DNA of 64,000 bases from a virus (taxonomy: Duplodnaviria > Heunggongvirae > Uroviricota > Caudoviricetes). The position numbers were made by a program, and so were the translations under genes. Below are positions 1 through 64,000 of the stretch, one piece after another. The stretch lies in the IMG/VR virus record IMGVR_UViG_3300020152_000001, positions 44,766 to 108,765 of that record. One strand, written 5' to 3'. The notes under the pieces are model-generated. The model searched no databases and had not been told where the DNA came from. It worked only from the letters and a program-made list of their open reading frames with translations. How positions within the stretch are numbered: the stretch's first letter is position 1; each line of letters opens with the position of its first letter.

Positions 1-709
1 CCGAGCCAAGCGTCCGCTCGACACCATCTACATGGACGAAGCGCAGAAGAAGCGCATCATCGCCGACATCATGAACTTCCTGAACAAACGTTCGTGGTAC
101 GCTGCTCGTGGGATTCCGTGGCGTCGAGGCTACTCGTTCGAAGGCCCGCCGGGCACCGGCAAAACCTCTCTGATCTTCGCCATCGCTTCGCTGCTGGGCA
201 AGCCCATCTACATCATCAACCCCGCGACGATGTCGAGCGACAACGCGTTGCAGGAAGCCATCAACGCCGCCGGCAACGGCATCGTCGTCATCGAAGACAT
301 CGACAGCATCACCATCCTCGAAGAGCGCAAGGAAAAGGCGAGCCCCGGCGGACGCTCGAAGAAGAAGGACGACAAGGACGAAGGCCTGACGCTGTCTGGC
401 TTCCTCAACGCCATCGACGGCATCGCCTCTCAGGAAGGTCGTCTGCTCTTCATCACCAGCAACCACGCCGGCAAGCTCGACGAAGCTCTTATGCGTCCTG
501 GCCGTATCGATCGACGCGAAGTCCTTGGCCTCGCCGACGAGAAGGTTGCCCGTCAGATGTTCTCGAAATTCTGCCCGGACCAAGACCCCGCTGACTTCAT
601 CCGCGAGATCAAGCCCCAGCTGCCGATGTCGACGGCCGCTATCCAGAACGCTCTCATCAAACGCGAAGCCCCCGAACTCCTGGAATACGAACTGGAAAAA
701 GCCGCATGA
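1..709 (+). CDS. BCS1-like AAA+ ATPase (5' end truncated by window)
   Basis: In-frame coding continues upstream of the ATG at 32 (RAKRPLDTIY). Walker A GPPGTGKTS, Walker B IVVIEDID, sensor/arginine finger region LMRPGRIDR. Typical of BCS1/AAA family. Confidence 0.8.
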   Translation, partial: RAKRPLDTIYMDEAQKKRIIADIMNFLNKRSWYAARGIPWRRGYSFEGPPGTGKTSLIFAIASLLGKPIYIINPATMSSDNALQEAINAAGNGIVVIEDIDSITILEERKEKASPGGRSKKKDDKDEGLTLSGFLNAIDGIASQEGRLLFITSNHAGKLDEALMRPGRIDRREVLGLADEKVARQMFSKFCPDQDPADFIREIKPQLPMSTAAIQNALIKREAPELLEYELEKAA

Positions 710-903
710 AGCTCGACGAGATCAAGGCCCTCGATGACAAACAGCTGGCCGTGTACCTGCGCGAATCCGCAGGACACGTGAACGACATCATGACCATTGC
801 CGAAGAGCGAGGCATGAAATTCACGCCGGCATTACGAGAAGTCGGAGCGCCGGGAAACTATCGTCGCCGACTCCATATCGGCCCGCTGTCACGAGAGTTC
901 TGA
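706..903 (+). CDS. hypothetical protein (65 aa)
   Basis: ATGA overlap with upstream AAA gene stop. Same-strand operon position. Confidence 0.4.
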   Translation: MKLDEIKALDDKQLAVYLRESAGHVNDIMTIAEERGMKFTPALREVGAPGNYRRRLHIGPLSREF

Positions 904-1142
904 TGCCGACATTGTCGGCTTTGCTCGATCGCTTGCAGATAATGCAAGAGGAAGTCGGCTGCGACGGCGAGAAGACGGCCGCGCACACCTATCCCAGCAG
1001 CGTCCGCTTCCGCATCGACGGCGACGACGCCGATATGGACATCGAGATCGAACTCGAAAGCGTCGACGACATCGAACCTGAATCTCACATGGGCTGCGGT
1101 TGCTGGACCGGAGTCGTGTTCGTTCTGAAGAGGAAAAAGTGA
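903..1142 (+). CDS. hypothetical acidic protein (79 aa)
   Basis: ATGA overlap with previous ORF. Acidic D/E-rich. Confidence 0.4.
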   Translation: MPTLSALLDRLQIMQEEVGCDGEKTAAHTYPSSVRFRIDGDDADMDIEIELESVDDIEPESHMGCGCWTGVVFVLKRKK

Positions 1143-1771
1143 CCGACCTTATCGAGTACGAAGAAGACGTTCTCATGGACGCGGCTGGTTACGCCGTCGA
1201 AGGCGTGATCCCCGGCGCCGCCTACAACGTGTGCGCCGCGCGGCTGGTGAAGCTCCGTCTGCTCAAGCGCAATGAGCCGGGCGTGACGCCATCCGGCGAG
1301 AAGCTGGCGAAAGAAATCTTCCAGCGACGCTTCGGCATCGAGCCGTGGCTTGGCAAGGCCGCGAAGGCGTACAACGCTCGCTACGTCGGTCTCTACGATC
1401 TGCCGAACCGCGAGGGCCCGTTCTACGTCTTCTACACTGAGAATCCCGACCGCTCGAAGGGCCACGACAATTACTTCGGCCTCGTGTGGCGCGACGAGAA
1501 CCCTCTCGACCCCAACACCAAAAGCCACCTCTACATTCTGTCGGCGGCGACGATCCGTGACGCCGTGTTCTCGGCTTTCGAATACGCCCCCGGCAAGTTC
1601 ATTTGCTCGCGGTATCGCCACAACTACGTCATGGCACCCAACGGCCATGCGTTCCTGGACGGCGGTCTCGCCTATGTCCGGGGGTCGGTCCTCCCGACCC
1701 ACACCATGAAAGTCATCGACGGCCGAGAGGTTTTCACGTCGGTATCGGCCGGGGCCAAAGCCGCCAGCTGA
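1139..1771 (+). CDS. hypothetical protein (about 210 aa)
   Basis: GTG start at 1139 overlaps the upstream TGA (GTGA) and is preceded by aagaggaaaaa (SD-like). ORF track gives 1100..1771. Confidence 0.5.
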   Translation: MTDLIEYEEDVLMDAAGYAVEGVIPGAAYNVCAARLVKLRLLKRNEPGVTPSGEKLAKEIFQRRFGIEPWLGKAAKAYNARYVGLYDLPNREGPFYVFYTENPDRSKGHDNYFGLVWRDENPLDPNTKSHLYILSAATIRDAVFSAFEYAPGKFICSRYRHNYVMAPNGHAFLDGGLAYVRGSVLPTHTMKVIDGREVFTSVSAGAKAAS

Positions 1772-1834
1772 CGGCGCATTCCTTGAATGAAACCTTAACG
1801 ACGCTGTGTCTAAGGTGTCGGAAAGGAGTCCACA

Positions 1835-2317
1835 ATGAAAGCCATCCTGACGATCGCCGCCGCCCTGGCCCTGGCTACCCCAGCGTGGGCCCAGGACCGC
1901 GCTGTAGAGACCTCTGGCTTCAACCGCAGCACCGACGCCTTAGTGGCCGCCTATGGCTCCTGGGACGCCTCAGGACGGCCCTGCGAGGGTCCAGAGGCCC
2001 TTGCGGTCGCGAGGCAACTCGACGCCCTCACCGCCGCCTATAACCGGGCCAGCGACCGCGCCATCTGGATTGAAAGCGAGGGCGACGGCCTAGCCGCCGC
2101 GTCGCTAGGCGCCAGAGACCCGGCCCTCGCCGAGGCCATGGGCGCTCGCCTGGGACCCAACGCCTTTGTCGTCGGCGTGGCCGCCGAGGAAGCCGGGTGC
2201 GAAGTCCTGGCCGAGGGCGCGTACATGATCGTCAGCCGTCTGGCCCTTCGCGGCGCGACCATGGCCCAAGCCAACCGCGCCAACCGCTATCTCTTCCGCG
2301 ATCGATCGGCCGAATGA
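1835..2317 (+). CDS. secreted protein with Sec signal peptide
   Basis: N-terminus MKAILTIAAALALATPAWA/QD is a classic signal peptide with AxA cleavage site. SD aaggag 8 nt upstream. Confidence 0.6.
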   Translation: MKAILTIAAALALATPAWAQDRAVETSGFNRSTDALVAAYGSWDASGRPCEGPEALAVARQLDALTAAYNRASDRAIWIESEGDGLAAASLGARDPALAEAMGARLGPNAFVVGVAAEEAGCEVLAEGAYMIVSRLALRGATMAQANRANRYLFRDRSAE

Positions 2318-2835
2318 AGCTGCTCGATCGCGTACTCGAAGACGCCTACAACGCAAATCCCAGTGTCGGCGTGGCTTGGTATCTGATGACCAGCTACCTC
2401 TACTATCACCACGACACCAGCGTCCTCAGCGACCCCGCGTTCGACAACCTCTGCAAATATCTCGATGAGGACTGGGACGCGATCGAGCACATTCACAAGC
2501 ACCTCATCAATCGAGAGGACTTGAGGGCCGGCACCGGCTTCGCTTTGCAGATGGATGATTTGCCGCTCCGCGTCGTCGCCGGAGCTGCGGCGTTGCTCGA
2601 CCTCGCGCTCGACGCCGACGATCGTGATCCCCGGCCGTTCTCGCCGCCGCGATATTTTGCGGAGATGCTTGTACGTGAGGGCGTCGGCCGCAAACGCAAG
2701 AAGAAATCAGCGAGGAAGACACTCGATGCTGATGGCGGGGAAGCGCTTCCAGATTCGGGGGAAGACCTTCTCAGCGGACCCGAGCAAAGCCTCTCCGCTG
2801 ATGATGAGACTCGGCGCGAACACGATTGCGTTTGA
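2314..2835 (+). CDS. hypothetical protein (173 aa)
   Basis: ATG at 2314 overlaps upstream TGA (ATGA). The ORF-track N-terminal extension from 2197 is rejected. Confidence 0.5.
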   Translation: MKLLDRVLEDAYNANPSVGVAWYLMTSYLYYHHDTSVLSDPAFDNLCKYLDEDWDAIEHIHKHLINREDLRAGTGFALQMDDLPLRVVAGAAALLDLALDADDRDPRPFSPPRYFAEMLVREGVGRKRKKKSARKTLDADGGEALPDSGEDLLSGPEQSLSADDETRREHDCV

Positions 2836-3075
2836 TCCCGGCCGCGTGTCGATCGAATAATCCCAAAAGGACAACGCTGTAAGGCCCCAGCCGCCAAGGC
2901 GAGACATCACGGCTTCATACGGCCGCTGGTGCGTCTTCGGCGCGAGCTGGCCGTCGAGATGGGCGAGGTCGCTGTACATCGGCAGCGCCCGCAACAGCGA
3001 GCGATCGACGAGGAAGTGTCCTCCCCTTTCGATGCAGCCGAAGAAAAGCCAATCGGGTTTGTAGTCGGCGATCAC
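2707..3075 (-). CDS. hypothetical protein (122 aa), last gene of the leftward operon
   Basis: Start ATG overlaps stop of upstream minus-strand gene (ATGA at 3072-3075). The N-terminal 80 aa look protein-like. The 3' third overlaps the convergent + gene 2314..2835. Confidence 0.35.
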   Translation of the reverse strand: MIADYKPDWLFFGCIERGGHFLVDRSLLRALPMYSDLAHLDGQLAPKTHQRPYEAVMSRLGGWGLTALSFWDYSIDTRPGSNAIVFAPSLIISGEALLGSAEKVFPRIWKRFPAISIECLPR

Positions 3076-3413
3076 GGAAGCTCTGTGGGATACAGGAAGT
3101 AGACGGCCTTACCCAACTCCCTTGCGTACTCGATTTCCCGCTTCGTCGACGAGCCTATATAGCCGCCGGGGTTCACTACGACGATAGCGTCCGACATCGC
3201 GATCTTATCGAAGTGCAGACTGTCTAGCGCTTGTTTCTCCGCAGTGCCTTCGTCTCCGTCGCTGGTGATGAAACGCGCACCAACAGGTTCGTCGGCGTGG
3301 CCGAAGCAGCTCAGCGAAATCACGATGCATCCGAGCATGGAATAGTGCATCTGCGCCAACGCAAAGGCGTCGGGGAAACGACTGCTTCCGCAGAGGGTGA
3401 CGACTTTTCTCAT
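3072..3413 (-). CDS. nucleoside 2-deoxyribosyltransferase-like (Rossmann) protein
   Basis: Motifs VTLCGSSRF near the N-terminus and VVVNPGGYIGSSTKREIEYARELGKAVY near the C-terminus resemble the NDT/Rcl family. ATGA coupling to the upstream gene. Confidence 0.45.
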   Translation of the reverse strand: MRKVVTLCGSSRFPDAFALAQMHYSMLGCIVISLSCFGHADEPVGARFITSDGDEGTAEKQALDSLHFDKIAMSDAIVVVNPGGYIGSSTKREIEYARELGKAVYFLYPTELP

Positions 3414-3937
3414 GCGAACGGCGTTCCCTGCTTCTTCTTCGCAAGCAACAACGCACCGGCAAGCACGTCGTCAGGCAGCGTCCGGTATTCGATCGGCCGG
3501 CCGTCGCGTTCAGCGGCTTCGATCCCGTACTTCATCCCCCGAGAGATGCCGAGGTCCGTGTAGACGACGGTGGCGTCGGCGACACGTCCCCAGACCAGAC
3601 CTGCATCAATCCCCCACTGACGCTCGATCGGCTGGTCGTCGTCGAGAATGCCCGGTTGCGTGTAAAGCAAGTGGCTGGCGATCGGTGCGTCGCCGCGACT
3701 GAGGGCGTCGCGGATGCAGGCACGTGCATAGGAGACGTTCTCGGCGACTTGGCCGGCGAACGGGGACTCCAGGATCACGAGACGCATCTTGGCATCGAGG
3801 GGATCAAGTGCGTTCGCGACTTCGTCGAGAAGATCGGCGATGCGATCGGGCTTACCCTCTTGGACGGACTTGCGGGTGGAGATGTTGCGGCGGATGCTGG
3901 CGCGGACGCGGCAACGTTCGGCGAGTTCTTTCTTCAT
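3410..3937 (-). CDS. NDT/DUF4406-like Rossmann protein (possible internal start at 3787)
   Basis: Segment MRLVILESPFAG...SYARACIRDALSRGDAPIASHLLY resembles DUF4406/NDT-like folds. It is the second such gene in tandem. Confidence 0.4.
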   Translation of the reverse strand: MKKELAERCRVRASIRRNISTRKSVQEGKPDRIADLLDEVANALDPLDAKMRLVILESPFAGQVAENVSYARACIRDALSRGDAPIASHLLYTQPGILDDDQPIERQWGIDAGLVWGRVADATVVYTDLGISRGMKYGIEAAERDGRPIEYRTLPDDVLAGALLLAKKKQGTPFA

Positions 3938-4049
3938 TGCAGCGCCATCGCCGCAAGAGTGATCGAGCTGCCGGCAAAGACGACGATGGCGAAGACGCCA
4001 AGGTACATCTGCCGCCGGGCGCGGCGGACTTCAGCGAGCACGTGCGGCT

Positions 4050-5156
4050 TCATTGGAGCCCCTGCTCGCTAATGCGGCGGAGAATCCACTCACGTGCCTT
4101 CAACGCGATAGGTCCTGCGACCTCTTTCCATGTAAGACCGCTGGCCTCGCGTTCGGCTTCGGTCTCTTTTTCGACATCACGGCCGATCCAGCCGAGAAAG
4201 GGCCCGATCTTTTGCACCGTGGCGACGCCGTCCGGCCAAACGGCCTGCAGGCCTTGCTCAAGGCGGGCCTCATGCACGTGGGCGGTCGTGAATGCCTTAG
4301 CGTTTTCGCTGGCCTCTGCCTTCATGCGGGCTGGTTTCGCGGCGCCCTTCTCGCCGTGGGCGGCGCCTTTGACTTTGAAGAGCAGCGACTGCGAATGCAG
4401 GCGCAGGTTGGACACGTCTTCGATGCGGAAGGCGCGGCCCGGCGTCATCGGGATTTCGACGGACTGCGGATAGAAGACTAGGCCTTCCCCGACGCCGTCG
4501 ATACCGAATACGGATTTGATGTAGGGGTCGCTCTGGTCGATCTTCGCGACTTCGTCGTTGATCTCGCGGACGATCTCTTCACCGCGTTCGCGATCGTTGA
4601 AGTCGAGGCGGATCAGACTGCCTTCGTGCCACGGGATCACTTTGACGCGCGGATGGATGCCGTTCTCGTTCGTCAGCCAGCGCTCGATGGACTCGGGATT
4701 GACAATATGTCCGTCTGCGGTCTCGATCGAGAACACGAAGAAGGTCTTCTCGGGTATCTGCGAGACCGAGACCTTCTTCTGGATTCCGGGGCCAGCCCAT
4801 TCGCCGTGAACGACGACGTACTCGTTCGCCAGCGGCCGGAGTGATGACCAATAGTCGTTCGTCTCTTCGACGAACTTCGCGAAGCCGCAGTTATCGTCCT
4901 CCGGTGTGATGTCGTCGGTGCGCTTCTGCGCCACGACTTTGCCGTAGCTGTAGACGCGGACGCCGCCATTGGTGCCGTGAAGTTTGACCTTCGCGCGATA
5001 CCGGACGATTGGCCGGTTCGGGAAATCGAACATGCCGGCGATCTGCTTCCACACGTTCACGAAGCCGAGGATCGACGGGAATTTGTGGTGATGATCGGAG
5101 ACCGGCGGCCCACCCTCTTCCGCTTCTGCGTAAGTTAGACTGACATCAGATGGCAT
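4050..5156 (-). CDS. RNA ligase, Rnl2-like (nucleotidyltransferase motif I KLHGTN)
   Basis: KVKLHGTNGG matches the T4 Rnl2 motif I (KIHGTN). Start moved to the ATG MPSDVSL at 5156. The ORF-track extension to 5327 overlaps the upstream gene and is low complexity. Confidence 0.75.
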   Translation of the reverse strand: MPSDVSLTYAEAEEGGPPVSDHHHKFPSILGFVNVWKQIAGMFDFPNRPIVRYRAKVKLHGTNGGVRVYSYGKVVAQKRTDDITPEDDNCGFAKFVEETNDYWSSLRPLANEYVVVHGEWAGPGIQKKVSVSQIPEKTFFVFSIETADGHIVNPESIERWLTNENGIHPRVKVIPWHEGSLIRLDFNDRERGEEIVREINDEVAKIDQSDPYIKSVFGIDGVGEGLVFYPQSVEIPMTPGRAFRIEDVSNLRLHSQSLLFKVKGAAHGEKGAAKPARMKAEASENAKAFTTAHVHEARLEQGLQAVWPDGVATVQKIGPFLGWIGRDVEKETEAEREASGLTWKEVAGPIALKAREWILRRISEQGLQ

Positions 5157-5841
5157 AGGTAAGCCCTGCTTTCGGCAGATCGCGTGCCTCGGCCACGCCC
5201 ATGTGCTGGCGCAGCTCCGTGATAAATTGGTCGGCGGTCTGATCGAGGATTTCGCCTTCGATCCAACCGCTCTGATCGAAATAGGCGTGCATGACTTCCG
5301 GCCGCATGCCGCGATGCATGACCTCAAGCCACGCGAGAGCGCGGCTCAGCATCCGCCGGTGCGTGTGCTCGCCGAGATAATCGCGCCAATGGACCTTGCG
5401 ACGCGGCTCCACGCCCTCGTCGACGTAGAAGCCCCACCACGCCTGCTTCTGCATGCGCCAGACGGCGGTGACGATGACGCCGTCATCATCGAGTTCGTAG
5501 CGCTTCTTGTCCCAGATGTTCTCTGGCACTACGCGGGCGCGGCCGAGGATGCGATGCGCGTACTCTGGCCGGCGATAGTGGAAGCGAAAGCGCTTCACGA
5601 TGTTCAGAGTCGTTTTGCCGGTCTTCGGGTCGTAGACTTCCTCGAAGTAGTCGGTGAACGGGAACGTGATGAAGCCCCACGGGTGATCGTGGGGATGTCG
5701 GTCTTCGTCCTTCCGCCACATGACATGCAGGCGGAAGCGCCCGATGATGCAACGGGTCATGTACGGCGACTGATCGCCCTTCCCCGTAATCGTGTCGAAG
5801 AACGGGAGCTTGTTCAGCAACTGTGACAAATGCTTCGCCAT
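5146..5841 (-). CDS. hypothetical protein with His-rich motif (RHPHDHPW)
   Basis: 231-aa ORF. The start codon lies inside the recurrent motif (CGTAAGTgagacTGACATGG). Possible metal-binding HxHDH motif. Function unknown. Confidence 0.5.
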   Translation of the reverse strand: MAKHLSQLLNKLPFFDTITGKGDQSPYMTRCIIGRFRLHVMWRKDEDRHPHDHPWGFITFPFTDYFEEVYDPKTGKTTLNIVKRFRFHYRRPEYAHRILGRARVVPENIWDKKRYELDDDGVIVTAVWRMQKQAWWGFYVDEGVEPRRKVHWRDYLGEHTHRRMLSRALAWLEVMHRGMRPEVMHAYFDQSGWIEGEILDQTADQFITELRQHMGVAEARDLPKAGLTYAI

Positions 5842-5852
5842 GTCAGTCTCAC

Positions 5853-6320
5853 TTACGCCCTTAGATACAAAGCGACCTCGGCCTCCCGGCGTCGGATCAG
5901 TCCGTTTGATCGCACCTTCGCTCCCTTCTTCGTCACCCAGATGAAGCGCCGCAGCTGCGTCGGGACTTCAGTCAGACGCCCTTCTCGGATCAGCCTAAAG
6001 ACCACCCAACTCGGCGACGCTCCAGCGTTGAAAGCGAACGACACCAAAGCGCCGTACTGATTGTCGGTGAGGGACGCCAACCGATCGGCTGGCATGCACG
6101 CGGCCAGTCGCGTCTGCGCTTCTCGGAGGTCAAGCCGGAGAAGACGCTCCGCTTCCTCTTCGGTGATGGTCTTTTTGCCGACATCGTCCCCGCTTACGGT
6201 CTCCGTGTGACCGTAACCGATCGAAGGCACACCGGCCTCGCAGCGGTAGGCGACAAGCTCTAGGTTCTCGAAGCTCTTGATGAGATCGATTGCCGCTTGG
6301 TTGAGTTCACGAGTTGCCAT
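5853..6320 (-). CDS. endolysin, GH24 phage lysozyme
   Basis: AIDLIKSFENLELVAYRCEAGVPSIGYGHT is the T4/lambda-R-type lysozyme catalytic motif. Start at ATG MATREL (6320). Confidence 0.8.
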   Translation of the reverse strand: MATRELNQAAIDLIKSFENLELVAYRCEAGVPSIGYGHTETVSGDDVGKKTITEEEAERLLRLDLREAQTRLAACMPADRLASLTDNQYGALVSFAFNAGASPSWVVFRLIREGRLTEVPTQLRRFIWVTKKGAKVRSNGLIRRREAEVALYLRA

Positions 6321-6618
6321 AGGTGTTCTGTTCTCGGTGGTCTCGGTTTTGGTATTCCTCGTCTTCCGCTCGCACCTTCTCAATGAAGTCGAGGATGTCA
6401 GAGGATTTGAAGCGGGCGCAGACTTCGTAGCGGCCGGCAGCTTCTTTGACGTTCAGTATCTCACCATAAGGACCGCAGTTGCCGAGGAAACGCGCTCGCA
6501 ACCCACGGGGGCAAACTTTGCGAGGCAAAACCAGCAACACAAACTCGGCCGCGCGACAGCGAGCTTCGAGGTCTTCGACCTTCATCAGTCGACCTTCCCG
6601 CCGACGTGATGAAACCAT
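6307..6618 (-). CDS. hypothetical protein
   Basis: ORF in operon orientation. Overlaps a + strand ORF of similar size. Confidence 0.3.
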   Translation of the reverse strand: MVSSRRREGRLMKVEDLEARCRAAEFVLLVLPRKVCPRGLRARFLGNCGPYGEILNVKEAAGRYEVCARFKSSDILDFIEKVRAEDEEYQNRDHREQNTYGNS

Positions 6619-7307
6619 GCGCCGTAGCGATTGAGGTCGCTTTCTCGCGTGAACTGAAGCATCGCCGGCACGCGCAGATGCCGGCCGCTGCGATGGATGA
6701 TTTGCAGCTCGATAGGCTGTAGGTCATCTTTCTGAGGTTGAAACCATGGGGGCATCGCCACAAGTCGGCGGTCTCCGCGCTCCATCGCCCTCTTGGCTTC
6801 CTGGAGCCAGGCCTTCGGGGCCCGAAGCTCCGTGATAGCGCCTCTGGGATCACGAAGAAACGAAGGACGCTCTTCGCCGGTAGGCCGGCCTTCGAGCATC
6901 CGCATCATCCTCTTCATGCTGGAGATCGAGAACTTGGACGACTTCGACTCCCAGGCGCTAGTCGCCGTGATCTGCTTGGCCCATAGTTCTTCTCGCATTT
7001 TGTTCATGCGAATGTTGAACTCACGCCCCACCTCTAAGGTCTCGATGTCCAAGCTCACTTGCTTGATGTCGTAGACTCTCTTGACCTCGATGGATTTGGT
7101 CTCGACGGCGGAGACGGGAATTGACGCTCCCGGATACGCAACGCGAGGTGATATGGAAACGAGATCACGACGAAGAAGAGGAACTTCCCGCAGAACTTCC
7201 ACAAGAGAAGAAGAGGCCATGCAATTACGACGACTGCGAAAAAGTCGTCCCTTCTGAATGTGAGACCGCGACCAAGCGCGATATAGCAACCTACGAAAAC
7301 CCAACAC
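6585..7307 (-). CDS. hypothetical protein (start uncertain)
   Basis: 240-aa ORF. Internal Met candidates exist. Overlaps 7055..7375 in another frame. Confidence 0.4.
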   Translation of the reverse strand: MLGFRRLLYRAWSRSHIQKGRLFRSRRNCMASSSLVEVLREVPLLRRDLVSISPRVAYPGASIPVSAVETKSIEVKRVYDIKQVSLDIETLEVGREFNIRMNKMREELWAKQITATSAWESKSSKFSISSMKRMMRMLEGRPTGEERPSFLRDPRGAITELRAPKAWLQEAKRAMERGDRRLVAMPPWFQPQKDDLQPIELQIIHRSGRHLRVPAMLQFTRESDLNRYGAWFHHVGGKVD

Positions 7308-7375
7308 GCCGAGACCGCCACGGCGATCGGCGGCGTCAAGACTACCGCCAGGATGAGTTCAAGCACGGCCGCCAT
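7055..7375 (-). CDS. putative small membrane protein
   Basis: About 60 N-terminal residues are strongly hydrophobic (2 predicted TM). The C-terminus is low complexity. Overlaps the neighbouring ORF. Confidence 0.25.
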   Translation of the reverse strand: MAAVLELILAVVLTPPIAVAVSACWVFVGCYIALGRGLTFRRDDFFAVVVIAWPLLLLWKFCGKFLFFVVISFPYHLALRIRERQFPSPPSRPNPSRSRESTTSSK

Positions 7376-7727
7376 GAACCTCCTCGTTGAGCTGGTTCAT
7401 GGCGGCGTCGAGATCGCCGCCGTTGTTGTTGATGGTGTCCTGCAAGCACGCGCCAACGTCTTCTGACGCCAGGAACGAAACCCAGCCTTGTTCGGTGACT
7501 AGGAAGGGTTCACGGCCGGCGATGCTACCAGCGAGAATCTTTCCGTCCTTGTCGACGGCAAGCCACGTGTTCTCCGGAAGGAACGAGCTGACGCGGACGA
7601 CCATGCCGTTGAATAGGGAGATCGCGGCGCCTTCCGGCGGGATCAGCGCCACGGCCTGCATCATCTTCGCGATCTCGTCCTGAGGATTGAAGGCGAACTT
7701 CGAGGCGTCGGGGTTGTTGTCGCTCAT
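7359..7727 (-). CDS. hypothetical protein
   Basis: Start at MSDNNPD (7727). ATGA coupling with the upstream gene at 7724-7727. Confidence 0.4.
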   Translation of the reverse strand: MSDNNPDASKFAFNPQDEIAKMMQAVALIPPEGAAISLFNGMVVRVSSFLPENTWLAVDKDGKILAGSIAGREPFLVTEQGWVSFLASEDVGACLQDTINNNGGDLDAAMNQLNEEVHGGRA

Positions 7728-8074
7728 GGGCGGTACGAAGCCACGCTTTGGACTTTGTGGACGAGTTCGTTGTTGAGCAGCGTCTTCTTGATCCTCTTGC
7801 GGATGATGCCGTAGCCCTTTTCGGTGTCGGGCTCCCAAACTTCAGCGTAGAAGCTGGGCCACATGGACGACGATTCTTCGCGACCACACTGCAAGCAAAT
7901 GCGACGCGGCGGATGATAGCCGTCACCGCCAACGTAATAGGCTTCTTCGGCGACGTGCTCGTGTTTGCAGGTCCTCTGCACTTCTTTGACGATCGCCGCC
8001 AAGCGCTTCTCTTCCTTCTCGACGCGAGCCTGCGCCAAGCGGATGCGGCGGTTGAGATAGTCGGTCAGAGCCAT
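7724..8074 (-). CDS. hypothetical Zn-ribbon-like protein
   Basis: CKHEH...CLQCG cysteine/histidine cluster. Operon position. Confidence 0.4.
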   Translation of the reverse strand: MALTDYLNRRIRLAQARVEKEEKRLAAIVKEVQRTCKHEHVAEEAYYVGGDGYHPPRRICLQCGREESSSMWPSFYAEVWEPDTEKGYGIIRKRIKKTLLNNELVHKVQSVASYRP

Positions 8075-8532
8075 ACCAGCTCTCCACCGGGCGAGAGCCG
8101 TAGCCGCAGCACGCTTTGTACCCAGTCGTCGATACGTTGACGTTCTGCCGGCGGCTTCGTCGCGTCGTCGATGACTATGATGTAATCGAAGCGGCTACCG
8201 CACAGCGTCCCGAACGGCGCCGTGAAGCGAATGTTGGACTGCGGGGTGTTCTTGCGCAGAACCACGGCCTTCATGAGGTTCATCGCCCGCGCGGCGAGGC
8301 GATCAGAGGACGCCACGATGCAGATCGCCGGCCCTTCGGGGTACGGCTGAGTGTAGTAGTCCTCTTCCCTATTCTTCGTCAGACGACCGTTGTAGGGATC
8401 GTCAACGGCGATGAGGTTGGCGCGATGTCCAACGACCTCGGCCTTGCGCTGAGGCGCCAGCGTCTCGTCGGGCACAGGCTGCCGCGCCTGCTCCTGCATT
8501 TTGTCTTCAATCGAACGAAACGAACCGCTCAT
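8065..8532 (-). CDS. hypothetical protein
   Basis: 155-aa ORF overlapping its neighbours by a few nt. Confidence 0.45.
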   Translation of the reverse strand: MSGSFRSIEDKMQEQARQPVPDETLAPQRKAEVVGHRANLIAVDDPYNGRLTKNREEDYYTQPYPEGPAICIVASSDRLAARAMNLMKAVVLRKNTPQSNIRFTAPFGTLCGSRFDYIIVIDDATKPPAERQRIDDWVQSVLRLRLSPGGELVWL

Positions 8533-9062
8533 GGGCGGGCTCCATTAGGCCAATGCCACGGCTCCGGCCGCAGCGACTTCGAGAGGTAGAGAGGGTGACG
8601 AGGCCAGCCGTCTTTTGTCAGAGCCAGCGCCTGGGGCTGCTTGCCGGCGCTGCGGAAGATCGCGTCGACATCGGCGACGCGCTGAAACCAGTCGCCGCGT
8701 ATGTGTCCCTGCACGGCGCCGAAACCGAAGATCACGGTGTCGGCCCAAATGGCGGCGGCTTCGAGCGCGGCGTCGGAGACCGGGGTGTTGAGGATGCCGC
8801 TGCGGAGTTCTTTTGGGTCGGTGGCCCGGACGCTGAAAAGATTCACAACGCCCATGAATTCAGCGTCGAGTGCGTCTGCAAACCCAACGCACCTGCGAAT
8901 TGTGGGGTCGTCGAGATCAGCGTCAGCGGTGCTGGGATTGAGCATGACGAAGAGGACGTTGTGACCCAACGCCGTCCCCGCACGGGGACCACGACGCAGC
9001 CAATATCGATGCGTCTCGGTACTGAGGCAGCGCAGACGACGCAGGTCGTCGGCTACGATCAT
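8529..9062 (-). CDS. DUF1643-family protein
   Basis: LFVMLNPSTADADLDDPTIRRCVGFA matches the DUF1643 signature (MLNPS). Start at ATG MIVADD (9062). Confidence 0.6.
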   Translation of the reverse strand: MIVADDLRRLRCLSTETHRYWLRRGPRAGTALGHNVLFVMLNPSTADADLDDPTIRRCVGFADALDAEFMGVVNLFSVRATDPKELRSGILNTPVSDAALEAAAIWADTVIFGFGAVQGHIRGDWFQRVADVDAIFRSAGKQPQALALTKDGWPRHPLYLSKSLRPEPWHWPNGARP

Positions 9063-9113
9063 CGCCCGGGTTTCAAGTGGAAACTGAGGCGACGGTTCTG
9101 GGTGGCACATAGA

Positions 9114-9341
9114 CTAGATCACAACTCGCAGCAGGCCTTCGGGCACAGCGGCCGGAAGGAATTCTTCTTCGATGTAGTCGAGCAGGAAGATTTCGCGGTC
9201 GCTGCCGATGAGCGGCAGCTGTACGGAATCCACCTTGTAGTAGCGGCTGCGTTTGAGCCCGTAGCTCAGAGCCGCTTCCCGCTGTCTGTCCTCATCGTCG
9301 ACTACGGTGACGAGGACTCCGGGAGCAAAATCAGGCGGCAT
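9114..9341 (-). CDS. hypothetical small protein
   Basis: Start moved to MPPDFAPG. The N-terminal part of the track ORF is Ser/Thr low complexity. Confidence 0.3.
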   Translation of the reverse strand: MPPDFAPGVLVTVVDDEDRQREAALSYGLKRSRYYKVDSVQLPLIGSDREIFLLDYIEEEFLPAAVPEGLLRVVI

Positions 9342-9771
9342 CGACGATGCGGCTGAATTCGACCTCATCGTCGATGAGGTCGGTGTTTCTCCAATCTGGG
9401 TCGGCGAACATCTCGTCGTAGAATTGAAGCACGCGATCGTCTTCGTTGTCGGCGAGATCACACCAACGCAGGACGCCGTTGCCGCCGACAGCGTCTTCGG
9501 CGAAGACGCCGGTTGTGGTCTCACGCAGCTTGTCGAACGCCACGAGCAGCCGCCGCTTAGAGCGGAGTTCGCCCTCGTAAAGCGCCGCGTTGAACGCCGA
9601 ATTCCCGGCGAGGAAGATGTTGATGATGACGCTGACGACCAGAAGGCCGATGACTAGGCTAAGCAACGAGCTTCCTTTCAAGTCTGGCGGCGGCGCGAAG
9701 ATCGAGAACTCGGCGCATGCGTTCGATTCCGTTCTTGCGAACTTCGTTTTCGTCCCACTTCCTGACGCCAC
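9331..9771 (-). CDS. hypothetical membrane protein (1 TM)
   Basis: TM segment SSLLSLVIGLLVVSVIINIFLAG. Start uncertain. Confidence 0.35.
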   Translation of the reverse strand: MASGSGTKTKFARTESNACAEFSIFAPPPDLKGSSLLSLVIGLLVVSVIINIFLAGNSAFNAALYEGELRSKRRLLVAFDKLRETTTGVFAEDAVGGNGVLRWCDLADNEDDRVLQFYDEMFADPDWRNTDLIDDEVEFSRIVDAA

Positions 9772-9958
9772 TCAGGCGTTCTCGAAGCGTGTGGATGTCT
9801 CGATGCGCAGTGCGGACGCCTTTGATGTCGGCGTCGATGCAGCGCATGATTTCGTCGTCACTGACGTGCGACCACGCAGCCAGCAGAGCTTCATCAGCCG
9901 TGGCGTGGCCATCGATGATGCCCTTTGGGGCCAAGGCTGAGGGGACTCGCGCTCTCAT
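9659..9958 (-). CDS. hypothetical protein
   Basis: 99-aa ORF in operon. Confidence 0.35.
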   Translation of the reverse strand: MRARVPSALAPKGIIDGHATADEALLAAWSHVSDDEIMRCIDADIKGVRTAHRDIHTLRERLSGVRKWDENEVRKNGIERMRRVLDLRAAARLERKLVA

Positions 9959-10155
9959 TTCTTCTTCTTCACCGGGGCAGCGCGGTCGACGGCGTGACTC
10001 AGCAGCGCCAACGACTTCGCGAGATCACGAGCGGCACCGGCGGCTTCCTGGGCGGCGATAACGAGAGCACGAGGACCTCCGACGTGCGCCTGCATGTCGA
10101 GGGTATCGGCTAGAGCCAAAGCGTTCTGGGCTTCCTTCTTGAGGTCAAACGCCAT
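9955..10155 (-). CDS. hypothetical small protein
   Basis: ATGA overlap at 9955-9958. Confidence 0.35.
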   Translation of the reverse strand: MAFDLKKEAQNALALADTLDMQAHVGGPRALVIAAQEAAGAARDLAKSLALLSHAVDRAAPVKKKK

Positions 10156-10364
10156 CAGCGGCCTCCGTCCAGAAAGCCTTCATCCCAGGAGAAGGCCTCA
10201 GTGGTGCCGGCGTCGAAGGGGTTGTCTTCCATGTCCAACCCCGCGCGTGCGTCCGCCTGCCCTTTCTTGAAGGACAGCTGATCGATGATGCGATCGGCCC
10301 GGCGTTCGCTGTCTTCGTCCAACCAATCGTCGTCGAAATCGGAATTGAAGCTGTCTAGGCTCAT
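10155..10364 (-). CDS. small highly acidic protein (69 aa)
   Basis: ATG at 10364 overlaps the helicase TGA (ATGA). About 30% Asp/Glu (DFDDDWLDEDSE...). Confidence 0.4.
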   Translation of the reverse strand: MSLDSFNSDFDDDWLDEDSERRADRIIDQLSFKKGQADARAGLDMEDNPFDAGTTEAFSWDEGFLDGGR

Positions 10365-11887
10365 GCGGCGCGGCTCCGGGGTTCGTCGAGCTTCGGCGGC
10401 GCCGAAACTTCGATGAGTTCGGCCTTGGCGCGGGTCGCGGCCACGTACATGAGATTGATCTCCTGTCCGAGCTGCCATTGCTGGCGAGCGAACGGCGACG
10501 GCTGCCACGCGTCGCGGCCTAGCCAGAACACACGCTCCCACTCCCGCCCCTTCGAACGATGGATGGTTGCAAGCGTGAGCATGCCTTGAGCGGCAACGTC
10601 GTCGCCGAAGAGCTTCTCGATACGGTCGGCGAGAACTTCGATGTTCTCTCGGCCGTCGAAGGCCGAAGCGATTTCGAGCAAGCACTCGACTTGGTCTTCG
10701 AGGGCCTCGGTGTTGGCGTCGGGGTTTTTCGCCTTGGCCTTGGCGATTTCGCGGTCGCGCCACTCGACGACCTTGTCCGTCAGCGCGCCAACGGTCTTGA
10801 TGCGGTTCCACTTGCGGACGAGCTTGATGAGGCCCTGGCCGATGGCCTTGCCCTCGACCTTGCACGGAACGCCGTTGCGGATCAGCTTGTAAGCTAAGCT
10901 GACAAGCGGAGAGGTTTTGCGACACAGAATTGCGTCGGTGGGCAAGAAAGTTTGCTCAAGCATCTCGTCGTAGGAAATGGCCTCATACCGGCCCTCCGGG
11001 GCCGTATCTGCGGCGACGATATGCGACACCCACTGCTGGGCCACGGCGACAACGGCCTTCGGGCAGCGATAGGTAACCGTCAGCGGGAGTTCGACGGCGT
11101 TGAAGTCGCGCTTGATGCGCTCCAGCGAGTCGGCGTCGGCGCCAGTGAAGCCATAGATGGCTTGGGCGGGGTCGCCAACGGCGACGAAGCGGCCACCCGG
11201 AGCCACCATCTTCTTCACGAGCGCGCGGCGGGTCTCGTTGGTGTCTTGCGCTTCGTCGAGCAGGACGAAGTCGAATTGCAGCGGCTCCAGATTGAGCAAC
11301 AGCGGCAGGTAGCACATGTCGTCGAAGTCGATGACTTCGATGTTCGCATTCGAACGGGCCAGCGCCATGCGGGCGAAGCGGATGGCTTCGCGCTCAGCGT
11401 CGACGCCGCGACGAAACTCTTCCGGCAGCGCGAGAACGAGGTCGTGATGGTTGAAGATCGTGGACCACGACTCAAAGTCGTCGGCCGCGAGGACGCCGAT
11501 GCCGGCGTTCTTGCCGTGCGACACCAGACGGATGACCACGTCTTCATACCACTTCGGCACGCCCATGACGCGGACGATGTCGCGGACCTTGTTGCCCTCG
11601 ACCTTGATGTTCTTGTTGGCGCGGCGCAGGGCGCCGAAGCCGAACGAGTGAACGGTGCCGGCCTGAGCCGGGAGATTGAGATTGCGGAGCTTGGCGTCGA
11701 TCTCGACGGCGATGGGCTTGTTGTAGGCCACGATCGCGGCAGTCAGGCCAGCGGCCAGGACCTTGATCATTTCCAGCAGGGTCGTGGTTTTGCCAGCGCC
11801 CGCGACGGCGATGAGCACGGCGTTGCCGGTGCCCGTGCGGACCCACTCGATGGCGGTGGTCTGCTGGAGAGAAAGTTTCAGTGCCAC
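10361..11887 (-). CDS. UvrD/PcrA-like superfamily 1 DNA helicase
   Basis: AGAGKTTTL (Walker A), VLLDEAQD, TYRC, TIHRSKGREWE, MYVAATRAK. GTG start. Confidence 0.85.
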   Translation of the reverse strand: MALKLSLQQTTAIEWVRTGTGNAVLIAVAGAGKTTTLLEMIKVLAAGLTAAIVAYNKPIAVEIDAKLRNLNLPAQAGTVHSFGFGALRRANKNIKVEGNKVRDIVRVMGVPKWYEDVVIRLVSHGKNAGIGVLAADDFESWSTIFNHHDLVLALPEEFRRGVDAEREAIRFARMALARSNANIEVIDFDDMCYLPLLLNLEPLQFDFVLLDEAQDTNETRRALVKKMVAPGGRFVAVGDPAQAIYGFTGADADSLERIKRDFNAVELPLTVTYRCPKAVVAVAQQWVSHIVAADTAPEGRYEAISYDEMLEQTFLPTDAILCRKTSPLVSLAYKLIRNGVPCKVEGKAIGQGLIKLVRKWNRIKTVGALTDKVVEWRDREIAKAKAKNPDANTEALEDQVECLLEIASAFDGRENIEVLADRIEKLFGDDVAAQGMLTLATIHRSKGREWERVFWLGRDAWQPSPFARQQWQLGQEINLMYVAATRAKAELIEVSAPPKLDEPRSRAA

Positions 11888-11967
11888 AGTTCCCGTAGCT
11901 CCCGTTGTCTGCCCAGGGTGTTCCCTGTAACTGATGCTGACAAGCGTAAGCGAGACTTACGTCAAAG

Positions 11968-12912
11968 TCAACGGGAAAGTGTAGCTAACGCCGCCTTCTC
12001 GCGGACAATGCCGGACCCTATCCAGTTAACTATGGTCGGGGAGAACGTGTTTCCGAGCATGTGCTGACGGTCTCGTTCGCTGAAACCCGGCAGCGCCGTG
12101 TAATCGTCTGGTAGGCCGAAAGCCCGCTCCATCTCTAAGGCAGAGAGAAGCCGCAGGCTGCCTCCACTTCCCTGATTATCTCCGTCAAGTCGAAGGACGG
12201 CGTGGCGCTTTGCGTGCTCGTGGAGTAGCGGATGGACCGTTTCTGCGCGTCCAACAGGCTTTTTCGATCCAAGCCACAACGACGCACTAGCTCCCGGACG
12301 AAGGTCGCCGTCAGCGGCGAGCCTTCGTGCAATTTCTTTCTCACGATCCGATACACGACCCCTGCCGCCGCGTCCTTCGATATCGAGAACTCGACAAGGT
12401 CCTTCGGCTCCGAGAGTATGTCCGACAAGAAAGAGTCTTTCTCGCCGTAGAGGGAGTCCGAATTGGAAAGTGTCGAGCAGACGCCATGCGACATGAAACC
12501 CGCTTTGGCTTGCCCTTTCCAGCAGGCGCGGGAAAAACCTTCCTCGGTCAGCTGAAAGAGCTTCGGGAACGTTTTCCCAGATGACCCATTCGCTGCCGAT
12601 CTTTTTGGCGAGGTCGAAGAACTCATACGCTAGTTGTCCTCTGGGGTCAGTGTCGGCGCCGCCCTCACCCATCAGCGAAAACGATTGGCAAGGCGTGCCA
12701 CCGATCAGCAAATCCACATGGCCGGCAAAGCAATCGTAGTCGCATTGCGTGAAGTCGCCGACGTTGATGATGGACGGAAACTTGGCCTTTAGAAACGCGG
12801 ACGGAGTCTCCGCAATCTCTGCGAACGCAAGCGGCCGAAAACCAAGCGGAGACAACGCCGGGTGCGCGGCTTCGATATTCGAGCAGACGCTGATGTACGT
12901 GAAGTCGCTCAT
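11968..12912 (-). CDS. DNA (cytosine-5)-methyltransferase
   Basis: Motif IV GGTPCQSFS, motif VI ENV, motif VIII QFGLPLRRERLFLVG, motif X GNTFS. Confidence 0.85.
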   Translation of the reverse strand: MSDFTYISVCSNIEAAHPALSPLGFRPLAFAEIAETPSAFLKAKFPSIINVGDFTQCDYDCFAGHVDLLIGGTPCQSFSLMGEGGADTDPRGQLAYEFFDLAKKIGSEWVIWENVPEALSADRGRFFPRLLERASQSGFHVAWRLLDTFQFGLPLRRERLFLVGHTLGAEGPCRVLDIEGRGGRGRVSDREKEIARRLAADGDLRPGASASLWLGSKKPVGRAETVHPLLHEHAKRHAVLRLDGDNQGSGGSLRLLSALEMERAFGLPDDYTALPGFSERDRQHMLGNTFSPTIVNWIGSGIVREKAALATLSR

Positions 12913-13361
12913 GCGATGACGATTTGCAGCCTTTTGCCGAGCGTCACGGTTCCGCGATCTAGAGCGTCCTGCATCGCCGTGGCGGCGGCGTCGTTATTGA
13001 CGCCGGCATGCTCCATCAGCTTCGCGAGATCGAGCGCGCTGATGCCGTCCGGGCCCGCGCCTCGCACCATGCCGAGCAGCAGCTCGTCGACGGTGTAGGG
13101 CACCGGGCGATCGGCACCGGCTTCCCCTTCCCCGCCGACAGTCAGGAACGACGGAGGCATCGTGCGGCCGACGACCCACAGGAAGAGAGGCATGCCCTCG
13201 ATGAGACGCATGCGTTCTTCCGTCGTCGGGAGCCAGCAGGTGATGACGTAAGGCGGCCTGATTTCCGCGCGCACAGTGGCGCAGGGGCCGTGCTGTTGCT
13301 CGTCCCAGTCTTCAGGAGCGTGGAGGCTGATGTTGGAGCCGGTGAAGTCAACTGGTTGCAA
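12909..13361 (-). CDS. hypothetical protein
   Basis: ATGA coupling with the methyltransferase gene. Confidence 0.45.
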   Translation of the reverse strand: MQPVDFTGSNISLHAPEDWDEQQHGPCATVRAEIRPPYVITCWLPTTEERMRLIEGMPLFLWVVGRTMPPSFLTVGGEGEAGADRPVPYTVDELLLGMVRGAGPDGISALDLAKLMEHAGVNNDAAATAMQDALDRGTVTLGKRLQIVIA

Positions 13362-13608
13362 GTGCGGCTTCCTTTTTCTTCTGGCGCATGGCCCGACGAC
13401 AGGCGGCGCGCCAGACGCGCTCGCGGCCTTCAGGAGTAGTTGCCGACATCACGCCGTCGATACGAAGCTTGCTGCACGCCTCCTCGACAGTGACGCCGTA
13501 GTGCCGCAACCACTTGGCCTGATACGCAGGCGCGGGTCCGGTGTCTGGCATCACATAGTAGCCGTGCCCGGCGAGAAACTTGGCGTTGCTGGTGTCGAGC
13601 TGCATCAT
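13348..13608 (-). CDS. hypothetical protein
   Basis: 86-aa ORF in operon. Confidence 0.4.
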   Translation of the reverse strand: MMQLDTSNAKFLAGHGYYVMPDTGPAPAYQAKWLRHYGVTVEEACSKLRIDGVMSATTPEGRERVWRAACRRAMRQKKKEAALATS

Positions 13609-14303
13609 TCCATTCCTTGTTCCATGAGGTCATCCATGAACGCGCGAGACTTCCAGGGTTCGCGTATCGTCTTCCAGTCGCGTTTCTTGATGCGAGAAGC
13701 GACCAATCGCTTGATCACGGGCAACGTCTGTGACTCGACGAGTGCATCGATGCAGCGCTGCCGATTCCACGACGCTTTCACTTTGATGCGGGCTTCCTTA
13801 CAGGCATCTCGCAGCTCCACAGCCCACAGGAGATTGCCGAGAGACTCGGGCGACAGCAGCGGCGACTTCGGTGCGTGCTTGCGGATGTTGAGATTGCCGG
13901 TGTCTTCGTTGAGTTCGACTAGGCCCCACCAATCAGGGAGAGCCTTCCACCACTTGGAGAGGCCGGTGCGTTCGCGGAGGAAGTTAGGTGACGGCAGCAG
14001 GTGGACTTCGGTGCAGACCGTCGAGTAGAGAGTGCCCTGGGCGACGAGGCGGTCGGGCTTGTCCCCGTCGCCCTTGATTTCGATGCCGTGGATGTCTGTG
14101 TCGGTGAAAACTGCCAAGTCGATGCGAGCGGCGCCGGCGGTGCCGCAGACGAACTCTTCAATGATGACAGAGTCCGGGTAGCGCTTCCGCAGCCACGGAA
14201 TCGCGGACTTGGCGAGAAAAGCGGCCGTGTAGCCGGCGTCGGGGGCCGTCACACCAACCAAGTGTCGACTTCCCAACCATCCGGCGTCTTTTTGAGACAC
14301 CAC
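13605..14303 (-). CDS. PD-(D/E)xK nuclease-like protein (sce7726/MmcB-like)
   Basis: IDLAVFTDTDIHGIEIKGDGD fits the D...E-x-K catalytic core. The 5' end overlaps the neighbour by about 55 nt, so the true start may be an internal GTG. Confidence 0.5.
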   Translation of the reverse strand: MVSQKDAGWLGSRHLVGVTAPDAGYTAAFLAKSAIPWLRKRYPDSVIIEEFVCGTAGAARIDLAVFTDTDIHGIEIKGDGDKPDRLVAQGTLYSTVCTEVHLLPSPNFLRERTGLSKWWKALPDWWGLVELNEDTGNLNIRKHAPKSPLLSPESLGNLLWAVELRDACKEARIKVKASWNRQRCIDALVESQTLPVIKRLVASRIKKRDWKTIREPWKSRAFMDDLMEQGME

Positions 14304-14689
14304 GATTGCCTGCCGTCGTGGTAGTTACGAGCGATCGGATACCAGACCCGCCCGTCTTTCAAACGGACTGGGCTATCAGAGACGGCGATTGCCCTGCTTT
14401 TGAGAGCTTCTTTGTTGAATGGAGGCGCGGTCTCGTCCGCCGGAAGCGCAGGAGACTCGTCGCTGAAGCGCGGCAGCGAGAATTCGAGATGGTTCGGTGA
14501 CATGCCCAGACGCACGGCGAAGTCTGGGGCTTCCCAGGCCCGTTCGTCGTCGGGACTGTTACTCAGGAGATCGTGCCACGCATCCCATTCAGCGCGCTTG
14601 CCGGCGGGGATGAGATACCGATGACCGGAGTCGTCACAGTCGATGAAGTATCGGCCTTCTTTCGGAAGGCCCGGGGAGATTTCAGCCAA
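14249..14689 (-). CDS. hypothetical protein
   Basis: 146-aa ORF. Confidence 0.45.
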   Translation of the reverse strand: MAEISPGLPKEGRYFIDCDDSGHRYLIPAGKRAEWDAWHDLLSNSPDDERAWEAPDFAVRLGMSPNHLEFSLPRFSDESPALPADETAPPFNKEALKSRAIAVSDSPVRLKDGRVWYPIARNYHDGRQSWCLKKTPDGWEVDTWLV

Positions 14690-15434
14690 CGTAGACCATC
14701 CCCGCCGCCCGCATGCGCTGCACGTGGGCTTCGATTTTGTCGCGCTCTGCGCTGTCAGTGACGACCTCGATTACGCCGTCTTCGAGAAGCGGCGACGTTT
14801 CGAGAAACGGAGACTCGGCCAAGGCCTTGTCGACGGCCTGTTTGAGCGTCATCTTGGATTCGACGCCGCGAACATGGTGGCCGGTACCGTCGCCGTTTTT
14901 GTGCCAGCGACGCTCGCGATTGATGAGCATCTTGCCGGCGACGAGATCAATCAGGGACTCGTTGTAGAAGCTCGTGATGGCCATGAGATCGACGAATAGA
15001 AGCGCGACCTGATAGGCGACCTCGCGGCTGTCGAGGAAAGAATAGGCGTGGATGGCCTTAGCCAACGTGAGGTTGGCGTTGGCGACGAGCTGGTCGATGG
15101 CTGGGCCGTTGTGTTGTCTCTCTCCTCGGATCGCGGCGTCGATACGAGCGGGAACGCTGCGGTCCTCGACTGAAAGGCTGGCGAGCACAGAGACGATGTC
15201 GAAGTTCTCGATTTCGAATACGCGGATGGCGACGATGGCAACGTCAGCCGCCTCTTCGACGATCACGTTCTTGTTGCCGGTGACGATTTCCTTCTGAAGC
15301 TCCGCGAGTTCGGTGTTGGCACGGCGAAGTGTCACCAGCGTCGTGGATTCTCCGAACGACTCCGTAGCCCATGCGGTGATGCTGCGCTGGAGTTCACGCC
15401 AGAACAGGTTCTCAGAATGTGTTTCGTTCGTCAT
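14682..15434 (-). CDS. MazG-like NTP pyrophosphohydrolase domain protein
   Basis: LRRANTELAELQKEI...EEAADVAIVAIRVFE resembles the MazG EExxD/E helix pair. Start at ATG MTNETHS (15434). Confidence 0.5.
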   Translation of the reverse strand: MTNETHSENLFWRELQRSITAWATESFGESTTLVTLRRANTELAELQKEIVTGNKNVIVEEAADVAIVAIRVFEIENFDIVSVLASLSVEDRSVPARIDAAIRGERQHNGPAIDQLVANANLTLAKAIHAYSFLDSREVAYQVALLFVDLMAITSFYNESLIDLVAGKMLINRERRWHKNGDGTGHHVRGVESKMTLKQAVDKALAESPFLETSPLLEDGVIEVVTDSAERDKIEAHVQRMRAAGMVYVG

Positions 15435-15843
15435 CGTATCCGGCTTTGCTGTCGATTTCACGGGGAAGCATGATGTCCTCGGCGAAGATGCGCCGGACTC
15501 CCGCACGGCGGGCTCGACGGCACATGTCCAAGGTGCCGGCGCCACCGTCGAAGACGAGCAAGACATCGGGCTTGAGATCGGCGATGGCTTGGTTGCGGAT
15601 GCGGCCGGCTTTGAGGTCGAACTTGTCCCACTCGGCTTCGAGTTCGATCAGGGTCTCACCCCAGACGAACCCGTGTTTGCGGGCCCAGTTGTCGACCAGG
15701 AGATCGGTGCCACGGGCTCCGCCGTGAGCGAGCTTGGTGATGGGACCGCCGTAGCCACGACGCCGATCGTGAACCGCATTCATGACGCGGTTCACGAAGG
15801 TCTGATTTTTCAGGAGGCGAGAGCCCGTAACCGCGAGAAACAT
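15412..15843 (-). CDS. SLOG/DprA-like Rossmann protein
   Basis: VTGSR...LAHGGARGTDL...LLVFDGGAGT resembles the DprA/SLOG GxARGxD signature. Confidence 0.45.
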   Translation of the reverse strand: MFLAVTGSRLLKNQTFVNRVMNAVHDRRRGYGGPITKLAHGGARGTDLLVDNWARKHGFVWGETLIELEAEWDKFDLKAGRIRNQAIADLKPDVLLVFDGGAGTLDMCRRARRAGVRRIFAEDIMLPREIDSKAGYDDERNTF

Positions 15844-15887
15844 TGTCAGTCTTGCTTACACTGTTGGCCGAGGTCTGTCAACGAGAA

Positions 15888-16325
15888 TTACTTCCGCTTG
15901 CGAAAAGTATCCAAGCGGATGACGGTACCGTCGTCGATCGGCGGCGGAGGTGGAGGCGGCAGCGCCGGGACCCTGACCTCCTGATAGATGGCGAAGCCCT
16001 TGGTCTTGTCGATAAACGTGGAGATCGCATCTAGCGGGACGTAGCAACGAAACTGCGCCCCGTTAAACCATAGGTCGACGCCAAAGCCGTTAGGCTCCAG
16101 TGTGAGGTTTCGGTATTGGTGTTGGAGGATCAGTACGACTTCGGGCCGTGCGTAGAGATGCCTGGGTAGGACGACGCCGGGGAATTCCGTCCGCACTGTC
16201 ACCTGAAAGGTGTGATCTTTGGTCAAGAGGTCACGACGCTGAGCCGCGTATCGCAGCAGCGTTGCTATCGAAAGACGACGCGCGTTATCGAGCGCGTTGT
16301 CATAGGGAATCATCTTCTCGGACAC
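15888..16325 (-). CDS. sspB: SspB-like ClpXP adaptor (stringent starvation protein B family)
   Basis: IPYD...HTFQVTVRTEFPGVVLP...VVLILQHQYRNLTLEPNGFGVDLWFNG...VPLDAISTFID aligns to alphaproteobacterial SspB. A basic C-terminal tail (IRLDTFRKRK) looks like a ClpX-binding motif. GTG start. Confidence 0.6.
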   Translation of the reverse strand: MSEKMIPYDNALDNARRLSIATLLRYAAQRRDLLTKDHTFQVTVRTEFPGVVLPRHLYARPEVVLILQHQYRNLTLEPNGFGVDLWFNGAQFRCYVPLDAISTFIDKTKGFAIYQEVRVPALPPPPPPPIDDGTVIRLDTFRKRK

Positions 16326-16696
16326 TACTTTTCGAAGCTCATGAATTGATCGGCGGGTATGATCACGTCGCAGATCGTTCGCTGGTTTTGAGGCTTGAAG
16401 ACGATGTCGATCACTGTCGCCGAACCGCCCAAGCCTCTCCTCACAAACTCACCCAACGCATGTTTCGTCGGACCTCTGCAAACCTCTGACCAGACTTCAG
16501 CGAAGGACTCATCGGTCGCATCCTTCGGTACGACCTTCTGCTTGCCGTCCTCAGAGGCGATGGCGAACCCCGTTGTCAGCATTGCAGCCGTCGCCACCAG
16601 CATATCCTCTCGTCTGATGCCGGCCGTTGTCCGCGCTTCAGCGGAAACACGACGATAGAGCACCAGCCCTTTTTGGAGGTGCGGCAGATAGCGCAT
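16325..16696 (-). CDS. hypothetical protein
   Basis: ATG start. ATGA coupling to the sspB-like gene. Confidence 0.45.
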   Translation of the reverse strand: MRYLPHLQKGLVLYRRVSAEARTTAGIRREDMLVATAAMLTTGFAIASEDGKQKVVPKDATDESFAEVWSEVCRGPTKHALGEFVRRGLGGSATVIDIVFKPQNQRTICDVIIPADQFMSFEK

Positions 16697-16729
16697 GGTC
16701 AGTTACGCTTGCATAGGTAAGCCACAATG

Positions 16730-19700
16730 TCAATCCTCGTCGTCTGAAAGCGGTCGGGGCACATGGATGTCCAGCTTCCGGCGCTCTCGGGCGTGCGTTC
16801 TGATTTCCTCCAAAGTCGGGACCTCGTAGCAGCGCACCTGCTTGCCTTGGATGCGGCGGTTGACGGTCTCGCCGCCGTGGTCAGCCGAGAGGTAGCGCTG
16901 CACGAGTTTCTTGAGGAACTTGCGGTTGCCAATCTTATGTCGAGCGGCGCCGCCAATGGTCTTCAGGTGATTGTCGTAATGACCTTCGAGCACGGCGGCG
17001 CGGATGAACACCCGCTGCCCCAACGGACTATCACGCGTCTCCGCAAATTCTCCGTCTAGATAGATGCCTTCGAGAGAGGGATTGTCCTTAGGCTCGCAGC
17101 CACCGTCTTCGATCATATTGATGAAGAACTTGTCCCACGGCTCCAGCGACTCCATCGCCTGACTGACGAGCTGATCGGTCATCGGCGGCAGGCGAAGAAT
17201 GTCCCACCCTTCTTTGAATCCGCCGTCGACGATCGGGTCCCAGTTCATCAGCTGGTGGATCATGGCTTCACGGCCGCCGTTGTGCATCTGCTTGTCGATC
17301 GCGGCGAAGAACTTGATGTCACCACGGCGAGCGTCACCGCATTCGATGACGAAGTAGCGGCGTTCATCTTCGAGGCCGGCGGGGACGACCCAAGACTCGT
17401 TAGAGATGAACCCCAGCCGGCAGTAGTTCGAAGTCGGAACGGCATCGACGCCTTTCTGTTCGAACATCATCTCGTCGGAGGTGATGAGGTCCTTCAGAGC
17501 GTTGCCCGCTTGGTGGTCACCAGCCCAGAACGCTTCCTCGCAGACCATGAGAATGATACCCCGCTGGTGGCCGTTGAAGTTGCCAGTGATATGATGCTTC
17601 TGAGCGACCTTGATCGCGTAGGGCCCAAGGCTCTTGCGGACCCAATCGAGTAGCTTCGACTTGCCCGTGCCCTTGAGACCTCGAATAGCGATCGACGAGC
17701 CCAGCTTCTCACCAGGGAATTGGAAGAGCTGAGCCAGCCAAGTCATCAGCCAGCGGTAGTGGAGATCGTTGCCTTGGCAGACGTTGTCGAGCACGTGATT
17801 GTGCAGCAGACCCCAGTCGCCGTGTTTGCCCTTGTAGGGAAAACCGCGCCAGAGATTGTACGTGCCGTCAGGGAGTTTGCTGACATCCGGCTCGAAAGCG
17901 ATGCCGTTTTCGTATGTGCGACGCTCCGGCCATTCCATCCAGAGCTTGGTCGCACGCTCTTGTTTGAAGCCCTTGTCCGCCGGCACCAGGAGCTTTTTGT
18001 TCGACTCCATCGTCTTCCAGCCATCGACTCCTTGAAACTTCGGCGACTGGATCAAAGTTTGTGGCACACGAAGGATTCGAGCATCGCTACCGAGTAGGAC
18101 GATAGCGAATTTCTCGTTCATCGCCTCCATGTGCTTGCGGATGTACGGGTCGTCGTAGACGGCGTCTGAAACATCCTCGTCTTCGCCGCCTTCCTCATCG
18201 TCGGAGGTCTGCGTCTTAGCGGCGGCGATGATCGCGGCTTCGCCTTCGGTGCGCTCGACTTCGATCTCGATTAGGTAGGGATTCAGGTCTTCTTCGCTGA
18301 GGTTGTTCTCGCTAACGACGAGATCGAGAAAGTCAGCTCGATCGAGATCAGCGCAGCTCGCGTGCATGCACTTCGCGACGAAGCCATCAGTGAAGTCGGC
18401 GTCGCCAGCAGAGACGACGAAGAAGCCTTTGTCTTCCGGGTCGTCGGCGTTGGTGTGCGCGGCATCGTTCGGGCACTTGAAGTGTCCACCGGCTCCGTTG
18501 CGGGCGCCTCGATCTTCTCCGTAGTCTCGGAAGAACGACTCCGCGTCGAAGGCCTCAGCCTTCTCCGCGAGGAAGCGCATGATCCAGGGATTGCGGAGTT
18601 CTTTGCCGCCGCCGCTGGGACCATCCAAAGCCTCCGAAACGCGCTCGAATACGCTCTTCTCGTCTTCGGGATCAGGAATGTTGTCGAGGCTCAGCGGCTC
18701 GCCGTCGATGACGCGAACTTCGTACCCCTTCCCGTCCTGCGGGTGACGGGGCGTATACATCAGACGGCTGGGGTCGGTGCAGCTTCGATCGTAAGCAGCG
18801 CCGATGAGTTTAGACACGCCAGCGTAGCGGCGCTTCCAAAGTTCGACGCCTTTGCGAGGATTGGTTGCGACTTCTGCGAAGACAAAAGGCCTGTCCAACA
18901 CAAAGAGCACGCGGAACTTCGGCATCGGCGCGTGGTCGACGGTGATCATGACACCGTCCTTCGTGTGCGTCGTGCCTCGGACCTTGGCGTTCTCCAACAC
19001 CCAAGGCCGATAGAGCTTTTCTTTCTTCAGGTAGCCGAACACTTCTTCGGCCGTGGGCTCGCGATCGGCGCCGATGAATTTTAGCACCGCATCCTTACGC
19101 ACGTCGGTGCTGGGCTTCAGGTGGCTCCAGGTCGTCCACACGATCGCGAACAGACCCAACTCCCTGATACGTGCAACGACGGCTTCCATGTCGTCGCCGG
19201 TATCGAGATCGAGCATTAGCAGGTAGTTCGCCCGCATCGCCTGGGCTTTGCGCTCGCCGGCAATAACCTCGCCTTGGAGAATGCACTTCCCATCCTTGCC
19301 GCCTTGCTCGTGCTCTCCAAGCATGACAACGAGGTCTCGCACGGTGCGGGTCATATTTCGCCACGTCCCCGGCGGCGTCTTAACACCCTTGAGGCTGGCT
19401 CCGACCGTCACCTGGAGATCGAGAATTTGGCTGTTTTGGCGGGTTTCTGACGGGTTCGAACCCGGCACCAGGACTTCGAACCCATAGGCTTCGCCGCAGC
19501 CGCCGATGCGCTCCCAGCCGTTTTGGCCGGCGATCGGCACGAAGTCATCAAGCCGCGCTTGCGGATAAACGCCGCGAACGCAGGCCTTCAGGGCGTCGAC
19601 GCGTTCGGCGTCGCTGCCGTGAACGGGGCCATCCAGCAGCCAGATATTGAAGACACGAGGACCTTGACCGAGGATGAGGCTGGGTTCTGGGAACGAAGTC

Positions 19701-19930
19701 GACGCCTCAGCACAGTCGAATCCCCCGAAGCCAACGATGTTGTCGGACATCGTCGCCATAGAGACCCAAGCGTCGAGGCTCTCTTCGAGCAGCGTCGAGA
19801 TTTCTTCGGGAGTTTGCGCCGTGCGTTCATTGTCATCGCACGAAAACAGAAGCGCGTCGTCGGCGTCTTCTGGTAGACAGTCGAAGAATACGGCGTTGAG
19901 GAATTCTTTGTAGCCGAACTCGGCGGACAT
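16730..19930 (-). CDS. primase-helicase (AEP prim-pol N-terminal domain plus D5/P4-type SF3 helicase)
   Basis: 1066 aa. P-loop IRGLKGTGKSKLLDW with downstream D5-like motifs. The N-terminal region carries acidic catalytic clusters (LMLDLDTGDD). Confidence 0.8.
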   Translation of the reverse strand: MSAEFGYKEFLNAVFFDCLPEDADDALLFSCDDNERTAQTPEEISTLLEESLDAWVSMATMSDNIVGFGGFDCAEASTSFPEPSLILGQGPRVFNIWLLDGPVHGSDAERVDALKACVRGVYPQARLDDFVPIAGQNGWERIGGCGEAYGFEVLVPGSNPSETRQNSQILDLQVTVGASLKGVKTPPGTWRNMTRTVRDLVVMLGEHEQGGKDGKCILQGEVIAGERKAQAMRANYLLMLDLDTGDDMEAVVARIRELGLFAIVWTTWSHLKPSTDVRKDAVLKFIGADREPTAEEVFGYLKKEKLYRPWVLENAKVRGTTHTKDGVMITVDHAPMPKFRVLFVLDRPFVFAEVATNPRKGVELWKRRYAGVSKLIGAAYDRSCTDPSRLMYTPRHPQDGKGYEVRVIDGEPLSLDNIPDPEDEKSVFERVSEALDGPSGGGKELRNPWIMRFLAEKAEAFDAESFFRDYGEDRGARNGAGGHFKCPNDAAHTNADDPEDKGFFVVSAGDADFTDGFVAKCMHASCADLDRADFLDLVVSENNLSEEDLNPYLIEIEVERTEGEAAIIAAAKTQTSDDEEGGEDEDVSDAVYDDPYIRKHMEAMNEKFAIVLLGSDARILRVPQTLIQSPKFQGVDGWKTMESNKKLLVPADKGFKQERATKLWMEWPERRTYENGIAFEPDVSKLPDGTYNLWRGFPYKGKHGDWGLLHNHVLDNVCQGNDLHYRWLMTWLAQLFQFPGEKLGSSIAIRGLKGTGKSKLLDWVRKSLGPYAIKVAQKHHITGNFNGHQRGIILMVCEEAFWAGDHQAGNALKDLITSDEMMFEQKGVDAVPTSNYCRLGFISNESWVVPAGLEDERRYFVIECGDARRGDIKFFAAIDKQMHNGGREAMIHQLMNWDPIVDGGFKEGWDILRLPPMTDQLVSQAMESLEPWDKFFINMIEDGGCEPKDNPSLEGIYLDGEFAETRDSPLGQRVFIRAAVLEGHYDNHLKTIGGAARHKIGNRKFLKKLVQRYLSADHGGETVNRRIQGKQVRCYEVPTLEEIRTHARERRKLDIHVPRPLSDDED

Positions 19931-20166
19931 CAGTCGATCTTTTGGATTCGGACTTTCACGGGCCCGTCCTCGATCACGTTGTAGCCGGTCAGCTTGTCGC
20001 GGAGATGCGGGAGCACGTAGGCCATACGTGCCGCGCCCGCTTCGACAGCCGACCGCGCCGTAACTGTGTGCGTGGTCATGGGGGCGTCGCGATAGAACAG
20101 TTGAAGGGTGAAGCGTTTTTGCCCGTCTTCTTCTTTCACGTCTTTCATGCCGCTTGCCTCTTCCAC
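19930..20166 (-). CDS. hypothetical small protein
   Basis: ATGA coupling with the primase gene. Confidence 0.4.
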   Translation of the reverse strand: MEEASGMKDVKEEDGQKRFTLQLFYRDAPMTTHTVTARSAVEAGAARMAYVLPHLRDKLTGYNVIEDGPVKVRIQKID

Positions 20167-20489
20167 TTCTCCGCCATGAGATAATGCACGCGATCGTAGC
20201 CGACCCAGAAGCGTCGATGCGTTGTTTGATCCTCGACCTCGACGGGGCCGAAGTCGTTCTCTTGTGCGGTGATTTCTGCGATGACGAGGTTCTCGCCGTA
20301 GTCCCGCACTAAGGCCTTGCGGCCTTTGAGGTCCCCGAACTTAGCGTCTCGCAGCTGGACGGCATAGGTTTTGTGGGCGACGAGAACCGTGAGCACAACC
20401 GGGTGTGTGAGTCCCCCTCGGTCAAGCCGATAGACGACCTTCCCTTTTAGGGTTTGGCCTTTGTGGCCGAACTCCACGGTTGCGTTAAT
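20145..20489 (-). CDS. hypothetical protein (start moved)
   Basis: The track start at 20549 is the TTG of a TTGACA box. GTG at 20489 (VINATVEFGHKG) is preceded by gaaagagaaa. Confidence 0.4.
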   Translation of the reverse strand: MNATVEFGHKGQTLKGKVVYRLDRGGLTHPVVLTVLVAHKTYAVQLRDAKFGDLKGRKALVRDYGENLVIAEITAQENDFGPVEVEDQTTHRRFWVGYDRVHYLMAEKWKRQAA

Positions 20490-20574
20490 CACGTCAGTTT
20501 CTCTTTCAGCGGGGTCGCGGACAATAACCGCGACCCCTCCGGATGTCAACTAAACTTACGGCCGGGGAGAAGGG

Positions 20575-20859
20575 TTAGGACTTCTTGGTCACGGCCGTGG
20601 GGACGAAGCCCGCGATGAAGCCAAGGGCGGCGCCCAGCTGGTAGGTCTCGTAGAAACCGAAGAGCCCAGCGAGCTGCCCCAAGGTCGAGGGGAAGAGCAG
20701 GCCCACCAGAAAGCCAATGACGGCGCCGAAGATCGTCTTCACGAGGACGAAGATCGCGAGATAGCCGACAACGGTGCCGAAGACCGCAGCGACCATCGCC
20801 ACGAAGCCGGCGACGGCGGCGGCGATGATTCCAAAAAGAGCGACGATGGCTTTGATCAC
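20575..20859 (-). CDS. polytopic glycine-zipper membrane protein (94 aa)
   Basis: Almost entirely hydrophobic (AIVALFGIIAAAVAGFVAMVAAVFGTVVGYL...). ATGA coupling with the HslV-like gene. Confidence 0.5.
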   Translation of the reverse strand: MIKAIVALFGIIAAAVAGFVAMVAAVFGTVVGYLAIFVLVKTIFGAVIGFLVGLLFPSTLGQLAGLFGFYETYQLGAALGFIAGFVPTAVTKKS

Positions 20860-21335
20860 AGTTTTTCCTTCTCAAGCTGCACGACTCTAATAGAACCGCC
20901 GGTGCGGAGGTCGTGCTCCTTCGCGGCTTCGACGGCCAGTTCTGCGCCGGCGCCGGCGTGCATGGCACCCAACGCAAACTTCGCACCCGAGCCAAGCGCG
21001 TAATACGGCGCGTCGATGTATTCGGCTTCGAAGTCGGGGCCGGCGAAGAGGCCGATGCGGCTGGTTTGCGGATTGACGACGATCGCCTCTGCGAGGTCTT
21101 CGCCGTCGCCGAGTTCGCGGCGCGGATGCGAGTGCGGAGAGAAGTCGTCTCTGACCCAACGCACAAACGCCTCGATGTCGGAGATGCAACCGACGACGCC
21201 AACGAGATAGCGCTTCTCGTCGTTCTCTCCGGCGATCACGTCGAAGACTTTCTGCTTCTGGCCGATGACCGTCGTCTGCGTGGTGACGAGGCTGTCGCCG
21301 GCTAAGACGCCGTCTCTGTAGGCGATGGTACTCAA
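20856..21335 (-). CDS. HslV / proteasome-beta-like Ntn-hydrolase
   Basis: STIAYRDGVLAGDSLVTT aligns to the HslV N-terminus (TTIVSVRRNGHVVIAGDGQ). C-terminal ALGSGAKFALGA resembles GSGGxxA. TTG start overlaps the upstream TGA. Confidence 0.5.
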   Translation of the reverse strand: MSTIAYRDGVLAGDSLVTTQTTVIGQKQKVFDVIAGENDEKRYLVGVVGCISDIEAFVRWVRDDFSPHSHPRRELGDGEDLAEAIVVNPQTSRIGLFAGPDFEAEYIDAPYYALGSGAKFALGAMHAGAGAELAVEAAKEHDLRTGGSIRVVQLEKEKL

Positions 21336-21895
21336 GCGCTGACTCCAGCGTTGATGCCAAGCAAGTCGTCGAACACGTAGAAGACGTGCTCCGGCGGCAT
21401 GTTCTCGTCGACCTTGAGATACCAGTCGAAACCTTCGTCGATGTTCGGGCGCTCGAAATCGGCCCTCATCTTCTCGATGACGGCGTCGGGGATTTCTTTA
21501 CCAGGACGAGACTTCAGGCGGGTGGCGAGAACGTCGTCCTCCACCGACACCCAGATGCAGCCTACGTTGTAGAGCCGCCGGCTCACGCGGTTCGCGATCG
21601 AGGCCCGCTTCTTCGCCGTGAGGTTCGTCTGGTCCCAGATGATGACGCCATGGCCGAAGGCCATCGCCAACGCCATTTGCTCGTTGCAGTGCCGCCGGCC
21701 GGCGTCGGCGAATTGCGAGAAGGCTTCGGTGTAGGTCTTGCCGATCTTCGCGGCCTCGGCTTCGATGTAGTCGTCGGAGCTGATGACCGTGCAGGTGCTT
21801 CCCATCTCTCGAACGTAATTCGCCATGGCGTCGCGTAGCGTCGACTTGCCCGACGCCGGCAAGCCGACGAGAATGATGAGCGTGCGCTTCCTCAC
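21332..21895 (-). CDS. polynucleotide 5'-kinase-like P-loop kinase
   Basis: LIILVGLPASGKSTL...SSDDY closely parallels the T4 Pnk kinase N-terminus (GCPGSGKST...NRDDYR). GTG start overlaps the ligase stop (GTGA). Confidence 0.65.
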   Translation of the reverse strand: MRKRTLIILVGLPASGKSTLRDAMANYVREMGSTCTVISSDDYIEAEAAKIGKTYTEAFSQFADAGRRHCNEQMALAMAFGHGVIIWDQTNLTAKKRASIANRVSRRLYNVGCIWVSVEDDVLATRLKSRPGKEIPDAVIEKMRADFERPNIDEGFDWYLKVDENMPPEHVFYVFDDLLGINAGVSA

Positions 21896-23133
21896 GCGGC
21901 CTCCAGGAATTCTATGAACGACGGCGGGTTCAGGAGCAGCGACTTCGCGTGCTCCCAGTTCTTCGATGTCTGCGCGTGCTTACGCAGGTAATTTAGAATT
22001 GCGTCAGCGGTCGTGACTTTGCCGTCGAAGCACTTGAAAACCAGATGCCGGAGCTGCTGCCAGCGAGGATCAGAAGCAGCGTTCGCTTCCGATGCGATGG
22101 CGAATTCTTTGCGGCCGATCTCCTGAGCACGCAGAGTCTCAACATGGACCTTGGCGTTCAGGTGCTGAATCTCAGTGGCCAAACTCGCGATGTATTCTTC
22201 AACGCGAGCGCGATCTTCCGCAGCAAGAGCCGGCAGCAAGTCGTCGATCTTCTGGTCGAGGAAAAGGGCGGCGACGTTGTGCTCGCGGCCGATCAATTCC
22301 TTGGTCTTGTGCAGCTGCACATACCAGGAGGTCTTGAACTTCAGCATGTGGCCGTCGCGAAGCTGGAGTACGTAGCCCTCCACGCCCTCTGCTTCGTGCA
22401 AGGCCTCGCGGAAGAGTCGTTCGACGGGGACCGTTCCGACTACGGGAATGTCGTAGGAGCGCCCCCAGTTTTCGAGCTGGTCGCGGGGGATGTAGTGGCC
22501 GGTGTAATTCCACCGCGCCGCCAAGAGCACAAGCTGGTCCTCGGGATAGTCGAGGACGATGCGTTGGCGGCGGCTGCACCATTCGAAGATTGGCGTCACG
22601 CCAATGCGGGCGGCGTTTGTCGCAAATTCAACGTAGTTCGGACGCGACGCCACGAACTCTTCGACCGGCAGCGCGACATCAGTGACACCCATCTTCGTGC
22701 CCCAACGGATTCCGCCGGCCACGGGAATCGGCGTGATCATGGAGCCGTCGAGCTTGTCGGCGATCACATGGTCTTCTAACTGCACGAGTTCCAGGCCCGA
22801 GAGACCTTGGTCTTGCCTCTCGCCCTCGTTGAAGAACTTGTGAAAGCGTCGGGCGATGATCTCGCCCGTCGACGTGCGGAAGATGATCCCACGGCACTCT
22901 CGGAGAATCGCGGCGCCGTGATCGTAGTCATAGCGCCGGCCTTGGAATTCGGCATCGTTCGCGAGGACGACCTCGTTGAACACCGGCGGAAACGTCTCCG
23001 GCGTCTGGTAGACGTAATTGATGACGGTGTAGTCGCCTTCCTTCTCGACGACGACAAACTCGTCGCGCCCCTTAATGTGTGGGAGCACGTCGTTGATGCT
23101 TGTGATCGAGGGAAATGGGTAGCCGATCGTCAT
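21892..23133 (-). CDS. RNA ligase, Rnl1-like (motif I KLDGSM)
   Basis: VIADKLDGSM matches the T4 Rnl1 KEDGSL motif I. Start at ATG MTIGYPF (23133). The track extension to 23370 is Arg-rich low complexity. Confidence 0.75.
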   Translation of the reverse strand: MTIGYPFPSITSINDVLPHIKGRDEFVVVEKEGDYTVINYVYQTPETFPPVFNEVVLANDAEFQGRRYDYDHGAAILRECRGIIFRTSTGEIIARRFHKFFNEGERQDQGLSGLELVQLEDHVIADKLDGSMITPIPVAGGIRWGTKMGVTDVALPVEEFVASRPNYVEFATNAARIGVTPIFEWCSRRQRIVLDYPEDQLVLLAARWNYTGHYIPRDQLENWGRSYDIPVVGTVPVERLFREALHEAEGVEGYVLQLRDGHMLKFKTSWYVQLHKTKELIGREHNVAALFLDQKIDDLLPALAAEDRARVEEYIASLATEIQHLNAKVHVETLRAQEIGRKEFAIASEANAASDPRWQQLRHLVFKCFDGKVTTADAILNYLRKHAQTSKNWEHAKSLLLNPPSFIEFLEAA

Positions 23134-23336
23134 CAGTAAAACTGCTGGTAGAAGGAACAGATGGCGTTGTGATGCACGCCGTAGCGATTGATCACGGCGT
23201 CGAAGTCCGCCTTGACGAACGCCGGGGGTTCGCCATTGACGGCTCGAAGCTGGTTCTCGGCGACCATGCCGGAGACTTCCGCGTTCACGCACGCGGCCAT
23301 GCCCACGATATAGGCGGCGGACTGTTCTGGTGTCAT
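23133..23336 (-). CDS. hypothetical small protein (67 aa)
   Basis: Start at MTPEQSAAY. The upstream part of the track ORF is low complexity. Confidence 0.3.
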   Translation of the reverse strand: MTPEQSAAYIVGMAACVNAEVSGMVAENQLRAVNGEPPAFVKADFDAVINRYGVHHNAICSFYQQFY

Positions 23337-23432
23337 GCCAGCGGCACCAAGGCGCCGTTGCACGCGGCAACGATGACGACGATGACGGCTGCGAGAAGCC
23401 CGATGCCGGCGATGATGTTCGTCCGCATCAGA
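23337..23432 (-). CDS. putative 31-aa single-TM peptide
   Basis: MRTNIIAGIGLLAAVIVVIVAACNGALVPLA. Its start overlaps the stop of the phosphatase gene. Below the ORF-track size cutoff. Confidence 0.25.
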
Positions 23433-23949
23433 AGTCTCCGGGTTCGACTTGGCAGCACTTGAGCCCCCGGCGCCGCCACATGGCGACGACGCGGTCGCGA
23501 TCGTCGAAAACGATCTGCGGGTCCCAGCCATCGGCCAGAAGCTCGTCGAGCAGTTCTTCTTTAATGATGTCGTCGGCGCGGTAGTCTTTCGGCGCGCGAA
23601 TGTAGAGCGCATCGTAAGGCACGCCGGTTCGGGGCTCGCCGTCGAAGGCTTCCCATGTGGCCTCGTCGAGCCATTGCTTCGTCAGGTCGACAAACTCGCC
23701 GTCACGTCCCGAGCACAGGACCGTAGCCAGACCCACGGCGCGGGTGGCCAGGATCATGTTGAGGATGGGAGCGATCGGGGCGTCGGAGACACAGCCCTTG
23801 TGGAAGGCGAGGTAGTTCTTCGGCTTGACGGCGATGAACGGGCGACGATGGGAGAGATCGGCGATGGTGCCATCGATGTCGAAGATCGCGCACTTCCGGC
23901 GTGGGAGTGCGTTCACGTCCGACTGTGTAATGGTGCCAAAATCTACCAA
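23428..23949 (-). CDS. HAD-family phosphatase (Pnk 3'-phosphatase-like)
   Basis: AIFDIDGTIADLSHR is the HAD motif I DxDGT (compare T4 Pnk VIFDVDGTLA). Start moved to TTG at 23949 behind gaggggag, because the track start is the TTG inside a TTGACA box. Confidence 0.6.
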   Translation of the reverse strand: MVDFGTITQSDVNALPRRKCAIFDIDGTIADLSHRRPFIAVKPKNYLAFHKGCVSDAPIAPILNMILATRAVGLATVLCSGRDGEFVDLTKQWLDEATWEAFDGEPRTGVPYDALYIRAPKDYRADDIIKEELLDELLADGWDPQIVFDDRDRVVAMWRRRGLKCCQVEPGDF

Positions 23950-24014
23950 TGTGCTCCCCTCGTTAGTGTTCCTGTCGATCGTAAGCCATACTGACGCCCT
24001 TGTCAATCAAAATC

Positions 24015-24644
24015 TCACAGCTGCGAGACCAGGGCGTCCACGGCCGCCGAGGGCTCGATGTAGAGTTCCGTCGATTGCAGCCTCGCGTGGCCGGCGATGT
24101 TCTGCACGTCACGCAGGCTGACGCCCTTACTTTCCTGGGCCAGACGAGCGGCCCTGGTGATGAAGGTTCGGCGCCCAGAGTGCGAACTCGCGCCTTCGAG
24201 ACCGAGCGTGGAATATCGACGCTTGAACCACCACTGCACGCGGTTTGGCGTCAGCCGAGGACCAGCGACGCCGTAGATGACGGCGTCCTGCCGCCCTCGC
24301 GCCGGAGACACGGCGTAGAGATCGCGCAGAGCGGTTTCGAGCATTGGGTGGAGAGGCACGCGGCGTTCGCGTCCCTTCTTGGCGATGTCGCCCGGCACCC
24401 AGATTGATTTGGAAAAGGTGATCTTCCCGGATTCGTCGTCGACGGGGATCAGCTGGCCGATGTTGCCTTCGGGATCGAGAACGTCGTCCCAGTCCAGCCC
24501 CGCGATTTCGGCGGAGCGCAAAGCGGCCTTGAACGAAAGCAGGACCATCGCCCGGTCGCGCTCCGGAGTCTTGCTCTCGGAGACGTAAGCCAGGAATTTA
24601 CCCAGCTGGTTGTCGTTCAGAATTGCCGCCTTCTTCGTTGCCAC
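24015..24644 (-). CDS. minimal tyrosine recombinase (catalytic domain only, 209 aa)
   Basis: C-terminal HSGRRTFITRA...GHARLQSTELYI supplies the R..H-x-x-R...Y catalytic residues. No N-terminal arm-binding domain. Confidence 0.6.
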   Translation of the reverse strand: MATKKAAILNDNQLGKFLAYVSESKTPERDRAMVLLSFKAALRSAEIAGLDWDDVLDPEGNIGQLIPVDDESGKITFSKSIWVPGDIAKKGRERRVPLHPMLETALRDLYAVSPARGRQDAVIYGVAGPRLTPNRVQWWFKRRYSTLGLEGASSHSGRRTFITRAARLAQESKGVSLRDVQNIAGHARLQSTELYIEPSAAVDALVSQL

Positions 24645-24662
24645 TTCGCCTTCCCTTCCTTC

Positions 24663-25070
24663 TCAATGTATCCAGTCGTGCTTCCATTCCTCTTCGCCGA
24701 CTTCGAGAGCGTCGGCCTTGTCTTTCAACTTGCGCCACCACACGAAGCTCTCGTGATAGCGGCGTTCGTTCTCGGCGGCGTCGCCGACTTTGTTGGCCAT
24801 GAGGGCCCAGAAGATGTCGTTCTGGAGATCAGCCAGCAAAACGTGGGCCTCCAGCGCTTCTTCCTCGTCCTCGGCGTAGGCCGACGCGTAGTCCACTCGG
24901 TTCAAGAGCACTGAGGGATCAGGCTCTATGAACTCTTCCATGTCCGCGCCTTCTTCCGGCGCGTAGATCACGCTGATCACGACCGACCATTTCTCCGCGT
25001 TGGACATATCTTGCCCCCAACGTGGGATGGTTTCGTTGACGATCGCTGCCGCTAGGTCTTCAGCTTTCAC
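24663..25070 (-). CDS. hypothetical acidic protein
   Basis: 135 aa, Asp/Glu rich. Confidence 0.45.
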   Translation of the reverse strand: MKAEDLAAAIVNETIPRWGQDMSNAEKWSVVISVIYAPEEGADMEEFIEPDPSVLLNRVDYASAYAEDEEEALEAHVLLADLQNDIFWALMANKVGDAAENERRYHESFVWWRKLKDKADALEVGEEEWKHDWIH

Positions 25071-25275
25071 GGGCTCGCTCTGCGCTTTCCGCTTGCGCGT
25101 ATGGGAGATGAAGGCGGGCCTTGCCGAGTAGCGCTTCGACTTTGCCGTCGTCTCTTCCCACTTGGCGCAGCGCGTCAGCTACAGCTTCGAGCCCTAGTTG
25201 CTTCGCGACGGAGTCCACCTGAGAGCCGAAGCTCCGGCGAAGGTCGTGAAGCTCGCGTTCGACCAGCGAGGTCAA
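25060..25275 (-). CDS. hypothetical small protein
   Basis: 71-aa ORF. Confidence 0.3.
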   Translation of the reverse strand: MTSLVERELHDLRRSFGSQVDSVAKQLGLEAVADALRQVGRDDGKVEALLGKARLHLPYAQAESAERARES

Positions 25276-25638
25276 TCAGGCAACCGCGTAGCGAGTGCCG
25301 TCGACTTTCACCGCAAGCACGGTGTCGAGATCGACGGTGCGGAATGCCTTCCTCTCCGTGTCCCAGACAGCCATGTGATTGGGGTTGTTGGCCTTGCGAG
25401 TAGCCGTCCGAGCTTTCGCAGCGTCGCTGGCAGCGTCGCCGGCCACATGCTTCTTCGCAGCGGCAGGCTGGAACCGCATCACCCGAACGTTGCCGTCTTG
25501 TTTGATGAACTCCACAGCGGCGAAGCGGCCTTGGGCCGAGAGCATCAACCGGCGAACGTTTTCGCGACGGCTTTGGATGGCGACATCGGTGTTAAGCAAT
25601 GCTTTCTCCTCTTTTCTCTTTTCCAGTTTCAGTGTCAT
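25276..25638 (-). CDS. hypothetical protein
   Basis: ATG immediately follows a TTGACA-N17-TTACAG promoter-like element. Confidence 0.45.
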   Translation of the reverse strand: MTLKLEKRKEEKALLNTDVAIQSRRENVRRLMLSAQGRFAAVEFIKQDGNVRVMRFQPAAAKKHVAGDAASDAAKARTATRKANNPNHMAVWDTERKAFRTVDLDTVLAVKVDGTRYAVA

Positions 25639-25680
25639 ACTGTAAGTTAGGCTGACGCCGATGTCAATCAGGAAAGAGGG

Positions 25681-25923
25681 TTAAGAGGTCGGTCGCGTAT
25701 CGACGAAGGTATGGCCGTGCCGGCGCTCAACTTGGGCTTCGATACCCAGCGCACCCAACGCCGGTAAGAATTCAGGATGACGAAGAGCATGGCCTACCCG
25801 AAGGTCCGACAACGCGGCCTCATCGCCGATCTCTCGCGCGGTGAAGCCGTTCTCGGCGCCGTGCTCATCACACAGCCGCTTCAGCGCACGCGCAATGCGG
25901 GCTGCGTCTTCAGCCCGAGACAT
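25681..25923 (-). CDS. hypothetical protein
   Basis: 80-aa ORF. Confidence 0.4.
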   Translation of the reverse strand: MSRAEDAARIARALKRLCDEHGAENGFTAREIGDEAALSDLRVGHALRHPEFLPALGALGIEAQVERRHGHTFVDTRPTS

Positions 25924-26344
25924 CGGCGGCTTTCATCTCTGGGATCGAACGCAGCAAGAGTTCGCGTGCGAGAATGCCCTGCACGTCGCGGACATCGACG
26001 ATGCCAGAATTCCGAGAGTTCGCGGCGGCGATCGACGATAGGTGCTGCATCGTCTTCTCTATGCCGAGGTGGCGGGCGACGAGGCGGATCGTCGCCGGAA
26101 GGCTGTGCGTGTAGGTGTCGAGCATGCCCGCCCGCATCTTCTCAAATTGGCCGGGTATGTATGGATTCTCTCGGGAATACTCGTAGACCCAGTCGGCCTT
26201 GGGGGCGTTGGGTAGGAGATTCTTGCGAGAAAAGCCGTCGAAATGGATGGCAATGGCTTCGTCGATCCAGAACGCCGGCTCGTTGGGTTGTAGGCGATAG
26301 AGCGCGTGCTGCACTTCAGCAACTGAGGCGATTTTGTCGGTCAA
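25910..26344 (-). CDS. hypothetical protein
   Basis: 144-aa ORF. Confidence 0.45.
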   Translation of the reverse strand: MTDKIASVAEVQHALYRLQPNEPAFWIDEAIAIHFDGFSRKNLLPNAPKADWVYEYSRENPYIPGQFEKMRAGMLDTYTHSLPATIRLVARHLGIEKTMQHLSSIAAANSRNSGIVDVRDVQGILARELLLRSIPEMKAADVSG

Positions 26345-26468
26345 TCAAACCTCCCCTAAGGCCGCACGGATGGCGGCGTTGATGTCAAGCACGGCCATAT
26401 CGTAGCCCTGCGCCCAGGAGGTGGCTTCGGAATTACTGAGACCGTCAGGAGCCTCGCCGGGGTCGGCG

Positions 26469-26702
26469 TCAGTCTCCATGTAGTGCTTCAGCACTTCCAA
26501 GACTTTGTCCCGGACGTTCTTCGCCGCCGGGCTCTCTGAGATTGGCGTCACCTTGTCGCTCACCGTTTTCTCCCTCCCTCTTCTCGATAACACGAACCCC
26601 GTGTTCAGGGCAGTCCATGTGGTAGTGCGCCTGCATGCGGCCGTCTCGTCCGTAGACGATCATGGCCCGGTTCATCGGCACATCACGACAGATGCAAGTC
26701 AT
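26469..26702 (-). CDS. hypothetical Cys/His-rich small protein
   Basis: MTCICRDVPMNRAMIVYGRDGRMQAHYHMDCPEH. The 3' part overlaps the next ORF (26345..26593). Confidence 0.3.
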   Translation of the reverse strand: MTCICRDVPMNRAMIVYGRDGRMQAHYHMDCPEHGVRVIEKREGENGERQGDANLREPGGEERPGQSLGSAEALHGD

Positions 26703-26953
26703 GTGCGGCGCGGCCTCTTGATGCGATGGTCCTCAAGGTACGCGCGCATGTCTTCCTCTGACGTGACCTCAGACTTCATGTCGCTGCCGATCTCGATTTC
26801 GAAGCCAGGGCAGCGATCACGCACGCGCTCGACTCCTTCCTCGAATGTCGTCGTCCGAGTGCCGAGGCACCGGCAAACGTAGAGCGTGCCTTCGTCGCGA
26901 TAGATCGCGACAGCCGGACGCCCCCGGTAGCGAAATAGGCCATGAGGCTCCAT
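26699..26953 (-). CDS. hypothetical protein, first gene of leftward operon
   Basis: Start moved to ATG MEPHGL (26953). The track start lies inside a TGATAGTG promoter element. Confidence 0.4.
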   Translation of the reverse strand: MEPHGLFRYRGRPAVAIYRDEGTLYVCRCLGTRTTTFEEGVERVRDRCPGFEIEIGSDMKSEVTSEEDMRAYLEDHRIKRPRRT

Positions 26954-26962
26954 TGTCAGCTT

Positions 26963-26990
26963 CACTATCACGCCTTTGCGACGTTGTCAA
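26963..26990 (-). promoter_or_regulatory. putative leftward promoter TTGACA-N14-TGATAGTG (leaderless class)
   Basis: Near-identical copy at 56878..56905. Confidence 0.4.
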
Positions 26991-27018
26991 TTCTCTCTTG
27001 CGTTAACGCTCTTTTTGC

Positions 27019-27046
27019 TTGACGGCGATGTCAGTCTCCCTTACAA
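27019..27046 (+). promoter_or_regulatory. putative rightward promoter (TTGACG-N16-TTACAA)
   Basis: Within the 117-bp divergent intergenic region upstream of the rIIA-like gene. Confidence 0.35.
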
Positions 27047-27088
27047 CCGAGGTCACACAACGCAACAGACACGGAGAAAACGGGACAC

Positions 27089-29290
27089 ATGAAGTCGGCA
27101 GTTCTGGAAAAGCGCGAAGTCGAGGTCGGTGGCGCCTCTGAGATCGGTGAATTCACGATCGCGGCCAACGCCAAGGCCTTCCGCATCCTCATCGACGGCC
27201 TGTATTCCGACAAGCCGCGCGCCATCGTCCGTGAACTCTGGTCGAACGCCTTCGACTCCCACATCGAGCACGGCTGTGCCGATCGCCCGTTCGAATGCCA
27301 CCTCCCGACGCAATGGGAGCCCTTCTTCAGCGTCCGGGACTTCGGAGTCTCGCTGTCGCACGAAGGCGTGATGAAGCTCTACACCCGCGTTTTCGAGTCC
27401 ACGAAGGAAGACACCAACAAAGCCGTGGGCAAGTTCGGCCTCGGCTCGAAGACGTTCTTCGCCTACACCGACTCCGCTAACGTCATCGCTCGCAAGGACG
27501 GCCGCAAGCGCACCTACAACGCCTTCATCGCCGAGAACGGCAAACCCATGATCGTGCTCTTCGCCGACGAAGAGTGTGACGAAGAACAGGGTCTGGAGGT
27601 CTCGTTCTCGGTCAAAGTCCAGGACATCGAGAATTTCAAGCGCGCCGCCCGTATGACGCTGCCGGGCTTCGATGTTCACCCCATCATGACTGGCGCCGAA
27701 GTCGTCGCCGAGAGCCTTCAGACCAACATTGAAGGCACCGGCTGGCGACTGGTCCGCCCGAACAACCTCGTCCGCACGGCCGTAGCCCGCCAGGGCTGCG
27801 TGATTTATCCGATCGATCGCGGCGCCATGGCAGACGAAGCCCTCAGCTACACGCAGCTGGAGCTTCTGAACTCGCCGCTGTTCATCGACTTCCCGATCGG
27901 CGATGTCGACATCACCCCGTCGCGCGAAACCCTCTCCTACGACGACGCGACGAAGAAGAATATCGCCAAGCGTCTGGTCGAGATCGAGAACGAAATCGTC
28001 GGCCGTGTCGAAGTCGCTATCTCCGGTGCGAAGACGCTTTGGGAAGCGCGCCGCGAGCTGAATTCTGTCCTCGGCGAATACTCGCTGCCGTCGACGATTC
28101 GCGACTTCATCAAAGGCAACGCCAAGTGGCGCGGCGAAACCGTCGAACGCTACATCAAGGTCAAGTCGCGACCGTTCGCCGCCCTCGCGCACATTCGCTC
28201 GTATGAACTCCGTCGCCGCAAGTCGGAAATTCGTTTCGACGCGAGAAGCGACATCAGCCTCACCGTCGACGACGGCTTGGTCATCGTTTTCCAGGACGTG
28301 AACAAGCGCGTTACCTACCAAAACGCACGCTTGCGCGAGTTCATCGACACCCTGCCCTACAACAGCGATCGTTCGGTTCTGTGGGTCAAGGTCGACTATA
28401 CGAAGACCGACTACAAGCGCCTGCTCGTCGATCTCGGCAAGCCGCCGGCTAATGTCATCTACAAACTCGAAGACATGCCGGAACCTTATATCAACCGCGT
28501 CGCCGGCCCGAAGATCAAGATCAAACGCCTCGACTATTCGTCGTGGACGGAAGCCAACCATCAGCCCGAAGACGGCGGCATCTATGTCGACTTGAAGAAG
28601 AACGACATCATCCGCAAGGTCAAACGGCCGATCGAGCAAGTGAAGTACGAAGACGGCCAACCCGTCACCGACCCCGCCACCGGCGACTGGGTGTATGAGA
28701 CCGTCGTCAAAGAAGTCGAGACGCATGTCGGCGTCTACGAACTCAAGAACTTCATCGAACTCCTAGTGGCCCAGGGCGTGATGAAGGACGGCGACCAAGT
28801 CCTTGGCATCACCGCGTCCTACAAAAACATACCGACCAAGCACGCCGGCTGGAAAAACTTCTTCGATCTCCTGGACGAAAGCGTCGACACCAACATCGAC
28901 CTCAACCTCTTGGCGTCGGTGAAGGCCTATGATCCCGTAAAGCGTACACGCGCTTGGAACATTGCCGAAGAAATGCTGGACGCCGGCCTGCAAGTCACCG
29001 ATGGCCCGGCAAAGAAGCTCATGGCCGAGATCGAGTTCTATCGCGAACTCGTTGCTTCGGATGACGTGAAAAAGGCGGAGGCCGCGTTCAAGGTTCTCCA
29101 AGCCGTCCGTCCGCAAGACGCGGAGCTGCCGGACGCTCCGGAACCTTGCGAAGCCGAAATCTCAGCCTTCGAAGACGCATACCCCATGGCCATGGCCTTG
29201 GTGGAGGCCTCGTATGGTTCGATCTCGTCGGCGCAGCTGTCGATGATCGTCGATTACGTAATTCTCGTTGACAAACGTCAGCAAGTGTGA
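27089..29290 (+). CDS. rIIA: rIIA-like GHKL (Hsp90-type) ATPase
   Basis: LYSDKPRAIVRELWSNAFDS and VGKFGLGSKTFFAYTD match the Hsp90/GHKL N and G1/G2 boxes. 733 aa, followed by a partner gene, as in T4 rIIA-rIIB. Confidence 0.55.
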   Translation: MKSAVLEKREVEVGGASEIGEFTIAANAKAFRILIDGLYSDKPRAIVRELWSNAFDSHIEHGCADRPFECHLPTQWEPFFSVRDFGVSLSHEGVMKLYTRVFESTKEDTNKAVGKFGLGSKTFFAYTDSANVIARKDGRKRTYNAFIAENGKPMIVLFADEECDEEQGLEVSFSVKVQDIENFKRAARMTLPGFDVHPIMTGAEVVAESLQTNIEGTGWRLVRPNNLVRTAVARQGCVIYPIDRGAMADEALSYTQLELLNSPLFIDFPIGDVDITPSRETLSYDDATKKNIAKRLVEIENEIVGRVEVAISGAKTLWEARRELNSVLGEYSLPSTIRDFIKGNAKWRGETVERYIKVKSRPFAALAHIRSYELRRRKSEIRFDARSDISLTVDDGLVIVFQDVNKRVTYQNARLREFIDTLPYNSDRSVLWVKVDYTKTDYKRLLVDLGKPPANVIYKLEDMPEPYINRVAGPKIKIKRLDYSSWTEANHQPEDGGIYVDLKKNDIIRKVKRPIEQVKYEDGQPVTDPATGDWVYETVVKEVETHVGVYELKNFIELLVAQGVMKDGDQVLGITASYKNIPTKHAGWKNFFDLLDESVDTNIDLNLLASVKAYDPVKRTRAWNIAEEMLDAGLQVTDGPAKKLMAEIEFYRELVASDDVKKAEAAFKVLQAVRPQDAELPDAPEPCEAEISAFEDAYPMAMALVEASYGSISSAQLSMIVDYVILVDKRQQV

Positions 29291-29347
29291 CATCTAGGCT
29301 CAACCCAGGGGCTTCGGCCCGCAGAAAACGGAGGCAATGCGGCTACA

Positions 29348-30679
29348 ATGGCAAGTCTGAATTACACGATCACCCCGAGGTCGATCAACGTCCTCGTCGA
29401 CGGGCGTCCTCGCGCCGTCGATGCGTCGTCCCCCAACTTCGAGCCGCTGAAGGCCGAGCTGAAGAAGGGCGTCGAAGCCAGCCTCGATGTCATCCGTGAA
29501 CTCGCCGATCTGCCGCGCTTCCTTGCGCTCTCCACCGCCGGCCGCGTTCAAGTCGGCGGCGAAGAAATCCGCTTCGATGGCAAACCCATCGCCGGCATCT
29601 ACGTCGACCAAACGTTGGCGCTGCTCCGCGAAGGCTTCGACATCGCGGCGCTGGCCCACTATCTCGACAAGCGCGAGCAAAACCCCAGCGTCAAAGCTCG
29701 CGAAGAACTCGACCTCTTCCTGCAGTCGGGCAACTTCGTGCTGACGCCGGACGGCGACATCCTCGCCTTCAAAAAGGTCAACGACGACTACACGTCGTAC
29801 CATCGCGACCCCAGCGGTGAGCCCGTCTACAACCGCATCGGCGACAAGCCGTCGATGCCGCGTGAAACCGTGGACCCGAACCGCAGCGCCACGTGCTCGC
29901 GTGGTCTTCACTTCTGCTCGTTCTCCTACCTGCCGCACTATTACGGCGGTCAGGGCCGCGTCGTCATCGTGAAGATCAACCCCGCCGACGTGGTGTCGAT
30001 CCCGCATGACTACAACAACTCGAAGGGCCGTGCATGGACCTACGAGGTCGTCGGCGAAGTGCCGGAAGACGAGGCCTCGAAGTTCTTCGACGGCCGTCCG
30101 CTGGTCAGCGACTACAATGGCTCCGGCGCCGCGTTCGATGACGACGATGACAGCGAATTCTTCGGCGAAGACGGCTCCGACAACAGCGACGACACCTCCC
30201 CCGAGGCCATCGCCGCGATCATCGGTGAATTCACGGAAGAGCGCTATGGCGACTTCTACCCGGAAAACATCGACACCATTCTCGACGAAGACCGCGACGA
30301 GGATGAACGCCGCGAGGCCCTGAAGGACCTCTTCGGCAGCGACTGGGGCGCGACGCCGCAAGGCTACGAGTTCTGGGACGCCATCGACGATGAGCTGCTC
30401 TATACGACGCTCTCGGACAAGTCGATCGCCGTGCTCGAAGGCCTGCGTGACGCCGCCGCTGCGGCCATCGCCAACGCCGGCGCCGATGGCGGCGACGACA
30501 ATGACGGCGGCTCCGAAACCGTCCTCGTCTTCAAGACCAAAGACGGCCGTCAGTTCACCGCCGACGAGATCAAGAAGATCGTCGAAGAGCACGGCTATCG
30601 CGGTGGCTTCCGGAACTCCGGCATCCCCGAGTCTACTCTGCGCGGCTGGATGTCCCAAATCCGCGAGGCCGCAAACTAA
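29348..30679 (+). CDS. rIIB: rIIB-like protein (443 aa)
   Basis: Position and size relative to the GHKL gene. Acidic low-complexity middle region. Assignment by synteny only. Confidence 0.35.
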   Translation: MASLNYTITPRSINVLVDGRPRAVDASSPNFEPLKAELKKGVEASLDVIRELADLPRFLALSTAGRVQVGGEEIRFDGKPIAGIYVDQTLALLREGFDIAALAHYLDKREQNPSVKAREELDLFLQSGNFVLTPDGDILAFKKVNDDYTSYHRDPSGEPVYNRIGDKPSMPRETVDPNRSATCSRGLHFCSFSYLPHYYGGQGRVVIVKINPADVVSIPHDYNNSKGRAWTYEVVGEVPEDEASKFFDGRPLVSDYNGSGAAFDDDDDSEFFGEDGSDNSDDTSPEAIAAIIGEFTEERYGDFYPENIDTILDEDRDEDERREALKDLFGSDWGATPQGYEFWDAIDDELLYTTLSDKSIAVLEGLRDAAAAAIANAGADGGDDNDGGSETVLVFKTKDGRQFTADEIKKIVEEHGYRGGFRNSGIPESTLRGWMSQIREAAN

Positions 30680-30721
30680 GTCTCCCAGAGGCGGTTAGCT
30701 CCCGTTTCCGCCTCCAAACTA

Positions 30722-30762
30722 GCCGGCGGGCCCGCGCCCGCGTCGCCCGCCGGCTCTTTTCT
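30722..30762 (+). terminator. rho-independent terminator
   Basis: Perfect 10-bp GC stem GCCGGCGGGC / GCCCGCCGGC followed by TCTTTTCT. A second hairpin (GAGGCGG...CCGCCTC) lies just upstream at 30687-30713. Confidence 0.6.
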
Positions 30763-30772
30763 AAGGATCGAA

Positions 30773-31282
30773 ATGCCCGTCAACAAGCTCAAGCTCGTGC
30801 CCGACTCCGACCCCGTGCTTCACCAGCCGGCGCCGGAAGTCGCGATTACGGGCTCGCAGCTTCGCGGTGGTAAGAGCTATCCAGACTTCGGCGCTGAAGT
30901 CATCGCCGAACTCAGCGACATGTACGACCTCATGAAGATGCAGCGTGCGATCGGAATCGCCGCGCCTCAGGTCGGACTGGCCAAGCGCATGTGCATCGTC
31001 GCCGTGGGTCACGACGTTCATTTCATGATCAACCCCAAGATCACGTTCTCGTCGGGGATCAAGCAGACGGCGCTAGAAGGCTGCCTCTCCTACCCCGGCC
31101 AACAAGCCAAGGTGTCGCGTTCACTCTCGCTCGTCGTCGAGTTCTACGATCGCTCTGGCATCTTCCACAAATTGCGAGCGCAGGGTTTGCTTGCCCGCTG
31201 CATCGCACACGAGGTCGACCACCTCGACGGCATCGTCATGCACGATCGCGTCAGCGTGGCTGACAAGCGTCAGGCAAGCTAA
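30773..31282 (+). CDS. def: peptide deformylase
   Basis: All three PDF motifs are present: GIAAPQVG, EGCLS, HEVDHLDG. Confidence 0.9.
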   Translation: MPVNKLKLVPDSDPVLHQPAPEVAITGSQLRGGKSYPDFGAEVIAELSDMYDLMKMQRAIGIAAPQVGLAKRMCIVAVGHDVHFMINPKITFSSGIKQTALEGCLSYPGQQAKVSRSLSLVVEFYDRSGIFHKLRAQGLLARCIAHEVDHLDGIVMHDRVSVADKRQAS

Positions 31283-31303
31283 GCAGTAAAGGAAGAAAGC
31301 AAC

Positions 31304-32722
31304 GTGGACCTAGGTCTTCTCACTTTGATCGTCCTCGCCGTGTTCGGCGTCGTCGGATTCGTCGCCGTGGTGCTCGCATTCGCGTGGCGTCGCGTCGTCC
31401 CCACCAACATGGTGCATATCGTCCAGTCTCGGACGAAGACCACAAGCTACGGCACCAATCTGCCGAGCGGCAACGTCTACTACAAGGTCCCGGCCAGCAT
31501 CCCGTTCTTCGGCGTGCTCGTCCGTGAACTCCCGACTTCGAACTTCGACATCAAGCTCGATGCCTACGACGCCTACGACAAAGATCGCGCGCCATTCTTG
31601 CTCGACCTCATCGGCTTCTTCGTCATCGAAGACACGAACAAGGCGGCCGCGAAGGCCGAGAGCTTCGATAGGCTCGTTGCCCAGCTGAAAGACATCATGC
31701 GCGGCGCCGCCCGGACGGTGCTCGCCAAGCATGAAGTCAACGAAATCATGGGCGACCGTGCGACTTTCGGCAACGCGTTCACGCATGAAGTCGACGACGG
31801 CCTGAAGGAATGGGGCGTTCGTTCCGTCAAGTCGATGGAACTCATGGACATCCGAGACGCCGCCGGCTCGAAGATCATCGCCGACATCATGGCGAAGAAG
31901 GCCTCGGCGATCGAAATGGACTCGCGCAAAACCGTTGCCGAGAACAAGAAGCAAGCCGAGATCGCGGAGATCGAAGCCGACCGCGAAGTCGAACTGCAAG
32001 AGCAAGACAAGCTCCAGAAGGTCGGCGAACGCACGGCCGGCCAAGAGCAAGCGGTTGGCATCGCCAAGGAAGCGGCGCAGCAGAAGATCAAAGAAGCTGC
32101 GGCCGAGACCATGCGCAAGCAGAAGGCCGTCGAAGAAGTCGAGCGTGTCCGCACGGCTGAAATCGACAAAGCAGCCGCGCTCGTGATCGCCGAAGAGCAG
32201 AAGCAAGTCGCGATCATCGCCGCCGACGCCGCGAAGGCCACCGACATCGTCCGCGCCGAAGGCGAGAAGCAGCAGACGGTGCTGCGCGCCGAAGGTCAGC
32301 TGGAAGAAGCCCGCCGCGAAGCCGATGGCATCCGCGCCAAGGGCGAAGCCGAGGCCGAAGCCAAGCGTCTGCTGGAAATGGCACGCGTCGCCCCCGAGCT
32401 GGAACTCGCGGACGGCCTCGCCAAGGTCGCAGGCTACACGGACTACCTCCAAGCGCTCGCGGCCATCGCCGCTGCGAAGGAAGTCGGCGTCGCCAACGCC
32501 GGCGCCCTCGAAAAGGCCGACATCCAGGTCTTCGCGAACTCTAACGACGCTGCTCAGTCTCTGGGCTCGATCGGCGACCTGTTGGGCACCGGCGGCGGCA
32601 TCAAAGTCGGCGCACTGCTGGAAGGCCTCAAGGCCACCGACACCGGCCGCTTGCTGCTTGGCAAGCTTCTGGGCGAGACCGCAAACGATCGCGATCCCGT
32701 CGCTCCGGCCAAGTCCGCATAA
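31304..32722 (+). CDS. SPFH/Band-7 flotillin-like membrane protein
   Basis: N-terminal TM, an SPFH-like region, then a long Ala/Glu/Lys coiled coil. GTG start behind aaaggaagaaagc. Confidence 0.7.
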   Translation: MDLGLLTLIVLAVFGVVGFVAVVLAFAWRRVVPTNMVHIVQSRTKTTSYGTNLPSGNVYYKVPASIPFFGVLVRELPTSNFDIKLDAYDAYDKDRAPFLLDLIGFFVIEDTNKAAAKAESFDRLVAQLKDIMRGAARTVLAKHEVNEIMGDRATFGNAFTHEVDDGLKEWGVRSVKSMELMDIRDAAGSKIIADIMAKKASAIEMDSRKTVAENKKQAEIAEIEADREVELQEQDKLQKVGERTAGQEQAVGIAKEAAQQKIKEAAAETMRKQKAVEEVERVRTAEIDKAAALVIAEEQKQVAIIAADAAKATDIVRAEGEKQQTVLRAEGQLEEARREADGIRAKGEAEAEAKRLLEMARVAPELELADGLAKVAGYTDYLQALAAIAAAKEVGVANAGALEKADIQVFANSNDAAQSLGSIGDLLGTGGGIKVGALLEGLKATDTGRLLLGKLLGETANDRDPVAPAKSA

Positions 32723-33117
32723 TGCGGAGCCTCGGCTGCCTCATCGCCGGTGCGCTGGCCCTGATCACTTTGATCGGGGCCAGCATCTGGCTCGAATACG
32801 CGACGGTCGACTACGAATACGTCACCGTCCATCGCGAGCCTCAGCGAGAATGCCATACGTCGGTGTCCTCCGACTCCAATGGCAACACGTCTTCGTCGAC
32901 CTCTTGCCACTGGAAGGTCTACACGGACGGTGAAGTCTTCAAGCTAACCGACTCCCTGCTCTTCTGGCAGTTCAATTCCGCCGACATCGCGAACGAGCTT
33001 CGCCCAGGCCGGAGCTATTGCCTGAAGGTCAACGGCTGGCGCGTCGGCTGGCTTTCGATGTTCCGAAAGGTCATCCGCATTGAGAGCGACACCTTCCAAT
33101 GTGGGGTGCCGCGCTGA
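32722..33117 (+). CDS. membrane-anchored small protein (possible NfeD-like partner)
   Basis: N-terminal TM, then a beta-rich domain. TAATG coupling to the flotillin gene. Confidence 0.4.
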   Translation: MRSLGCLIAGALALITLIGASIWLEYATVDYEYVTVHREPQRECHTSVSSDSNGNTSSSTSCHWKVYTDGEVFKLTDSLLFWQFNSADIANELRPGRSYCLKVNGWRVGWLSMFRKVIRIESDTFQCGVPR

Positions 33118-33322
33118 TGGCCTCCGTCGTCCGCCTCCAGATCACGCATGGTCACAGTGTCGTCACCGACATCAGTGGCAGCGGCCAGCAAGCCAGTCCG
33201 CACCTCCAGCGTTGCGGAGAACTCGTCCACGCGGCGCGAACACTGGGCCTGAACTACGCGCTGACTGAAGACGACGAACCCCGCAACGACGAGTGGCTCA
33301 TGTGGGCGAGGTGTGACCGCTG

Positions 33323-33715
33323 ATGCCGATCATCACCCAACATCGCTACTACCGCAGTGACGCCCAGCGCAATCGCGGCGTCCTCTACGTCTTCGGCGAC
33401 AACGTTGCCCGTGAGGGCTACGGTGGTCAGGCGAAGGAAATGCGTGACGAACCCAACGCAGTCGGTGTCCGCACGAAGGTTGCGCCGACGATGCGGCCGA
33501 ACGACTTCTTCAGCGACAGTTACTATGACGACGCCGTCGCCATGATCGAAGACGACTTACGCCGCGTCGTCGATCACCTGGAGAAAGGCGGCATCGTCGT
33601 GTTGCCGGCGGACGGCCTCGGCACCGGCCTCTCCGAACTCCCGACGCGGGCTCCGCGCATCCACGCCTACCTCGAAGCCCGGCTCCAGAAACTCATCGAC
33701 GACTACGATCTATGA
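33323..33715 (+). CDS. hypothetical protein
   Basis: 130-aa ORF. Motif VLYVFGDNVAREGYGGQAKEMR. Confidence 0.45.
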   Translation: MPIITQHRYYRSDAQRNRGVLYVFGDNVAREGYGGQAKEMRDEPNAVGVRTKVAPTMRPNDFFSDSYYDDAVAMIEDDLRRVVDHLEKGGIVVLPADGLGTGLSELPTRAPRIHAYLEARLQKLIDDYDL

Positions 33716-34191
33716 ACCTGCTTCGCGACATCATACAGTGGACGAACGCCGCGTTGGCGGCGTGCTTGATCACGCTCAACGTCTACTTGATCGCGAATTC
33801 GATCCCGATGCCGGATTGGTTCGCACCGATGTCGTATCTTCTCGTCGGCGCCATCACGGCGCGGCTCTACGTCCGCTATTGGAAGCCAGACGACTCCAGC
33901 GACGGCGTCGCGGGTCTCGTGGCCATCGTCGGCTGGTGGGTGATTTGGTACTTCGTCATCGCTGGCTCTCTCATGTGGTTGGTGACGACGCTGGCGCGGT
34001 TCGTTGGGTGCTGCCTCGGCGGTGAGGCCGCGTTTCGTAAAGAACAATACAATTGGGAGCCTGCGTGGCTCCGAGACTTCATGCAACGTCAGCTGACGAA
34101 GCACTACCTTCGCCGCATTCGCCGCGAGGAAGCTAAAGCCTGGGACGCAGAAATAGCGCGGCGTAACGCCGAAGAGGCGAGCAATGTCTGA
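33712..34191 (+). CDS. hypothetical polytopic membrane protein
   Basis: 3-4 predicted TM helices. ATGA coupling. Confidence 0.45.
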   Translation: MNLLRDIIQWTNAALAACLITLNVYLIANSIPMPDWFAPMSYLLVGAITARLYVRYWKPDDSSDGVAGLVAIVGWWVIWYFVIAGSLMWLVTTLARFVGCCLGGEAAFRKEQYNWEPAWLRDFMQRQLTKHYLRRIRREEAKAWDAEIARRNAEEASNV

Positions 34192-34295
34192 AGAACTGAT
34201 CAAGCGCATCTGCACCACGATCATGGTCCTGGCGCTGCCGGCCTCATGCACTGTCATGGAGGTGAAGCGTCTCGAAACCGTCGCGGAGATATACG

Positions 34296-34568
34296 ATGCC
34301 CGGCGGTAACACCTACGCCGCCTGCGCCAGCTATTTGCAGGACCTCGATTGGTACTGCATCGCTGCAGCCGGCAATCAGACTCTCTGGCAGCATGACGAC
34401 GAACCCAGCACCTGGGTGAAGCTGCACACGTCAGGCCATTGGGACATCCAAGACGACAACGAACCGCCAGCCGACCGTCCGGGCTGGACTGCGTATGAGT
34501 GCGGCGAAGGCGTCGACGACCTTCGCCAACGTCTTGCTAATCACATGGTATCCCATGCCCCTGCCTGA
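34296..34568 (+). CDS. hypothetical protein
   Basis: 90-aa ORF. Confidence 0.35.
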   Translation: MPGGNTYAACASYLQDLDWYCIAAAGNQTLWQHDDEPSTWVKLHTSGHWDIQDDNEPPADRPGWTAYECGEGVDDLRQRLANHMVSHAPA

Positions 34569-35028
34569 ATGCTCCGTAACTCGGAACGAGTTCAACATTC
34601 GTCGCGAAGCTTCGAAGAAGACTCCGCTGGGTTTCGTCCAAGAACTCCTAGCGCTTTGCGCCAAAGGCGTGCGCTATCGTCCGGAGAGCTTCGCCATACT
34701 CGCGAACGAAGTAGAAAAAGCGGACAAGCGGACTCACGTTTTGGAGCTACGCGCAACTCACGGGCGTTTGACCGACTCTGAATACAACGATGCCGGCCGC
34801 CCTGGCGGATGGCGTTGGCTTCATGGCGTCCGCATGTGGGCCCGTATTCCCGATACCGGCCCCATTGAACTCGGGGACCATCGTCAGGCGCCTGAGCGCG
34901 TAGTCTCGGCGATCATCGCCGACCTCAACGATCGCGGCGGTCTCGGCATCGACGGTCTCGATCGCGAGACCCAAGACGAAATCCGCGCCACTTGGGCAAA
35001 AATCGTGGAAGAGCAGTTTGGCGGCTGA
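34495..35028 (+). CDS. hypothetical protein (start uncertain)
   Basis: ORF in operon. Overlaps its neighbour. Confidence 0.35.
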   Translation: MSAAKASTTFANVLLITWYPMPLPECSVTRNEFNIRREASKKTPLGFVQELLALCAKGVRYRPESFAILANEVEKADKRTHVLELRATHGRLTDSEYNDAGRPGGWRWLHGVRMWARIPDTGPIELGDHRQAPERVVSAIIADLNDRGGLGIDGLDRETQDEIRATWAKIVEEQFGG

Positions 35029-35440
35029 CCAAGCTTCATTGAAGGGACTGAAGATTATGACCACGGACGAGATCGACGCCGAAATCCGGCCGCTAAACGA
35101 CTTCCAGAGACTGGCGATGCAGGCCGCGCTCTCGCAGCCTCTCGAATTGCCGTCACTGAACAGCGACGCGCTTGAACTACTGATCGACCTTCGAGGGCGA
35201 AAGCTGCTGAAGCGGGACGAAGAAGACAACCACTTGATGCTCACTCGGCGTGGGCGCGCTGTCGCCGAACGTCTCAACTACGACGCCCATTCGATCGAAG
35301 ATCGTCTCACGTTCACTGCGCGTACCTCTAGCGCGCCCAGACACGTCTGTCAGTTGATGGACGAAGCCGCGAAAGAAATCACCACTCTTCGCATACAACT
35401 CGCGGACGCCTGCGAGCAGCTGGACATTTCATTTCAATGA
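35018..35440 (+). CDS. hypothetical protein
   Basis: ORF in operon. Confidence 0.35.
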   Translation: MAADQASLKGLKIMTTDEIDAEIRPLNDFQRLAMQAALSQPLELPSLNSDALELLIDLRGRKLLKRDEEDNHLMLTRRGRAVAERLNYDAHSIEDRLTFTARTSSAPRHVCQLMDEAAKEITTLRIQLADACEQLDISFQ

Positions 35441-35973
35441 GTGGGGAGATCAAAGTACAGGTCCGCAAGCGTGGGTTCGGCTCTAACGGCGCCGGACATC
35501 GACTCACAGTCACTGTATCTAACCGAGACGCGAACGAACTTGACCTCGAAGCCGCCTATCTCGGCGTGCCTACGGCAGCCCTCGCCAGGACTTTTATTTC
35601 TGAAGGCCTTACTCGTCTAAAGGCAACTTCAGTTTCCAATAACAGTGGGCTAACGGAAAACGAAGTTTCCATTATTCCTGAGGACGACAGCGCCACTATC
35701 CCAAACCACTGGCTAGACGACCTCGTAGGCCTGAAGCCGCTCGTGGACTCGTCCTATCGTCGCGAGCCCTTCCCCTATCGCGGCTGGTCGCGCTTCTGGC
35801 ACTGCGTCTTCACCGCCGGTCTGCTGAGTTTGATTCCCTGGGGACTGATCATCGGCCTCATGATCAAACTCGACGCCGAGATCAATCTCTTCCTCAACCC
35901 CGTCACCGTGATGCTCGTCTGCGCGGCGCCGCTGTTCCTGCACATGTTCTGCTCGAAAAGCGAATACGGATGA
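35437..35973 (+). CDS. hypothetical membrane protein (C-terminal TMs)
   Basis: ATGA coupling. Hydrophobic C-terminal third. Confidence 0.4.
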   Translation: MSGEIKVQVRKRGFGSNGAGHRLTVTVSNRDANELDLEAAYLGVPTAALARTFISEGLTRLKATSVSNNSGLTENEVSIIPEDDSATIPNHWLDDLVGLKPLVDSSYRREPFPYRGWSRFWHCVFTAGLLSLIPWGLIIGLMIKLDAEINLFLNPVTVMLVCAAPLFLHMFCSKSEYG

Positions 35974-36227
35974 AACTCAGCCGCCGCAGCTTTTTCGGAG
36001 TGGGCCTCGCCGTTGGAGCCATTGCGGCCTCAGCAGGTAAAGCCGCCTCTGAACCTCCACAGCCAACTGCTCCGGCTGTTGCTGTCGATGAAATTCGGGG
36101 CCTCAACTTCAGAGGCCCTTACTCGCCGCTCGACAATTATGTCGTCGGCGATGTCGTCCACTATCACGGCGGCGTATATTTGTGCGCCAACGGATGGCAG
36201 GTGCTCGCGGCTCCTGGCCATCCGTGA
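35970..36227 (+). CDS. small secreted protein with twin-arginine (Tat) signal
   Basis: MKLSRRSFFGVGLAVGAIAASAG is a Tat-type signal (SRRxFF). Confidence 0.5.
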   Translation: MKLSRRSFFGVGLAVGAIAASAGKAASEPPQPTAPAVAVDEIRGLNFRGPYSPLDNYVVGDVVHYHGGVYLCANGWQVLAAPGHP

Positions 36228-36532
36228 AGCCGCAGGTTTTCAACCGACACCACGGCAACGTTCCAGCAGACGCAGTCTACATCGGCCGAGGCAGTAAGTG
36301 GGGAAACCCCTTCGTCGTCGGCCGAGACGGCACCAGGGCGCAATGTCTGCGCGCCTACAGAGAATACTTGCTGTCAAACGCGGCGCTGATGGCGTCGCTT
36401 CATGAACTCCGAGGAAAGCACCTTGTCTGTTACTGCAAACCCAAACCCTGCCACGGGGACATCCTCGTCTACCTCGCAAACCCGCCCGCCGCTTCGGAAG
36501 ATCGAAAGTGCGTTGTCGATCTACCAGGGTGA
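36182..36532 (+). CDS. DUF4326-family protein
   Basis: VYIGRGSKWGNPF and CYCKPKPCHGDIL are the DUF4326 signatures. GTG start; ATG at 36194 is an alternative. Confidence 0.6.
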   Translation: MRQRMAGARGSWPSVKPQVFNRHHGNVPADAVYIGRGSKWGNPFVVGRDGTRAQCLRAYREYLLSNAALMASLHELRGKHLVCYCKPKPCHGDILVYLANPPAASEDRKCVVDLPG

Positions 36533-36782
36533 GTTCATCACCTTTGAAGAAATCTCACCGGCGCCGAAGACCCAACGCTGGGCCGTGCTGTCGACGCAAG
36601 GTCGAGATGTCTTGGGTCACGTGAAGTGGTTCGGCCGCTGGCGGAAATACTGCTTCTTTCCCGCTGAGGGATGCGTTTTCGAAGAGAAGTGCATGCGTGA
36701 CATCGCGCTCTTCATTGAAGACCGCACAGCGGAATTTCGACGAGACGTTACCGCGATAGTCGCGGCGCTGAAAGACGAGTGA
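36402..36782 (+). CDS. hypothetical protein
   Basis: Overlaps the DUF4326 3' end by about 130 nt. Start uncertain. Confidence 0.3.
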   Translation: MNSEESTLSVTANPNPATGTSSSTSQTRPPLRKIESALSIYQGEFITFEEISPAPKTQRWAVLSTQGRDVLGHVKWFGRWRKYCFFPAEGCVFEEKCMRDIALFIEDRTAEFRRDVTAIVAALKDE

Positions 36783-37066
36783 TGTCTGAGCTTTCACTAG
36801 AACGAATTCCCGCGACCGAGGCCAACATCAGAGCGCAAGCGGTCAGAAATGCTCGTGAACTCGGCTGGCTTCGCGAAGGCCAAATGATCAAGGTCCAGGT
36901 CTTTACCGATCCTCACCCGCACTTCGGCGACGGCGGCACCATCGGCAACGTCATCAGCAGCTACGGCATAACTTGTCAGATAGGCCGCCGCGACGGCGAG
37001 TGGGATGCCGTCATCGTCCGTGAACCCAACGCCACCAAGTTCTTGAACCTCTATCTCGATCCATGA
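36779..37066 (+). CDS. hypothetical protein
   Basis: ATGA coupling on both sides. Confidence 0.4.
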   Translation: MMSELSLERIPATEANIRAQAVRNARELGWLREGQMIKVQVFTDPHPHFGDGGTIGNVISSYGITCQIGRRDGEWDAVIVREPNATKFLNLYLDP

Positions 37067-38691
37067 TGTCCGCAGCGAGTCGCCTGGAGCTTAGCTACGC
37101 TCCCGACTCCGACTTTGAAATTGAAGCACCTCCGGGGAAAACCTACCTCCCCTATCAGCGCGCCGCCGTGGAGTACGCGCTGGGAATTCGTCACGTCCTC
37201 ATTGCCGACCCGCCGGGGTTGGGGAAGACGATCGAAGCCATCGCGATAATCAACACCGACGAAAGCATTCGTCGCGTCCTCATCGCCTGCCCTGCGTATC
37301 TCAAACAAAACTGGCACCGCGAACTCGATAAGTGGCTGGTGCCCGATCTCACGTTCGGCATCGCCGACGCAGAATACATCGAGCGAGAGCAAGTCGGCGT
37401 CTTCTCGAAAGGCAAGAACGCCGGGAAGCCGCGCTACCGCGTAAAGGCGAGGCACAAAGACTACTGGCCCGACACCGACATCGTCATCGTCAACTATGAA
37501 ATCCTGAAGCGCTTTCCCGAGAAGCTGCAGGAGATCGAGTGGGACCTGCTGATCACCGACGAAGGCCACTACATCTCCAACAAGAAGGCCGATCGTTCGA
37601 AGCATATCTGGGGCTTCAACCCCAAACGGCAGAAGGGGAAGCATCGCGAAGGCAAAGAGGTGAAGCCTCTGCGCTACCGGCGTTGGGTCGTGACGACGGG
37701 GACGCCGATCATGACGCACCCTATCGACTTGTGGCCGTTCTTGGAGCGCTTCGACCCGCAGGGACTCGGCCGCAACTACGTCTCCTACATCCGCAAATAC
37801 TGCGGCGCCGTCCGCAATGGATTCGGTTGGGAGATCGGCACCCCGAGCGACGCCGCTCTCGAAGAGCTGCAACAGCGGATGCGGGCGGTGTTCATGATCC
37901 GCCGCGACAAGCGCGAAGTCCTGAAAGACCTCCCCGACAAGACCCGCCAGATCATCCCCCTGCCCAAGGCCGGGCTCGCGGAACTAGCCGACGAAGAGCT
38001 GGACGCCGTCGAGACCGGCCTGAGGTTCTGGGAAGAGCGTCTGGGCATCAAGAAGCCCGAGAAGGAGGCATGGACCTGGGCGAACCTTGCGGAGGCCCTG
38101 GAGGCGAAGTTCGGTCACCTGGGCGGCCTCAGCTACGAGGACGCGGTCGAGCATCTGAAGCCCGACGAGAAGCCTGTATTCGAGGCCCTGAGCGTGGCCC
38201 GGCGCCGGCTGGCCCTGGCGAAGGTCCCCATGGTCGTCGAGCACGTCGGCGGCCTCATACAGGCTGGCGAGAAGGTCATTGTCTTCGCCGTCCACAAAGA
38301 AGTCTGCGAGGCCGTCGCCAAGGGCTTGGAGGCCTATCAGGCGCGGCCCGTCGTCATCACCGGCTCTACCCCCGCCAACCGCCGGCAGGGGCTTGTAGAC
38401 CGCTTCCAGGACGATGCCAGCTGCCGGGCGGCCGTGGGCAACATGCTGGCCATGGGGACGGGCTACACCATGACCGAGGCCCGGTTTGTGGTCTTCGCCG
38501 AACTCTCCTGGGTCCCGTCTGAGCTGGAGCAAGCCGAAGACCGGGCGTGGCGGCTGGGCCAGAAGAACGCCGTCGTCTCCCAACATCTCGTCGTCGAGGA
38601 CAGCCTCGAAGGTCACATGGCCGGGATCATCGTCGAGCGGATGGAGGTCATTTCCAAGGCCCTAGATCGCCGGCCCGTTAATTCTGCTTGA
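37063..38691 (+). CDS. SNF2-family helicase
   Basis: ADPPGLGKT, LITDEGHYISN (DEGH box), TGTP, and helicase-C motifs GNMLAMGTGYTMTEA...QAEDRAWRLGQ. Confidence 0.85.
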   Translation: MMSAASRLELSYAPDSDFEIEAPPGKTYLPYQRAAVEYALGIRHVLIADPPGLGKTIEAIAIINTDESIRRVLIACPAYLKQNWHRELDKWLVPDLTFGIADAEYIEREQVGVFSKGKNAGKPRYRVKARHKDYWPDTDIVIVNYEILKRFPEKLQEIEWDLLITDEGHYISNKKADRSKHIWGFNPKRQKGKHREGKEVKPLRYRRWVVTTGTPIMTHPIDLWPFLERFDPQGLGRNYVSYIRKYCGAVRNGFGWEIGTPSDAALEELQQRMRAVFMIRRDKREVLKDLPDKTRQIIPLPKAGLAELADEELDAVETGLRFWEERLGIKKPEKEAWTWANLAEALEAKFGHLGGLSYEDAVEHLKPDEKPVFEALSVARRRLALAKVPMVVEHVGGLIQAGEKVIVFAVHKEVCEAVAKGLEAYQARPVVITGSTPANRRQGLVDRFQDDASCRAAVGNMLAMGTGYTMTEARFVVFAELSWVPSELEQAEDRAWRLGQKNAVVSQHLVVEDSLEGHMAGIIVERMEVISKALDRRPVNSA

Positions 38692-38734
38692 CAAATGACG
38701 TAAGTTTGGCTTACCCTATGGGGAAGGAATAAGA

Positions 38735-39343
38735 ATGCTTCGACTGGTATGGACGCGGCCCGGCCGCAAGGACACGTGGATCACCACTGTCTCCGGTCGC
38801 AAGATCGCACCGTTCGACCCAAAACCCGAACAGTTTGAGATCAGCGACCTCGCTCACTCACTCTCGCGCCAGTGCCGCTTCGGCGGTCACATTGAGCCGT
38901 TCTATTCGGTGGCGCAGCATAGCGTCTACGTGATGCGAGCGACCAAGCTCTCTATGGCGAAGTATTGGGGGCTGATGCACGACGCCAGCGAGGCCGTGAT
39001 CACCGACCTCCCGACTCCGATCAAGCGCTACATCCCAGACTACGAGGCCGCTGAAGACAAAATTCAGCGCGTGATCTCGCGTCGCTTCCACATTCCCCGT
39101 GGGCCCACAGTCGACGCCGCAGTGAAGGAAGCCGACACGCTGCTGCTGTGCTGGGAAGCATACACGCTGCACCCGGACCCCATGTCCATGAACTTCCTCA
39201 AGCGTCTCGCCGGCAGAGTGCCGAAGGGTACGCTCCGCGATCTCGATCCCCAATTCCGTTGCTGGTCTCCAGACGAAGCCAAGGCGAGATTCCTCGCCGA
39301 GTTCGCTGAGATTTCGCCGTTCGTCACAGCTGAGGCGGCGTAA
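38735..39343 (+). CDS. HD-domain phosphohydrolase (YfbR-like)
   Basis: ISDLAHSLSRQCRFGGH ... AQHS ... LMHDASE supplies the H...HD...D metal ligands. Confidence 0.6.
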   Translation: MLRLVWTRPGRKDTWITTVSGRKIAPFDPKPEQFEISDLAHSLSRQCRFGGHIEPFYSVAQHSVYVMRATKLSMAKYWGLMHDASEAVITDLPTPIKRYIPDYEAAEDKIQRVISRRFHIPRGPTVDAAVKEADTLLLCWEAYTLHPDPMSMNFLKRLAGRVPKGTLRDLDPQFRCWSPDEAKARFLAEFAEISPFVTAEAA

Positions 39344-39997
39344 ATGACCGACGAACTCACTGACGAACAACTGAAAAGCTTGCGGCCGGCGAAGAAGCGA
39401 CGCAGAGACGCTGCCATGGGCGATCTCGGCTACGAGCGCATCGCCGCCGATTTCTATCCGACTGAGGAGCAGTGGACGAAGAGACTCGTCCCCTATCTCA
39501 AAACAAAAATTGGCCCTGACGACATCATCTGGGAATGTGCCGCCGGCGCCGGCGATATGAGCGACGTTCTCATTGGCGCTGGGTTCAGAGTTCTCGCCAC
39601 CGACCTCCACGACCGCAACCATCCTCTAATCTGGAGCGGCATGGACTTCCTCAAGGAAAAAGAGCTGCCTTCTGATCCGAACTTCGGATGCGTTGGAGGT
39701 CGGAAGGTGCGCGCCATCGTCACCAATCCCCCGTACTCGCATGCGAAGGAATTCCTTCTGCACGCGATCGAACTCACGCGCCCTGCGGAAGGCATCGTCT
39801 GCATGTATCTCCGCAACGAGTACGATACCGCGAAGGGACGCATGGGTCTCTTCAACAAGCCGCCGTTCGCCGCGAAGATCGTCACCTGTGGGCGCCCTCG
39901 CTGGATCAAAGGCAGTAAAGGCGGCCCTCGACACACCTACGCTTGGTACGTCTTCGACCACCGACATCAAGGCCCGGCGCAAATCTTCTACGCCTAA
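39344..39997 (+). CDS. DNA methyltransferase, NPPY type (N6-adenine or N4-cytosine)
   Basis: Motif I IWECAAGAGDMSDVL and motif IV IVTNPPY. Confidence 0.7.
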   Translation: MTDELTDEQLKSLRPAKKRRRDAAMGDLGYERIAADFYPTEEQWTKRLVPYLKTKIGPDDIIWECAAGAGDMSDVLIGAGFRVLATDLHDRNHPLIWSGMDFLKEKELPSDPNFGCVGGRKVRAIVTNPPYSHAKEFLLHAIELTRPAEGIVCMYLRNEYDTAKGRMGLFNKPPFAAKIVTCGRPRWIKGSKGGPRHTYAWYVFDHRHQGPAQIFYA

Positions 39998-40023
39998 CGA
40001 CGTAAGTCTAACTGACACGGTCT

Positions 40024-42102
40024 ATGGAAAAGCTACGGACTGCAATCTGGGACATCGAAACCGATGGCTTGCTCGACAAGCTTACGCGGATTCACGTCCT
40101 CGCTATCCTGGAGCAGGAGTCCCAACGACGTTGGGTATTCCGTCAAAACGCGCGCGAGAACACCATCGAGCAAGGTCTCGAAATGGTGGCGAACGCCGAG
40201 CTGAACGTCGGCCACAACACCCTCCACTTCGACATCCCCGCCTGCGAAAAAGTCTATCCAGGCTTCGAAGTCAAAGGCCGCTGCCGCGACACCTTGGTGA
40301 TGTCTCGCCTCATCTTCCCGGATGAGAAGCAGCGAGACTTCATGCGCTTCGAGCGCGGCAAGCTCCCTGGCAAGCTCATCGGCGCCAACTCGCTCGACGC
40401 CTGGGGCTATCGCCTGAACTGCGGCAAAGGCGACTACAAGGCCGTCAAAGAACAGGAAGCCAAAGACAAAGGCATCACCGACCCTGACGAGATCGCCGCA
40501 TATGTCTGGGGCGAGTGGAATCAGGAGATGGAAGACTACGGCGTCCATGACCCCGTGGTCACTCAAGCGCTTTGGCGCCACTGCAACGCCGCGCGTTTCA
40601 GCGAAGATTCGATTATCCTCGAACATCGCATCCACGACTTTATGGGGAAGCAGGAGCGCAACGGCGTTCCGTTCAATCGCGAAGACGCCGAGAAACTCGC
40701 CGCCGGCCTCGAAGATGAGATGTTTCATCTCGTCGGCATCACCAAAGAGCACTACGGCAGTTGGTACGCTCCGGCGAAGAAGCGCATCGTCGCGCCTCGG
40801 TGGCATGACCCCGAGGGCAAGAACGAAGCGAAGTCGTACAAAGAGCCTCACTTCGAGCACGGCCAAGATCGCAACCGCGCCGTCTGGGGCGAGATCGCGA
40901 TTCCGAAGAAGACCATCCGCTACAAGGATAAGCAAAAAGGCGACCGCACCGAAGGCTGCGCCTACACGCCCATCCAGGTCAAAGAATTCAACCCGCTGTC
41001 GCGGGAAAACATCATCGATCGCTTCATAACCGTCTACGACTGGGACCCTCAGGAATTCACTGAGACCGGCCGGCCGGCGGTGAATGACGACGTTCTCCGA
41101 ACGCTCGTCGAGAAGATTCCCATGGCCGAAGAGCTGGCGGAAATCTTCTTCTACAAAAAGCTTCTGGGCCAGCTGAAGGACGGAGCGCAGTCCTGGCTCA
41201 ACGCCGTCGACGACGACGGCATGATCCATCACTACTGCAACGTCGGCGGTACGATCTCCGGCCGCGCCTCGCACGTCGGGCCCAACCTGGGTCAGGTGCC
41301 GTCTGTCGTCGTCAAAGACATCAAAGACGAGCTAGGCAACAAGATCGGCAAGCAAGTCGTCGAAGGCCGCGCTGGCGACTTTGGCTGGGAATGCCGCAAC
41401 CTCTTCTACGTGCCGGACCCTTACGTGCTCCTCGGCACCGACATGAGCGGCATCGAGTTCCGCTGCCTCGCCAATCTCACATACAAGTACGACAAAGGCG
41501 AACTCCTGGATGTCGTGCTTCACGGCGACATCCATGAGATGAACCGCGAAGCCGCAGGGCTGAAGTCCCGCGCCCAGGCGAAGACCTTCATCTACGCGTA
41601 CATCTACGGCGCCGGCGACTGGAAACTCGGCCACATTGCCGACCCGTATCTCACGGACTCGCAGAAGATTGCACTCGGCAAGCTTCTGCGCCGCACCTTC
41701 GAAGAGCGCATTCCAGCTCTCGGCAAAGTCGTCAAGGAAATCGGTCGCCAAGCTGCGAGCGGCAACATCCTTGGTCTCGACGGCCGCTGGCTGCGCGTTC
41801 GCGGCCAACACGCGGCGCTGAACCTCAAGCTCCAATCGGATGCTGCGGTTCTCGCGAAGCAGTGGATTCTGAACTTCCTCGACGGGATGGACGATGCCGG
41901 CCTCCGCGAAGGCTGGGGCGGCGACTGGGTCCAGCTGCTGTGGGTTCACGACGAACTTCAGCAGGCAATCCTCCCGAAGCACGTCGACTTCGCAAAGCAC
42001 CTCCAAGCGAAGGCCGCGAAGGACGCGGGCGCTCGCTTCGGCTTCGTCCCGCCGGTCGACGTGGAATCGAAAATCGGCCGCACGTGGGCGCAAACACACT
42101 GA
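40024..42102 (+). CDS. family A DNA polymerase (3'-5' exo plus pol domains, no 5'-3' exo)
   Basis: Exo I AIWDIETDGL. Motif A LGTDMSGIEFRCLA, motif B KTFIYAYIYGAG, motif C LLWVHDELQ. Confidence 0.9.
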   Translation: MEKLRTAIWDIETDGLLDKLTRIHVLAILEQESQRRWVFRQNARENTIEQGLEMVANAELNVGHNTLHFDIPACEKVYPGFEVKGRCRDTLVMSRLIFPDEKQRDFMRFERGKLPGKLIGANSLDAWGYRLNCGKGDYKAVKEQEAKDKGITDPDEIAAYVWGEWNQEMEDYGVHDPVVTQALWRHCNAARFSEDSIILEHRIHDFMGKQERNGVPFNREDAEKLAAGLEDEMFHLVGITKEHYGSWYAPAKKRIVAPRWHDPEGKNEAKSYKEPHFEHGQDRNRAVWGEIAIPKKTIRYKDKQKGDRTEGCAYTPIQVKEFNPLSRENIIDRFITVYDWDPQEFTETGRPAVNDDVLRTLVEKIPMAEELAEIFFYKKLLGQLKDGAQSWLNAVDDDGMIHHYCNVGGTISGRASHVGPNLGQVPSVVVKDIKDELGNKIGKQVVEGRAGDFGWECRNLFYVPDPYVLLGTDMSGIEFRCLANLTYKYDKGELLDVVLHGDIHEMNREAAGLKSRAQAKTFIYAYIYGAGDWKLGHIADPYLTDSQKIALGKLLRRTFEERIPALGKVVKEIGRQAASGNILGLDGRWLRVRGQHAALNLKLQSDAAVLAKQWILNFLDGMDDAGLREGWGGDWVQLLWVHDELQQAILPKHVDFAKHLQAKAAKDAGARFGFVPPVDVESKIGRTWAQTH

Positions 42103-42161
42103 CGATGTTAATTTTCGCTTGACTTCTGCGTAAGTCTCGCTTACACCCGGAGAACACTGAC

Positions 42162-42608
42162 ATGACCACCGAGACTCCGGCCGCTACGGCCGATCAGGCT
42201 CCCGACACCGCGAATGCGGTGCCCGCAGCTCCCACCCCTCCGACCCAACGCCGCCAACAGCTTCCGCTGGCGTATCGCGCTGGGATACTGATCGGTCGCC
42301 TCATCCAGGCGTTGACGGTGACGATTGTCTTCGGCCCGCTCCTGGTCGCTGGTTTGAAGCTCTTCGGAGTCGAAGGCTTCGTGGCGCTGGGCTACGCCGC
42401 GATCTTCTCGCCATATCTCCTCATCGTCGTCGCCGCCATCATCTACTCCCTCGCCTTCCACGCGACGTTCGCGGCGACGACGCAGGTGATGACGCAGCGC
42501 GACATGCTCGCCGCGCAATACTACCAGCAGCAGCAAGCCCTAGCCGCAGCAGCGGCGAAGTCGGCGCCGGCGGTGTCCAAGAACTACAAGCGTCGGCGGG
42601 CTCACTGA
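42162..42608 (+). CDS. hypothetical membrane protein
   Basis: Ala/Pro-rich N-terminus then 2-3 TM helices. Confidence 0.45.
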   Translation: MTTETPAATADQAPDTANAVPAAPTPPTQRRQQLPLAYRAGILIGRLIQALTVTIVFGPLLVAGLKLFGVEGFVALGYAAIFSPYLLIVVAAIIYSLAFHATFAATTQVMTQRDMLAAQYYQQQQALAAAAAKSAPAVSKNYKRRRAH

Positions 42609-42609
42609 T

Positions 42610-43224
42610 ATGACGGCGACGCTCTTCTTCGATACCGAAACCACAGGCCGCGTCCAGAAGTGGGATGCCCCTCCGTCCGACCCCTCGCACCCGATGCCTG
42701 TGCAGCTCGCGGCAATCCTCCGCGACGACGACACGCTGAAGGAAATCTCCAGCCTCAACGTCATCATCCGTCCTGAGGGTTGGGTGATTGAGCCCGGCGC
42801 CGCCGCCGTTCACGGCATCAGCCAAGAGTATGCAGCGCAGTACGGCATCGCGTTGGAGAACGCCACGTGGGCGTTCATGGGCATGCTCAACGCCGCTGAC
42901 ATGGTTGTGGCTCACAACCTCCGCTTCGACGCCACGGTCATGCGCCGCGCCGCACACGTCGCCGAGGTCCCGGACATCTTCGCTGAGAAGCGTCCGCGCT
43001 GCACGATGCTGGCTTCGATCCCAATCTGCCGCATCCTCCACAAGCGGCCTCGTCACCCAACGGACTTCAAATATCCGAAGCTCGACGAAGCCATGCTCTA
43101 TTTCTTCAACACCGGCGTCGGCGACGACGCGCACGACGCCCTCGTCGACGTGCGGGCCTGCATCCGCGTTCACGACGAACTCCAGAAGATGCGGGCGTTC
43201 CCTGACATGGCGGCAGCGGCCTGA
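42610..43224 (+). CDS. DnaQ-like DEDDh 3'-5' exonuclease
   Basis: Exo I FFDTETTG, Exo II VAHNLRFD, Exo III AHDALVD. Confidence 0.8.
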   Translation: MTATLFFDTETTGRVQKWDAPPSDPSHPMPVQLAAILRDDDTLKEISSLNVIIRPEGWVIEPGAAAVHGISQEYAAQYGIALENATWAFMGMLNAADMVVAHNLRFDATVMRRAAHVAEVPDIFAEKRPRCTMLASIPICRILHKRPRHPTDFKYPKLDEAMLYFFNTGVGDDAHDALVDVRACIRVHDELQKMRAFPDMAAAA

Positions 43225-43622
43225 TGCAGTTGGCTCTTCAATACCGAGAAGAGCACGCGAAGTTTCCCGTAGGGCGGGTGACTTCGACGTGCTTGCGTGG
43301 CGACGAAGCTTTCAAGCGTCTTCAAGTGGGCGACATCGTCCAGGTTGAGGCCATTGAAGGCGCAAACAACGACATCCGGCACCTCGGCGAAGCCGCGATC
43401 ACGGCGAAGAAGCTCACGACCAAGCTCTTTGTTCTTCGTGACGCCCACGAGAACCACTTCTGTCAAGCGGTCGGCGGCCTGCCGTCGAAGCTCATGCAGG
43501 ACGATCTCGATTGGGCCGAACGCACGCTCGAAGACGTGATCACGGCGCTGCACGGCGAACTCCCGCAGGATGAGGTCTTCACCGTCCTCTACCTACTTCC
43601 CCTCAACGCACGGCAAGACTGA
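43224..43622 (+). CDS. hypothetical protein
   Basis: ATGA coupling. Confidence 0.45.
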   Translation: MQLALQYREEHAKFPVGRVTSTCLRGDEAFKRLQVGDIVQVEAIEGANNDIRHLGEAAITAKKLTTKLFVLRDAHENHFCQAVGGLPSKLMQDDLDWAERTLEDVITALHGELPQDEVFTVLYLLPLNARQD

Positions 43623-43774
43623 TGAAGTATCTCGTTCTCGTCGACGGCTTCGCTTCTTTCGAGTGTGAAGCCGACAATCGCACCGACGCCATCGAGCAAT
43701 ACATCGATGCGTTTGGCGAGACCTCAGCCGAACTCGATGCCGTCCCAGATGACGATCAAGGCTCCTGGTAATGG
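43622..43774 (+). CDS. hypothetical 50-aa acidic protein
   Basis: MKYLVLVDGFASFECEADNRTD.... Coupled to both neighbours. Below the track cutoff. Confidence 0.3.
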
Positions 43775-44832
43775 CCGCTCTCGACTTCAAACAGATTTTC
43801 AACGACTACATCGCCGACACCCAGAAGAAGTGGGCGCACGACCGCTCGACTACGTTGGGTGCGTCGGAAGTCTTCGGCTGCATCCGCAAGGCGTGGTTCT
43901 CGAAGCGCGGCGCCGAGTTCGGCTACGAGAAAGACCCCGACTACGAAGAGTCGTGGGGCGCTACGCGTCGCGGCGACCTCATCGAAAACTTCCACGTGGT
44001 CCCGGCGATGAAATATCTCCCGCCGCCGGCCGAGATCAAATACGCGGGCGAGGATCAAGAGACCATTGTTCTCGATCGCAACTCCGCGACTCCGGACGGC
44101 CTGATCACCGGGCTCACAAAGGATGCGCTGAAGAACTACGGTGTCGACAACATCAAGTCGAACTGCATCGTCCTCGAAATCAAGTCGATCGATCCCCGCG
44201 TCAATCTCAAGGCCGAGAAAGACATTCACCACGGGCAAACCCAGGTGCAGATGGGCATCATTCGTGAGACCACGAAATTCCGTCCGCACTACGCCGTTGT
44301 TCTCTACATCGACGCCAGCTTCCTGGACGACATCAAGGTCTTCGTCGTCGAGTTCGACGAGAAGAAGTGGGAGGTCGCGAAGAAGCGCGCCGGCAATGTT
44401 TGGTCGATCGACGATCCAAAAAAGCTGACCCCCGAAGGCAAGTTCGACGGCAGCTGCGAATACTGCCCGTACACGCACGCTTGCGCTTTCGTCACCAACG
44501 GCATGATCCCAGAGACGTTGGCGAAGAAGGGCAAGTTCGTCGCCGTCGACGACAAGCTACTGGAAACGCTGCTCGCGTCCTATGGCGCTATCACTGAGAA
44601 GAAGAAGGCCGTCGAGGCCGACTACGAACTCATTCGGCAGCAGATCAAGGAACGCCTTGTCGAGGTCGGCGACAGCCGCGTGCAAACCGATCGCGGCAAG
44701 GTCTCGTGGTCGAAGCAAAAGGGCCGCGAAACCCTGGATACCGAGGCCATGGAAGCCGATGGCATCGACCTCGGCAGATACAAAAAGGAAGGCGCTGCCT
44801 TCGACAAGCTGACGATTACGCTCGACGATTGA
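43771..44832 (+). CDS. PD-(D/E)xK exonuclease, Cas4/YqaJ-like with C-terminal Cys cluster
   Basis: GASEVFGCIRKAWF, VLEIKS (E-x-K), CEYCPYTHAC cysteine cluster. Confidence 0.6.
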   Translation: MAALDFKQIFNDYIADTQKKWAHDRSTTLGASEVFGCIRKAWFSKRGAEFGYEKDPDYEESWGATRRGDLIENFHVVPAMKYLPPPAEIKYAGEDQETIVLDRNSATPDGLITGLTKDALKNYGVDNIKSNCIVLEIKSIDPRVNLKAEKDIHHGQTQVQMGIIRETTKFRPHYAVVLYIDASFLDDIKVFVVEFDEKKWEVAKKRAGNVWSIDDPKKLTPEGKFDGSCEYCPYTHACAFVTNGMIPETLAKKGKFVAVDDKLLETLLASYGAITEKKKAVEADYELIRQQIKERLVEVGDSRVQTDRGKVSWSKQKGRETLDTEAMEADGIDLGRYKKEGAAFDKLTITLDD

Positions 44833-44929
44833 CGTAAGTCCGCCTGACACGGTGAGAAGAGAGAAGAGCAAAGGCCAGAAGTGCGTCCACCGACGTAAGT
44901 TTCACTAACCCCGAAAGGAAAGTCCCACC

Positions 44930-45664
44930 ATGGGCAACGAAGTAGCAGTGCGAAATCAAAGCAACGCGGTCGCGACCGCAGCTGATCAATGGGCCGACCT
45001 CGCCAACCAATACAGCGCTGGCGGCGGTGACGGCGGCGGCGTCCAATTCCTGAAGTTCAACGGCAACGACGGCGAATTCACCTACGGCGCCAATCGCGAA
45101 GTCCTCGACATCGGCACGCAGCTCGCCGTCAACATGGAGAGCTACGAAGTCGGCTTCATCTGCTGGAAAGAGGGCGAAGTCGTCGACGAGAAGATGGTGC
45201 CGATCGTCTCCGGCCAGTCGGTCAGCAAGGCCGATCTCCCGGATCACGGTCCCTACAAGACCTACGAAGACGGCACGAAAGACGGCTGGTCCGAGCAGCG
45301 TTCGGTGAACTTCAAGGGCATCGAAGACGGTACCGATTATCAGTTCAAGACGACCTCGAAGTCGGGCCTCATCGCCCTGGGCAACCTCCTCCGCGACTTC
45401 GCGAAGGGCGTGAAGCTCAACGACGGCAAGGTCCCGGTGATCGAACTCGCGATCAACACCTTCACGCCGAAGAACAACCCCCGCGCCGGCAAGAAGCACG
45501 CGCCGACGTTCAAGATCGTCGCCTGGGTCGATCAGAACGAACTCGCGGAAACGATCTCCAGCAACAGCGCCGCTGCGGCTGAAGAAGAAGTCGCGGCTCC
45601 GCCGCCGCCTCCGCCAGCTCCGGCTCCGGCCGCTGAGGGCGGTCGTCGCGGCCGTCGCTTCTAA
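44930..45664 (+). CDS. hypothetical protein (possible ssDNA-binding/annealing protein by context)
   Basis: Sits between a nuclease and a helicase. Pro/Ala-rich C-terminal tail. Confidence 0.4.
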   Translation: MGNEVAVRNQSNAVATAADQWADLANQYSAGGGDGGGVQFLKFNGNDGEFTYGANREVLDIGTQLAVNMESYEVGFICWKEGEVVDEKMVPIVSGQSVSKADLPDHGPYKTYEDGTKDGWSEQRSVNFKGIEDGTDYQFKTTSKSGLIALGNLLRDFAKGVKLNDGKVPVIELAINTFTPKNNPRAGKKHAPTFKIVAWVDQNELAETISSNSAAAAEEEVAAPPPPPPAPAPAAEGGRRGRRF

Positions 45665-45679
45665 CGACTGAAGGACCAC

Positions 45680-45707
45680 GGAGGCGGCTTCGGCCGCCTC
45701 CGGTTCT
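45680..45707 (+). terminator. terminator-like hairpin
   Basis: GGAGGCGGC-ttcg-GCCGCCTCC is a perfect 9-bp stem with a tetraloop, followed by GGTTCT. Confidence 0.4.
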
Positions 45708-45710
45708 GAG

Positions 45711-47066
45711 ATGCCGACGCTCTCCCCCCAACAAGAGGATGCCGTTCGCGGAGTCGCCAAGTGGTTTGGTGATTCACCGCACGCGCAGCCTCATAAGCTC
45801 GCGGGCTTCGCCGGCACCGGCAAGTCGACAATCCTCCCGTACATCATCGAAGAATGCGGACTGCAGCCTTCGCAAGTGGCATTTTGCGCCCCCACCGGCA
45901 AAGCCGCAAAGGTGATGACGGAGAAGTTCAAGGCCCAAGGCTGGGACGATGTCGCGGCCAACACCATCCACAAGCTCATCTACAAGCGCCCGGACGACAA
46001 AGCCGATGGCGTGAAGAAACTCCTCGATAGCGCCGAGGACAAGGCCAACGATCTCGCGGCACAGCTGACGGCCGCACGGGCGCAGGGACGCGCCCCCGAA
46101 GAAGTCAGCAAGCTCGAAGTCGACCTCGCCGGCGCCGAGAAGAACGCCAAGGACTTGCAAGCTCGCTTCAAGGAAGCTCTGAGCACGCGCAAGTCCGGCC
46201 TTCGCTTCGAACTCAACAGCGGCTCTCCCATCCGCATGAAGCAGCTCGTCGTCGTCGACGAGGCTTCAATGGTGTCCGAAGAACTCGCTAACGATCTCCG
46301 AGGCTTCGGCGTCCCCATCCTCGCCATCGGCGACCCCGGCCAGCTGCCGCCGGTCTCCGGCGGCATGGGCTTCGACATCACACGGCCGGACTCCTTTCTC
46401 TCGGAGATTCACCGGCAAGCGGCCGACAATCCCATCATCTGGTTGTCGAAGGAAATCCGTGAAGGCCGGCGGCCGGACTACGGCAGCTACGGCGACGGCA
46501 TTCTCCGCATCCTCACGAAGAAGCAGGACGATGTCACTGAAGACGTTGGCCGCGATCTTCAAGTCATTTGCGGAACCCATGCCACGCGCTGGCGGCTGAC
46601 GCAGAAGATTCGAAAGGCCGCTGGCTACACGTCGACGGGTCCGCAGAAGGACGAGCCCCTACTCGTCTGCCGCAACTCGCAGACCATCCCCACGCTCGTC
46701 AACGGCTCGTTCGTCTACTGCGAAGAAGACGTTGGCGAACTCGTGCCGCAGTCCGACAGCTTCGAGGTCAAGTTCACCGACGAGTACGGCGAAACGCGGA
46801 AGCTCCGCGTGCTCCAGGCGCTGTTTGAAGAGCACCTGCTGCGAAAGCAAGGCGCCGCGACCATCACCGATCGCCAGCTCTGGATGGCGCGGAAGTCGTA
46901 CCACCAGCTCGACTTCGGATGGGTGCTGACCTGTCACAAGTCGCAGGGCAGTCAGTGGGATGAAGTCGTCGTCCACGACGAAAGCTCCCGCTTCCGCGAA
47001 GACTCCGACAAGTGGCTCTACACGGCGGTCACGCGTGCGGCGCAGCGTCTGACGGTGATCGTATGA
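45711..47066 (+). CDS. RecD/Dda-like SF1 helicase
   Basis: GFAGTGKST, VVVDEASMV, GDPGQLPPV, TCHKSQGSQWD, LYTAVTRA. Confidence 0.85.
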   Translation: MPTLSPQQEDAVRGVAKWFGDSPHAQPHKLAGFAGTGKSTILPYIIEECGLQPSQVAFCAPTGKAAKVMTEKFKAQGWDDVAANTIHKLIYKRPDDKADGVKKLLDSAEDKANDLAAQLTAARAQGRAPEEVSKLEVDLAGAEKNAKDLQARFKEALSTRKSGLRFELNSGSPIRMKQLVVVDEASMVSEELANDLRGFGVPILAIGDPGQLPPVSGGMGFDITRPDSFLSEIHRQAADNPIIWLSKEIREGRRPDYGSYGDGILRILTKKQDDVTEDVGRDLQVICGTHATRWRLTQKIRKAAGYTSTGPQKDEPLLVCRNSQTIPTLVNGSFVYCEEDVGELVPQSDSFEVKFTDEYGETRKLRVLQALFEEHLLRKQGAATITDRQLWMARKSYHQLDFGWVLTCHKSQGSQWDEVVVHDESSRFREDSDKWLYTAVTRAAQRLTVIV

Positions 47067-47404
47067 CCGCGACATACGAAGACTATCGCCGAGAACTCGC
47101 AGAGGCCGTCGATCTCACAGAGACCGTGATCTCGGCGACAACCAACCTTCTCACCTTCCTGGAGAGCCTGCGTGTCTCCGTGCCCGAAGTCTGGCAGGAT
47201 GACGACACTCTCGATCTCCGCTGGGAGGGCGACAAGCCCTACACCGCATGGACGCTGCACGTGTCCGAGAAGCGGACGATCGCCGTCTACACCAATCTCC
47301 GAGGCGAAGGCTACGGCGTCGCCGTCGAAGACTATGAGCACCTGAAGAGGTTGCTCGCCGACACCCGCATCGCCTTCGTCATCGAGAAAGCCAATGTCTG
47401 CTAG
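47063..47404 (+). CDS. hypothetical protein
   Basis: ATGA coupling with the helicase. Confidence 0.4.
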   Translation: MTATYEDYRRELAEAVDLTETVISATTNLLTFLESLRVSVPEVWQDDDTLDLRWEGDKPYTAWTLHVSEKRTIAVYTNLRGEGYGVAVEDYEHLKRLLADTRIAFVIEKANVC

Positions 47405-47993
47405 GCCCGCCAACGGTCCCGAATTCTGGGACGTGATTCTCCGCGACATCAGACGCGAGAACCCCAGCATCCAGCCCATCATTGCCGGTGGCGCCGTCCG
47501 CGACTTCATCCTCGGCGGCGAAGCCAAGGACATTGATGTGTGGTTCTACAAGTCGACGCGCGGTGGCCCGACGACCGCGACCATGCACAAGGCCAAGCGT
47601 TGGACTCGTGTCGTACCCGATGACGAAGACGAGAACGAATACGCCAGCAACAGCCGGCTGAAGATGCTGCACAACTACGCCTTCTACGGCTGGGACGTGC
47701 AGCTCATCGGCGTCGACGTGTTCCCCTGGGGCTGGGAGTCACTCGTCAACGACTTCAACATCGGCCTTTCGAAGATGGCCTATGACGGCGCCGTCCATGC
47801 TCACGCCGACGCCCTCACGGACATCGCCAACAAAACCGTGAGCATCGTCAAACCCAACGCAGGCGAACGCCTGAAGCGGTGTGTCGGCAAGGCCACGGCG
47901 CTCGCAGCGAAGTACGGCTTCGACAAGAGCAACATCATCCCAGCGGCCATGAGCGTAGTCGACGATTTCGAACTCGAAGAGGTCCCGTTCTAA
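47394..47993 (+). CDS. CCA-adding-enzyme-like nucleotidyltransferase head domain (Pol-beta superfamily)
   Basis: IIAGGAVRDFILGGEAKDIDV matches the class II tRNA nucleotidyltransferase GGxVRD...DxD catalytic motif. Only 199 aa, so no body or tail domain. Confidence 0.55.
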   Translation: MSARPANGPEFWDVILRDIRRENPSIQPIIAGGAVRDFILGGEAKDIDVWFYKSTRGGPTTATMHKAKRWTRVVPDDEDENEYASNSRLKMLHNYAFYGWDVQLIGVDVFPWGWESLVNDFNIGLSKMAYDGAVHAHADALTDIANKTVSIVKPNAGERLKRCVGKATALAAKYGFDKSNIIPAAMSVVDDFELEEVPF

Positions 47994-48586
47994 TGGCGGC
48001 ATGGATCGAGGGCTACGTCTCTCGGTTCGACACCGAAGACTGCTACGGAGACATCAACTTAGAAACCTGCTTCGACGTGTTTCTTCGGCGCTACCGCACC
48101 GTCTTTGAGTGCGGCGTCCCCATGCTCATCGAGCACGACGACAAGAGGCTCTGCGGGCGCTGGTACAGGTTCTGGAAGGACAAGGACGGTCTCATTGGCC
48201 GTGGTGAAATCTTCCGTCATCGGAAACATGGCCGCAACGCCGTCGCCGGGATTCTAGACGGCAGTCGTCGCGATCTCAGCATCGGTTTCTGGCACTCGCG
48301 GAGCCGACACGATTCCAGCCGTTGGTATCGCGTCGATTCCGACGACAAGAAGACCATCAAGTTTCTGCGGAAGGGCGGCCGGCGGCTGATCCCTTCCCAA
48401 ACCGAGGCCCAGGCCTTCGCCTTCAGGCCGTTTGTTAAGACCCGCATCCTCATCGGCGAGGTCTCGCTCGTTAACCGAGCCGCCTGCGTTGGGTCGCGGG
48501 TGCAACAAATCGTTAACCACGGGGTCAGTTTGCCTGACTTCGGCGCAATTCCGCTTGACATTCAGTCAGCGTCAGTATCTAACTAG
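47993..48586 (+). CDS. HK97-family prohead protease-like protein (peptidase S78/U35-like)
   Basis: IEGYVSRFDTEDCYGD...PMLIEHDD...LSIGF follows the S78 pattern (GYASVF..D..GD...HD...LSiGF). Located in the replication module, away from any head genes. Confidence 0.4.
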   Translation: MAAWIEGYVSRFDTEDCYGDINLETCFDVFLRRYRTVFECGVPMLIEHDDKRLCGRWYRFWKDKDGLIGRGEIFRHRKHGRNAVAGILDGSRRDLSIGFWHSRSRHDSSRWYRVDSDDKKTIKFLRKGGRRLIPSQTEAQAFAFRPFVKTRILIGEVSLVNRAACVGSRVQQIVNHGVSLPDFGAIPLDIQSASVSN

Positions 48587-48595
48587 GAGGATGAA

Positions 48596-49558
48596 GTGCA
48601 GTTCCAAGTCGTCGCTATCGCCGGCCGCAAGTTCGCCGGCAAGGACACCGCAGCGCAGGCTCTCGTCGATGAGGGCTATGTGAACGTGAAGTTCGCGACG
48701 CCGTTGAAACTGATGATCCGCACGCTGCTGGAGGCCCGGGGGGCCACGGCCGATGAAGCCGAGCGGATGACGGACGGCGATCTCAAAGAAGTCGTGACAC
48801 CGCTGCTGGACTTCAGCAATACCGGCTCCAGCGAACTCCAGGTGCTGGCCACGGCCATGCTCCGCGTTCTCCTCACGTATCAGGGCGTAAGTGACTATGA
48901 CGCCGGTGTGATGCTGGAAGGCAACGCGAAAGACAAAGCGACGAAATACCTCCAATTCCGAACCCCTGCTTACGCGTTGGAAACCCTGGCTGGCCTATGG
49001 CTGGGGAAAATCATGTCGGCAGGCCCGGCCACCAGCCGGTACGCGATGCAGACGCTTGGGACGGAATGGGGTCGCGATACCATGGGCGAAGGCCAGTGGG
49101 TTGATGCAGCCGTCAACTGCATCGAAGAGATCAAGAAGTCCGGCGGCAAGGCCGTCGTCTCTGACATGCGCTTTCCCAACGAAGGCGACGCCATGGACAC
49201 CATCGGCGCCCTGAAACTTCGCGTTCGTCGCTCCGGAGACCCGCAACAGTTCAACAGCTTCTCCAACCACCCGAGCGAGACCGCGATCGACGACCTGTCG
49301 GTTCATCTTGACATCGATAACGACAGCACGATCGAAATGCTGCACGGCCGCGTGAAGCTCGCGGCGCAGAACCAGAAACAAGTCCGCCTCGTCGAAACCA
49401 TCGACCGCTCCGAACTCGAAGCCATGGGCGGAAATCTAGTCACGCATCCGAAGCTCGCCGGCGCCTACTCGGTGCTTTCTCAGTACCAGGACGATGCCAC
49501 TCGGAAGCTGAAAGTCGAATTTCTTGCGCTACGCCCGATTTTGGACTTGGCGGCATAG
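48596..49558 (+). CDS. dNMP kinase domain protein (T4 gp1-like) with C-terminal extension
   Basis: VAIAGRKFAGKDT matches the T4 gp1 P-loop (SGVKRSGKDT). Confidence 0.55.
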   Translation: MQFQVVAIAGRKFAGKDTAAQALVDEGYVNVKFATPLKLMIRTLLEARGATADEAERMTDGDLKEVVTPLLDFSNTGSSELQVLATAMLRVLLTYQGVSDYDAGVMLEGNAKDKATKYLQFRTPAYALETLAGLWLGKIMSAGPATSRYAMQTLGTEWGRDTMGEGQWVDAAVNCIEEIKKSGGKAVVSDMRFPNEGDAMDTIGALKLRVRRSGDPQQFNSFSNHPSETAIDDLSVHLDIDNDSTIEMLHGRVKLAAQNQKQVRLVETIDRSELEAMGGNLVTHPKLAGAYSVLSQYQDDATRKLKVEFLALRPILDLAA

Positions 49559-49638
49559 GACGAATTTCGCGCGTAGGGAGTACGCGTGAAAAATGCGCCG
49601 TTTCAGCTGAGAAGCGGCCTGGAATACATCAACGGGCT

Positions 49639-49977
49639 GTGTATTCAGCCCACAGGGACAAAGCTGCGGAAAGGCGAACACCAATGGCTGAAGTTGCAAT
49701 GAAATTTATCGATCTCCTGGCGACGGCGGTGCCGACTGTTCAGGTGCAGATCGATGTCGAACACAGCGAGGACGAGAAGGACAAGCCGGCGACGTTGGCG
49801 ATGATCTACGCGCTCACAGTCCACCGCCTCGTGCAATCTGGTGACATGAACGCTCTCAGCCGCCGCGTCTGCGCCGACCTGTATCCTCGCCTCGCTCCTA
49901 CACCACCTAGGGAGCAATCGGCGGATGCCGAGTCCATCGTCCAACAACAACAAGAACAACCGACCGTCACCCACTAA
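49639..49977 (+). CDS. hypothetical protein
   Basis: ORF in operon. Start uncertain. Confidence 0.3.
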   Translation: MYSAHRDKAAERRTPMAEVAMKFIDLLATAVPTVQVQIDVEHSEDEKDKPATLAMIYALTVHRLVQSGDMNALSRRVCADLYPRLAPTPPREQSADAESIVQQQQEQPTVTH

Positions 49978-50308
49978 GGAAGAGCTGCAAGCTCTTCGCG
50001 ATCAGGGACTATCTCGCGAACAGATGGCCGAACGCTACGGCGTAGGCCTATCTCAGATGAAGCGCTGGATTGCAGCGCTGGGCGTGAAGCCAGCCGCGAA
50101 GCGGCCATCTCGGGCCCGCCCGAAGAAGCAAGAAGAACCCAAGCTCGAAGACGGTTTCTCTCTCGTTGACATCGCCGCGTATCGACTCGGCGATCGTCTT
50201 ACCGAGCGTAAAGGTCGTGGCTATTATCTCGACGGGCAGCCTGCGAGCACGGCGACAATCCTCGCCGCCGCAGGGTTAGATTTCCTCGACGCAAAGCCGC
50301 GACATTGA
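49925..50308 (+). CDS. HTH DNA-binding protein (GcrA-N-terminal-like?)
   Basis: LRDQGLSREQMAERYGVGLSQMKRWIAALGV is an HTH resembling the GcrA / sigma region 4 type. Confidence 0.4.
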   Translation: MPSPSSNNNKNNRPSPTKEELQALRDQGLSREQMAERYGVGLSQMKRWIAALGVKPAAKRPSRARPKKQEEPKLEDGFSLVDIAAYRLGDRLTERKGRGYYLDGQPASTATILAAAGLDFLDAKPRH

Positions 50309-50455
50309 TTCTTGCGGCCGTCAGTTTTATTGACACGGCCGGCAAGCGTCGCTATCCTCGTCCTTCATCCCAAAAGCCGCACGGCCTAGCCGGCGAGACC
50401 TTGCGTCCGCCGGACGCCTCCCCTGTTGCCTCCAACCAAGAAGGTCACAAGACCC

Positions 50456-52495
50456 ATGAAACTCCGTCCGTCCGTCCGCGCCGAAATCGTCGAGCATCGC
50501 ACCTATCTCCGCCCGCTCGATGACGAGGGCGCAGTATTCGAGACGACGGAGCAAGCAGTCGACCGCATCATCGGCCATCAGCGATGGCTTTGGGAGCGCG
50601 CCCGTGGTGAGGCGTTGGGTCCGACACAGGAAGCCGAACTCTCGGAGCTTCGCCAGCTTCTCATTGAACGCAAGGTCACTGTCGCCGGCCGCACGCGTTG
50701 GCTAGGCGGCACTGAAGTCGCCCGGCGTCGTGAGTCCTCGCAGTTCAACTGCGCTCACCTCGAAATCCGCACCGTCCACGACATCGTCGACTCGTTGTGG
50801 CTCCTGCTGCAAGGCTGCGGCGTCGGCTTCACTCCGGTGCCTGGAAGTCTCAATGGATTCCAGTGTCCGATTCCCGAAGTCGTCGTGAAGCCGAGCGCCG
50901 TGACGAAGGAAGCGTGGGAAGCCGGCGTTCGTGGCCGCGAGAACAACCGCGAAAGCTTCAACCGCCGCACCGGCGTCTGGACAATCACCGTTGGCGACAG
51001 CGCCGAAGCCTGGGCGAAGTCCATCGGCAAGATCATGGCCGGCAAGTATCCGGCGAAGAAACTCGTACTCGACTTCTCGCAAATTCGTCCAGGCGGTATT
51101 CGTCTGAAGGGCTACGGCTGGATCAGCAGCGGCCACGAGCCCATCGCCAACGCCTTTAAGAAGATCGCCGAGATCATGAGCGCCCGCGCCGGGCAGCTCC
51201 TGTCGAAGATCGACATCCTCGACATCATCAATCTCCTCGGCACCATCCTGTCATCGCGTCGATCGGCGCAAATCGCTCTCGTGGAATTCGGCAGCCCAGA
51301 GTGGGTCGAGTTCGCGAAAGCCAAGGCCAACTACTGGGCGCCGGAAGTCAACAAGCCCTGGCGCGCTCAATCCAACAACAGCTTGGTCTTCTACCAGCGG
51401 CCGACTCGCGACGACATCCGCAGCATCCTCGAAATCATGATGGCTGCCGGCGGCAGCGAACCCGGCTTCATCAATGGCGTCGCCGCTCGCGTTCGCGCCG
51501 CTTGGTTCAAGGGTGCGAACCCCTGCGCCGAAATCCTCCTCGGCGATCGTTCTTTCTGCAACCTCGTCGAAGTCGTTCTCTTCCGCTTCAACGGCGATCG
51601 TCAGGCCCTATACCGCGCCTTCTGGCTCATCGCCCGTGCGAACTACCGGCAGACGTGTGTCGACCTCGACGACGGCATCCTCCAGCGCGGTTGGCACGAA
51701 CTCAACGAGTTCTTGCGGCTCTGCGGCGTTGGCGTCACCGGCGTCGTCTCCTGGGATAGCCACGGCGACCCCATTGCGTGGCAGCAACTCCGGCTTGCGG
51801 CTGTAGACGGCGCCAACTCCATCGCCGACGAACTCGGCCTGCCCCGAGCTAAGGCCGTGACCACGATCAAGCCCAGCGGCACGCAATCCAAGGCCCTCAG
51901 CCTCGAAGGCCAGGAAGTGCCAGAAGGCATTCACAAGCCCCTGGGTCGCTTCATCTTCAACAACATCGGCTTCGGCCGGCATGATCCCCTGGTCGCGAAG
52001 CTCAAACGAGCCGGCTACTACGTCTTCGATAATCCCTACGACGCCACCGGCGTCCTCGTCCGCATTCCCGTGGAATTCTCCAACATCGAGTTCGACGCCG
52101 TCGAGCGCGAGATCAACGGCGAACGCGTGGTCGTCGAGGTCAATCAAGAGTCGGCGATCTCTCAGCTGGAGCGCTACAAGCTCGTGATGGAGAACTACGT
52201 CGACCACAACGCCTCGATCACGGTCTCCTACGACCCCTCCGAGGCCGATGAGATCGCGGACTGGCTGCACAACAACTGGGACATCTACGTCGGAGTCAGC
52301 TTCCTCTATCGCAACGACCCCGCGAAGACGGCGGCCGATCTCGGCTACGCGTATCTGCCGCAGGAAGTCGTCGATGAGCGCACCTATCGAGAATACGTCG
52401 CCGGCCTGAAGCAGCTGAATTTGCGTGGCACCGACTCCTTCGACGAGGTCGAACTCGGCGATCAATGCGCGACTGGCGCTTGCCCGATTCGTTAA
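50456..52495 (+). CDS. nrdJ: class II (adenosylcobalamin-type) ribonucleotide reductase-like
   Basis: NPCAEILLGDRSFCNL matches the RNR NPCGE...CNL active-site motif. C-terminal CATGAC cysteine pair. Start moved to ATG at 50456 behind aagaagg; the track start is TTG. Confidence 0.55.
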   Translation: MKLRPSVRAEIVEHRTYLRPLDDEGAVFETTEQAVDRIIGHQRWLWERARGEALGPTQEAELSELRQLLIERKVTVAGRTRWLGGTEVARRRESSQFNCAHLEIRTVHDIVDSLWLLLQGCGVGFTPVPGSLNGFQCPIPEVVVKPSAVTKEAWEAGVRGRENNRESFNRRTGVWTITVGDSAEAWAKSIGKIMAGKYPAKKLVLDFSQIRPGGIRLKGYGWISSGHEPIANAFKKIAEIMSARAGQLLSKIDILDIINLLGTILSSRRSAQIALVEFGSPEWVEFAKAKANYWAPEVNKPWRAQSNNSLVFYQRPTRDDIRSILEIMMAAGGSEPGFINGVAARVRAAWFKGANPCAEILLGDRSFCNLVEVVLFRFNGDRQALYRAFWLIARANYRQTCVDLDDGILQRGWHELNEFLRLCGVGVTGVVSWDSHGDPIAWQQLRLAAVDGANSIADELGLPRAKAVTTIKPSGTQSKALSLEGQEVPEGIHKPLGRFIFNNIGFGRHDPLVAKLKRAGYYVFDNPYDATGVLVRIPVEFSNIEFDAVEREINGERVVVEVNQESAISQLERYKLVMENYVDHNASITVSYDPSEADEIADWLHNNWDIYVGVSFLYRNDPAKTAADLGYAYLPQEVVDERTYREYVAGLKQLNLRGTDSFDEVELGDQCATGACPIR

Positions 52496-52530
52496 GTCTC
52501 TCTTTCTGGCGCAACTGAGGACCGCTGAGA

Positions 52531-52544
52531 ATTGACTTTTGTCA
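52531..52544. repeat. perfect palindrome TTGACttttGTCAA
   Basis: Read directly from the sequence. Lies 36 bp after the RNR stop codon. Confidence 0.6.
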
Positions 52545-52574
52545 ACGGTGGGTTGCGCCTAAAGGCAGTCAGAA

Positions 52575-52689
52575 TCGCATAGCTCAGACGGTTAAGCGCA
52601 TAGCCGAGCTGAGATCGCAGTTGTTGCACTGCAATATATCACCGCACCCGCAACAAATTGCAGAAGAACGCTATGCGAACACGCATAGG
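52575..52689. repeat. four copies of the 8-mer CGCATAGC in both orientations (iteron/operator-like)
   Basis: CGCATAGC at 52575 and 52597, GCTATGCG at 52670, CGCATAGG at 52682. Interleaved inverted repeats TTGTTGC/GCAACAA and CTGCAAT/ATTGCAG and an ATATAT tract. The local GC content is visibly lower than elsewhere in the window (not computed). Confidence 0.5.
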
Positions 52690-53014
52690 CGGCGCAGTTG
52701 CTTGCCTAATGACCGAAACGTAAGGCGCAGACGAAAAAAGTTCCATACTGGGGCGCCGCAAGCGTAAAGCCAAGGTTCCCAAGAGCACTGCTAACGGCCG
52801 ACATGGTTCCCATACTTCAACACCACCGTAGACCTAAAGGATAGGCACATTGAATACTTGGATGGAGTGAGTTTAAGAAAGGTTGCTCTCACTGTCTTCT
52901 GGGGTTACTGTGGTCAATGTAAGCTACGCTTCTAACATGATTTGTTGCGCCACGCGCGATTTTGCTGTAGTGACTTACTCGCGTGGTCGGAACTGACCGC
53001 AGAGGTAAGAGTTG

Positions 53015-53824
53015 ATGGCACGCAAGGCAAAAGGTGCTAAGCGCACAGTGAAAAGGAGACGCATCATGAAGACTGCTCCGGCGGCGCCGCCGCCACAGAC
53101 TCCGCCCCGGGCCGCTGCCGGTCCTCGTCTGGTTTCGGAGACCGGGGTTCTCGCACGTGAAAAGTCGACGGTGGGCTCTCGCCTACGCGAAGCCCGGGAG
53201 CGCGCAGAGATGACGCAAGCCGACGTAGCTGGAAAGCTGCCCTCCCCGAAGGGCGACGGCCGGACGATGTCTCGGGCGAACATCGCTCAGTACGAAAGCG
53301 ACGCCGTCGAGCCCCCGCTTCACACCGTCGAAGAGATCGCGAAGATTCTGAAGACGCCGGCCTCGTATCTGGCATTCGGCGTCGGCGGGCTTGGTCCCCT
53401 CGGCACCGGCCAGGACGCGATCGATGCCTTGCTCGCTGAGGTCCCCGAATTCACGTTCGGCGACGCTCCCGACGCCCGCGAACCCGTCACCGAATGGAAG
53501 CTGCCGAAGGACTGGCTGCGGGCTCAGCTCCGCGTCAGCAAGTTCGACGACCTCTTCATCTACCAGTGCCAATCGCAGAACATGGCGCCGCAATACGAGT
53601 TCGGCGACAAGCTCGTGGTCGACGGCAGCGACCGTAAGGGCAGCGGTGTCTATCTGCACTGGGACGGCACGGCGCCGGCGATCAACCGCATCACCGTGAT
53701 CCCCAAGGCCTCGGGCCCGATCGCGCGTGTGGCGTCGACGGACAATGTCACCGACCAATACGAGGTGCCGGTCTCTGACCTGCATATTCTCGGCCGCGTT
53801 CGCGGCGTCTGGAAAGCCTCGTAA
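53015..53824 (+). CDS. CI-like repressor (N-terminal XRE HTH plus C-terminal S24 LexA-like peptidase domain)
   Basis: HTH SRLREARERAEMTQADVAGKL...ANIAQYES. S24-like QSQNMAPQYEFGDKLVVD and ILGRVRGVWK. ATG at 53015 behind agaggtaagag. Confidence 0.65.
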   Translation: MARKAKGAKRTVKRRRIMKTAPAAPPPQTPPRAAAGPRLVSETGVLAREKSTVGSRLREARERAEMTQADVAGKLPSPKGDGRTMSRANIAQYESDAVEPPLHTVEEIAKILKTPASYLAFGVGGLGPLGTGQDAIDALLAEVPEFTFGDAPDAREPVTEWKLPKDWLRAQLRVSKFDDLFIYQCQSQNMAPQYEFGDKLVVDGSDRKGSGVYLHWDGTAPAINRITVIPKASGPIARVASTDNVTDQYEVPVSDLHILGRVRGVWKAS

Positions 53825-53826
53825 GT

Positions 53827-54024
53827 TCACGACGCCTCCTTCACCCAACGATCGATAAGAGCCACGACTCTGTCCTCTCTGACCCTGCGCCGTCGTCTAA
53901 CGACGGTGCAGGGCAGATCACCTCGATCGATGGCGTCGTTCACCCAATCCGCTGTGATGTCGACTAGCCCGCGCGATTGAAAAATCGCTGCGGCGTCTTC
54001 GGTTGTGATGAGCTTCGGCTCCAT
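53827..54024 (-). CDS. excisionase/AlpA-like small DNA-binding protein
   Basis: MEPKLITTEDAAAIFQSRGLVDI...LPCTVVRRRRRVREDRV resembles the Xis/AlpA HTH_17 type. Confidence 0.4.
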   Translation of the reverse strand: MEPKLITTEDAAAIFQSRGLVDITADWVNDAIDRGDLPCTVVRRRRRVREDRVVALIDRWVKEAS

Positions 54025-54208
54025 GTCCGAAGCGTAAGCGCCGCTTGCTTTGTCGTCAAGGCAAAATTGCATTGTTTCGGCGTGACTGCGTGACTCGTCA
54101 CGTAGTCAGCGCTGGAAATGTACGGTTTTCGGCGGATGTCAGCGGTCTTCGTAAGAGATAGTTGACGACGTTGCGTCGCGAAAAAGCGTGGAAACCCTTG
54201 AAAAACAA

Positions 54209-54285
54209 TGGCGCACCCGACAGGATTCGAACCTGTGACCTCTGCCTTCGGAGGGCAGCGCTCTATCCAGCTGAGCTATGGGTGC
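54209..54285 (-). tRNA. tRNA-Arg (anticodon CCG)
   Basis: Reverse complement GCACCCATAGCTCAGCTGGATAGAGCGCTGCCCTCCGAAGGCAGAGGTCACAGGTTCGAATCCTGTCGGGTGCGCCA folds as a cloverleaf. Anticodon loop CTCCGAA. T-loop GGTTCGAATCC. 3' CCA is encoded. Confidence 0.85.
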
Positions 54286-54355
54286 TTGTTGATTTGTCAG
54301 TGATTTTCTGTGATACTGCAAGGCGGTTTCGCAGAAGTCACGCAAGAATCACGTA

Positions 54356-55516
54356 ATGGCATCCGTATATCCGGTGACGCTTAAGAACAAGGCCGGTGTC
54401 GAACGCACCGTCTATCGCGTCCAATACACAAACGCCAATGGCAAGCTGAAGCAGAAGCAGTTTCGCAACAAGCGTTTGGCTAACTCCTGGATCAGTGCCG
54501 GCGGCCACGTCGCCGTAGAGGCGGCACCGATCGAAGCCACGGGCTCCAAGTTCTCTGCCATCGCTAAAGCCTGGGTCTCCGCCTGCGAACGCGGCCTCCA
54601 CGGCGAAATGCCGCTCGAAGTCTCCGTCACCGAGGGCTATCGCTCCTATCTTAAGAACTGGATCAATCCCGAGATCGGAGACCTCGACATCGCCGATGTC
54701 GATCGCAACCGCTTCAGGGAATTCCGAGACTGGGTCTTAGAACAAGGCCTCGCGCGGGCGACCGCGAAGAAGATCGTTGGCATCGCCCGCAGCGTCATCA
54801 AGTACGCACTGGACACCGACCTCATCCCCGCCGACCCAACGACGGGAATCACCGTCAAGCTCGCTTCTGGGAGGCATAGGGACCGCTCGACAAAGCGGCT
54901 GCCGGTACATTCCAAGGCAGACATGAAGAAGCTGCTGGCGGTGTCGGCTGAACTCGCGAAGGCCGAGGACAAGCGGACCTCGATCGCCTGGGCTCGCTAT
55001 AGACCCATGCTTCTGCTCTTCGTCTACGCGGGCTTGCGGTCGTCGGAACTCCGGGGACTGCCGAGAGACATGTTCGATCACGCCGAGGGCTCCGTGGAAG
55101 TGAAGCAGCGCGCCGATCGCTACGGCGTCATTGGCCCGCCGAAGTCGACGGCCGGTTATCGCATCATCCGTCTCCCGCGTTGGGTCGCTGACGAAGTCGC
55201 GGAATACCTGAAGACGCACGACCACGAACTCGTCTTCCCTGCCCGACGCAGCGGCGAGCCGATGTCACGCGAGAACATCGAGCGGAGAATGTGGACGCCG
55301 TTGCAAAAGAAGGTCGGAGTGTCTGTGCTGGGTCTCCACTCGATCCGTCACTTCTTCGCGTCGAGGTTGATTGAGCTTGGCGCAAACTCTAAGCAGCTCC
55401 AAGAGCGCATGGGTCACCACAGCGAGAGCTTCACCAAAGACGTGTACGGGCATCTCTTCAAAGACGAAGAAAACATCCGTGCCGACCAGCAACTCGCCGA
55501 ACGGCTGACGCTCTAA
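54356..55516 (+). CDS. int: tyrosine integrase
   Basis: 386 aa. C-terminal HSIRHFFASRLIELG...GHHSESFTKDVYGHL gives the R-H-R-Y catalytic signature. Adjacent to the tRNA. Confidence 0.85.
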   Translation: MASVYPVTLKNKAGVERTVYRVQYTNANGKLKQKQFRNKRLANSWISAGGHVAVEAAPIEATGSKFSAIAKAWVSACERGLHGEMPLEVSVTEGYRSYLKNWINPEIGDLDIADVDRNRFREFRDWVLEQGLARATAKKIVGIARSVIKYALDTDLIPADPTTGITVKLASGRHRDRSTKRLPVHSKADMKKLLAVSAELAKAEDKRTSIAWARYRPMLLLFVYAGLRSSELRGLPRDMFDHAEGSVEVKQRADRYGVIGPPKSTAGYRIIRLPRWVADEVAEYLKTHDHELVFPARRSGEPMSRENIERRMWTPLQKKVGVSVLGLHSIRHFFASRLIELGANSKQLQERMGHHSESFTKDVYGHLFKDEENIRADQQLAERLTL

Positions 55517-55574
55517 TGCGTCATATATGACGCATTAAGTCGGTTAAGGGGCACTTTATGGGTCATATATGACC
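55515..55574. promoter_or_regulatory. two perfect palindromes sharing the core GTCATATATGAC (operator or att-core candidates)
   Basis: AATGCGTCATATATGACGCATT (55515-55536) overlaps the int stop. GGTCATATATGACC (55561-55574) contains the XRE gene ATG. Centres are about 42 bp apart. Confidence 0.55.
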
Positions 55575-55883
55575 TATTGGCCGCGTGCAGGGATTCGGGA
55601 TTTAAGCGAGCTGGATTGCAAGAAAATGGGGAATAAGAAAAAGGCGTCGGCGAAAACCGACGCCCGGAAGAGCGGTGCAATTGAGAAGAAGGTCGGCGGC
55701 CTAGTGCGGGCGCGACGACTGGAAATCGGCATGAGCCAGGAACGTTTGGCCGAACTCCTCGGAGTCACCTTTCAGCAGGTCCAGAAGTACGAGAAAGGCA
55801 TCAATCGTATCGCCTTCTCTCGTATGCTCGACATCGCCGCAGCGCTCGATCGTCCTGTCACCGCATTTGTTCCCGAGCGGTGA
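55569..55883 (+). CDS. XRE-family HTH transcriptional regulator
   Basis: LVRARRLEIGMSQERLAELLGVTFQQVQKYEKGINRI is a Cro/C1-type HTH. Confidence 0.65.
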   Translation: MTYWPRAGIRDLSELDCKKMGNKKKASAKTDARKSGAIEKKVGGLVRARRLEIGMSQERLAELLGVTFQQVQKYEKGINRIAFSRMLDIAAALDRPVTAFVPER

Positions 55884-55908
55884 CATCACGAGGGAAACCG
55901 ATGAAACG

Positions 55909-56253
55909 TTACCGATCGGGAACGTCGCGTTCTTTCGCCTGAGCGGCGGCGATGATCTCCAGCCACTCGTTGTAGGCTCGCGCCACGGCGTAGAGATTGC
56001 CGTAGCAGCTTTCCCACGCGGCGAAGAGCTGGGCTTCGTAAGTCGCAGACGGGGCTTGATCCTCGACGCTGTCGGCTGGAGCCTCCGGCGCGAACTCGCA
56101 CGTGAGCATCCCCGGACGAATGTCCGGCGTCACGAACTCAGTCTGGGTAACGGGCTCTGGCTTCGTCGCGCAGGCCATTAAGCCGGCGCTGAGTATCCCG
56201 TAGCACAGGAGCAACAGGCCCGTTCGCTTCAGGCGGGGCGCGATCGATTTCAC
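55909..56253 (-). CDS. o-spanin-like outer-membrane lipoprotein
   Basis: GTG start. Signal peptide KSIAPRLKRTGLLLLCYGILSAGLMAC with a lipobox-like LMAC. Out-of-frame overlap with the i-spanin 3' end (overlapped spanin architecture). Confidence 0.4.
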   Translation of the reverse strand: MKSIAPRLKRTGLLLLCYGILSAGLMACATKPEPVTQTEFVTPDIRPGMLTCEFAPEAPADSVEDQAPSATYEAQLFAAWESCYGNLYAVARAYNEWLEIIAAAQAKERDVPDR

Positions 56254-56563
56254 GGATGACTCCACTAATGGAGCGGTCAAACGCCGCTCGCTCTTCGAGT
56301 CGTTGGTCGAAGACTTCATTGACTTTCCCTTGTGCCTCTTGCTGCGTCTCCACAGCCCGTAGGCGGGCGTTTGCGCCCGACAGCTCCCCTTCAAGCCGCG
56401 TGATCTCACCAGCCTGTGCGGCGATGGCAGCGGTCTGCTCGCGGTCGCGCCAATAGATGACGCCCAGAAGGCTCACAGCCGCGATGACGATGAGGACGCG
56501 GGGTTGGAAGAGAAAGTCCGCGACGGGCTTCAGAAAAGCCCCTGCGAGTGCGAGAAACGGCAT
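56138..56563 (-). CDS. i-spanin-like protein (N-terminal TM plus periplasmic coiled coil)
   Basis: TM segment LIVIAAVSLLGVIYW followed by heptad-rich EITRLEGELSGANARLRAVETQQEAQ. Confidence 0.45.
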   Translation of the reverse strand: MPFLALAGAFLKPVADFLFQPRVLIVIAAVSLLGVIYWRDREQTAAIAAQAGEITRLEGELSGANARLRAVETQQEAQGKVNEVFDQRLEERAAFDRSISGVIREIDRAPPEANGPVAPVLRDTQRRLNGLRDEARARYPD

Positions 56564-56868
56564 TAGGGTGCGTTCTGTGCCGGTGGCGTGGGAGCGTCGT
56601 CGACCTTCCCGTCGATCGCGGCGTCGATAACGCGGGCGATGCCCGACAGATATTCAGCCGAAGGCGCGACGAGGTAGATCAGCTGGAGAACGGTGGCCTG
56701 GATGATGAGAGCCAGGGCCAGCGTCAGGAGGGCGGCCGTGGCGCCGGCAACCGCGAGCACGTGGGCGATGTATGCCAGCATCGCTCCAATGAAGAGGATG
56801 GTGGCGAAAATCATCAGCCGCCGGAAGAGCCACTTTGGCTCCGGCAAAAAGCTCGAAATGTTGGGCAT
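56563..56868 (-). CDS. holin-like membrane protein
   Basis: 2-3 TM helices (LMIFATILFIGAMLAYIAHVLAVAGATAALLTLALALII). ATG at 56868 chosen over the GTG at 56886, which lies inside the promoter element. Immediately upstream of the spanins. Confidence 0.4.
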   Translation of the reverse strand: MPNISSFLPEPKWLFRRLMIFATILFIGAMLAYIAHVLAVAGATAALLTLALALIIQATVLQLIYLVAPSAEYLSGIARVIDAAIDGKVDDAPTPPAQNAP

Positions 56869-56877
56869 GGTCAGCGA

Positions 56878-56905
56878 CACTATCACGCGTTAGCCAAACT
56901 GTCAA
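56878..56905 (-). promoter_or_regulatory. putative promoter TTGACA-N14-TGATAGTG (leaderless class) for the holin-spanin cassette
   Basis: Near-identical to 26963..26990. Overlaps the stop codon of the tail-fibre gene. Confidence 0.4.
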
Positions 56906-59900
56906 GCCGAGGCGGTAATGACGGCGTACCCGTCGCCACCCTTCTGGGCCAGGATTGAGGGGTCGTCTCCTGCGGTGCCGCCCACGGCGATCGGGGCGCC
57001 CGGATAGTCGGGGTCCGCTGTCCCTGCCGGCGTCGCGAAGTTGCCGGCCGTGGTCGAGCCCGAGGTCGCGCCGGCATCGACGTAGCCGCTACCGCCGCCG
57101 CCGGGGTGACCGTCGCCGCCGCCGCCGCCACCGCCCCAATAACCGCCGCCGCCGCCGCCACCGTCATCGGAGGTGGTGGTGAAGCGATCGGCTGTAGCCG
57201 TGCCGAAACCATTGCCGCCTCGGACCTGGGTGCCGGTCTTGCCGAGATTGCTGGTGTCGCTGCGATCGTTGCCGCCGGCCAGCTGAGTGCCGCCGCTGCC
57301 GCCGGTGGTGCCGCCGCTGTCTTGGCCGCTGGTGCCGCCCCCGGCGCCGCCGTCGCTAGAGCCGAAGCCCACGCCGCCACCACCGGCACCGGCCACGGCC
57401 ACGAGAACGTCGTTGATGTAGACTCGGGTCGAGCCACCGCCACCACCGCCGGCCACGTCACCGCGAGCACCGTCACCGCCGTCCGGCCAGCCGCCGGCGC
57501 CACCTTCAGTGAGGTAGACGCCCGGGCCGCCGCCGCCGCCGACTTCGACTTCGACGACATCGCCTTCGGAGACCGCGAACGTGGCTTCAGTGAAGCCGCC
57601 GCCGCCGCCGTCTGAGGAACCGCTGACGTAGATGCCGCCGCCGCCGCCGGCGCCCCACAGCTTCACCGAGATCGAACTCACGCCGGCTTCAACGATGTAG
57701 CGGCGCCGCGTGCCCGTGTGAGCGACTTCGTAGGTGTTACCGGCGATCAGGCTGCCGACTACCGTGAGGAAACCGGAGACCACGGGAGTAAGGGCCGTGG
57801 TCGCCAGGAGGTTATATGCGCGGCCGAGGACCAGCGTCGACACCGTCACCGGCGACGTGTGAACCGCAGTCCAGTCGAGATCGAAGCCGTCAGCCGTAAA
57901 CCCGTCCCAGTCGGCCCGAAGCGCCGTCGCTGACGTGTCGCGACCGATGTAGAAGACGTTGTCGGCGGCGGCAGAACCGCAATTCGAAGGGTCGGTTGCT
58001 TGGTTGAAAGCACCCAAACCCACACCGCCGGCTTCATCAAAAGCGGCGATGCCGAAGCCAGATGCCTGGGCGTTTTCGAAGTACGGGGTGTCGAAGGCCT
58101 CCGCCGAGCTGCCGATCATCAGCGCGAACTCAGGCTGAAAACCGAGCCCGGTGATGCTTTGCACGCCAGTCGTCGTCGGCGTCATGAACGACAGCACGCG
58201 AGCATCGACACCGGGGACGTGAACGAAGAGCGTGATGTTGTCGTCGCCAGTGATGGTGTTGTTGGCTTCGCTGGTGAAGCCGTCTGCATTGAACGACTTC
58301 CAACGGACGAAGCGGTTGAGGGCTGCAGAGTTGTGAGACGCGAAAACTTGGGCCTTGTCTTCGGACATATACAAAGACGGACGGCCGGCGATGCTCTGAG
58401 AGGTCTGTTGAATCCAGTTGACGCTCGCTTGGTTCGCGTTCTTGTCGACGAATCCCAGGCCCGCAGCGAAGACGCCGTTGCTGCCGTCGCCGTTGCCGAG
58501 GTTAGAGAACTCGCCGCCGATGACGCCAAACGTCGGGTGGAAGCCAATGTGGTCGTAGAGAACTTCCAGGTTTGGATTGTGCAGGGCACTGTTGCGGACG
58601 ACGCCTGCCTTCACGTCATGGCCGGCGATGATAACGGCAAAAAACTGGCGTTGCGTGGCTTCGACGGTCGTGAAATTCAGACGCACACCATCAGCGATGA
58701 AAGAGTCGACTGCGGCCCGCACGGCTTGGGCACTGACGGTTTCGCCAGGAAGCGCGGTCGAGATCACGGCATCGTTGTTCTGCATCCGCTGTTCGGATTC
58801 AGCGTCCGATATGCCCTGATTGTCCTCGATCGTCGCCGATACGCACATTTGATGATACGGCGTCGCGGCGCCGAACGCGTAGAGGACGTGATCTGCGGTG
58901 CTGTTCGCTGGAGACTGGCCGCCGAAGATCAGCACGGCTTTCGGAACACGGCCGCCGAGTGCCGTGTCGGTGATGTCGAGAGTGCCGGTAGCCGTTGGCG
59001 TGAGGAACGGCACCACTGCCATCTTGAAGTCGATGTCGTTGTCGCGTTCGATGTAGCCGGACGCCCGAGCATCGTATTGAACGGTCTGCGGGTTCTCACT
59101 CGTCGTCAGCGGGATCATGCTAGGCGAGCCGTTGGCGAACGTGCTCGTCACCTGCAGCGCCAAACCCGATGGCAGCACGCCGGGGTCTTCAGAACGCGTG
59201 TAGGAAGCGCCGCCGAAGTTGAAGCCAATCCAAACAACGTCGCCACGCCGCAGGAAGATCGGGTGCAGAAGCGGGATGTCGTTGTCGCCAACAGACAAAC
59301 CCGTGACCGTCGCCGTCCGAGTCAGCAACAGACCCGGACCATCGGTGCAGTCCGTGAAGATGAGGCCGCGAATGTCCGTCGCCGGCGCCGCCGTTCCCGT
59401 ATAGAAGTGCATGGTATCGAGCCACATGTCTTCTGGCGCGATAAACTTCCGGGCGCGGATGTTGTTGATCGAGCCCGTGGAGTTTGCAGGCTCCACCGGC
59501 GGCGGGGCCGTCATGAACTCTTCTTCGTCAGCGAATGCGAAGATGAAGGCCTTACCGTCAGAGCCGGCGAGAGACTCACCACTCAAGCGATAGCCAAGGC
59601 CGACTTCGTAGCCGTGCTGGTAGCGGCCAGCAGCGGCATTGGTGCTGCGAATAGTCGTGTAGCCATCGATGAAGTCAGCGGAGTTCGCAGCGTAGCCGCT
59701 GCCACCGCCACCGCCAGTAGCAGCGCCGCCGGCGCCGCCGAAGTAGCCGCCGCCACCACCGCCTGAGTACTGGCCGGAGGATTGAACGGTGGTCTCAGAA
59801 TCGCCGTCGTTGAAGCCGTCTCCGCCAAAGCGGCCGTCGCCGCTACGGGTCTCATAGCCGGCGAGACCCTGAATACCGGCGCTGTCTTGATCGGCCGCGA

Positions 59901-62900
59901 TCATCTCAGTCGTGAAGCCGGAATCCACGCCGCCCGAGAGGCCACCGCCGTCGCCGCCACTGCCGTTGACAGCCGAGCCGCCGTCTTCGCCACCGCCGGC
60001 GCCGGCAACGAGGCGTAGGACTCCGTTGACGTAGATGCGCGTCGAGCCGCCGCCGCCGCCGCCAGCGAAGTTGCTGTCGCGTCCGCCGGAGCCGCCGTCA
60101 GGCCAGCCGCCGATGCCGCCCGAAGTCAGAAGGCCGGGATTGCCGCCCTCCCCGACTTCGATCGTGATCTCGTCGCCGGGTTCGACTTTGAGGATTGCAT
60201 ACGCGTGACCGCCGCCGCCGCTGGCACGGAAGCCGCCCTCGTAGCCGGTGGCGCCACCGCCGCCCCAGATGTTGACCAGCAGAGTCCGGACGCCATCGGG
60301 GACTGAACGCGTGATCGGAGCCCCGGTGAAATAGAAGTCGTTTTCGCCAGCGGCCAGCGGCTCAGCGGCGACCGTCAGAACACCGGCGACATCGAGGTCG
60401 AGGTCAGTAGTCACGACCAACTCGAAGCCAGACGGCGCGTTGAAGAGTTCGCCCGACAACGCCAGCGTCGTCGAAGTCGAGGTTTCGAGGAACATCGTCC
60501 GCGTCAGCGCGCCGGTAAGGCTCACCGACATCGCCGGAGCGGCTTCAAGCAGGTGCGGGAAGCTGACGAACAGCTGACCCGAGACTTCGAGGTCGACATC
60601 GACATCGCCCGCGATCTCGATCGGAGGATACTGCGAGATGCCGCCAGCCGTCGTCAGTGCGACGCTGAGATCACCTTGTAGTTCGATCGGCGCCAAATTC
60701 GAGAGGACGCCAAACAGCGAGAGAATGAGATTGGAGTTCGCCTCCATCTCGATGGGGCCGAGATTGCTCAGGTTGCCGGCGAGTTGCAGGCTCAGGCCGA
60801 GATCGGAATCGAGCAAGAACGGCTGCCGAGAGATAAAGCGACGCATCACCGGGAATAGAGAATCCCCCACGGCGTTGCGGGCGTAGACTCGCAACGTCAC
60901 CCACCCTGGCTTAGAGTCGGTGACCGTGCCCGAAGTCGTCATGCTTCCGAGGTCGTGCTCAGGGCCCTCTTCGTCGTGGCCATCGCGCGTGACCGTCGCG
61001 AAGTATTCCGTGGTCTCGGACGGAGCCTCATCACCGGCGTTGGGTTTGGTGATCGAAGTCGCCGTGCGGTTACGACGAACCCACGTGAGATCGTAGTCGG
61101 GACCAGGAAGCTCGTCGGGATACGACTCACTTTCGACGGTGAGCTGATCCGGCGGATACGGAAGATGTACGCGATCCTGCATTTCCAGGTGCGTGAGCGT
61201 GGCGTCGAACGGGGACGATTGGCCGAAGGCGTTCTGACTGACGGCGAAGCTGTCGACTTCATCGCCCGGCTCGAAGAAGTTCTCACCGAGTTGATCCACA
61301 CCTTCCGAGAAGAAGAACATGCGAGTGCCGGCCGCATGGGTTCGCGGCGACGTATCGCCGATGCCGCGCCAGACGTTGGTCAGTGTGTAAGTGCCGTCGC
61401 CATGATCCGTGTAGCCGCCGTAGGCGATCATCTCGTCACCAATCAAGGCAACATTCACGACATCGTTAGCGATCTCTGAGTCGGTGGCAGTGCGGAGGAC
61501 GATTTTGTCGTCAAGGTTGGAAATGCGGAAGCCCGCCGCGTGGAACTCGCTGGTCTCCAATGGGTACTCGTTGACGAGGGTCGCCGTGGCGCAGAACTGG
61601 CCGTCCGTTTGATCGATGGCATAGGTCTCATTTCCGTCTGTCGACACTTGCGCTTCGAAGCTGTCAGTGTTGACGTGCGGACGACGCATGAAATAGCCGA
61701 TATACGCATTATCGACGGTGCCGCCGTCCGCGACTTCGCCAGCGGCGACCAGACGGTCGACGATGAACTTAGGCAGCTCGATGATGCGGGTCTCGATGAT
61801 GTTCTGCGGCTGCGTGATTGGGCGCACCCACTCTGTTTGCGGAGGCGCAGTGAAGATCGTCTTCGAGATGGCGAAACGGTCCTGCACGAGGTCAATGGCG
61901 ACGCGGCCGTTGTCGAGTTCGCCGTAGTCGAATGACTTTACGCGGCAGATGAGCTGATCGATCCGGTATTCCGGCCAAGTGACCTTGATGACATCGCCAG
62001 GACGCAGCTGGGCGCCGTTGCGGTTGGTGATGATCCGCAGCGTCGTGATCGGGATCGAGAGATAGTTGAGTTCTCGGGCGGCGAGGAAGTTCGCCAGGGT
62101 GCCATTGCTGACGCCCGGGAACGTGACTTCGGTCGAGCGTACCCGGCCTTGAATCGTGATGTTGCTCAGGTCCTGAGCAAAGGCCGTCTTCTCATTGTAA
62201 TCGCTCTCGCGATCGTTGTAGACGACGCGAGTTTGATTGTAGGTGTCAGCCCATTGGGAAACACCAAAGTCGGTGACTTCGAGGATGTTGCTGGGATCGA
62301 AGATCGGCAGCTCTTCGATGTTGTAGTCTTCGCGCACGAGCTTGATGACGATCTGGCGCGTCGTCGGCTCTTCGTAAACGAACCCGTCGATCTGCTTGAG
62401 GATTTCCTCGATGGCGTCGCGGCCGTCCGTCGCCGAGTTCAGCGTATAGGCGATGCCGTGGTTCTCTTCGGCCAGCTGCGTGCCAGCGGCGACAAACGAG
62501 GCCGCGTCGACGCTGTCGCCGGCAATGGCCATGCGGCCCCAGTCGCTGGTGATGATGTCGTAGAGAACTTCGGACGGGTTGGCGTCGCCGTCTTCGCCAA
62601 CGGGGCCGAGGCCGAGCTGGTTGGGTTGAGATTCGACTTCCACGGAAATGGGATCGAGGTTCGGCCGCTCGCCGACCCAGAAGGCGCGCTGAATTGCGGC
62701 TTCGCGTTGTTGCTCGCGAAGGTTTGCCGCCCACAGAAGGAAGCCGATGCCTCCAAAGGGAATGCCCGTGATCTTCGGCGTGTCGGCGGGAAGTCCGCGC
62801 AGCACCATGTACGTGAGCCCGCGATACGCGGGCATGGCGTCATCGAGTTCAGTCTTCTCTGCGAGATACTCGCTACGGGGCTGATCAAAGCGCCCGGGAT

Positions 62901-63363
62901 AGAATTCAACGAGACCGCCGACGCCGCCGCCCTGCTCTTTGCCGCCGAGAATATTCGGAGCGGACACCGAGAAAGCGCCGTGCGTGGACTGCGGCGGGCC
63001 ATCCCAGATTTCTTCGTCACCCCACCAGATGCGGTGAAGCGTCGAGCCCGTTCCCGTGAACAGGCCCAACGACAGCTGCATGCCTAGATAATAATTGTAG
63101 CCGATCGTCTGTCGCTTAGACGAGAACATCCCCGTCTTGACCTTCTTTGTGATGGCCTTCGCGGAGAAGTCGCCATACCAAAGCACGTTCGGCGCACGGA
63201 TGCGGACGCGGCCCCAGTAGAGGAATACTGGGGTCCCCTCATCAGTCATTGGGAAGTTGAAGTCGCTGAGGCCGGCGGCCTTCGCGTTCTCGATCTTCGG
63301 TTTCGGAGCCAACAGCGCCGAGAGAATGAAGAGACCGACGATAGCGACGATGTACCAGAACAT
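56902..63363 (-). CDS. host-specificity / central tail-fibre protein (2153 aa) with Gly-rich repeats
   Basis: N-terminal VFLYWGRVRIRAPNVLWYGDF resembles the Phage-tail_3 type of GTA-g15 / host-specificity proteins. Two internal Gly-rich duplicated modules. Sits upstream of the lysis genes. Confidence 0.75.
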   Translation of the reverse strand: MFWYIVAIVGLFILSALLAPKPKIENAKAAGLSDFNFPMTDEGTPVFLYWGRVRIRAPNVLWYGDFSAKAITKKVKTGMFSSKRQTIGYNYYLGMQLSLGLFTGTGSTLHRIWWGDEEIWDGPPQSTHGAFSVSAPNILGGKEQGGGVGGLVEFYPGRFDQPRSEYLAEKTELDDAMPAYRGLTYMVLRGLPADTPKITGIPFGGIGFLLWAANLREQQREAAIQRAFWVGERPNLDPISVEVESQPNQLGLGPVGEDGDANPSEVLYDIITSDWGRMAIAGDSVDAASFVAAGTQLAEENHGIAYTLNSATDGRDAIEEILKQIDGFVYEEPTTRQIVIKLVREDYNIEELPIFDPSNILEVTDFGVSQWADTYNQTRVVYNDRESDYNEKTAFAQDLSNITIQGRVRSTEVTFPGVSNGTLANFLAARELNYLSIPITTLRIITNRNGAQLRPGDVIKVTWPEYRIDQLICRVKSFDYGELDNGRVAIDLVQDRFAISKTIFTAPPQTEWVRPITQPQNIIETRIIELPKFIVDRLVAAGEVADGGTVDNAYIGYFMRRPHVNTDSFEAQVSTDGNETYAIDQTDGQFCATATLVNEYPLETSEFHAAGFRISNLDDKIVLRTATDSEIANDVVNVALIGDEMIAYGGYTDHGDGTYTLTNVWRGIGDTSPRTHAAGTRMFFFSEGVDQLGENFFEPGDEVDSFAVSQNAFGQSSPFDATLTHLEMQDRVHLPYPPDQLTVESESYPDELPGPDYDLTWVRRNRTATSITKPNAGDEAPSETTEYFATVTRDGHDEEGPEHDLGSMTTSGTVTDSKPGWVTLRVYARNAVGDSLFPVMRRFISRQPFLLDSDLGLSLQLAGNLSNLGPIEMEANSNLILSLFGVLSNLAPIELQGDLSVALTTAGGISQYPPIEIAGDVDVDLEVSGQLFVSFPHLLEAAPAMSVSLTGALTRTMFLETSTSTTLALSGELFNAPSGFELVVTTDLDLDVAGVLTVAAEPLAAGENDFYFTGAPITRSVPDGVRTLLVNIWGGGGATGYEGGFRASGGGGHAYAILKVEPGDEITIEVGEGGNPGLLTSGGIGGWPDGGSGGRDSNFAGGGGGGSTRIYVNGVLRLVAGAGGGEDGGSAVNGSGGDGGGLSGGVDSGFTTEMIAADQDSAGIQGLAGYETRSGDGRFGGDGFNDGDSETTVQSSGQYSGGGGGGYFGGAGGAATGGGGGSGYAANSADFIDGYTTIRSTNAAAGRYQHGYEVGLGYRLSGESLAGSDGKAFIFAFADEEEFMTAPPPVEPANSTGSINNIRARKFIAPEDMWLDTMHFYTGTAAPATDIRGLIFTDCTDGPGLLLTRTATVTGLSVGDNDIPLLHPIFLRRGDVVWIGFNFGGASYTRSEDPGVLPSGLALQVTSTFANGSPSMIPLTTSENPQTVQYDARASGYIERDNDIDFKMAVVPFLTPTATGTLDITDTALGGRVPKAVLIFGGQSPANSTADHVLYAFGAATPYHQMCVSATIEDNQGISDAESEQRMQNNDAVISTALPGETVSAQAVRAAVDSFIADGVRLNFTTVEATQRQFFAVIIAGHDVKAGVVRNSALHNPNLEVLYDHIGFHPTFGVIGGEFSNLGNGDGSNGVFAAGLGFVDKNANQASVNWIQQTSQSIAGRPSLYMSEDKAQVFASHNSAALNRFVRWKSFNADGFTSEANNTITGDDNITLFVHVPGVDARVLSFMTPTTTGVQSITGLGFQPEFALMIGSSAEAFDTPYFENAQASGFGIAAFDEAGGVGLGAFNQATDPSNCGSAAADNVFYIGRDTSATALRADWDGFTADGFDLDWTAVHTSPVTVSTLVLGRAYNLLATTALTPVVSGFLTVVGSLIAGNTYEVAHTGTRRRYIVEAGVSSISVKLWGAGGGGGIYVSGSSDGGGGGFTEATFAVSEGDVVEVEVGGGGGPGVYLTEGGAGGWPDGGDGARGDVAGGGGGGSTRVYINDVLVAVAGAGGGGVGFGSSDGGAGGGTSGQDSGGTTGGSGGTQLAGGNDRSDTSNLGKTGTQVRGGNGFGTATADRFTTTSDDGGGGGGGYWGGGGGGGDGHPGGGGSGYVDAGATSGSTTAGNFATPAGTADPDYPGAPIAVGGTAGDDPSILAQKGGDGYAVITASA

Positions 63364-63402
63364 TTCTGCTGGGCCTTACGTGATGTCAGTTTGGCTTACG
63401 CG

Positions 63403-64000
63403 TTAGCGCAAACGAGGAGTCGCGAACGGGTTGATGGTCGGGATCGTTGGATGACCGCCGAAGTTGATCGCGTTGTTGAACTTGTTGTGGCAGTCGGCGA
63501 GCGTGTGGTCGCAGCCACGGAAGATTTCGACGTTGTCGCCTACCAGGAGTTCGCGGAACGGATACGCGATGGTGATGAAGGGGCCAGTCTGCTCGACGAT
63601 GAGGCGACGCTCTCCGTCGATGGCCCGCACGATTTCACCGGCGTTGAATTCAGCGTCGCCGAACGCGCCGATCGACGCCACAGCAAGCGTGAGTTTGCCG
63701 CCATAGGCGGTGATTTGTGTCTGCACGCGGTTGGGCACACGGTTGACGCTGCATCGCGGCCCGTAGAGGACGTGGTTGCACTGAGTCTGGTAATAGATAT
63801 TCGGGATCGACGACGCCATTTGCGACGCGAAGATCGAGGGAATGGTGATCTTGGCCGTGCGGTTGTCGACGGTGATCTTCGTGATCTTGCCCGTCCAGAA
63901 GACGACATCTTCTCCGTCTTCGCCGTGTCGGCGGTAGATCGTGAGACTGAGAAGACGCCGAGCAATGCCGAAGGCGTAATCCTGCACGACATCCATCTCG
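63403..64000 (-). CDS. GTA g13-like tail protein (BR0599/DUF2163-like), truncated by window end
   Basis: C-terminal FRGCDHTLADCHNKFNNAINFGGHPTIP matches the conserved C...C..KF..NFGG motif of that family. The ORF probably continues beyond the window. Confidence 0.45.
   Translation of the reverse strand, partial: EMDVVQDYAFGIARRLLSLTIYRRHGEDGEDVVFWTGKITKITVDNRTAKITIPSIFASQMASSIPNIYYQTQCNHVLYGPRCSVNRVPNRVQTQITAYGGKLTLAVASIGAFGDAEFNAGEIVRAIDGERRLIVEQTGPFITIAYPFRELLVGDNVEIFRGCDHTLADCHNKFNNAINFGGHPTIPTINPFATPRLR

Follow-up and report, generated by a model that had tools for sequence, protein, structure and literature searches.

Inverted 18-mers beside an Rnl2-type RNA ligase gene are probably members of a dispersed dyad operator family in a large temperate phage

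The two inverted 18-mers that bracket a cupin gene next to an Rnl2-type RNA ligase gene are probably ordinary members of a genome-wide family of 17-bp dyad operators and are not specific to the cupin gene. The window (the whole 64-kb stretch of DNA that was analyzed, to which all operator counts refer) is part of a 132.7-kb contig and belongs, judging by the CI-like repressor, weak excisionase-like ORF, integrase, and tRNA-Arg predicted in it, to a large temperate phage. The inverted orientation of the two copies is incidental because the site is a dyad. The locus comprises minus-strand ORFs and two operator copies, the latter listed without a strand:

4050-5156, minus strand: Rnl2-type RNA ligase, 368 aa, motif I KLHGTN with K58
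5129-5145, no strand: operator copy 1, CGTAAGTTAGACTGACA, within the 19-nt arm 5128-5146, at the cupin-ligase junction, without promoter hexamers
5146-5841, minus strand: predicted cupin metalloprotein, 231 aa, with a PHROG 4786 match and no Pfam family
5841-5857, no strand: operator copy 2, minus-strand sequence CGTAAGTGAGACTGACA, within the 19-nt arm 5840-5858, without promoter hexamers
5853-6320, minus strand: phage lysozyme or endolysin, the upstream neighbor of the cupin gene

The ORFs described in the sequence-only reading were confirmed, as was the 11-nt overlap (5146-5156) between the cupin gene (5841 to 5146) and the ligase gene (5156 to 4050), and the motifs KLHGTN and RHPHDHPW were both present in the translations. 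The near-identical inverted 18-mers reported around gene 5146-5841 were also real. A pattern search matched CGTAAGT-N5-TGACAT exactly at 5129-5146 (plus strand) and 5840-5857 (minus strand), and a repeat search returned inverted arms of 19 nt at 5128-5146 (GCGTAAGTTAGACTGACAT) and 5840-5858 (ATGTCAGTCTCACTTACGC), complementary at 18 of 19 positions (95%) and separated by 693 nt. Copy 1 begins right after the TGA stop of the cupin gene and spans codons 4-9 of the ligase gene. Copy 2 fills the 11-nt spacer between the lysozyme and cupin genes and takes in both the TAA that ends the lysozyme gene and, at 5841, the A of the cupin start codon ATG, with the 19-nt arm reaching the T at 5840. The two copies were the most alike of 136 site pairs (18/19; the next pair scored 17, followed by seven at 16), which is slightly above what two independent near-consensus sites strictly require. 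Three points had been missed in the earlier reading, namely the pseudo-palindromic nature of the motif, its approximately 20 further copies in the window, and the lysogeny module.

With up to two mismatches, the pattern CGTAAGT-N5-TGACAT matched 13 times in the window (0.68 expected). The dyad consensus was YGTMAG-N5-CTKACR (17 bp; half-sites GTAAG or GTCAG), of which the window held 13 exact copies and 22 copies with one mismatch or fewer, vs. 1.4 in shuffled sequences. The spacing was fixed: GTMAG and CTKAC were separated by 5 nt in 15 copies (0.16 expected), and each other spacing from 0 to 15 gave zero or one. At least 9 of the 13 exact copies were intergenic or at gene junctions. Some operators were perfect palindromes, e.g., CGTAAGTCTCGCTTACG and GTCAGCGTGGCTGAC; counting perfect palindromes was too insensitive as a motif finder because of the A/C degeneracy. 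When the strict 18-mer was searched, 12 of 13 copies were oriented with the local genes, the exception being the copy at 5129. When orientation relative to transcription was read from the A/C asymmetry of the dyad, it was mixed (8 vs. 4 overall, and 4 vs. 2 among promoter-less sites). Among known host motifs, the CtrA box, Pho box, sigma54, and alphaproteobacterial LexA box did not fit the 6-5-6 inverted repeat.

All eight stringent sigma70-like promoters in the window overlapped an operator or operator-like sequence, and six of the eight overlapped a site with at most one mismatch. Two layouts recurred: either the right half of the operator was the -35 hexamer, or the operator filled the spacer and the -10. 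The promoter near 11945-11971 is at the head of a long operon on the minus strand, which includes the cupin and ligase genes. Promoter hexamers were missing from the gene-junction operators at 5129, 5841, 31249, 40001, 44833, and 63384, and likewise from the site at 10888 inside a helicase gene. The remaining sites, again without a strand, were as follows:

10888-10904: operator within a UvrD-like helicase gene, promoter-less
11945-11961: perfect palindrome operator, minus-strand sequence CGTAAGTCTCGCTTACG, within promoter TTGACT-N17-TACGCT
15844-15892: tandem operators (15844-15860 and 15876-15892), the second providing a TTGACA -35
20544-20560: operator with its right half serving as the -35 of TTGACA-N17-TATTGT
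23980-23996: operator between the -35 and -10 of TTGACA-N17-TACGAT
25641-25657: operator between the -35 and -10 of TTGACA-N17-TACAGT
27029-27045: operator in a divergent region, within TTGACG-N17-TACAAC reading toward rIIA
29257-29292: tandem operators upstream of rIIB
31249-31265: perfect GTCAG/CTGAC palindrome operator at a gene end, promoter-less
38677-38715: tandem operators with promoter TTGACA-N18-TACCCT
40001-40017: operator, promoter-less, in a spacer of 26 nt that precedes the DNA polymerase gene
42129-42145: operator behind a TTGACT -35
44833-44849: operator at a gene junction, promoter-less, half-sites conserved in relative L033
48523-48560: tandem operators, half-sites conserved in L033
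50319-50335: operator that forms the -35 of the ribonucleotide reductase gene's upstream promoter, with the same operator sequence in L033
63384-63400: operator at the junction before the gene for a 2153-aa tail protein, promoter-less

Readings of the motif as a promoter in itself were rejected. With the right half taken as a -35, the top-scoring junction sites had no consistent -10 and the start sites would land inside the next gene; with the left half (TAAGTN) taken as a -10, no -35 was found 17 nt upstream. A T7-like or phage-RNAP promoter was discarded since a search of the large proteins gave no phage RNAP and the motif is a dyad.

The half-sites were conserved in L033 (CI 84% identical, DNA 77% identical). 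Its orthologous operators had changed at 2 of 60 half-site positions, 7 of 25 spacer positions, and 41 of 200 flanking positions (Fisher p = 0.002 and 0.0005, the former for half-sites vs. spacers), which suggests that selection constrains the half-sites and not the spacer. Together with the fixed spacing and the overlap with eight of eight stringent promoters, this conservation supports one of the readings first offered for the 18-mers, that of a binding site for a regulatory protein, and we predict the dyad to be such a site. The palindrome GTAAG-N5-CTTAC also occurred in five unrelated IMG/VR contigs (L008, L015, L016, L018, and L020; two to three copies each), and in each of the five at least one copy lay in or beside a divergent CI-like/Cro-like intergenic region. 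A profile of the CI-like proteins of these contigs matched the HTH domain of the CI-like protein in the window (hhalign probability 95%, E 2.7e-8). The syntenic relative L005 had its cupin gene two ORFs upstream of the ligase gene, no copy of the motif in 21 kb, and promoters of the plain CTTGAC type. A second assembly (L004) was 100% identical to the window and was therefore uninformative. The phage GenBank collection yielded no close relative of the locus, nor did IMG/VR when searched with the ligase or cupin protein.

The lysogeny module comprises the following features:

53012-53824, plus strand: CI-like repressor with an HTH_31/HTH_3 domain and a weak Peptidase_S24-like C-terminus
53827-54024, minus strand: excisionase-like small ORF with a weak HTH_17 match
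54209-54285, minus strand: tRNA-Arg (CCG), adjoining the integrase gene
54356-55516, plus strand: tyrosine integrase (integrase match 8e-19)

The CI-like protein, with an HTH_31 match of 4.6e-9 and an S24 match below the Pfam threshold (17 vs. 23.3 bits), is most likely the best candidate binder of the dyad. A strong operator was not found upstream of its gene; only two-mismatch sites were present, at 52918 and 54033. The excisionase-like ORF lies behind a promoter (TTGACG-N17-TACGCT, 54031-54059) that overlaps the degenerate operator starting at 54033. The tRNA-Arg beside the integrase gene likely marks the attP region; this tRNA was the only match in an Rfam search, with none at the repeat arms. 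The other HTH gene of the window (55569-55883) has a private palindrome pair, two copies of GTCATATATGAC found nowhere else in the window. A YdaS/Cro-like protein was not found in the window (best tblastn E 0.28, hhalign probability 13%), and no prophage relatives of the CI-like protein were found in reference genomes.

In the reading that we favor, and that as a whole we consider probable, a dimeric helix-turn-helix repressor, most likely the CI-like protein, would bind the dyad sites; most of these overlap a sigma70-type promoter, which the bound repressor would shut in the lysogen. Copies 1 and 2 have no promoter and would sit inside the operon started by the operator-controlled promoter near 11945-11971. 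There they may be auxiliary sites or roadblocks ("stoperator-like") at which residual read-through toward the cupin and Rnl2 genes is halted or, alternatively, may stabilize repressor occupancy through cooperative binding. By analogy, a roadblock role is possible for the promoter-less sites. It is conceivable, although doubtful, that the promoter-less junction copies (5129, 5841, 40001, 44833, 63384, and others) are true repressor-dependent transcription roadblocks. The phage, large, temperate, and with a likely alphaproteobacterial host, would then have genome-wide silencing of the stoperator type in which a dimeric repressor of the CI/LexA type acts on symmetric dyads in either orientation.

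Like lambdoid CI/Cro operators, the sites are 17-bp dyads with approximately 11 bp between half-site centers that in most cases overlap the -35 or the spacer and -10 of sigma70 promoters; the same genome encodes an HTH_3-family repressor with an S24-like C-terminus (a weak match), and the identical core GTAAG-N5-CTTAC occurs in the CI/Cro intergenic regions of the five other viral contigs. Unlike lambdoid operators, they number approximately 20 or more over at least 60 kb and are not confined to an immunity region, several have no promoter, and no strong cluster lies beside the repressor gene. The C1 repressor of phage P1 has 22 operators dispersed over the genome (PMC8546580), and the likeness is that of a large temperate phage in which one repressor would control many separate operons through some 20 scattered operators. 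In P1, however, the operators are 17-mers without symmetry (ATTGCTCTAATAAATTT), and C1 has no relationship to proteins of the CI/LexA type (PMC8546580), whereas the present phage has dyad sites and an HTH_3 candidate binder. In the Cluster A mycobacteriophage L5, the repressor has both operators and intergenic stoperators (PMC9283540). As in L5, the sites number more than 20 and occur both in promoters and in very short intergenic spacers beside stop and start codons, and the promoter-less copies at 5129, 5841, 40001, 44833, and 63384 resemble stoperators. In L5 a monomer binds asymmetric 13-mers, which act in only one orientation relative to transcription (PMC9283540), whereas the present sites are symmetric and of mixed orientation. 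If the promoter-less junction sites do block elongation, then dispersed stoperator silencing would not be peculiar to Cluster A mycobacteriophages, and a common dimeric repressor of the CI type would suffice for it. The operator consensus, the approximately 20 sites, the two promoter-operator architectures, and the candidate repressor constitute a regulatory map for an uncultured 133-kb temperate phage.

The dyad could also be bound by a lytic-cycle regulator, a Cro-like or early-to-middle switch protein possibly encoded outside the window, that would time infection rather than silence the prophage. In the five comparison loci the most conserved neighbor of the palindromes was a Cro/YdaS-like gene and not the CI-like gene, the promoter of the CI-like gene itself lacks a strong operator, and the window is about half of the genome. 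However, the window yielded no YdaS-like Cro, and its only other HTH gene has palindromes of its own; we regard such a regulator as unlikely. CI and Cro proteins normally share operators, and this explanation therefore largely overlaps the favored one. An element acting at the RNA level would explain the likeness of the two copies, which are the most similar site pair: the arms would pair in a polycistronic message from the minus strand, around the complete cupin ORF, and would occlude the cupin start codon along with the stretch just past the ligase start. The duplex could couple translation of the genes, being opened by ribosomes that finish the lysozyme and cupin ORFs, or it could be a processing site for RNase III. 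The duplex has a predicted energy of -26.7 kcal/mol and the arms pair in the minimum-free-energy fold of the 766-nt segment; a stop and a start codon lie in the 5' arm, and the 3' arm is directly next to a stop codon. In silico, however, the same fold is expected of any pair with 18/19 complementarity. As a family, the motif behaves like a dyad in DNA (conserved half-sites, free spacers), no inverted partner accompanies the other junction sites, the loop of 693 nt is translated, Rfam gave no match, and L005 has neither arm. We consider this element very unlikely.

The sequence-only reading had also raised convergent transcription, in which copy 1 would be an antisense promoter, the cupin gene would be transcribed from both 18-mers, and an antisense RNA would control the cupin or the ligase gene. 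This has no support because neither copy has promoter hexamers: a scan of 3800-6800, with which manual inspection agreed, found no -35/-10 pair (16-18 nt apart) at 5129-5180 or 5857-5810, and no -10 lay 16-18 nt downstream of either copy. Copy 1 is indeed the only strict 18-mer that does not point with the local genes, and the right half (CTGACA) matches the -35 hexamer at five of six positions, but the orientation of the site as a dyad is mixed, a start approximately 30 nt past the -35 would fall inside the next gene at 5841 and 40001, and the plus-strand ORF 5203-5826 lacks coding-type GC3 composition, all of which leaves antisense transcription highly improbable. It is hardly credible that the repeats delimit a small mobile or recombining cassette with the cupin gene as cargo, whether a terminal-inverted-repeat element or a shuffling module of the T4 PeSL type. 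The inverted 19-nt pair does bracket exactly one gene, and the C-terminal 70 aa of the cupin and the N-terminal extension of the ligase both occur only in the present phage, so that the junction has been remodeled. Against a cassette, none of the more than 20 other copies in the window brackets a gene in this manner, and the arms show neither a target-site duplication nor a flanking direct repeat, with no similarity extending past their 19 nt. Comparison with relatives, by which the cassette was to be judged when it was proposed, refutes it, since in L005 the cupin gene occupies an equivalent position with respect to the ligase gene and the motif is absent; other cupin homologues in phage early regions also lack such repeats. 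A false lead is thereby removed: neither a cassette nor an antisense promoter lies next to the ligase, and its neighbor is not an enzyme acting on nucleic acid.

The His-motif protein had been suggested to be an HNH protein, a metallo-hydrolase, or a 2H-phosphoesterase, and structure prediction and a fold search gave none of these but a cupin. H51, D52, H53, P54, W55, E67, and H96 were invariant in 33 cupin-family sequences, and H51, H53, and H96 are the predicted metal ligands (H-x-H ... H). The core (14-151) of the AF2 model had a pLDDT mostly greater than 90, and the top PDB fold matches were all cupins (HppE, 3-hydroxyanthranilate dioxygenase, ergothioneine dioxygenase, and 3-mercaptopropionate dioxygenase). 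Pfam gave no match for the cupin or for any of the 33 family members, with the CDO_I and PCO_ADO families unmatched, and a PDB sequence search was empty for the single protein and the profile alike. The cupin fold, the invariant H-x-H with a distal His, and the HDHP motif, which we take to resemble that of ADO, are shared with the 3-His cupin thiol dioxygenases (CDO, ADO/PCO, and 3-mercaptopropionate dioxygenase), and PHROG 4786 is labeled "cysteine dioxygenase"; unlike in those enzymes, the fold matches are to generic cupins (TM-scores 0.3-0.6). A helical C-terminal extension of approximately 70 aa was present only in this phage; a fusion origin for it was rejected, as it had no similarity to the two small ORFs at the same place in L005. 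Conserved cupin-ligase linkage was not found outside the lineage: the other cupin homologues had no adjacent ligase, and the Rnl2 of RcXuper had no cupin neighbor. Both the cupin gene and the ligase gene are probably accessory genes acquired by vertical descent.

The assignment of the ligase to the Rnl2 type was borne out by motifs and fold. In motif I, K58, G61, and N63 were invariant in 53 homologues, and KLHGTN aligned to KIHGTN of T4 Rnl2; motifs III (G118-E119, HGEW), IIIa (F142, FFVFS), IV (G223-E224-G225, GEGLV), and V (K261/K263, FKVKG) were also invariant. The protein matched PF09414 (5.8e-11) and, over its full length, phrog_548 (5e-39). In the AF2 model (pLDDT 90.7), helices at 286-364 corresponded to the all-helical C-terminal domain specific to Rnl2, and the top Foldseek match was full-length T4 Rnl2 (2hvq; E 5.3e-12, 380 columns), with Rnl3, REL1, and Rnl5 ranked below it and Rnl1 at rank 44. 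The protein is thus predicted to be a nick-sealing RNA ligase of the Rnl2 family (a nick being 3'-OH/5'-PO4 in duplex RNA). T4 RNA ligase 2 (gp24.1; PDB 2HVQ), which shares motifs I, III, IIIa, IV, and V and the helical C-terminal domain, was the best PDB match by sequence and by fold; unlike it, the phage ligase, at approximately 20% identity, has a disordered N-terminal extension of approximately 14-20 aa, which is missing from the homologues and carries operator copy 1. Two further genes of the window belong with the ligase:

21892-23370, minus strand: Rnl1-type RNA ligase (PF09511), the "first" ligase of the sequence-only reading
23428-24006, minus strand: HAD phosphatase-domain protein of the PNKP (polynucleotide kinase-phosphatase) type, adjoining Rnl1

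Together with Rnl2, these genes form an RNA-repair set like the Pnkp/Rnl1/Rnl2 set of T4, in which, unlike in T4, a kinase domain was not identified and the carrier is a temperate alphaproteobacterial-type phage and not a T4-like myovirus. The presence of a T4-style Rnl1/Rnl2/PNKP set in a temperate phage bears on how prophages might counter tRNA-cleaving host defenses. At the gene level, the phage is a temperate relative of the large roseophages, whose records, to our knowledge, give no lifestyle. Both ligase types were present, as had been noted, but to call the combination uncommon outside T4-like phages was an overstatement: six related phages of approximately 147-150 kb (DSS3P8, V10, RpAliso, MD18, DSS3_MAL1, and RcXuper), with hosts in the Roseobacter group and Rhodobacter, have both Rnl1 and Rnl2.

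All genes in the 4050-6320 region were encoded on the minus strand:

5156 to 4050, minus strand: Rnl2-type RNA ligase ORF, 368 aa
5841 to 5146, minus strand: His-motif protein (cupin) ORF, 231 aa
5853-6320, minus strand: lysozyme gene, upstream of the cupin ORF

The cupin and ligase ORFs overlapped by 11 nt. A repeat search recovered two 19-nt arms (5128-5146 and 5840-5858) that were 95% complementary and separated by 693 nt, and CGTAAGT-N5-TGACAT, with up to two mismatches allowed, matched 13 times in the window vs. 0.68 expected. Thus, the inverted pair of 18-mers reported by the sequence-only reading is real and exceeds chance. The plus-strand copy (5129) started directly 3′ of the TGA stop of the cupin gene and spanned codons 4-9 of the ligase, and the minus-strand copy (5841) included the TAA stop of the lysozyme gene and the AT of the cupin ATG.

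In a position-weight scan, many sites scored on both strands with a shift of one base; the 18-mer element is a pseudo-palindrome, YGTMAG-N5-CTKACR, hereafter a putative operator named by its start position. The window contained 13 exact copies and 22 copies with at most one mismatch (shuffles, 1.4). GTMAG and CTKAC lay 5 nt apart in 15 cases and were found at any other given spacing from 0 to 15 at most once (0.16 expected). At least nine of the 13 exact copies were intergenic or located at gene junctions, and those at 11945, 31249, and 38699 were perfect palindromes. In a subset of operators (5129/5841 and 11945/42129), just one of the two half-sites was extended, to AGACTKAC, so the central spacer is not entirely free in this phage. 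Operators 11945 and 42129 also had in common a 16-mer and a TTGACT -35.

The dyad is associated with promoters. When the 64-kb window, part of a 132,745-bp contig, was searched for sigma70 promoters under stringent criteria (-35 with at least five of six matches, -10 of the form TAnnnT), only eight were returned, all of which overlapped an operator or an operator-like sequence. Two architectures were observed. In architecture (a), the -35 TTGACA is the right half of the operator (for example, 20544, 50319, 15876, 29257, 38677, and 48544); in architecture (b), TTGACA-N4 precedes the operator, and the right half CTTACR forms the -10 TACNNT (for example, 11945, 23980, 25641, 38699, 42129, and 27029). 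Promoter hexamers were absent at seven copies (5129, 5841, 10888, 31249, 40001, 44833, and 63384). The two arms around the cupin gene belong to a dyad family that is under constraint and associated with promoters, and the phage has a lysogeny module; the inverted pair resolves into known kinds of parts. A GC-rich 10-bp hairpin, GGGGTCGCGG-TTATTGT-CCGCGACCCC, was found at 20495-20540 (minus strand), between the -35 within operator 20544 and the downstream GTG start; its loop holds the predicted -10, TATTGT.

The phage is temperate, with the following lysogeny features:

53012-53824, plus strand: CI-like protein (HTH_31, 4.6e-9; weak Peptidase_S24 match)
Strand opposite the CI-like gene: small excisionase-like ORF (HTH_17, 3.7e-4), with an operator overlapping the promoter in front of it
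54209-54285: full-length tRNA-Arg (CCG), adjoining the integrase gene
54356-55516: tyrosine integrase
55569-55883: second HTH_3 protein, 104 aa

The full-length tRNA-Arg beside the integrase gene is likely the attP region. This module (53012-55883) is set within a phage that is otherwise "lytic" in appearance, the window also encoding rIIA/rIIB, DNA polymerase I, ribonucleotide reductase, primase, helicases, an Rnl1-type ligase in addition to the Rnl2-type enzyme, and tail genes. Two perfect 12-bp palindromes, GTCATATATGAC, lay 42 bp apart (55520-55531 and 55562-55573) in the interval from the integrase stop to the 104-aa HTH_3 gene; the window held no other copies (0.03 expected), and they are probably the operators of the 104-aa protein itself.

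When IMG/VR was scanned with architecture (b), 24 loci were obtained, of which five (L008, L015, L016, L018, and L020) had two to three copies each of GTAAG-N5-CTTAC, with at least one copy per locus in or beside the intergenic region between divergent Cro/YdaS-like and CI-like HTH_3 genes. The HTH domain of the CI-like protein matched the profile of the CI-like proteins of those five loci (hhalign, probability 95%, E = 2.7e-8); the 104-aa protein gave no match to the Cro profile of the comparison loci. Because of this fit, and because the 104-aa protein lacks a Cro match and has private palindromes, we infer that the CI-like protein is the candidate binder of the dispersed dyad. In a lysogen, a dimer of the CI-like protein would bind the dyads and repress the operator-bearing promoters, which would include that at 11943-11971, at the head of the minus-strand operon with the lysozyme, cupin, and ligase genes. 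The promoter-less junction copies could conceivably serve as roadblocks or as auxiliary sites for cooperative binding, a speculative and somewhat doubtful assignment for which the stoperators of L5 (PMC9283540) and the C1 operators of P1, 22 sites dispersed over the genome (PMC8546580), are analogues.

A role at the RNA level for the 5129/5841 pair has a low probability. In silico, the arms pair in the mRNA (duplex energy, -26.7 kcal/mol), and among 136 site pairs these two were the most alike (18/19).

Relative to transcription, the A/C asymmetry had no uniform direction (8 vs. 4 overall and 4 vs. 2 among promoter-less sites), so the fact that the two copies are inverted needs no special explanation. 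Comparison with an uncultured relative, L033 (JGI 3300033074 Ga0364573_11167, a 14-kb contig), agrees with protein binding to the dyads. The CI-like protein of L033 shares 84% identity with that of the window, DNA identity to window positions 42994-52495 is 77%, and the orthologous operators are kept. Changes affected 2 of 60 half-site positions, 7 of 25 spacer positions, and 41 of 200 flanking positions (Fisher P = 0.002 and 0.0005), the pattern expected of a protein-binding dyad.

The small cassette considered by the sequence-only reading, against which it had named conservation of the gene without the repeats, was discarded. L005 (ENA ERZ27279440 k141_33558), an uncultured relative of which a 21-kb stretch of an 84.9-kb contig was analyzed, is syntenic with approximately 1-16 kb of the window (replication/accessory arm; protein identity 41-62%). 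It has, in order, a cupin homologue (47% identity), two small ORFs, and the ligase (56% identity), with zero copies of the dyad across the 21 kb and plain CTTGAC-N17 promoters. The cupin gene is thus vertically inherited beside the ligase without the repeats. Together, L005 and L033 could date the origin of the operator network.

The fold of the His-motif protein had been left to structure prediction, and all top PDB fold matches of the AF2 model were cupins (beta core 14-151, pLDDT mostly >90). Pfam gave no family for the protein or for any of its 33 family members, and a PDB sequence search gave no match; PHROG 4786, labeled "cysteine dioxygenase," matched at 1.6e-21. Family invariants include H51, D52, H53, P54, W55, E67, and H96. 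Other homologues occurred in phage early regions that had no ligase gene close by. The C-terminal ~70 aa (5146-5365, minus strand) are helical, of low model confidence, and unique to this phage; neither the L005 orthologue nor any of the 32 homologues has them. Their GC3 is nevertheless of the coding type (0.74). Derivation of this extension from the small ORFs of L005 was rejected, as these are unrelated.

The ligase matched PF09414 (5.8e-11) and, over its full length, phrog_548 (5e-39), and its motifs I, III, IIIa, IV, and V were invariant among 53 homologues. T4 Rnl2 was both the top PDB sequence match and, as the full-length protein, the closest fold to the AF2 model (5.3e-12; pLDDT 90.7). 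Because homologues are shorter (323-354 aa, covering ~92% of the query), residues 1-13 are disordered in the model, and GC3 is 0.48 in codons 1-25 vs. ~0.8 in the remainder, the N-terminal extension containing the 5129 copy is lineage-specific and poorly coding-like. DSS3P8, vB_RpoS-V10, RpAliso, MD18, DSS3_MAL1, and RcXuper each had both an Rnl2-like and an Rnl1-like gene. An EMAP/Myf-like tRNA-binding domain (PF01588) was fused in several bacterial Rnl2-like members (P0111, P0112, P0118, P0127, P0128, P0147, and P0150), which hints that tRNA may be a substrate for the family.

A T4-like RNA-repair pair was present at 21892-24006 (minus strand): the gene for a PNKP HAD-phosphatase-domain protein is followed immediately downstream by that for the Rnl1-type ligase (492 aa, including ~110 additional N-terminal residues without a family match). 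No kinase domain was found. A second tyrosine recombinase, a 209-aa Phage_integrase-family protein (24015-24644, minus strand, 4.5e-20), was flanked by the PNKP-phosphatase gene on one side and early genes on the other, a long way from the main integrase. Host-like accessory genes were also found:

15888-16325, minus strand: SspB (ClpXP adaptor) homologue
30773-31282, plus strand: peptide deformylase
31304-32722, plus strand: SPFH/Band-7 protein

Follow-up and report, generated by a model that had tools for sequence, protein, structure and literature searches.

Adaptors of the ClpXP protease decide which proteins a bacterium destroys, and a phage with an adaptor of its own could redirect this host machinery. 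Alphaproteobacteria cannot do without ClpXP, which drives their cell cycle. The adaptor SspB of E. coli has a dimeric cargo domain and a flexible tail that binds the N-domain of ClpX (PMC9963277). Phage-encoded members of the family are on record. Gp18 of Pseudomonas phage pf16 was described in 2017 as an SspB analogue and, from docking models, was proposed to interfere competitively with RseA delivery (PMC5587285). Gp039 of Erwinia phage RAY was annotated as an SspB-like ClpXP adaptor with cytoplasmic localisation (bioRxiv 10.1101/2023.02.24.529968). PHROG includes a phage family named ‘stringent starvation protein SspB-like’ (phrog_8945), and a tblastn search with E. coli SspB returned 78 phage records, mostly from Pseudomonas, Erwinia, Ralstonia, and Xanthomonas phages; the list includes a few that look like bacterial DNA. 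The gamma/beta-type phage SspBs that we translated end in a docking peptide (LRVVK in pf16, LTVVK in RAY, and LSVVK in gp94 of Ralstonia phage FLC4-3B). Because these copies, too, keep L-x-V-V-K, retention of the ClpX-docking peptide recurs in independent lineages of phage SspB. Our literature search found no report of a functional test of any phage SspB.

The earlier note on the present DNA implied that a phage-borne SspB would be a novelty. With pf16 gp18, RAY gp039, phrog_8945, and the 78 records already annotated, that part is weakened. The new element is an alpha-type phage SspB, of which no verified copy was found elsewhere in PHROG or INPHARED. We therefore regard the result as solid but incremental: a real and divergent alpha-type addition to an annotated SspB-like class that has apparently seen no functional tests. 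The notion of an SspB encoded by a phage has precedents, and no unusual mechanism is shown here.

The window is a stretch of 64,000 nucleotides from a Caudoviricetes genome in IMG/VR (IMGVR_UViG_3300020152_000001, positions 44,766 to 108,765). Its source contig (ENA ERZ27252484 k141_12613, 132,745 bp) has ends that overlap by 141 bp, and coordinate arithmetic places the window across those ends. Since the contig closes on itself through this overlap, the genome is about 132.6 kb and was assembled as a circle. The features discussed below are listed in Table 1.

Table 1. Features of the 64,000-nucleotide window; positions are counted from its first letter.
Feature	Position	Strand	Remarks
SspB-like gene, complete	15888..16325	minus	145 codons plus stop, GTG start; from ORF list and sequence
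Substrate-binding domain, residues ~5-116	15978..16313	minus	N-terminal helix (8-29), then beta-sandwich; AlphaFold2 and Foldseek
Proline-rich short tether, residues 117-134	15924..15977	minus	Seven-proline run P123-P129 at nt 15939-15959
C-terminal ClpX-binding (XB)-type peptide VIRLDTFRKRK, residues 135-145	15891..15923	minus	Alignment, family consensus
Upstream 123-aa protein	16325..16696	minus	Stop overlaps SspB start; no Pfam or PHROG match
YAcAr/SLOG-domain protein, downstream of SspB	15412..15843	minus	Pfam PF10686 (E = 5.7e-9); phrog_289 ‘GTP-binding domain’
DUF5906 primase-type replication protein, 1066 aa	16730..19930	minus	PHROG DNA primase and Pfam DUF5906; synteny anchor
Second RNA ligase (PF09414)	4050-5327	minus	
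AAA_33 kinase	21332-21895	minus	
T4 Rnl1-like RNA ligase	21892-23370	minus	
HAD-PNKP phosphatase	~23428-24006	minus	
Second short Phage_integrase-family protein, 209 aa	24015-24644	minus	First gene of the conserved early block in the three phage lineages
rIIA	27089-29290	plus	
rIIB	29348-30679	plus	
Peptide deformylase	30773-31282	plus	
SPFH/Band 7 protein, 472 aa	31304-32722	plus	
ORF overlapping the S78-like ORF	47394-47993		
S78-like ORF	47879-48586	plus	E = 1.3e-9
HTH protein near the tRNA-Arg(CCG)	53012-53824	plus	
tRNA-Arg(CCG), complete	54209-54285	minus	70 bp from tyrosine integrase; contig starts and ends exactly at the tRNA
Tyrosine integrase	54356-55516	plus	
Tail protein, 2153 aa	56902-63363	minus	Phage-tail_3, Rcc01698_C (RcGTA-like host-specificity), and ALK/LTK-type glycine-rich domains

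The claim that the gene is phage-borne is borne out by its surroundings, as the window also encodes rIIA and rIIB, a Pol I-type polymerase, Dda-like and UvrD helicases, the DUF5906 primase, an RNR, RNA ligases, a tail protein, and an integrase. The polymerase is 47-49% identical to those of phiCbK-like Caulobacter phages and of a Microcystis phage. The SspB-like gene sits in the replication and early module, between the phage primase on one side and phage helicase and methylase genes on the other. A homologue of the 123-aa protein upstream (28% identity, E = 2e-13) follows the primase in a related phage, and one or two small ORFs lie between this homologue and SspB in the relatives. On the other side, the YAcAr/SLOG protein adjoins SspB in all three phage lineages (the same adjacency is seen in loci L003-L008), and this conserved pairing might be meaningful. 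The tRNA-Arg(CCG) gene probably marks an attP, in which case the phage would be temperate; further signs of this are the integrase adjoining the tRNA, HTH proteins, and a P4 cII-like gene. Across the ~80 kb of the 132.6-kb genome made up by the window and its flanks (L009 and L010), we saw neither a tmRNA nor a Clp gene.

Other parts of the window are of separate interest. Directly after rIIA and rIIB come the peptide deformylase and the SPFH/Band 7 protein. Modulators of the FtsH protease include SPFH proteins of the HflK/C kind, and since the deformylase and SPFH/Band 7 genes occur together with SspB, the phage has several genes related to protein maturation and turnover. The two RNA ligases, the AAA_33 kinase, and the HAD-PNKP phosphatase form an RNA-repair set that is probably a counter-measure against host anticodon nucleases. 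One ORF matches the caudovirus prohead serine protease S78 weakly, though above threshold; it overlaps another ORF inside a block of replication and nucleotide-metabolism genes, an odd place for a head-maturation protease.

The SspB-like ORF is uninterrupted, and its GTG start overlaps the stop of the upstream gene by one base (TAGTG). The metagenome gene caller had placed the start at an ATG four codons downstream, giving a protein of 141 aa. We prefer the GTG start (145 aa) because the two phage homologues begin with MEKLIPY and MEKLPPY, which align with MSEKMIPY of the window protein. From its N-terminus, the protein consists of a folded domain (to about residue 116), the short linker EVRVPALPPPPPPPIDDGT, and the terminal peptide VIRLDTFRKRK. 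All parts of the architecture are present in the prediction: a cargo domain, a tether, and a peptide of the ClpX-binding type.

The SspB identity proposed in the earlier note was confirmed by a Pfam match above the cut-off and by sequence matches to alpha-type structures. The SspB model (PF04386) matched residues 18-113 with E = 5.3e-16 and 59.5 bits against a gathering score of 27. The PDB sequence matches cover residues 3-131 and include Agrobacterium AGR_C_3712 (2nys, 2e-10) and Caulobacter SspB (2qas/2qaz, ~1e-9). With the window protein as query, an exhaustive HMMER search over 1.84 billion representatives returned 1281 matches at E <= 1e-3. The NCBIfam equivalogs for the gamma/beta-type ClpXP specificity-enhancing factor, NF008764 and NF008769, scored 15.2 and 13.4 bits, below their cut-offs of 191 and 135. 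Neither the window protein nor its phage relative P0002 matched any PHROG at E <= 0.01, phrog_8945 included; E. coli SspB matched phrog_8945 at 5.8e-27. The Pfam, PDB, and HMMER matches put the likeness of the predicted protein to SspB well beyond chance. One of the cellular proteins annotated as SspB, a 603-aa protein from Sphingobium sp. MK2 (WP_349635839.1; our P0004 and P0155), was matched by HMMER in three separate stretches, a hint of repeated SspB-like domains. It lacks a C-terminal XB motif, and its architecture is unusual for the family.

Structure prediction agreed with the family assignment. The AlphaFold2 model, which was built from an alignment of 24 alpha-type sequences and hence from SspB homologues, has a mean pLDDT of 91.2 and a pTM of 0.77, with seven strands after the N-terminal helix. 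All 19 Foldseek matches to the PDB at E <= 1e-3 are SspB structures. The best fits are to the alpha-type structures 2qas, 2qaz, and 2nys (TM 0.84-0.89 normalised to the target, rmsd 1.7-2.9 A), and the fit to the SspB type of E. coli and H. influenzae is poorer (TM 0.61-0.72). The check on the fold that had been suggested beforehand therefore returned SspB, with the alpha type fitting best.

The tail resembles that of cellular alpha-type SspB. In the HMMER alignment, GTVIRLDTFRKR of the window protein is paired with GSVVSLDAFRKK of the Agrobacterium protein, and the Agrobacterium tail VVSLDAFRKK is aligned with VIRLDTFRKR (residues 135-144). The family consensus is VVxLDxFRKK, a loose form of which was C-terminal in 108 of 152 alpha-type sequences; none of the three phage copies departs from it at the V, L, D, F, R, and K positions. 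We take this C-terminal consensus to be the ClpX-binding motif of the alpha type. Chowdhury and colleagues reportedly showed in 2010 that about ten residues make up the determinant by which Caulobacter SspB binds ClpX. VIRLDTFRKR looks like such an alpha-type C-terminal peptide, that is, about ten residues following a disordered linker. What had been noticed as a short basic tail reminiscent of a ClpX-binding motif held up and can be put more specifically, as a fit to the alpha-type VVxLDxFRKK.

Two further metagenomic phage lineages carry the gene. One copy (P0002, on IMG/VR contig UViG_3300009982_000018 and found on contigs of up to 84.9 kb) is 44% identical to the window protein, and the other (P0151) is 62% identical to P0002. 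All three lineages share the gene order integrase-like, HAD-PNKP, RNA ligase, AAA_33 kinase, primase, ~125-aa ORF, SspB, YAcAr/SLOG, P4 cII-like, and UvrD. Between the window and locus L002, SspB (44%), the primase (46% over its full length), and the neighbouring YAcAr protein (44%) have diverged about equally. Pairwise dN/dS among the phage SspB copies is 0.22-0.27, with synonymous sites near saturation. The GC and GC3 of the gene resemble those of its neighbours, including the primase. The three phage proteins group together (83 of 100 bootstraps) in a neighbour-joining tree built from 143 alpha-type sequences. Their clade is on a long branch, with a median distance to the others of 1.4-1.8 versus 0.89 among the others. 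The highest identity of the window protein to any non-phage sequence is ~41%.

Searches for closer relatives were negative. A scan of 185,579 species-representative genomes with an alignment of the three phage proteins found no relative, and a word-index protein search with the window protein matched only the protein itself. No match was obtained by tblastn with the window protein and P0002 against 50,697 INPHARED phage records, or by a single-sequence scan of IMG/VR with the window protein.

Because of the synteny, the primase-like divergence, the dN/dS of about 0.25, and the separate long-branched clade, we regard the gene as one that has long been in phages under selection, not as a recent acquisition from a host. 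The gene appears to be vertically inherited and under purifying selection. The earlier note had raised recent capture from a host as a question for phylogeny. The tree answered with a long phage-specific branch, and the three-lineage synteny and the divergence in step with the primase likewise speak against it. Synteny, dN/dS, composition, and phylogeny led us to reject a pseudogene, an assembly artefact, and a recent capture alike, and a flanking host gene was ruled out by the lack of any relative in the species-representative genomes.

One might still suppose that the gene has no real phage function and is a host gene from a mis-assembled or prophage-flanking region, or else a decaying passenger. 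Some other records favour this view. The sole canonical alpha-type sspB in INPHARED (MT836065.1, ‘UNVERIFIED Bacteriophage sp.’, 13 kb; our L011) has the look of bacterial chromosomal DNA, with alaS, thyA, and folA alongside; we rejected it as a phage copy. The only three IMG/VR contigs with a canonical alpha-type SspB are short (10.8-11.7 kb), two of the three have the gene at the contig edge, and they were set aside as probable host DNA. The window gene, however, is intact, lies between phage genes in a self-closing contig, is syntenic in three lineages and under purifying selection, and has no counterpart in the species-representative genomes. We consider this explanation very improbable.

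From the alpha type of the phage SspB, the GTA-, BR0599-, and phiJL001-type tail domains, the affinities of the polymerase, and a GC content of ~60%, we infer an alphaproteobacterial host, at which the GTA-like domains of the 2153-aa tail protein also hint. The analysis did not establish the Caulobacter-like host of the earlier note. The tRNA gene is of little help. The exact 74-nt tRNA-Arg(CCG) has no match in the 185,579 species genomes, and blastn against plasmids gave top matches of 94.8% (Devosia and Agrobacterium) but also 93.5% in enterobacteria, which is not discriminating.

We read the window protein as a functional, phage-adapted SspB of the alpha type that acts as a ClpX-tethered adaptor and alters degradation by the host ClpXP, with a probability of roughly 0.6. 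This reading is based on family, predicted fold, docking motif, phage location, vertical inheritance, and purifying selection. From these we infer ClpX binding, dimerisation, delivery, and the timing of expression. The protein would probably be made together with the early and replication genes. Its cargo-binding domain would be joined by a short, stiff polyproline tether to the C-terminal peptide, which would dock on the N-terminal domain of ClpX. Most likely, it would tether itself to the host ClpXP in this way and deliver its bound cargo for degradation. As a result, the set of proteins degraded by the host protease would shift, either in the course of infection or at the lysis-lysogeny decision.

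Which cargo such an adaptor would carry depends on a domain that has changed a good deal. We scored the three phage copies at the 41 columns of the domain where conservation among the other 140 alpha-type sequences reaches 75% or more. The phage copies retain 54-63% of the consensus at these columns, compared with a median of 88% and a minimum of 68% for the other sequences, which makes them the three most deviant of the 143. All three copies keep 18 of the 41 columns, including Y8, H38, F40, G50, V51, Q68-H69-Q70, L85, F87, P97, F104, D106, and F111. Twelve columns are changed in all three, and these may lie in the groove, the interface, or the core. Six of these 12 changes are non-conservative (V19S/T, G31R/L/M, G36K/Q, H39T/A, P107K/Y/H, and F115Q/K/N). 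At three positions (R16, V44, and C94) the new residue is identical in all three copies, a pattern more suggestive of a shifted constraint than of decay. High conservation in E. coli SspB is reported for the dimer interface and the ssrA groove alone (PMC9963277), so one or both of these surfaces have probably changed in the phage clade.

With the cargo domain this diverged, plain delivery of ssrA tags should not be assumed. Tags of the ssrA type may persist as cargo, and a changed or additional cargo is about as likely because the domain has diverged further than that of any other alpha-type sequence sampled. The kept QHQ, H38, and D106 favour continued peptide binding, and the clade-specific replacements favour an altered specificity.

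In a rival reading, that of a retargeted degrader, the docking peptide was kept and the cargo groove remodelled. The cargo brought to ClpXP would then be either one specific protein of the host, be it a defence factor, a regulator, or an anti-sigma-type target, or the phage’s own repressor or regulator, and ssrA tags would no longer be handled. The clade-consistent replacements fall at positions otherwise 79-96% conserved (R16, V44, and C94 gained; H39, P107, and F115 lost), and they are seen under purifying selection. The phage looks temperate, and E. coli SspB is known to deliver a cargo without an ssrA tag, a fragment of RseA (cited in PMC5587285). Yet QHQ, H38, D106, and most core residues are kept, and tag binding may thus survive; the replacements may lie in the dimer interface or in a repacked core (F44V with L94C) and not in the groove; and our analysis turned up no candidate cargo. 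We consider this rival possible but rather doubtful.

The tether bears on whether cargo would be delivered at all. Linker length was defined from the alignment and ranked over 104 sequences, and the three phage copies have tethers of 19, 21, and 21 aa, ranks 2, 4, and 5, against a median of 45 (the window protein has 19 aa and rank 2). They also have the longest proline runs of the set, with 7 prolines in the window protein and 5 and 4 in the others. A polyproline tether of 19-21 aa, at the extreme short end of the family, may prevent hand-off. Our literature search found no source for the minimum tether length at which SspB functions.

If hand-off were blocked, the protein could serve as a decoy or competitive inhibitor. 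The XB peptides of the dimer would fill the ClpX N-domains and shut out host adaptors and N-domain-dependent substrates without productive delivery, either shielding phage proteins from ClpXP or disturbing the regulated proteolysis of the host. This would fit the XB-type motif being the best conserved feature in all the phage SspBs examined, as well as the unusually short, rigid tether, and the authors of the pf16 study proposed competitive inhibition for the gamma-type copy from their docking models (PMC5587285). Such a decoy needs nothing beyond a tail and a dimerising scaffold, though, and H38, Q68-H69-Q70, and D106 have stayed fixed across 44-62% divergence; moreover, substrate-free E. coli SspB binds ClpX weakly (PMC9963277). 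We find the decoy improbable, and return to a delivering adaptor as the preferred reading.

A more pointed history can also be sketched. An alphaproteobacterial SspB would have been captured long ago; its docking peptide was then kept, its tether shortened and stiffened, and its cargo domain remodelled into a targeted-degradation device against a host defence or regulatory protein or the phage’s own lysogeny regulator. We put this forward tentatively and would not be surprised to see it fail. If it is true, the retention of docking peptides in gamma/beta-type phage SspBs as well would point to a general and unstudied phage strategy of rewiring ClpXP specificity. In this 145-aa protein, the docking peptide is clearly retained and the cargo domain clearly diverged, and the question of same or new cargo is directly testable. 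The phage clade could also yield a natural design for short-tether degraders.

Compared with known systems, the window protein is closest to SspB of Caulobacter crescentus (2QAS/2QAZ) and AGR_C_3712 of Agrobacterium (2NYS), with which it shares the Pfam family, the predicted fold, the invariant residues, and the arrangement of domain, linker, and VVxLDxFRKK. It differs from them in being phage-encoded and only 28-30% identical, with a shorter polyproline tether and fewer consensus residues. In comparison with cellular alpha-type SspBs, it also has a two-residue deletion before the E-[MV]-T/V-L strand. With E. coli SspB (1OU9, 1OX9, and 8ET3) it has the fold class (Foldseek E = 1e-6 to 4e-5) and the tethering logic in common, but the TM of 0.61-0.72 is lower, the identity is 18-28%, and the XB motif is a different one.

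The gamma/beta-type phage SspBs (phrog_8945, pf16 gp18, RAY gp039, and FLC4-3B gp94) resemble the window protein in being small (128-150 aa) products of large-phage genes that keep the docking peptide of their type, and pf16 gp18 also has a short Pro-rich linker. They belong to another branch of the family, however, and end in a peptide such as L-R-V-V-K, whereas the window protein ends in an alpha-type XB peptide of about ten residues. This peptide, together with the absence of any PHROG or INPHARED match, points to an independent acquisition from an alphaproteobacterial lineage.

Follow-up and report, generated by a model that had tools for sequence, protein, structure and literature searches.

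The 159-aa protein described here, encoded on the minus strand of the window (the whole 64-kb stretch of phage DNA that was analyzed), is a divergent Ser1 member of PPH, a phage family of proteasome homologues that has already been described. Its sequence and its modeled structure both point to a genuine, small N-terminal-nucleophile (Ntn) hydrolase of the proteasome/HslV type, and we consider it probable that the protein works as a stand-alone, ATPase-independent peptidase with Ser1 as the nucleophile, and that the 94-aa hydrophobic ORF overlapping the end of its gene is a separate entity. The two ORFs, together with the Shine-Dalgarno-like motifs that can be read from the sequence ahead of each, are as follows:

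20856-21335, minus strand: proteasome homologue of the PPH family, 159 aa with a TTG start; once fMet is removed, the mature protein is predicted to begin with Ser1
21343-21346, minus strand: GGAG Shine-Dalgarno-like motif, 7 nt before the TTG of the PPH gene and within the end of the kinase gene
20575-20859, minus strand: very hydrophobic orphan protein, 94 aa, GTG start, repeated GxxxG, no family match
20866-20870, minus strand: AAGGA Shine-Dalgarno-like motif, 6 nt before the GTG of the 94-aa ORF

As the first-pass annotation of this DNA had read it, the 159-aa ORF opens with TTG-Ser-Thr (MSTIAYRDGVLAGDS...); it ends in ...YALGSGAKFALGA, and its start and the stop of the upstream kinase gene overlap in the tetranucleotide TTGA. 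The GC content of the window is 60.6%, and third-position GC content (GC3) is 0.78 for the PPH ORF and 0.85 for the 94-aa ORF, a strong bias of the kind typical of real genes in this DNA. Independent gene calling on the contig from which the window derives (ENA ERZ27252484 k141_12613; 132,745 bp) also predicted both ORFs.

Comparison with sequence profiles placed the 159-aa protein among the proteasome-like hydrolases. Over its full length it matched PHROG 1040, "peptidase HslV family" (E = 1.6e-34), while its score against the Pfam Proteasome model was just under the gathering threshold (21.1 bits versus 22.4); in NCBIfam the only match was to archaeal proteasome beta (22.9 bits, cut-off 224), and no HslV model was matched in that search. 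When a sequence profile was compared with the PDB, BPH was the best match (E = 5.7e-10), as would be expected for a PPH, followed by proteasome beta and HslV. The profile alignment extends from residue 1 to within ~10 residues of the C-terminus. Fifty phage records were matched by tblastn at 34-38% identity, the hosts of these phages being Caulobacter, Brevundimonas, Rhizobium, Aeromonas, Erythrobacter, and Mesorhizobium, and the homologues in RefSeq phages are labeled variously as "peptidase HslV family", "putative Ntn hydrolase domain protein", "nucleophile aminohydrolase", or "proteasome subunit alpha/beta". Given the match to PHROG 1040, phage HslV-like proteins are a standard annotation; the first-pass annotation had stated the opposite, but CDSs of the "peptidase HslV family" are present in RefSeq phages and PPH was described in 2021.

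An AlphaFold2 model of the protein, built from 22 homologues, had a pLDDT of 91.5 and a pTM of 0.86. Foldseek retrieved HslV, BPH, and beta subunits of the proteasome at E values of ~1e-8, and 38 predicted viral structures matched at E <= 1e-3. A proteasome-beta fold is thus predicted with high confidence. This fold, in combination with the catalytic residues described below, bears out the initial view of the protein as HslV/proteasome-beta-like. Helix H2 is absent from the protein as modeled: in place of the H1/H2 pair of HslV and proteasome beta there is a single helix (residues 51-62), followed by a loop (63-82) that leads to the next strand. In line with the model, alignment by hhalign left the H2 region of HslV without a counterpart in the 159-aa protein, and in the PPH family the median length of the inter-strand segment at the H2 site is 30 residues.

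These features correspond closely to the published description of PPH. Fuchs et al. (2021) reported proteins of ~140 residues, with neither a propeptide nor the C-terminal S12/H5 elements, that radiate from the BPH cluster and occur in phages of the Caudovirales and in proteobacterial prophage regions, with WP_042125023.1 as the reference representative. According to these authors, PPH lack H2, a trait otherwise seen only in RPC, which carries a C-terminal extension, and have a proteasome-type catalytic set consisting of Thr1/Ser1, Asp17, Lys33, and the oxyanion residue Gly47. The window protein shares with the published PPH a single compact proteasome-like domain of ~140-160 aa, the M-[TS]-T-I-A-Y-R-D-G start, the lack of a propeptide and of C-terminal S12/H5, the absence of H2, the Thr1/Ser1-Asp17-Lys33-Gly47 set, an origin in a tailed phage or prophage of Proteobacteria, and the lack of an ATPase partner. 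It differs from a typical PPH in its length (159 aa versus a median of 148), in a short insertion around residues 34-43, in having the minority residue Ser1 together with a TTG start, and in its gene neighbors, an RNA-repair kinase on one side and an orphan membrane ORF on the other. Lengths in the PPH family range from 138 to 267 aa, and with a family median of 148 aa the protein, which had initially been called short, turns out to be slightly long.

PPH is very widespread, with hundreds of clusters at 50% identity and strictly conserved catalytic residues, and the PPH from this window is one more divergent Ser1 member of a large, routinely annotated family. A profile search yielded 916 clusters (50% identity) at E <= 1e-30, nearly all of ~140-160 aa and matched from residue 1; a pattern-limited scan of IMG/VR returned 252 relatives, and bacterial genomes contributed 15, mostly from Alphaproteobacteria. 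The highest identity of the 159-aa protein to any member found was 42%, that to its IMG/VR relatives was at most 39%, and a metagenome scan with this protein alone recovered three relatives only (31-34% identity). Megablast of 14 kb against phage records gave no match. The window carries phage genes, including those for a primase, Rnl1, and a PNKP phosphatase. A literature search for experimental work on PPH found none, the 2021 bioinformatic description being the only report located.

To locate the active site, the protein was aligned by hhalign profile alignment with E. coli HslV, the sequence of which was checked against PDB 5ji3, and conservation was counted over 165 PPH family sequences. 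The corresponding positions are:

21330-21332, minus strand: codon 2, Ser, predicted nucleophile, equivalent to Thr1 of HslV/proteasome beta; M-S-T-I aligned with M-T-T-I; Thr in 155/165, Ser in 10/165
21294-21296, minus strand: codon 14, Asp, equivalent to Asp17; 165/165; aligned with GD17G of HslV
21249-21251, minus strand: codon 29, Lys, equivalent to Lys33; 164/165; aligned with K33 of HslV
21189-21191, minus strand: codon 49, Gly, oxyanion hole, equivalent to Gly45 of HslV and Gly47 of the proteasome; 165/165; from hhalign
20985-20993, minus strand: codons 115-117, Gly-Ser-Gly, equivalent to the GSG motif with Ser124 of HslV and Ser129 of the proteasome; aligned with IGSGG of HslV

Within the last motif, G115 is present in all 165 sequences and G117 in 164, while position 116 is Ser in 145 and Thr in 10. 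The Ser/Thr-Asp-Lys set is therefore present in the window protein and nearly invariant across the 165 sequences. The remark in the first-pass annotation that the protein lacks a free Thr1 holds insofar as the ORF does begin with TTG-Ser-Thr, but Ser at the Thr1 position is a recurrent variant of the family rather than an anomaly, the motif M-S-T-I-A-Y-R-D-G being found in 10/165 sequences. An fMet that precedes Ser is a good substrate for methionine aminopeptidase. Because Ser recurs in the family and fMet can be removed from before it to give Ser1, the TTG-Ser-Thr start is no defect. A nucleophilic Ser also has support from published work: Thr1/Ser1 is given as the proteasome-like nucleophile by Fuchs et al., and CodW, a Ser protease (Kang et al. 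2001), provides a precedent.

It might nevertheless be argued that the ORF was mis-called or is an inactive relic, with the non-ATG start and a nucleophile position occupied by Ser and not Thr as marks of decay, and the Pfam Proteasome score of 21.1, just under 22.4, would fit such a view. Against this, GC3 is 0.78, GGAG stands 7 nt upstream of the start, a fold of high confidence is predicted over the full length, all catalytic positions are intact, and M-S-T-I-A-Y-R-D-G recurs in 10/165 sequences. This explanation is already largely refuted, and we regard it as scarcely credible.

Comparison with better-known proteins of the same fold helps to define what kind of enzyme the PPH is likely to be. 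BPH (PDB 5ovs, 5ovt, 5ovu) is its best PDB profile match and is likewise stand-alone, with no known ATPase partner; BPH differs in that it is ~185-200 aa long, has both H1 and H2, and is encoded on bacterial chromosomes, and its ring assembly is known, whereas rings are proposed for PPH by analogy. HslV (ClpQ) has the same active-site positions, and its nucleophile, too, is exposed by the mere removal of fMet. However, HslV is ~175 aa long with both helix pairs (H1-H4), forms a dodecamer of two stacked hexameric rings, and works with the AAA+ protein HslU, usually encoded adjacent to it, while the window PPH has no hslU nearby, lacks H2, has Ser for Thr at position 1, and failed the curated models. 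With neither an hslU gene nor helix H2, and with its failure against the curated models, the 159-aa protein is not HslV proper. CodW of Bacillus subtilis resembles the window protein as an HslV-like peptidase with an N-terminal Ser nucleophile, but its essential Ser lies in an N-terminal extension and not at the position aligned with Thr1, and it works with the ATPase CodX.

The PPH gene and the 94-aa ORF lie within a long, tightly packed leftward operon of early/replication type. Its other genes, from right to left, are:

24015-24644, leftward operon: integrase-family ORF
23428-24006, leftward operon: HAD PNKP-type phosphatase
21892-23133, leftward operon: Rnl1 RNA ligase
21332-21895, minus strand: P-loop kinase (AAA_33 / polynucleotide-kinase-like), 187 aa; Pfam AAA_33 E = 4.8e-20; PHROG 2071 and 505; context only
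between 19930 and 20549, leftward operon: two small ORFs
16730-19930, minus strand: primase / D5-like protein, 1066 aa; PHROG 1156 DNA primase; DUF5906; context only
16325-16696, leftward operon: 123-aa ORF
15888-16325, leftward operon: SspB-like protein

A search of the genes in the operon and in the 64-kb window found no HslU-like ATPase, and the only AAA protein found in the window was a truncated BCS1-like ORF at 2-709 on the opposite strand, in agreement with the first-pass annotation on both counts. This BCS1-like ORF was rejected as a partner for PPH: it lies 20 kb off and is encoded on the opposite strand, its PHROG is a separate one of unknown function, and at other loci no AAA family recurs beside PPH. 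A candidate for a second PPH within the window was also dismissed: the weak tblastn match at 5680-5814 (E = 0.002) falls in an unrelated 231-aa ORF that has no N-terminal nucleophile motif, and was attributed to chance.

To place this arrangement in context, the 139 neighbor proteins of 76 distinct PPH loci were classified. Packaging and head-module proteins, large terminase among them, were the commonest immediate neighbors, with at least 9 terminases, 7 head-tail adaptors (Ad1), and four portal families represented by 3-4 each; exonucleases and many unknowns came after these, and replication genes also occurred. No AAA+ unfoldase recurred beside PPH in the 76 loci, and no HslU-like gene was among the neighbors. 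Because the neighbors are heterogeneous and no AAA+ unfoldase is recurrent, PPH behaves as a free-standing accessory gene, inserted at different sites in different phages, and the absence of an HslU partner is normal for the family.

The absence of a phage ATPase partner could also be taken to mean that the PPH exploits HslU of the host, either hijacking it to form a hybrid protease with a new specificity or titrating it as a decoy that blocks HslUV, the latter an idea raised in the first-pass annotation. The likely hosts are Proteobacteria, in which HslUV is common. However, the catalytic residues are invariant family-wide, which a pure decoy would not need, helix H2 is missing, and by sequence profile the family lies nearer to BPH, for which no ATPase partner is known, than to HslV. 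We therefore consider an interaction of this kind unlikely.

The frequency of packaging and head-module proteins beside PPH bears on another alternative, in which the enzyme is non-degradative and serves either as a sequence-specific processing enzyme or transpeptidase or as a virion or head-maturation factor. A precedent for such chemistry is connectase, which has a proteasome-like fold with a Thr1 that is able to act as a ligase rather than as a protease. The window PPH, however, is located in a replication/RNA-repair operon far from the structural genes, and the neighbors across loci are too varied for a fixed structural role. A role in head maturation specifically was considered and set aside: in many small phages PPH is flanked by genes for terminase, portal, or adaptor, but this is not so here, nor is it consistent across loci. 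A non-degradative function is accordingly an improbable reading of the locus.

In the favored explanation, that of a stand-alone Ser1 peptidase, the PPH gene would be co-transcribed within the leftward operon that runs from the HAD phosphatase through Rnl1, the kinase, PPH, the membrane ORF, and the primase on to the SspB-like gene. Translation would begin at the TTG with fMet, the removal of which, as expected from the specificity of methionine aminopeptidase, would expose Ser1. The amino and hydroxyl groups of Ser1 would then form, with Asp14, Lys29, Gly49, and Ser116, a proteasome-type active site for the hydrolysis of peptide bonds, as suggested by the conservation of these residues. By analogy with BPH and HslV, the protein probably assembles into rings, and would probably attack peptides or unfolded proteins with no need for ATP. 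The overlap with the 94-aa ORF would reflect the generally tight packing of the genome rather than a module of protease and membrane protein.

The 94-aa ORF itself is, to judge from its coding signals, a real gene. Its product has a GRAVY of 1.64, three hydrophobic 19-aa windows, and GxxxG repeats at G45-G49-G53, G61-G65, and G76-G80-G84, and a single-sequence AlphaFold2 model predicts two long helices (2-55 and 59-91; pLDDT 78). No family in Pfam, PHROG, or NCBIfam was matched, the only Pfam hit at E <= 0.1 being a weak one to DUF1576 (14.3 bits versus a cut-off of 25). Searches for homologues were likewise negative, with nothing significant by tblastn against phage records, nothing in a word-index search of a 5.8-billion-protein collection, and nothing by tblastn against all fetched PPH loci and the window. 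The protein had initially been called a glycine-zipper membrane protein; the hydrophobic character and the GxxxG repeats are confirmed, but no curated glycine-zipper Pfam family matched, and the likeness to such families is compositional only. The best explanation for this ORF is that it encodes a separate, lineage-specific small membrane protein.

The start of the 94-aa ORF overlaps the PPH stop by 4 nt. The sequence of this overlap is GTGA, with a GTG start, and not the ATGA that had been reported at first. Three overlapping junctions follow one another at the locus (ligase/kinase, kinase/PPH, and PPH/membrane ORF), and throughout the window neighboring genes on the same strand often overlap by 1 or 4 nt. 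Since such overlaps are common and the genes are packed in a long operon, the overlap between PPH and the 94-aa ORF is not distinctive of a functional pair. No promoter or terminator signal rose above background within 19800-26800.

To determine whether the gene pair is conserved, we compared 104 other PPH loci from annotated phages, Logan/ENA contigs, IMG/VR, JGI metagenomes, and GTDB genomes. An ORF was counted as a partner if it abutted PPH on the same strand, was 35-200 aa long, and had two or more hydrophobic windows. Among these loci, which come from distant relatives (at most 42% PPH identity), a small hydrophobic ORF adjoins PPH in only 1-2, the second case (locus L103) being doubtful; the first (locus L075) is a 54-aa ORF with two transmembrane segments that overlaps the PPH stop and is unrelated in sequence to the 94-aa protein. 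The nearest cultured relative, Erythrobacter phage vB_EliS-L02 (PPH: MTTIAYRSGVLA...), is particularly informative. Its PPH gene is followed directly, with an overlap, by a gene for a 1057-aa primase (locus L001, ORF 3941-7114) homologous to the 1066-aa primase that the window encodes three genes beyond PPH, and no membrane ORF is present between the two genes of the Erythrobacter phage. The pair is thus missing from 102-103 of the 104 other PPH loci as well as from this syntenic phage.

These results bear directly on the proposal of the first-pass annotation that the two genes form a membrane-associated protease or a pore/toxin plus protease module. In such a module the PPH would be tethered to the membrane, or the 94-aa protein would act as a peptidase-dependent pore or toxin, with translational coupling setting the stoichiometry. 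The 4-nt GTGA overlap within one operon, the evidence that the 94-aa ORF is real (its GC3, Shine-Dalgarno motif, and independent gene call), and the overlapping 54-aa ORF of locus L075 are all compatible with this proposal. On the other hand, the pair is not conserved even where synteny is retained, the protein at L075 is unrelated in sequence, the 94-aa protein had no homologues in the collections searched, similar overlaps occur at many junctions in the window, and the PPH model has no extra domain or amphipathic tail for docking to a membrane. Because the pair is not co-conserved across the loci compared and the membrane protein has no homologues in these collections, the membrane-protease and pore/toxin readings are without comparative support, and we consider a functional module of the two proteins quite unlikely. 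The overlap is best explained as something that arose locally by chance where phage genes are densely packed, rather than as a conserved two-gene module, and the supposed system of protease plus membrane protein drops off the list of candidates.

While examining the operon, we also found that the SspB-like gene, 4.5 kb downstream of PPH, encodes a more unusual item than the PPH itself, namely a phage-encoded homologue of SspB, the ClpXP adaptor. The protein matches Pfam SspB at 59.5 bits, its best PDB matches are the alphaproteobacterial SspB structures 2nys and 2qas, and no homologue was detected among 50,697 phage records. Its C-terminal tail, GTVIRLDTFRKR, aligned with the GSVVSLDAFRKK tail of Agrobacterium SspB, which we take to be the ClpX-binding tail. 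It is conceivable, although we think it very unlikely, that the Ser1 PPH has gained a dedicated partner in this lineage, either the 94-aa protein, as part of a membrane-anchored ATP-independent protease or a protease-gated pore, or the SspB-like adaptor, as part of a program that rewires host proteolysis. The occurrence of an SspB-like ClpXP adaptor and a PPH in one operon suggests that there may be more than one point at which the phage interferes with proteolysis in its host.

The leftward operon that encodes the phage proteasome homologue (PPH), an HslV-like peptidase, also holds a phage-encoded homologue of the ClpXP adaptor SspB, which lies approximately 4.5 kb downstream of PPH. The features of the window considered here are as follows.

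2-709, plus strand: BCS1-like AAA ATPase, incomplete at the window edge (Pfam AAA, E = 1.8e-16; AAA_lid_BCS1)
15888-16325, minus strand: SspB homologue (Pfam SspB, E = 5.3e-16; 59.5 bits against a cut-off of 27)
20511-20538: GC-rich stem of 10 perfectly matched base pairs closing a 7-nt loop, reading GGGGUCGCGG...CCGCGACCCC on the transcribed strand
21332-21895, minus strand: P-loop kinase (AAA_33)
21892-23133, minus strand: Rnl1-type RNA ligase (coordinates from the ENA gene call)
23428-24006, minus strand: HAD phosphatase (HAD_PNKP)
24015-24644, minus strand: tyrosine-recombinase/Phage_integrase-family ORF of 209 aa (Pfam E = 4.5e-20; PHROG 216)

The top PDB matches of the SspB homologue were the alphaproteobacterial SspB structures 2nys and 2qas/2qaz. 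The protein contains a poly-proline linker and a C-terminal tail, GTVIRLDTFRKR; in an alignment with Agrobacterium SspB this tail pairs with GSVVSLDAFRKK, which we take to be the ClpX-binding tail of the Agrobacterium protein. A tblastn search of 50,697 phage records returned no homologues of the window protein. These findings point to an alphaproteobacterial host for the window phage, and it is possible that the phage uses the SspB homologue to manipulate host ClpXP. The BCS1-like AAA ATPase, a member of PHROG 7485 (E = 2.8e-66), a phage family of unknown function, has by its position and strand no relation to the PPH locus.

Directly upstream of PPH is a set of RNA-repair genes (21332-24006, minus strand) in which polynucleotide kinase-phosphatase is split into separate P-loop kinase and HAD phosphatase genes, with the Rnl1-type RNA ligase placed between them. 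In the related Erythrobacter phage vB_EliS-L02, by contrast, the ligase is RtcB and its gene follows that of the primase. Upstream of PPH in the vB_EliS-L02 locus, a 3.4-kb stretch (1-3400) lacks annotated CDSs, and six-frame ORFs from this region contain repeated motifs (e.g., GFEPT) that suggest a putative tRNA gene array; given such an array, the local order would be tRNA array, PPH, primase, RtcB. Adjoining the RNA-repair genes of the window, within the early operon, is the Phage_integrase-family ORF, for which both this location and the short length are unusual for an integrase.

Downstream of the 94-aa hydrophobic membrane ORF that follows PPH, the stem-loop occupies the 82-nt gap before the next gene (start at 20492, ENA gene call). 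The stem lacks a trailing U-tract, and the surrounding 96-nt region folds only modestly better than shuffled sequences (z = -1.85). This stem-loop may act in RNA stability or processing.

While PPH belongs to a replication operon in the window, in many smaller phages and prophages from IMG/VR it resides at a moron-like position in the packaging/head module, either between the large terminase and portal genes (e.g., L015, L023, L047, and L053) or as the gene just before that for the Ad1 head-tail adaptor (e.g., L046, L049, L057, L069, and L074). The jumbo Caulobacter phages of the genus Bertelyvirus (MZ574429-MZ574433, OP620777/8) each harbor three separate PPH-like matches, raising the possibility that phage proteasome-like rings could be hetero-oligomeric.
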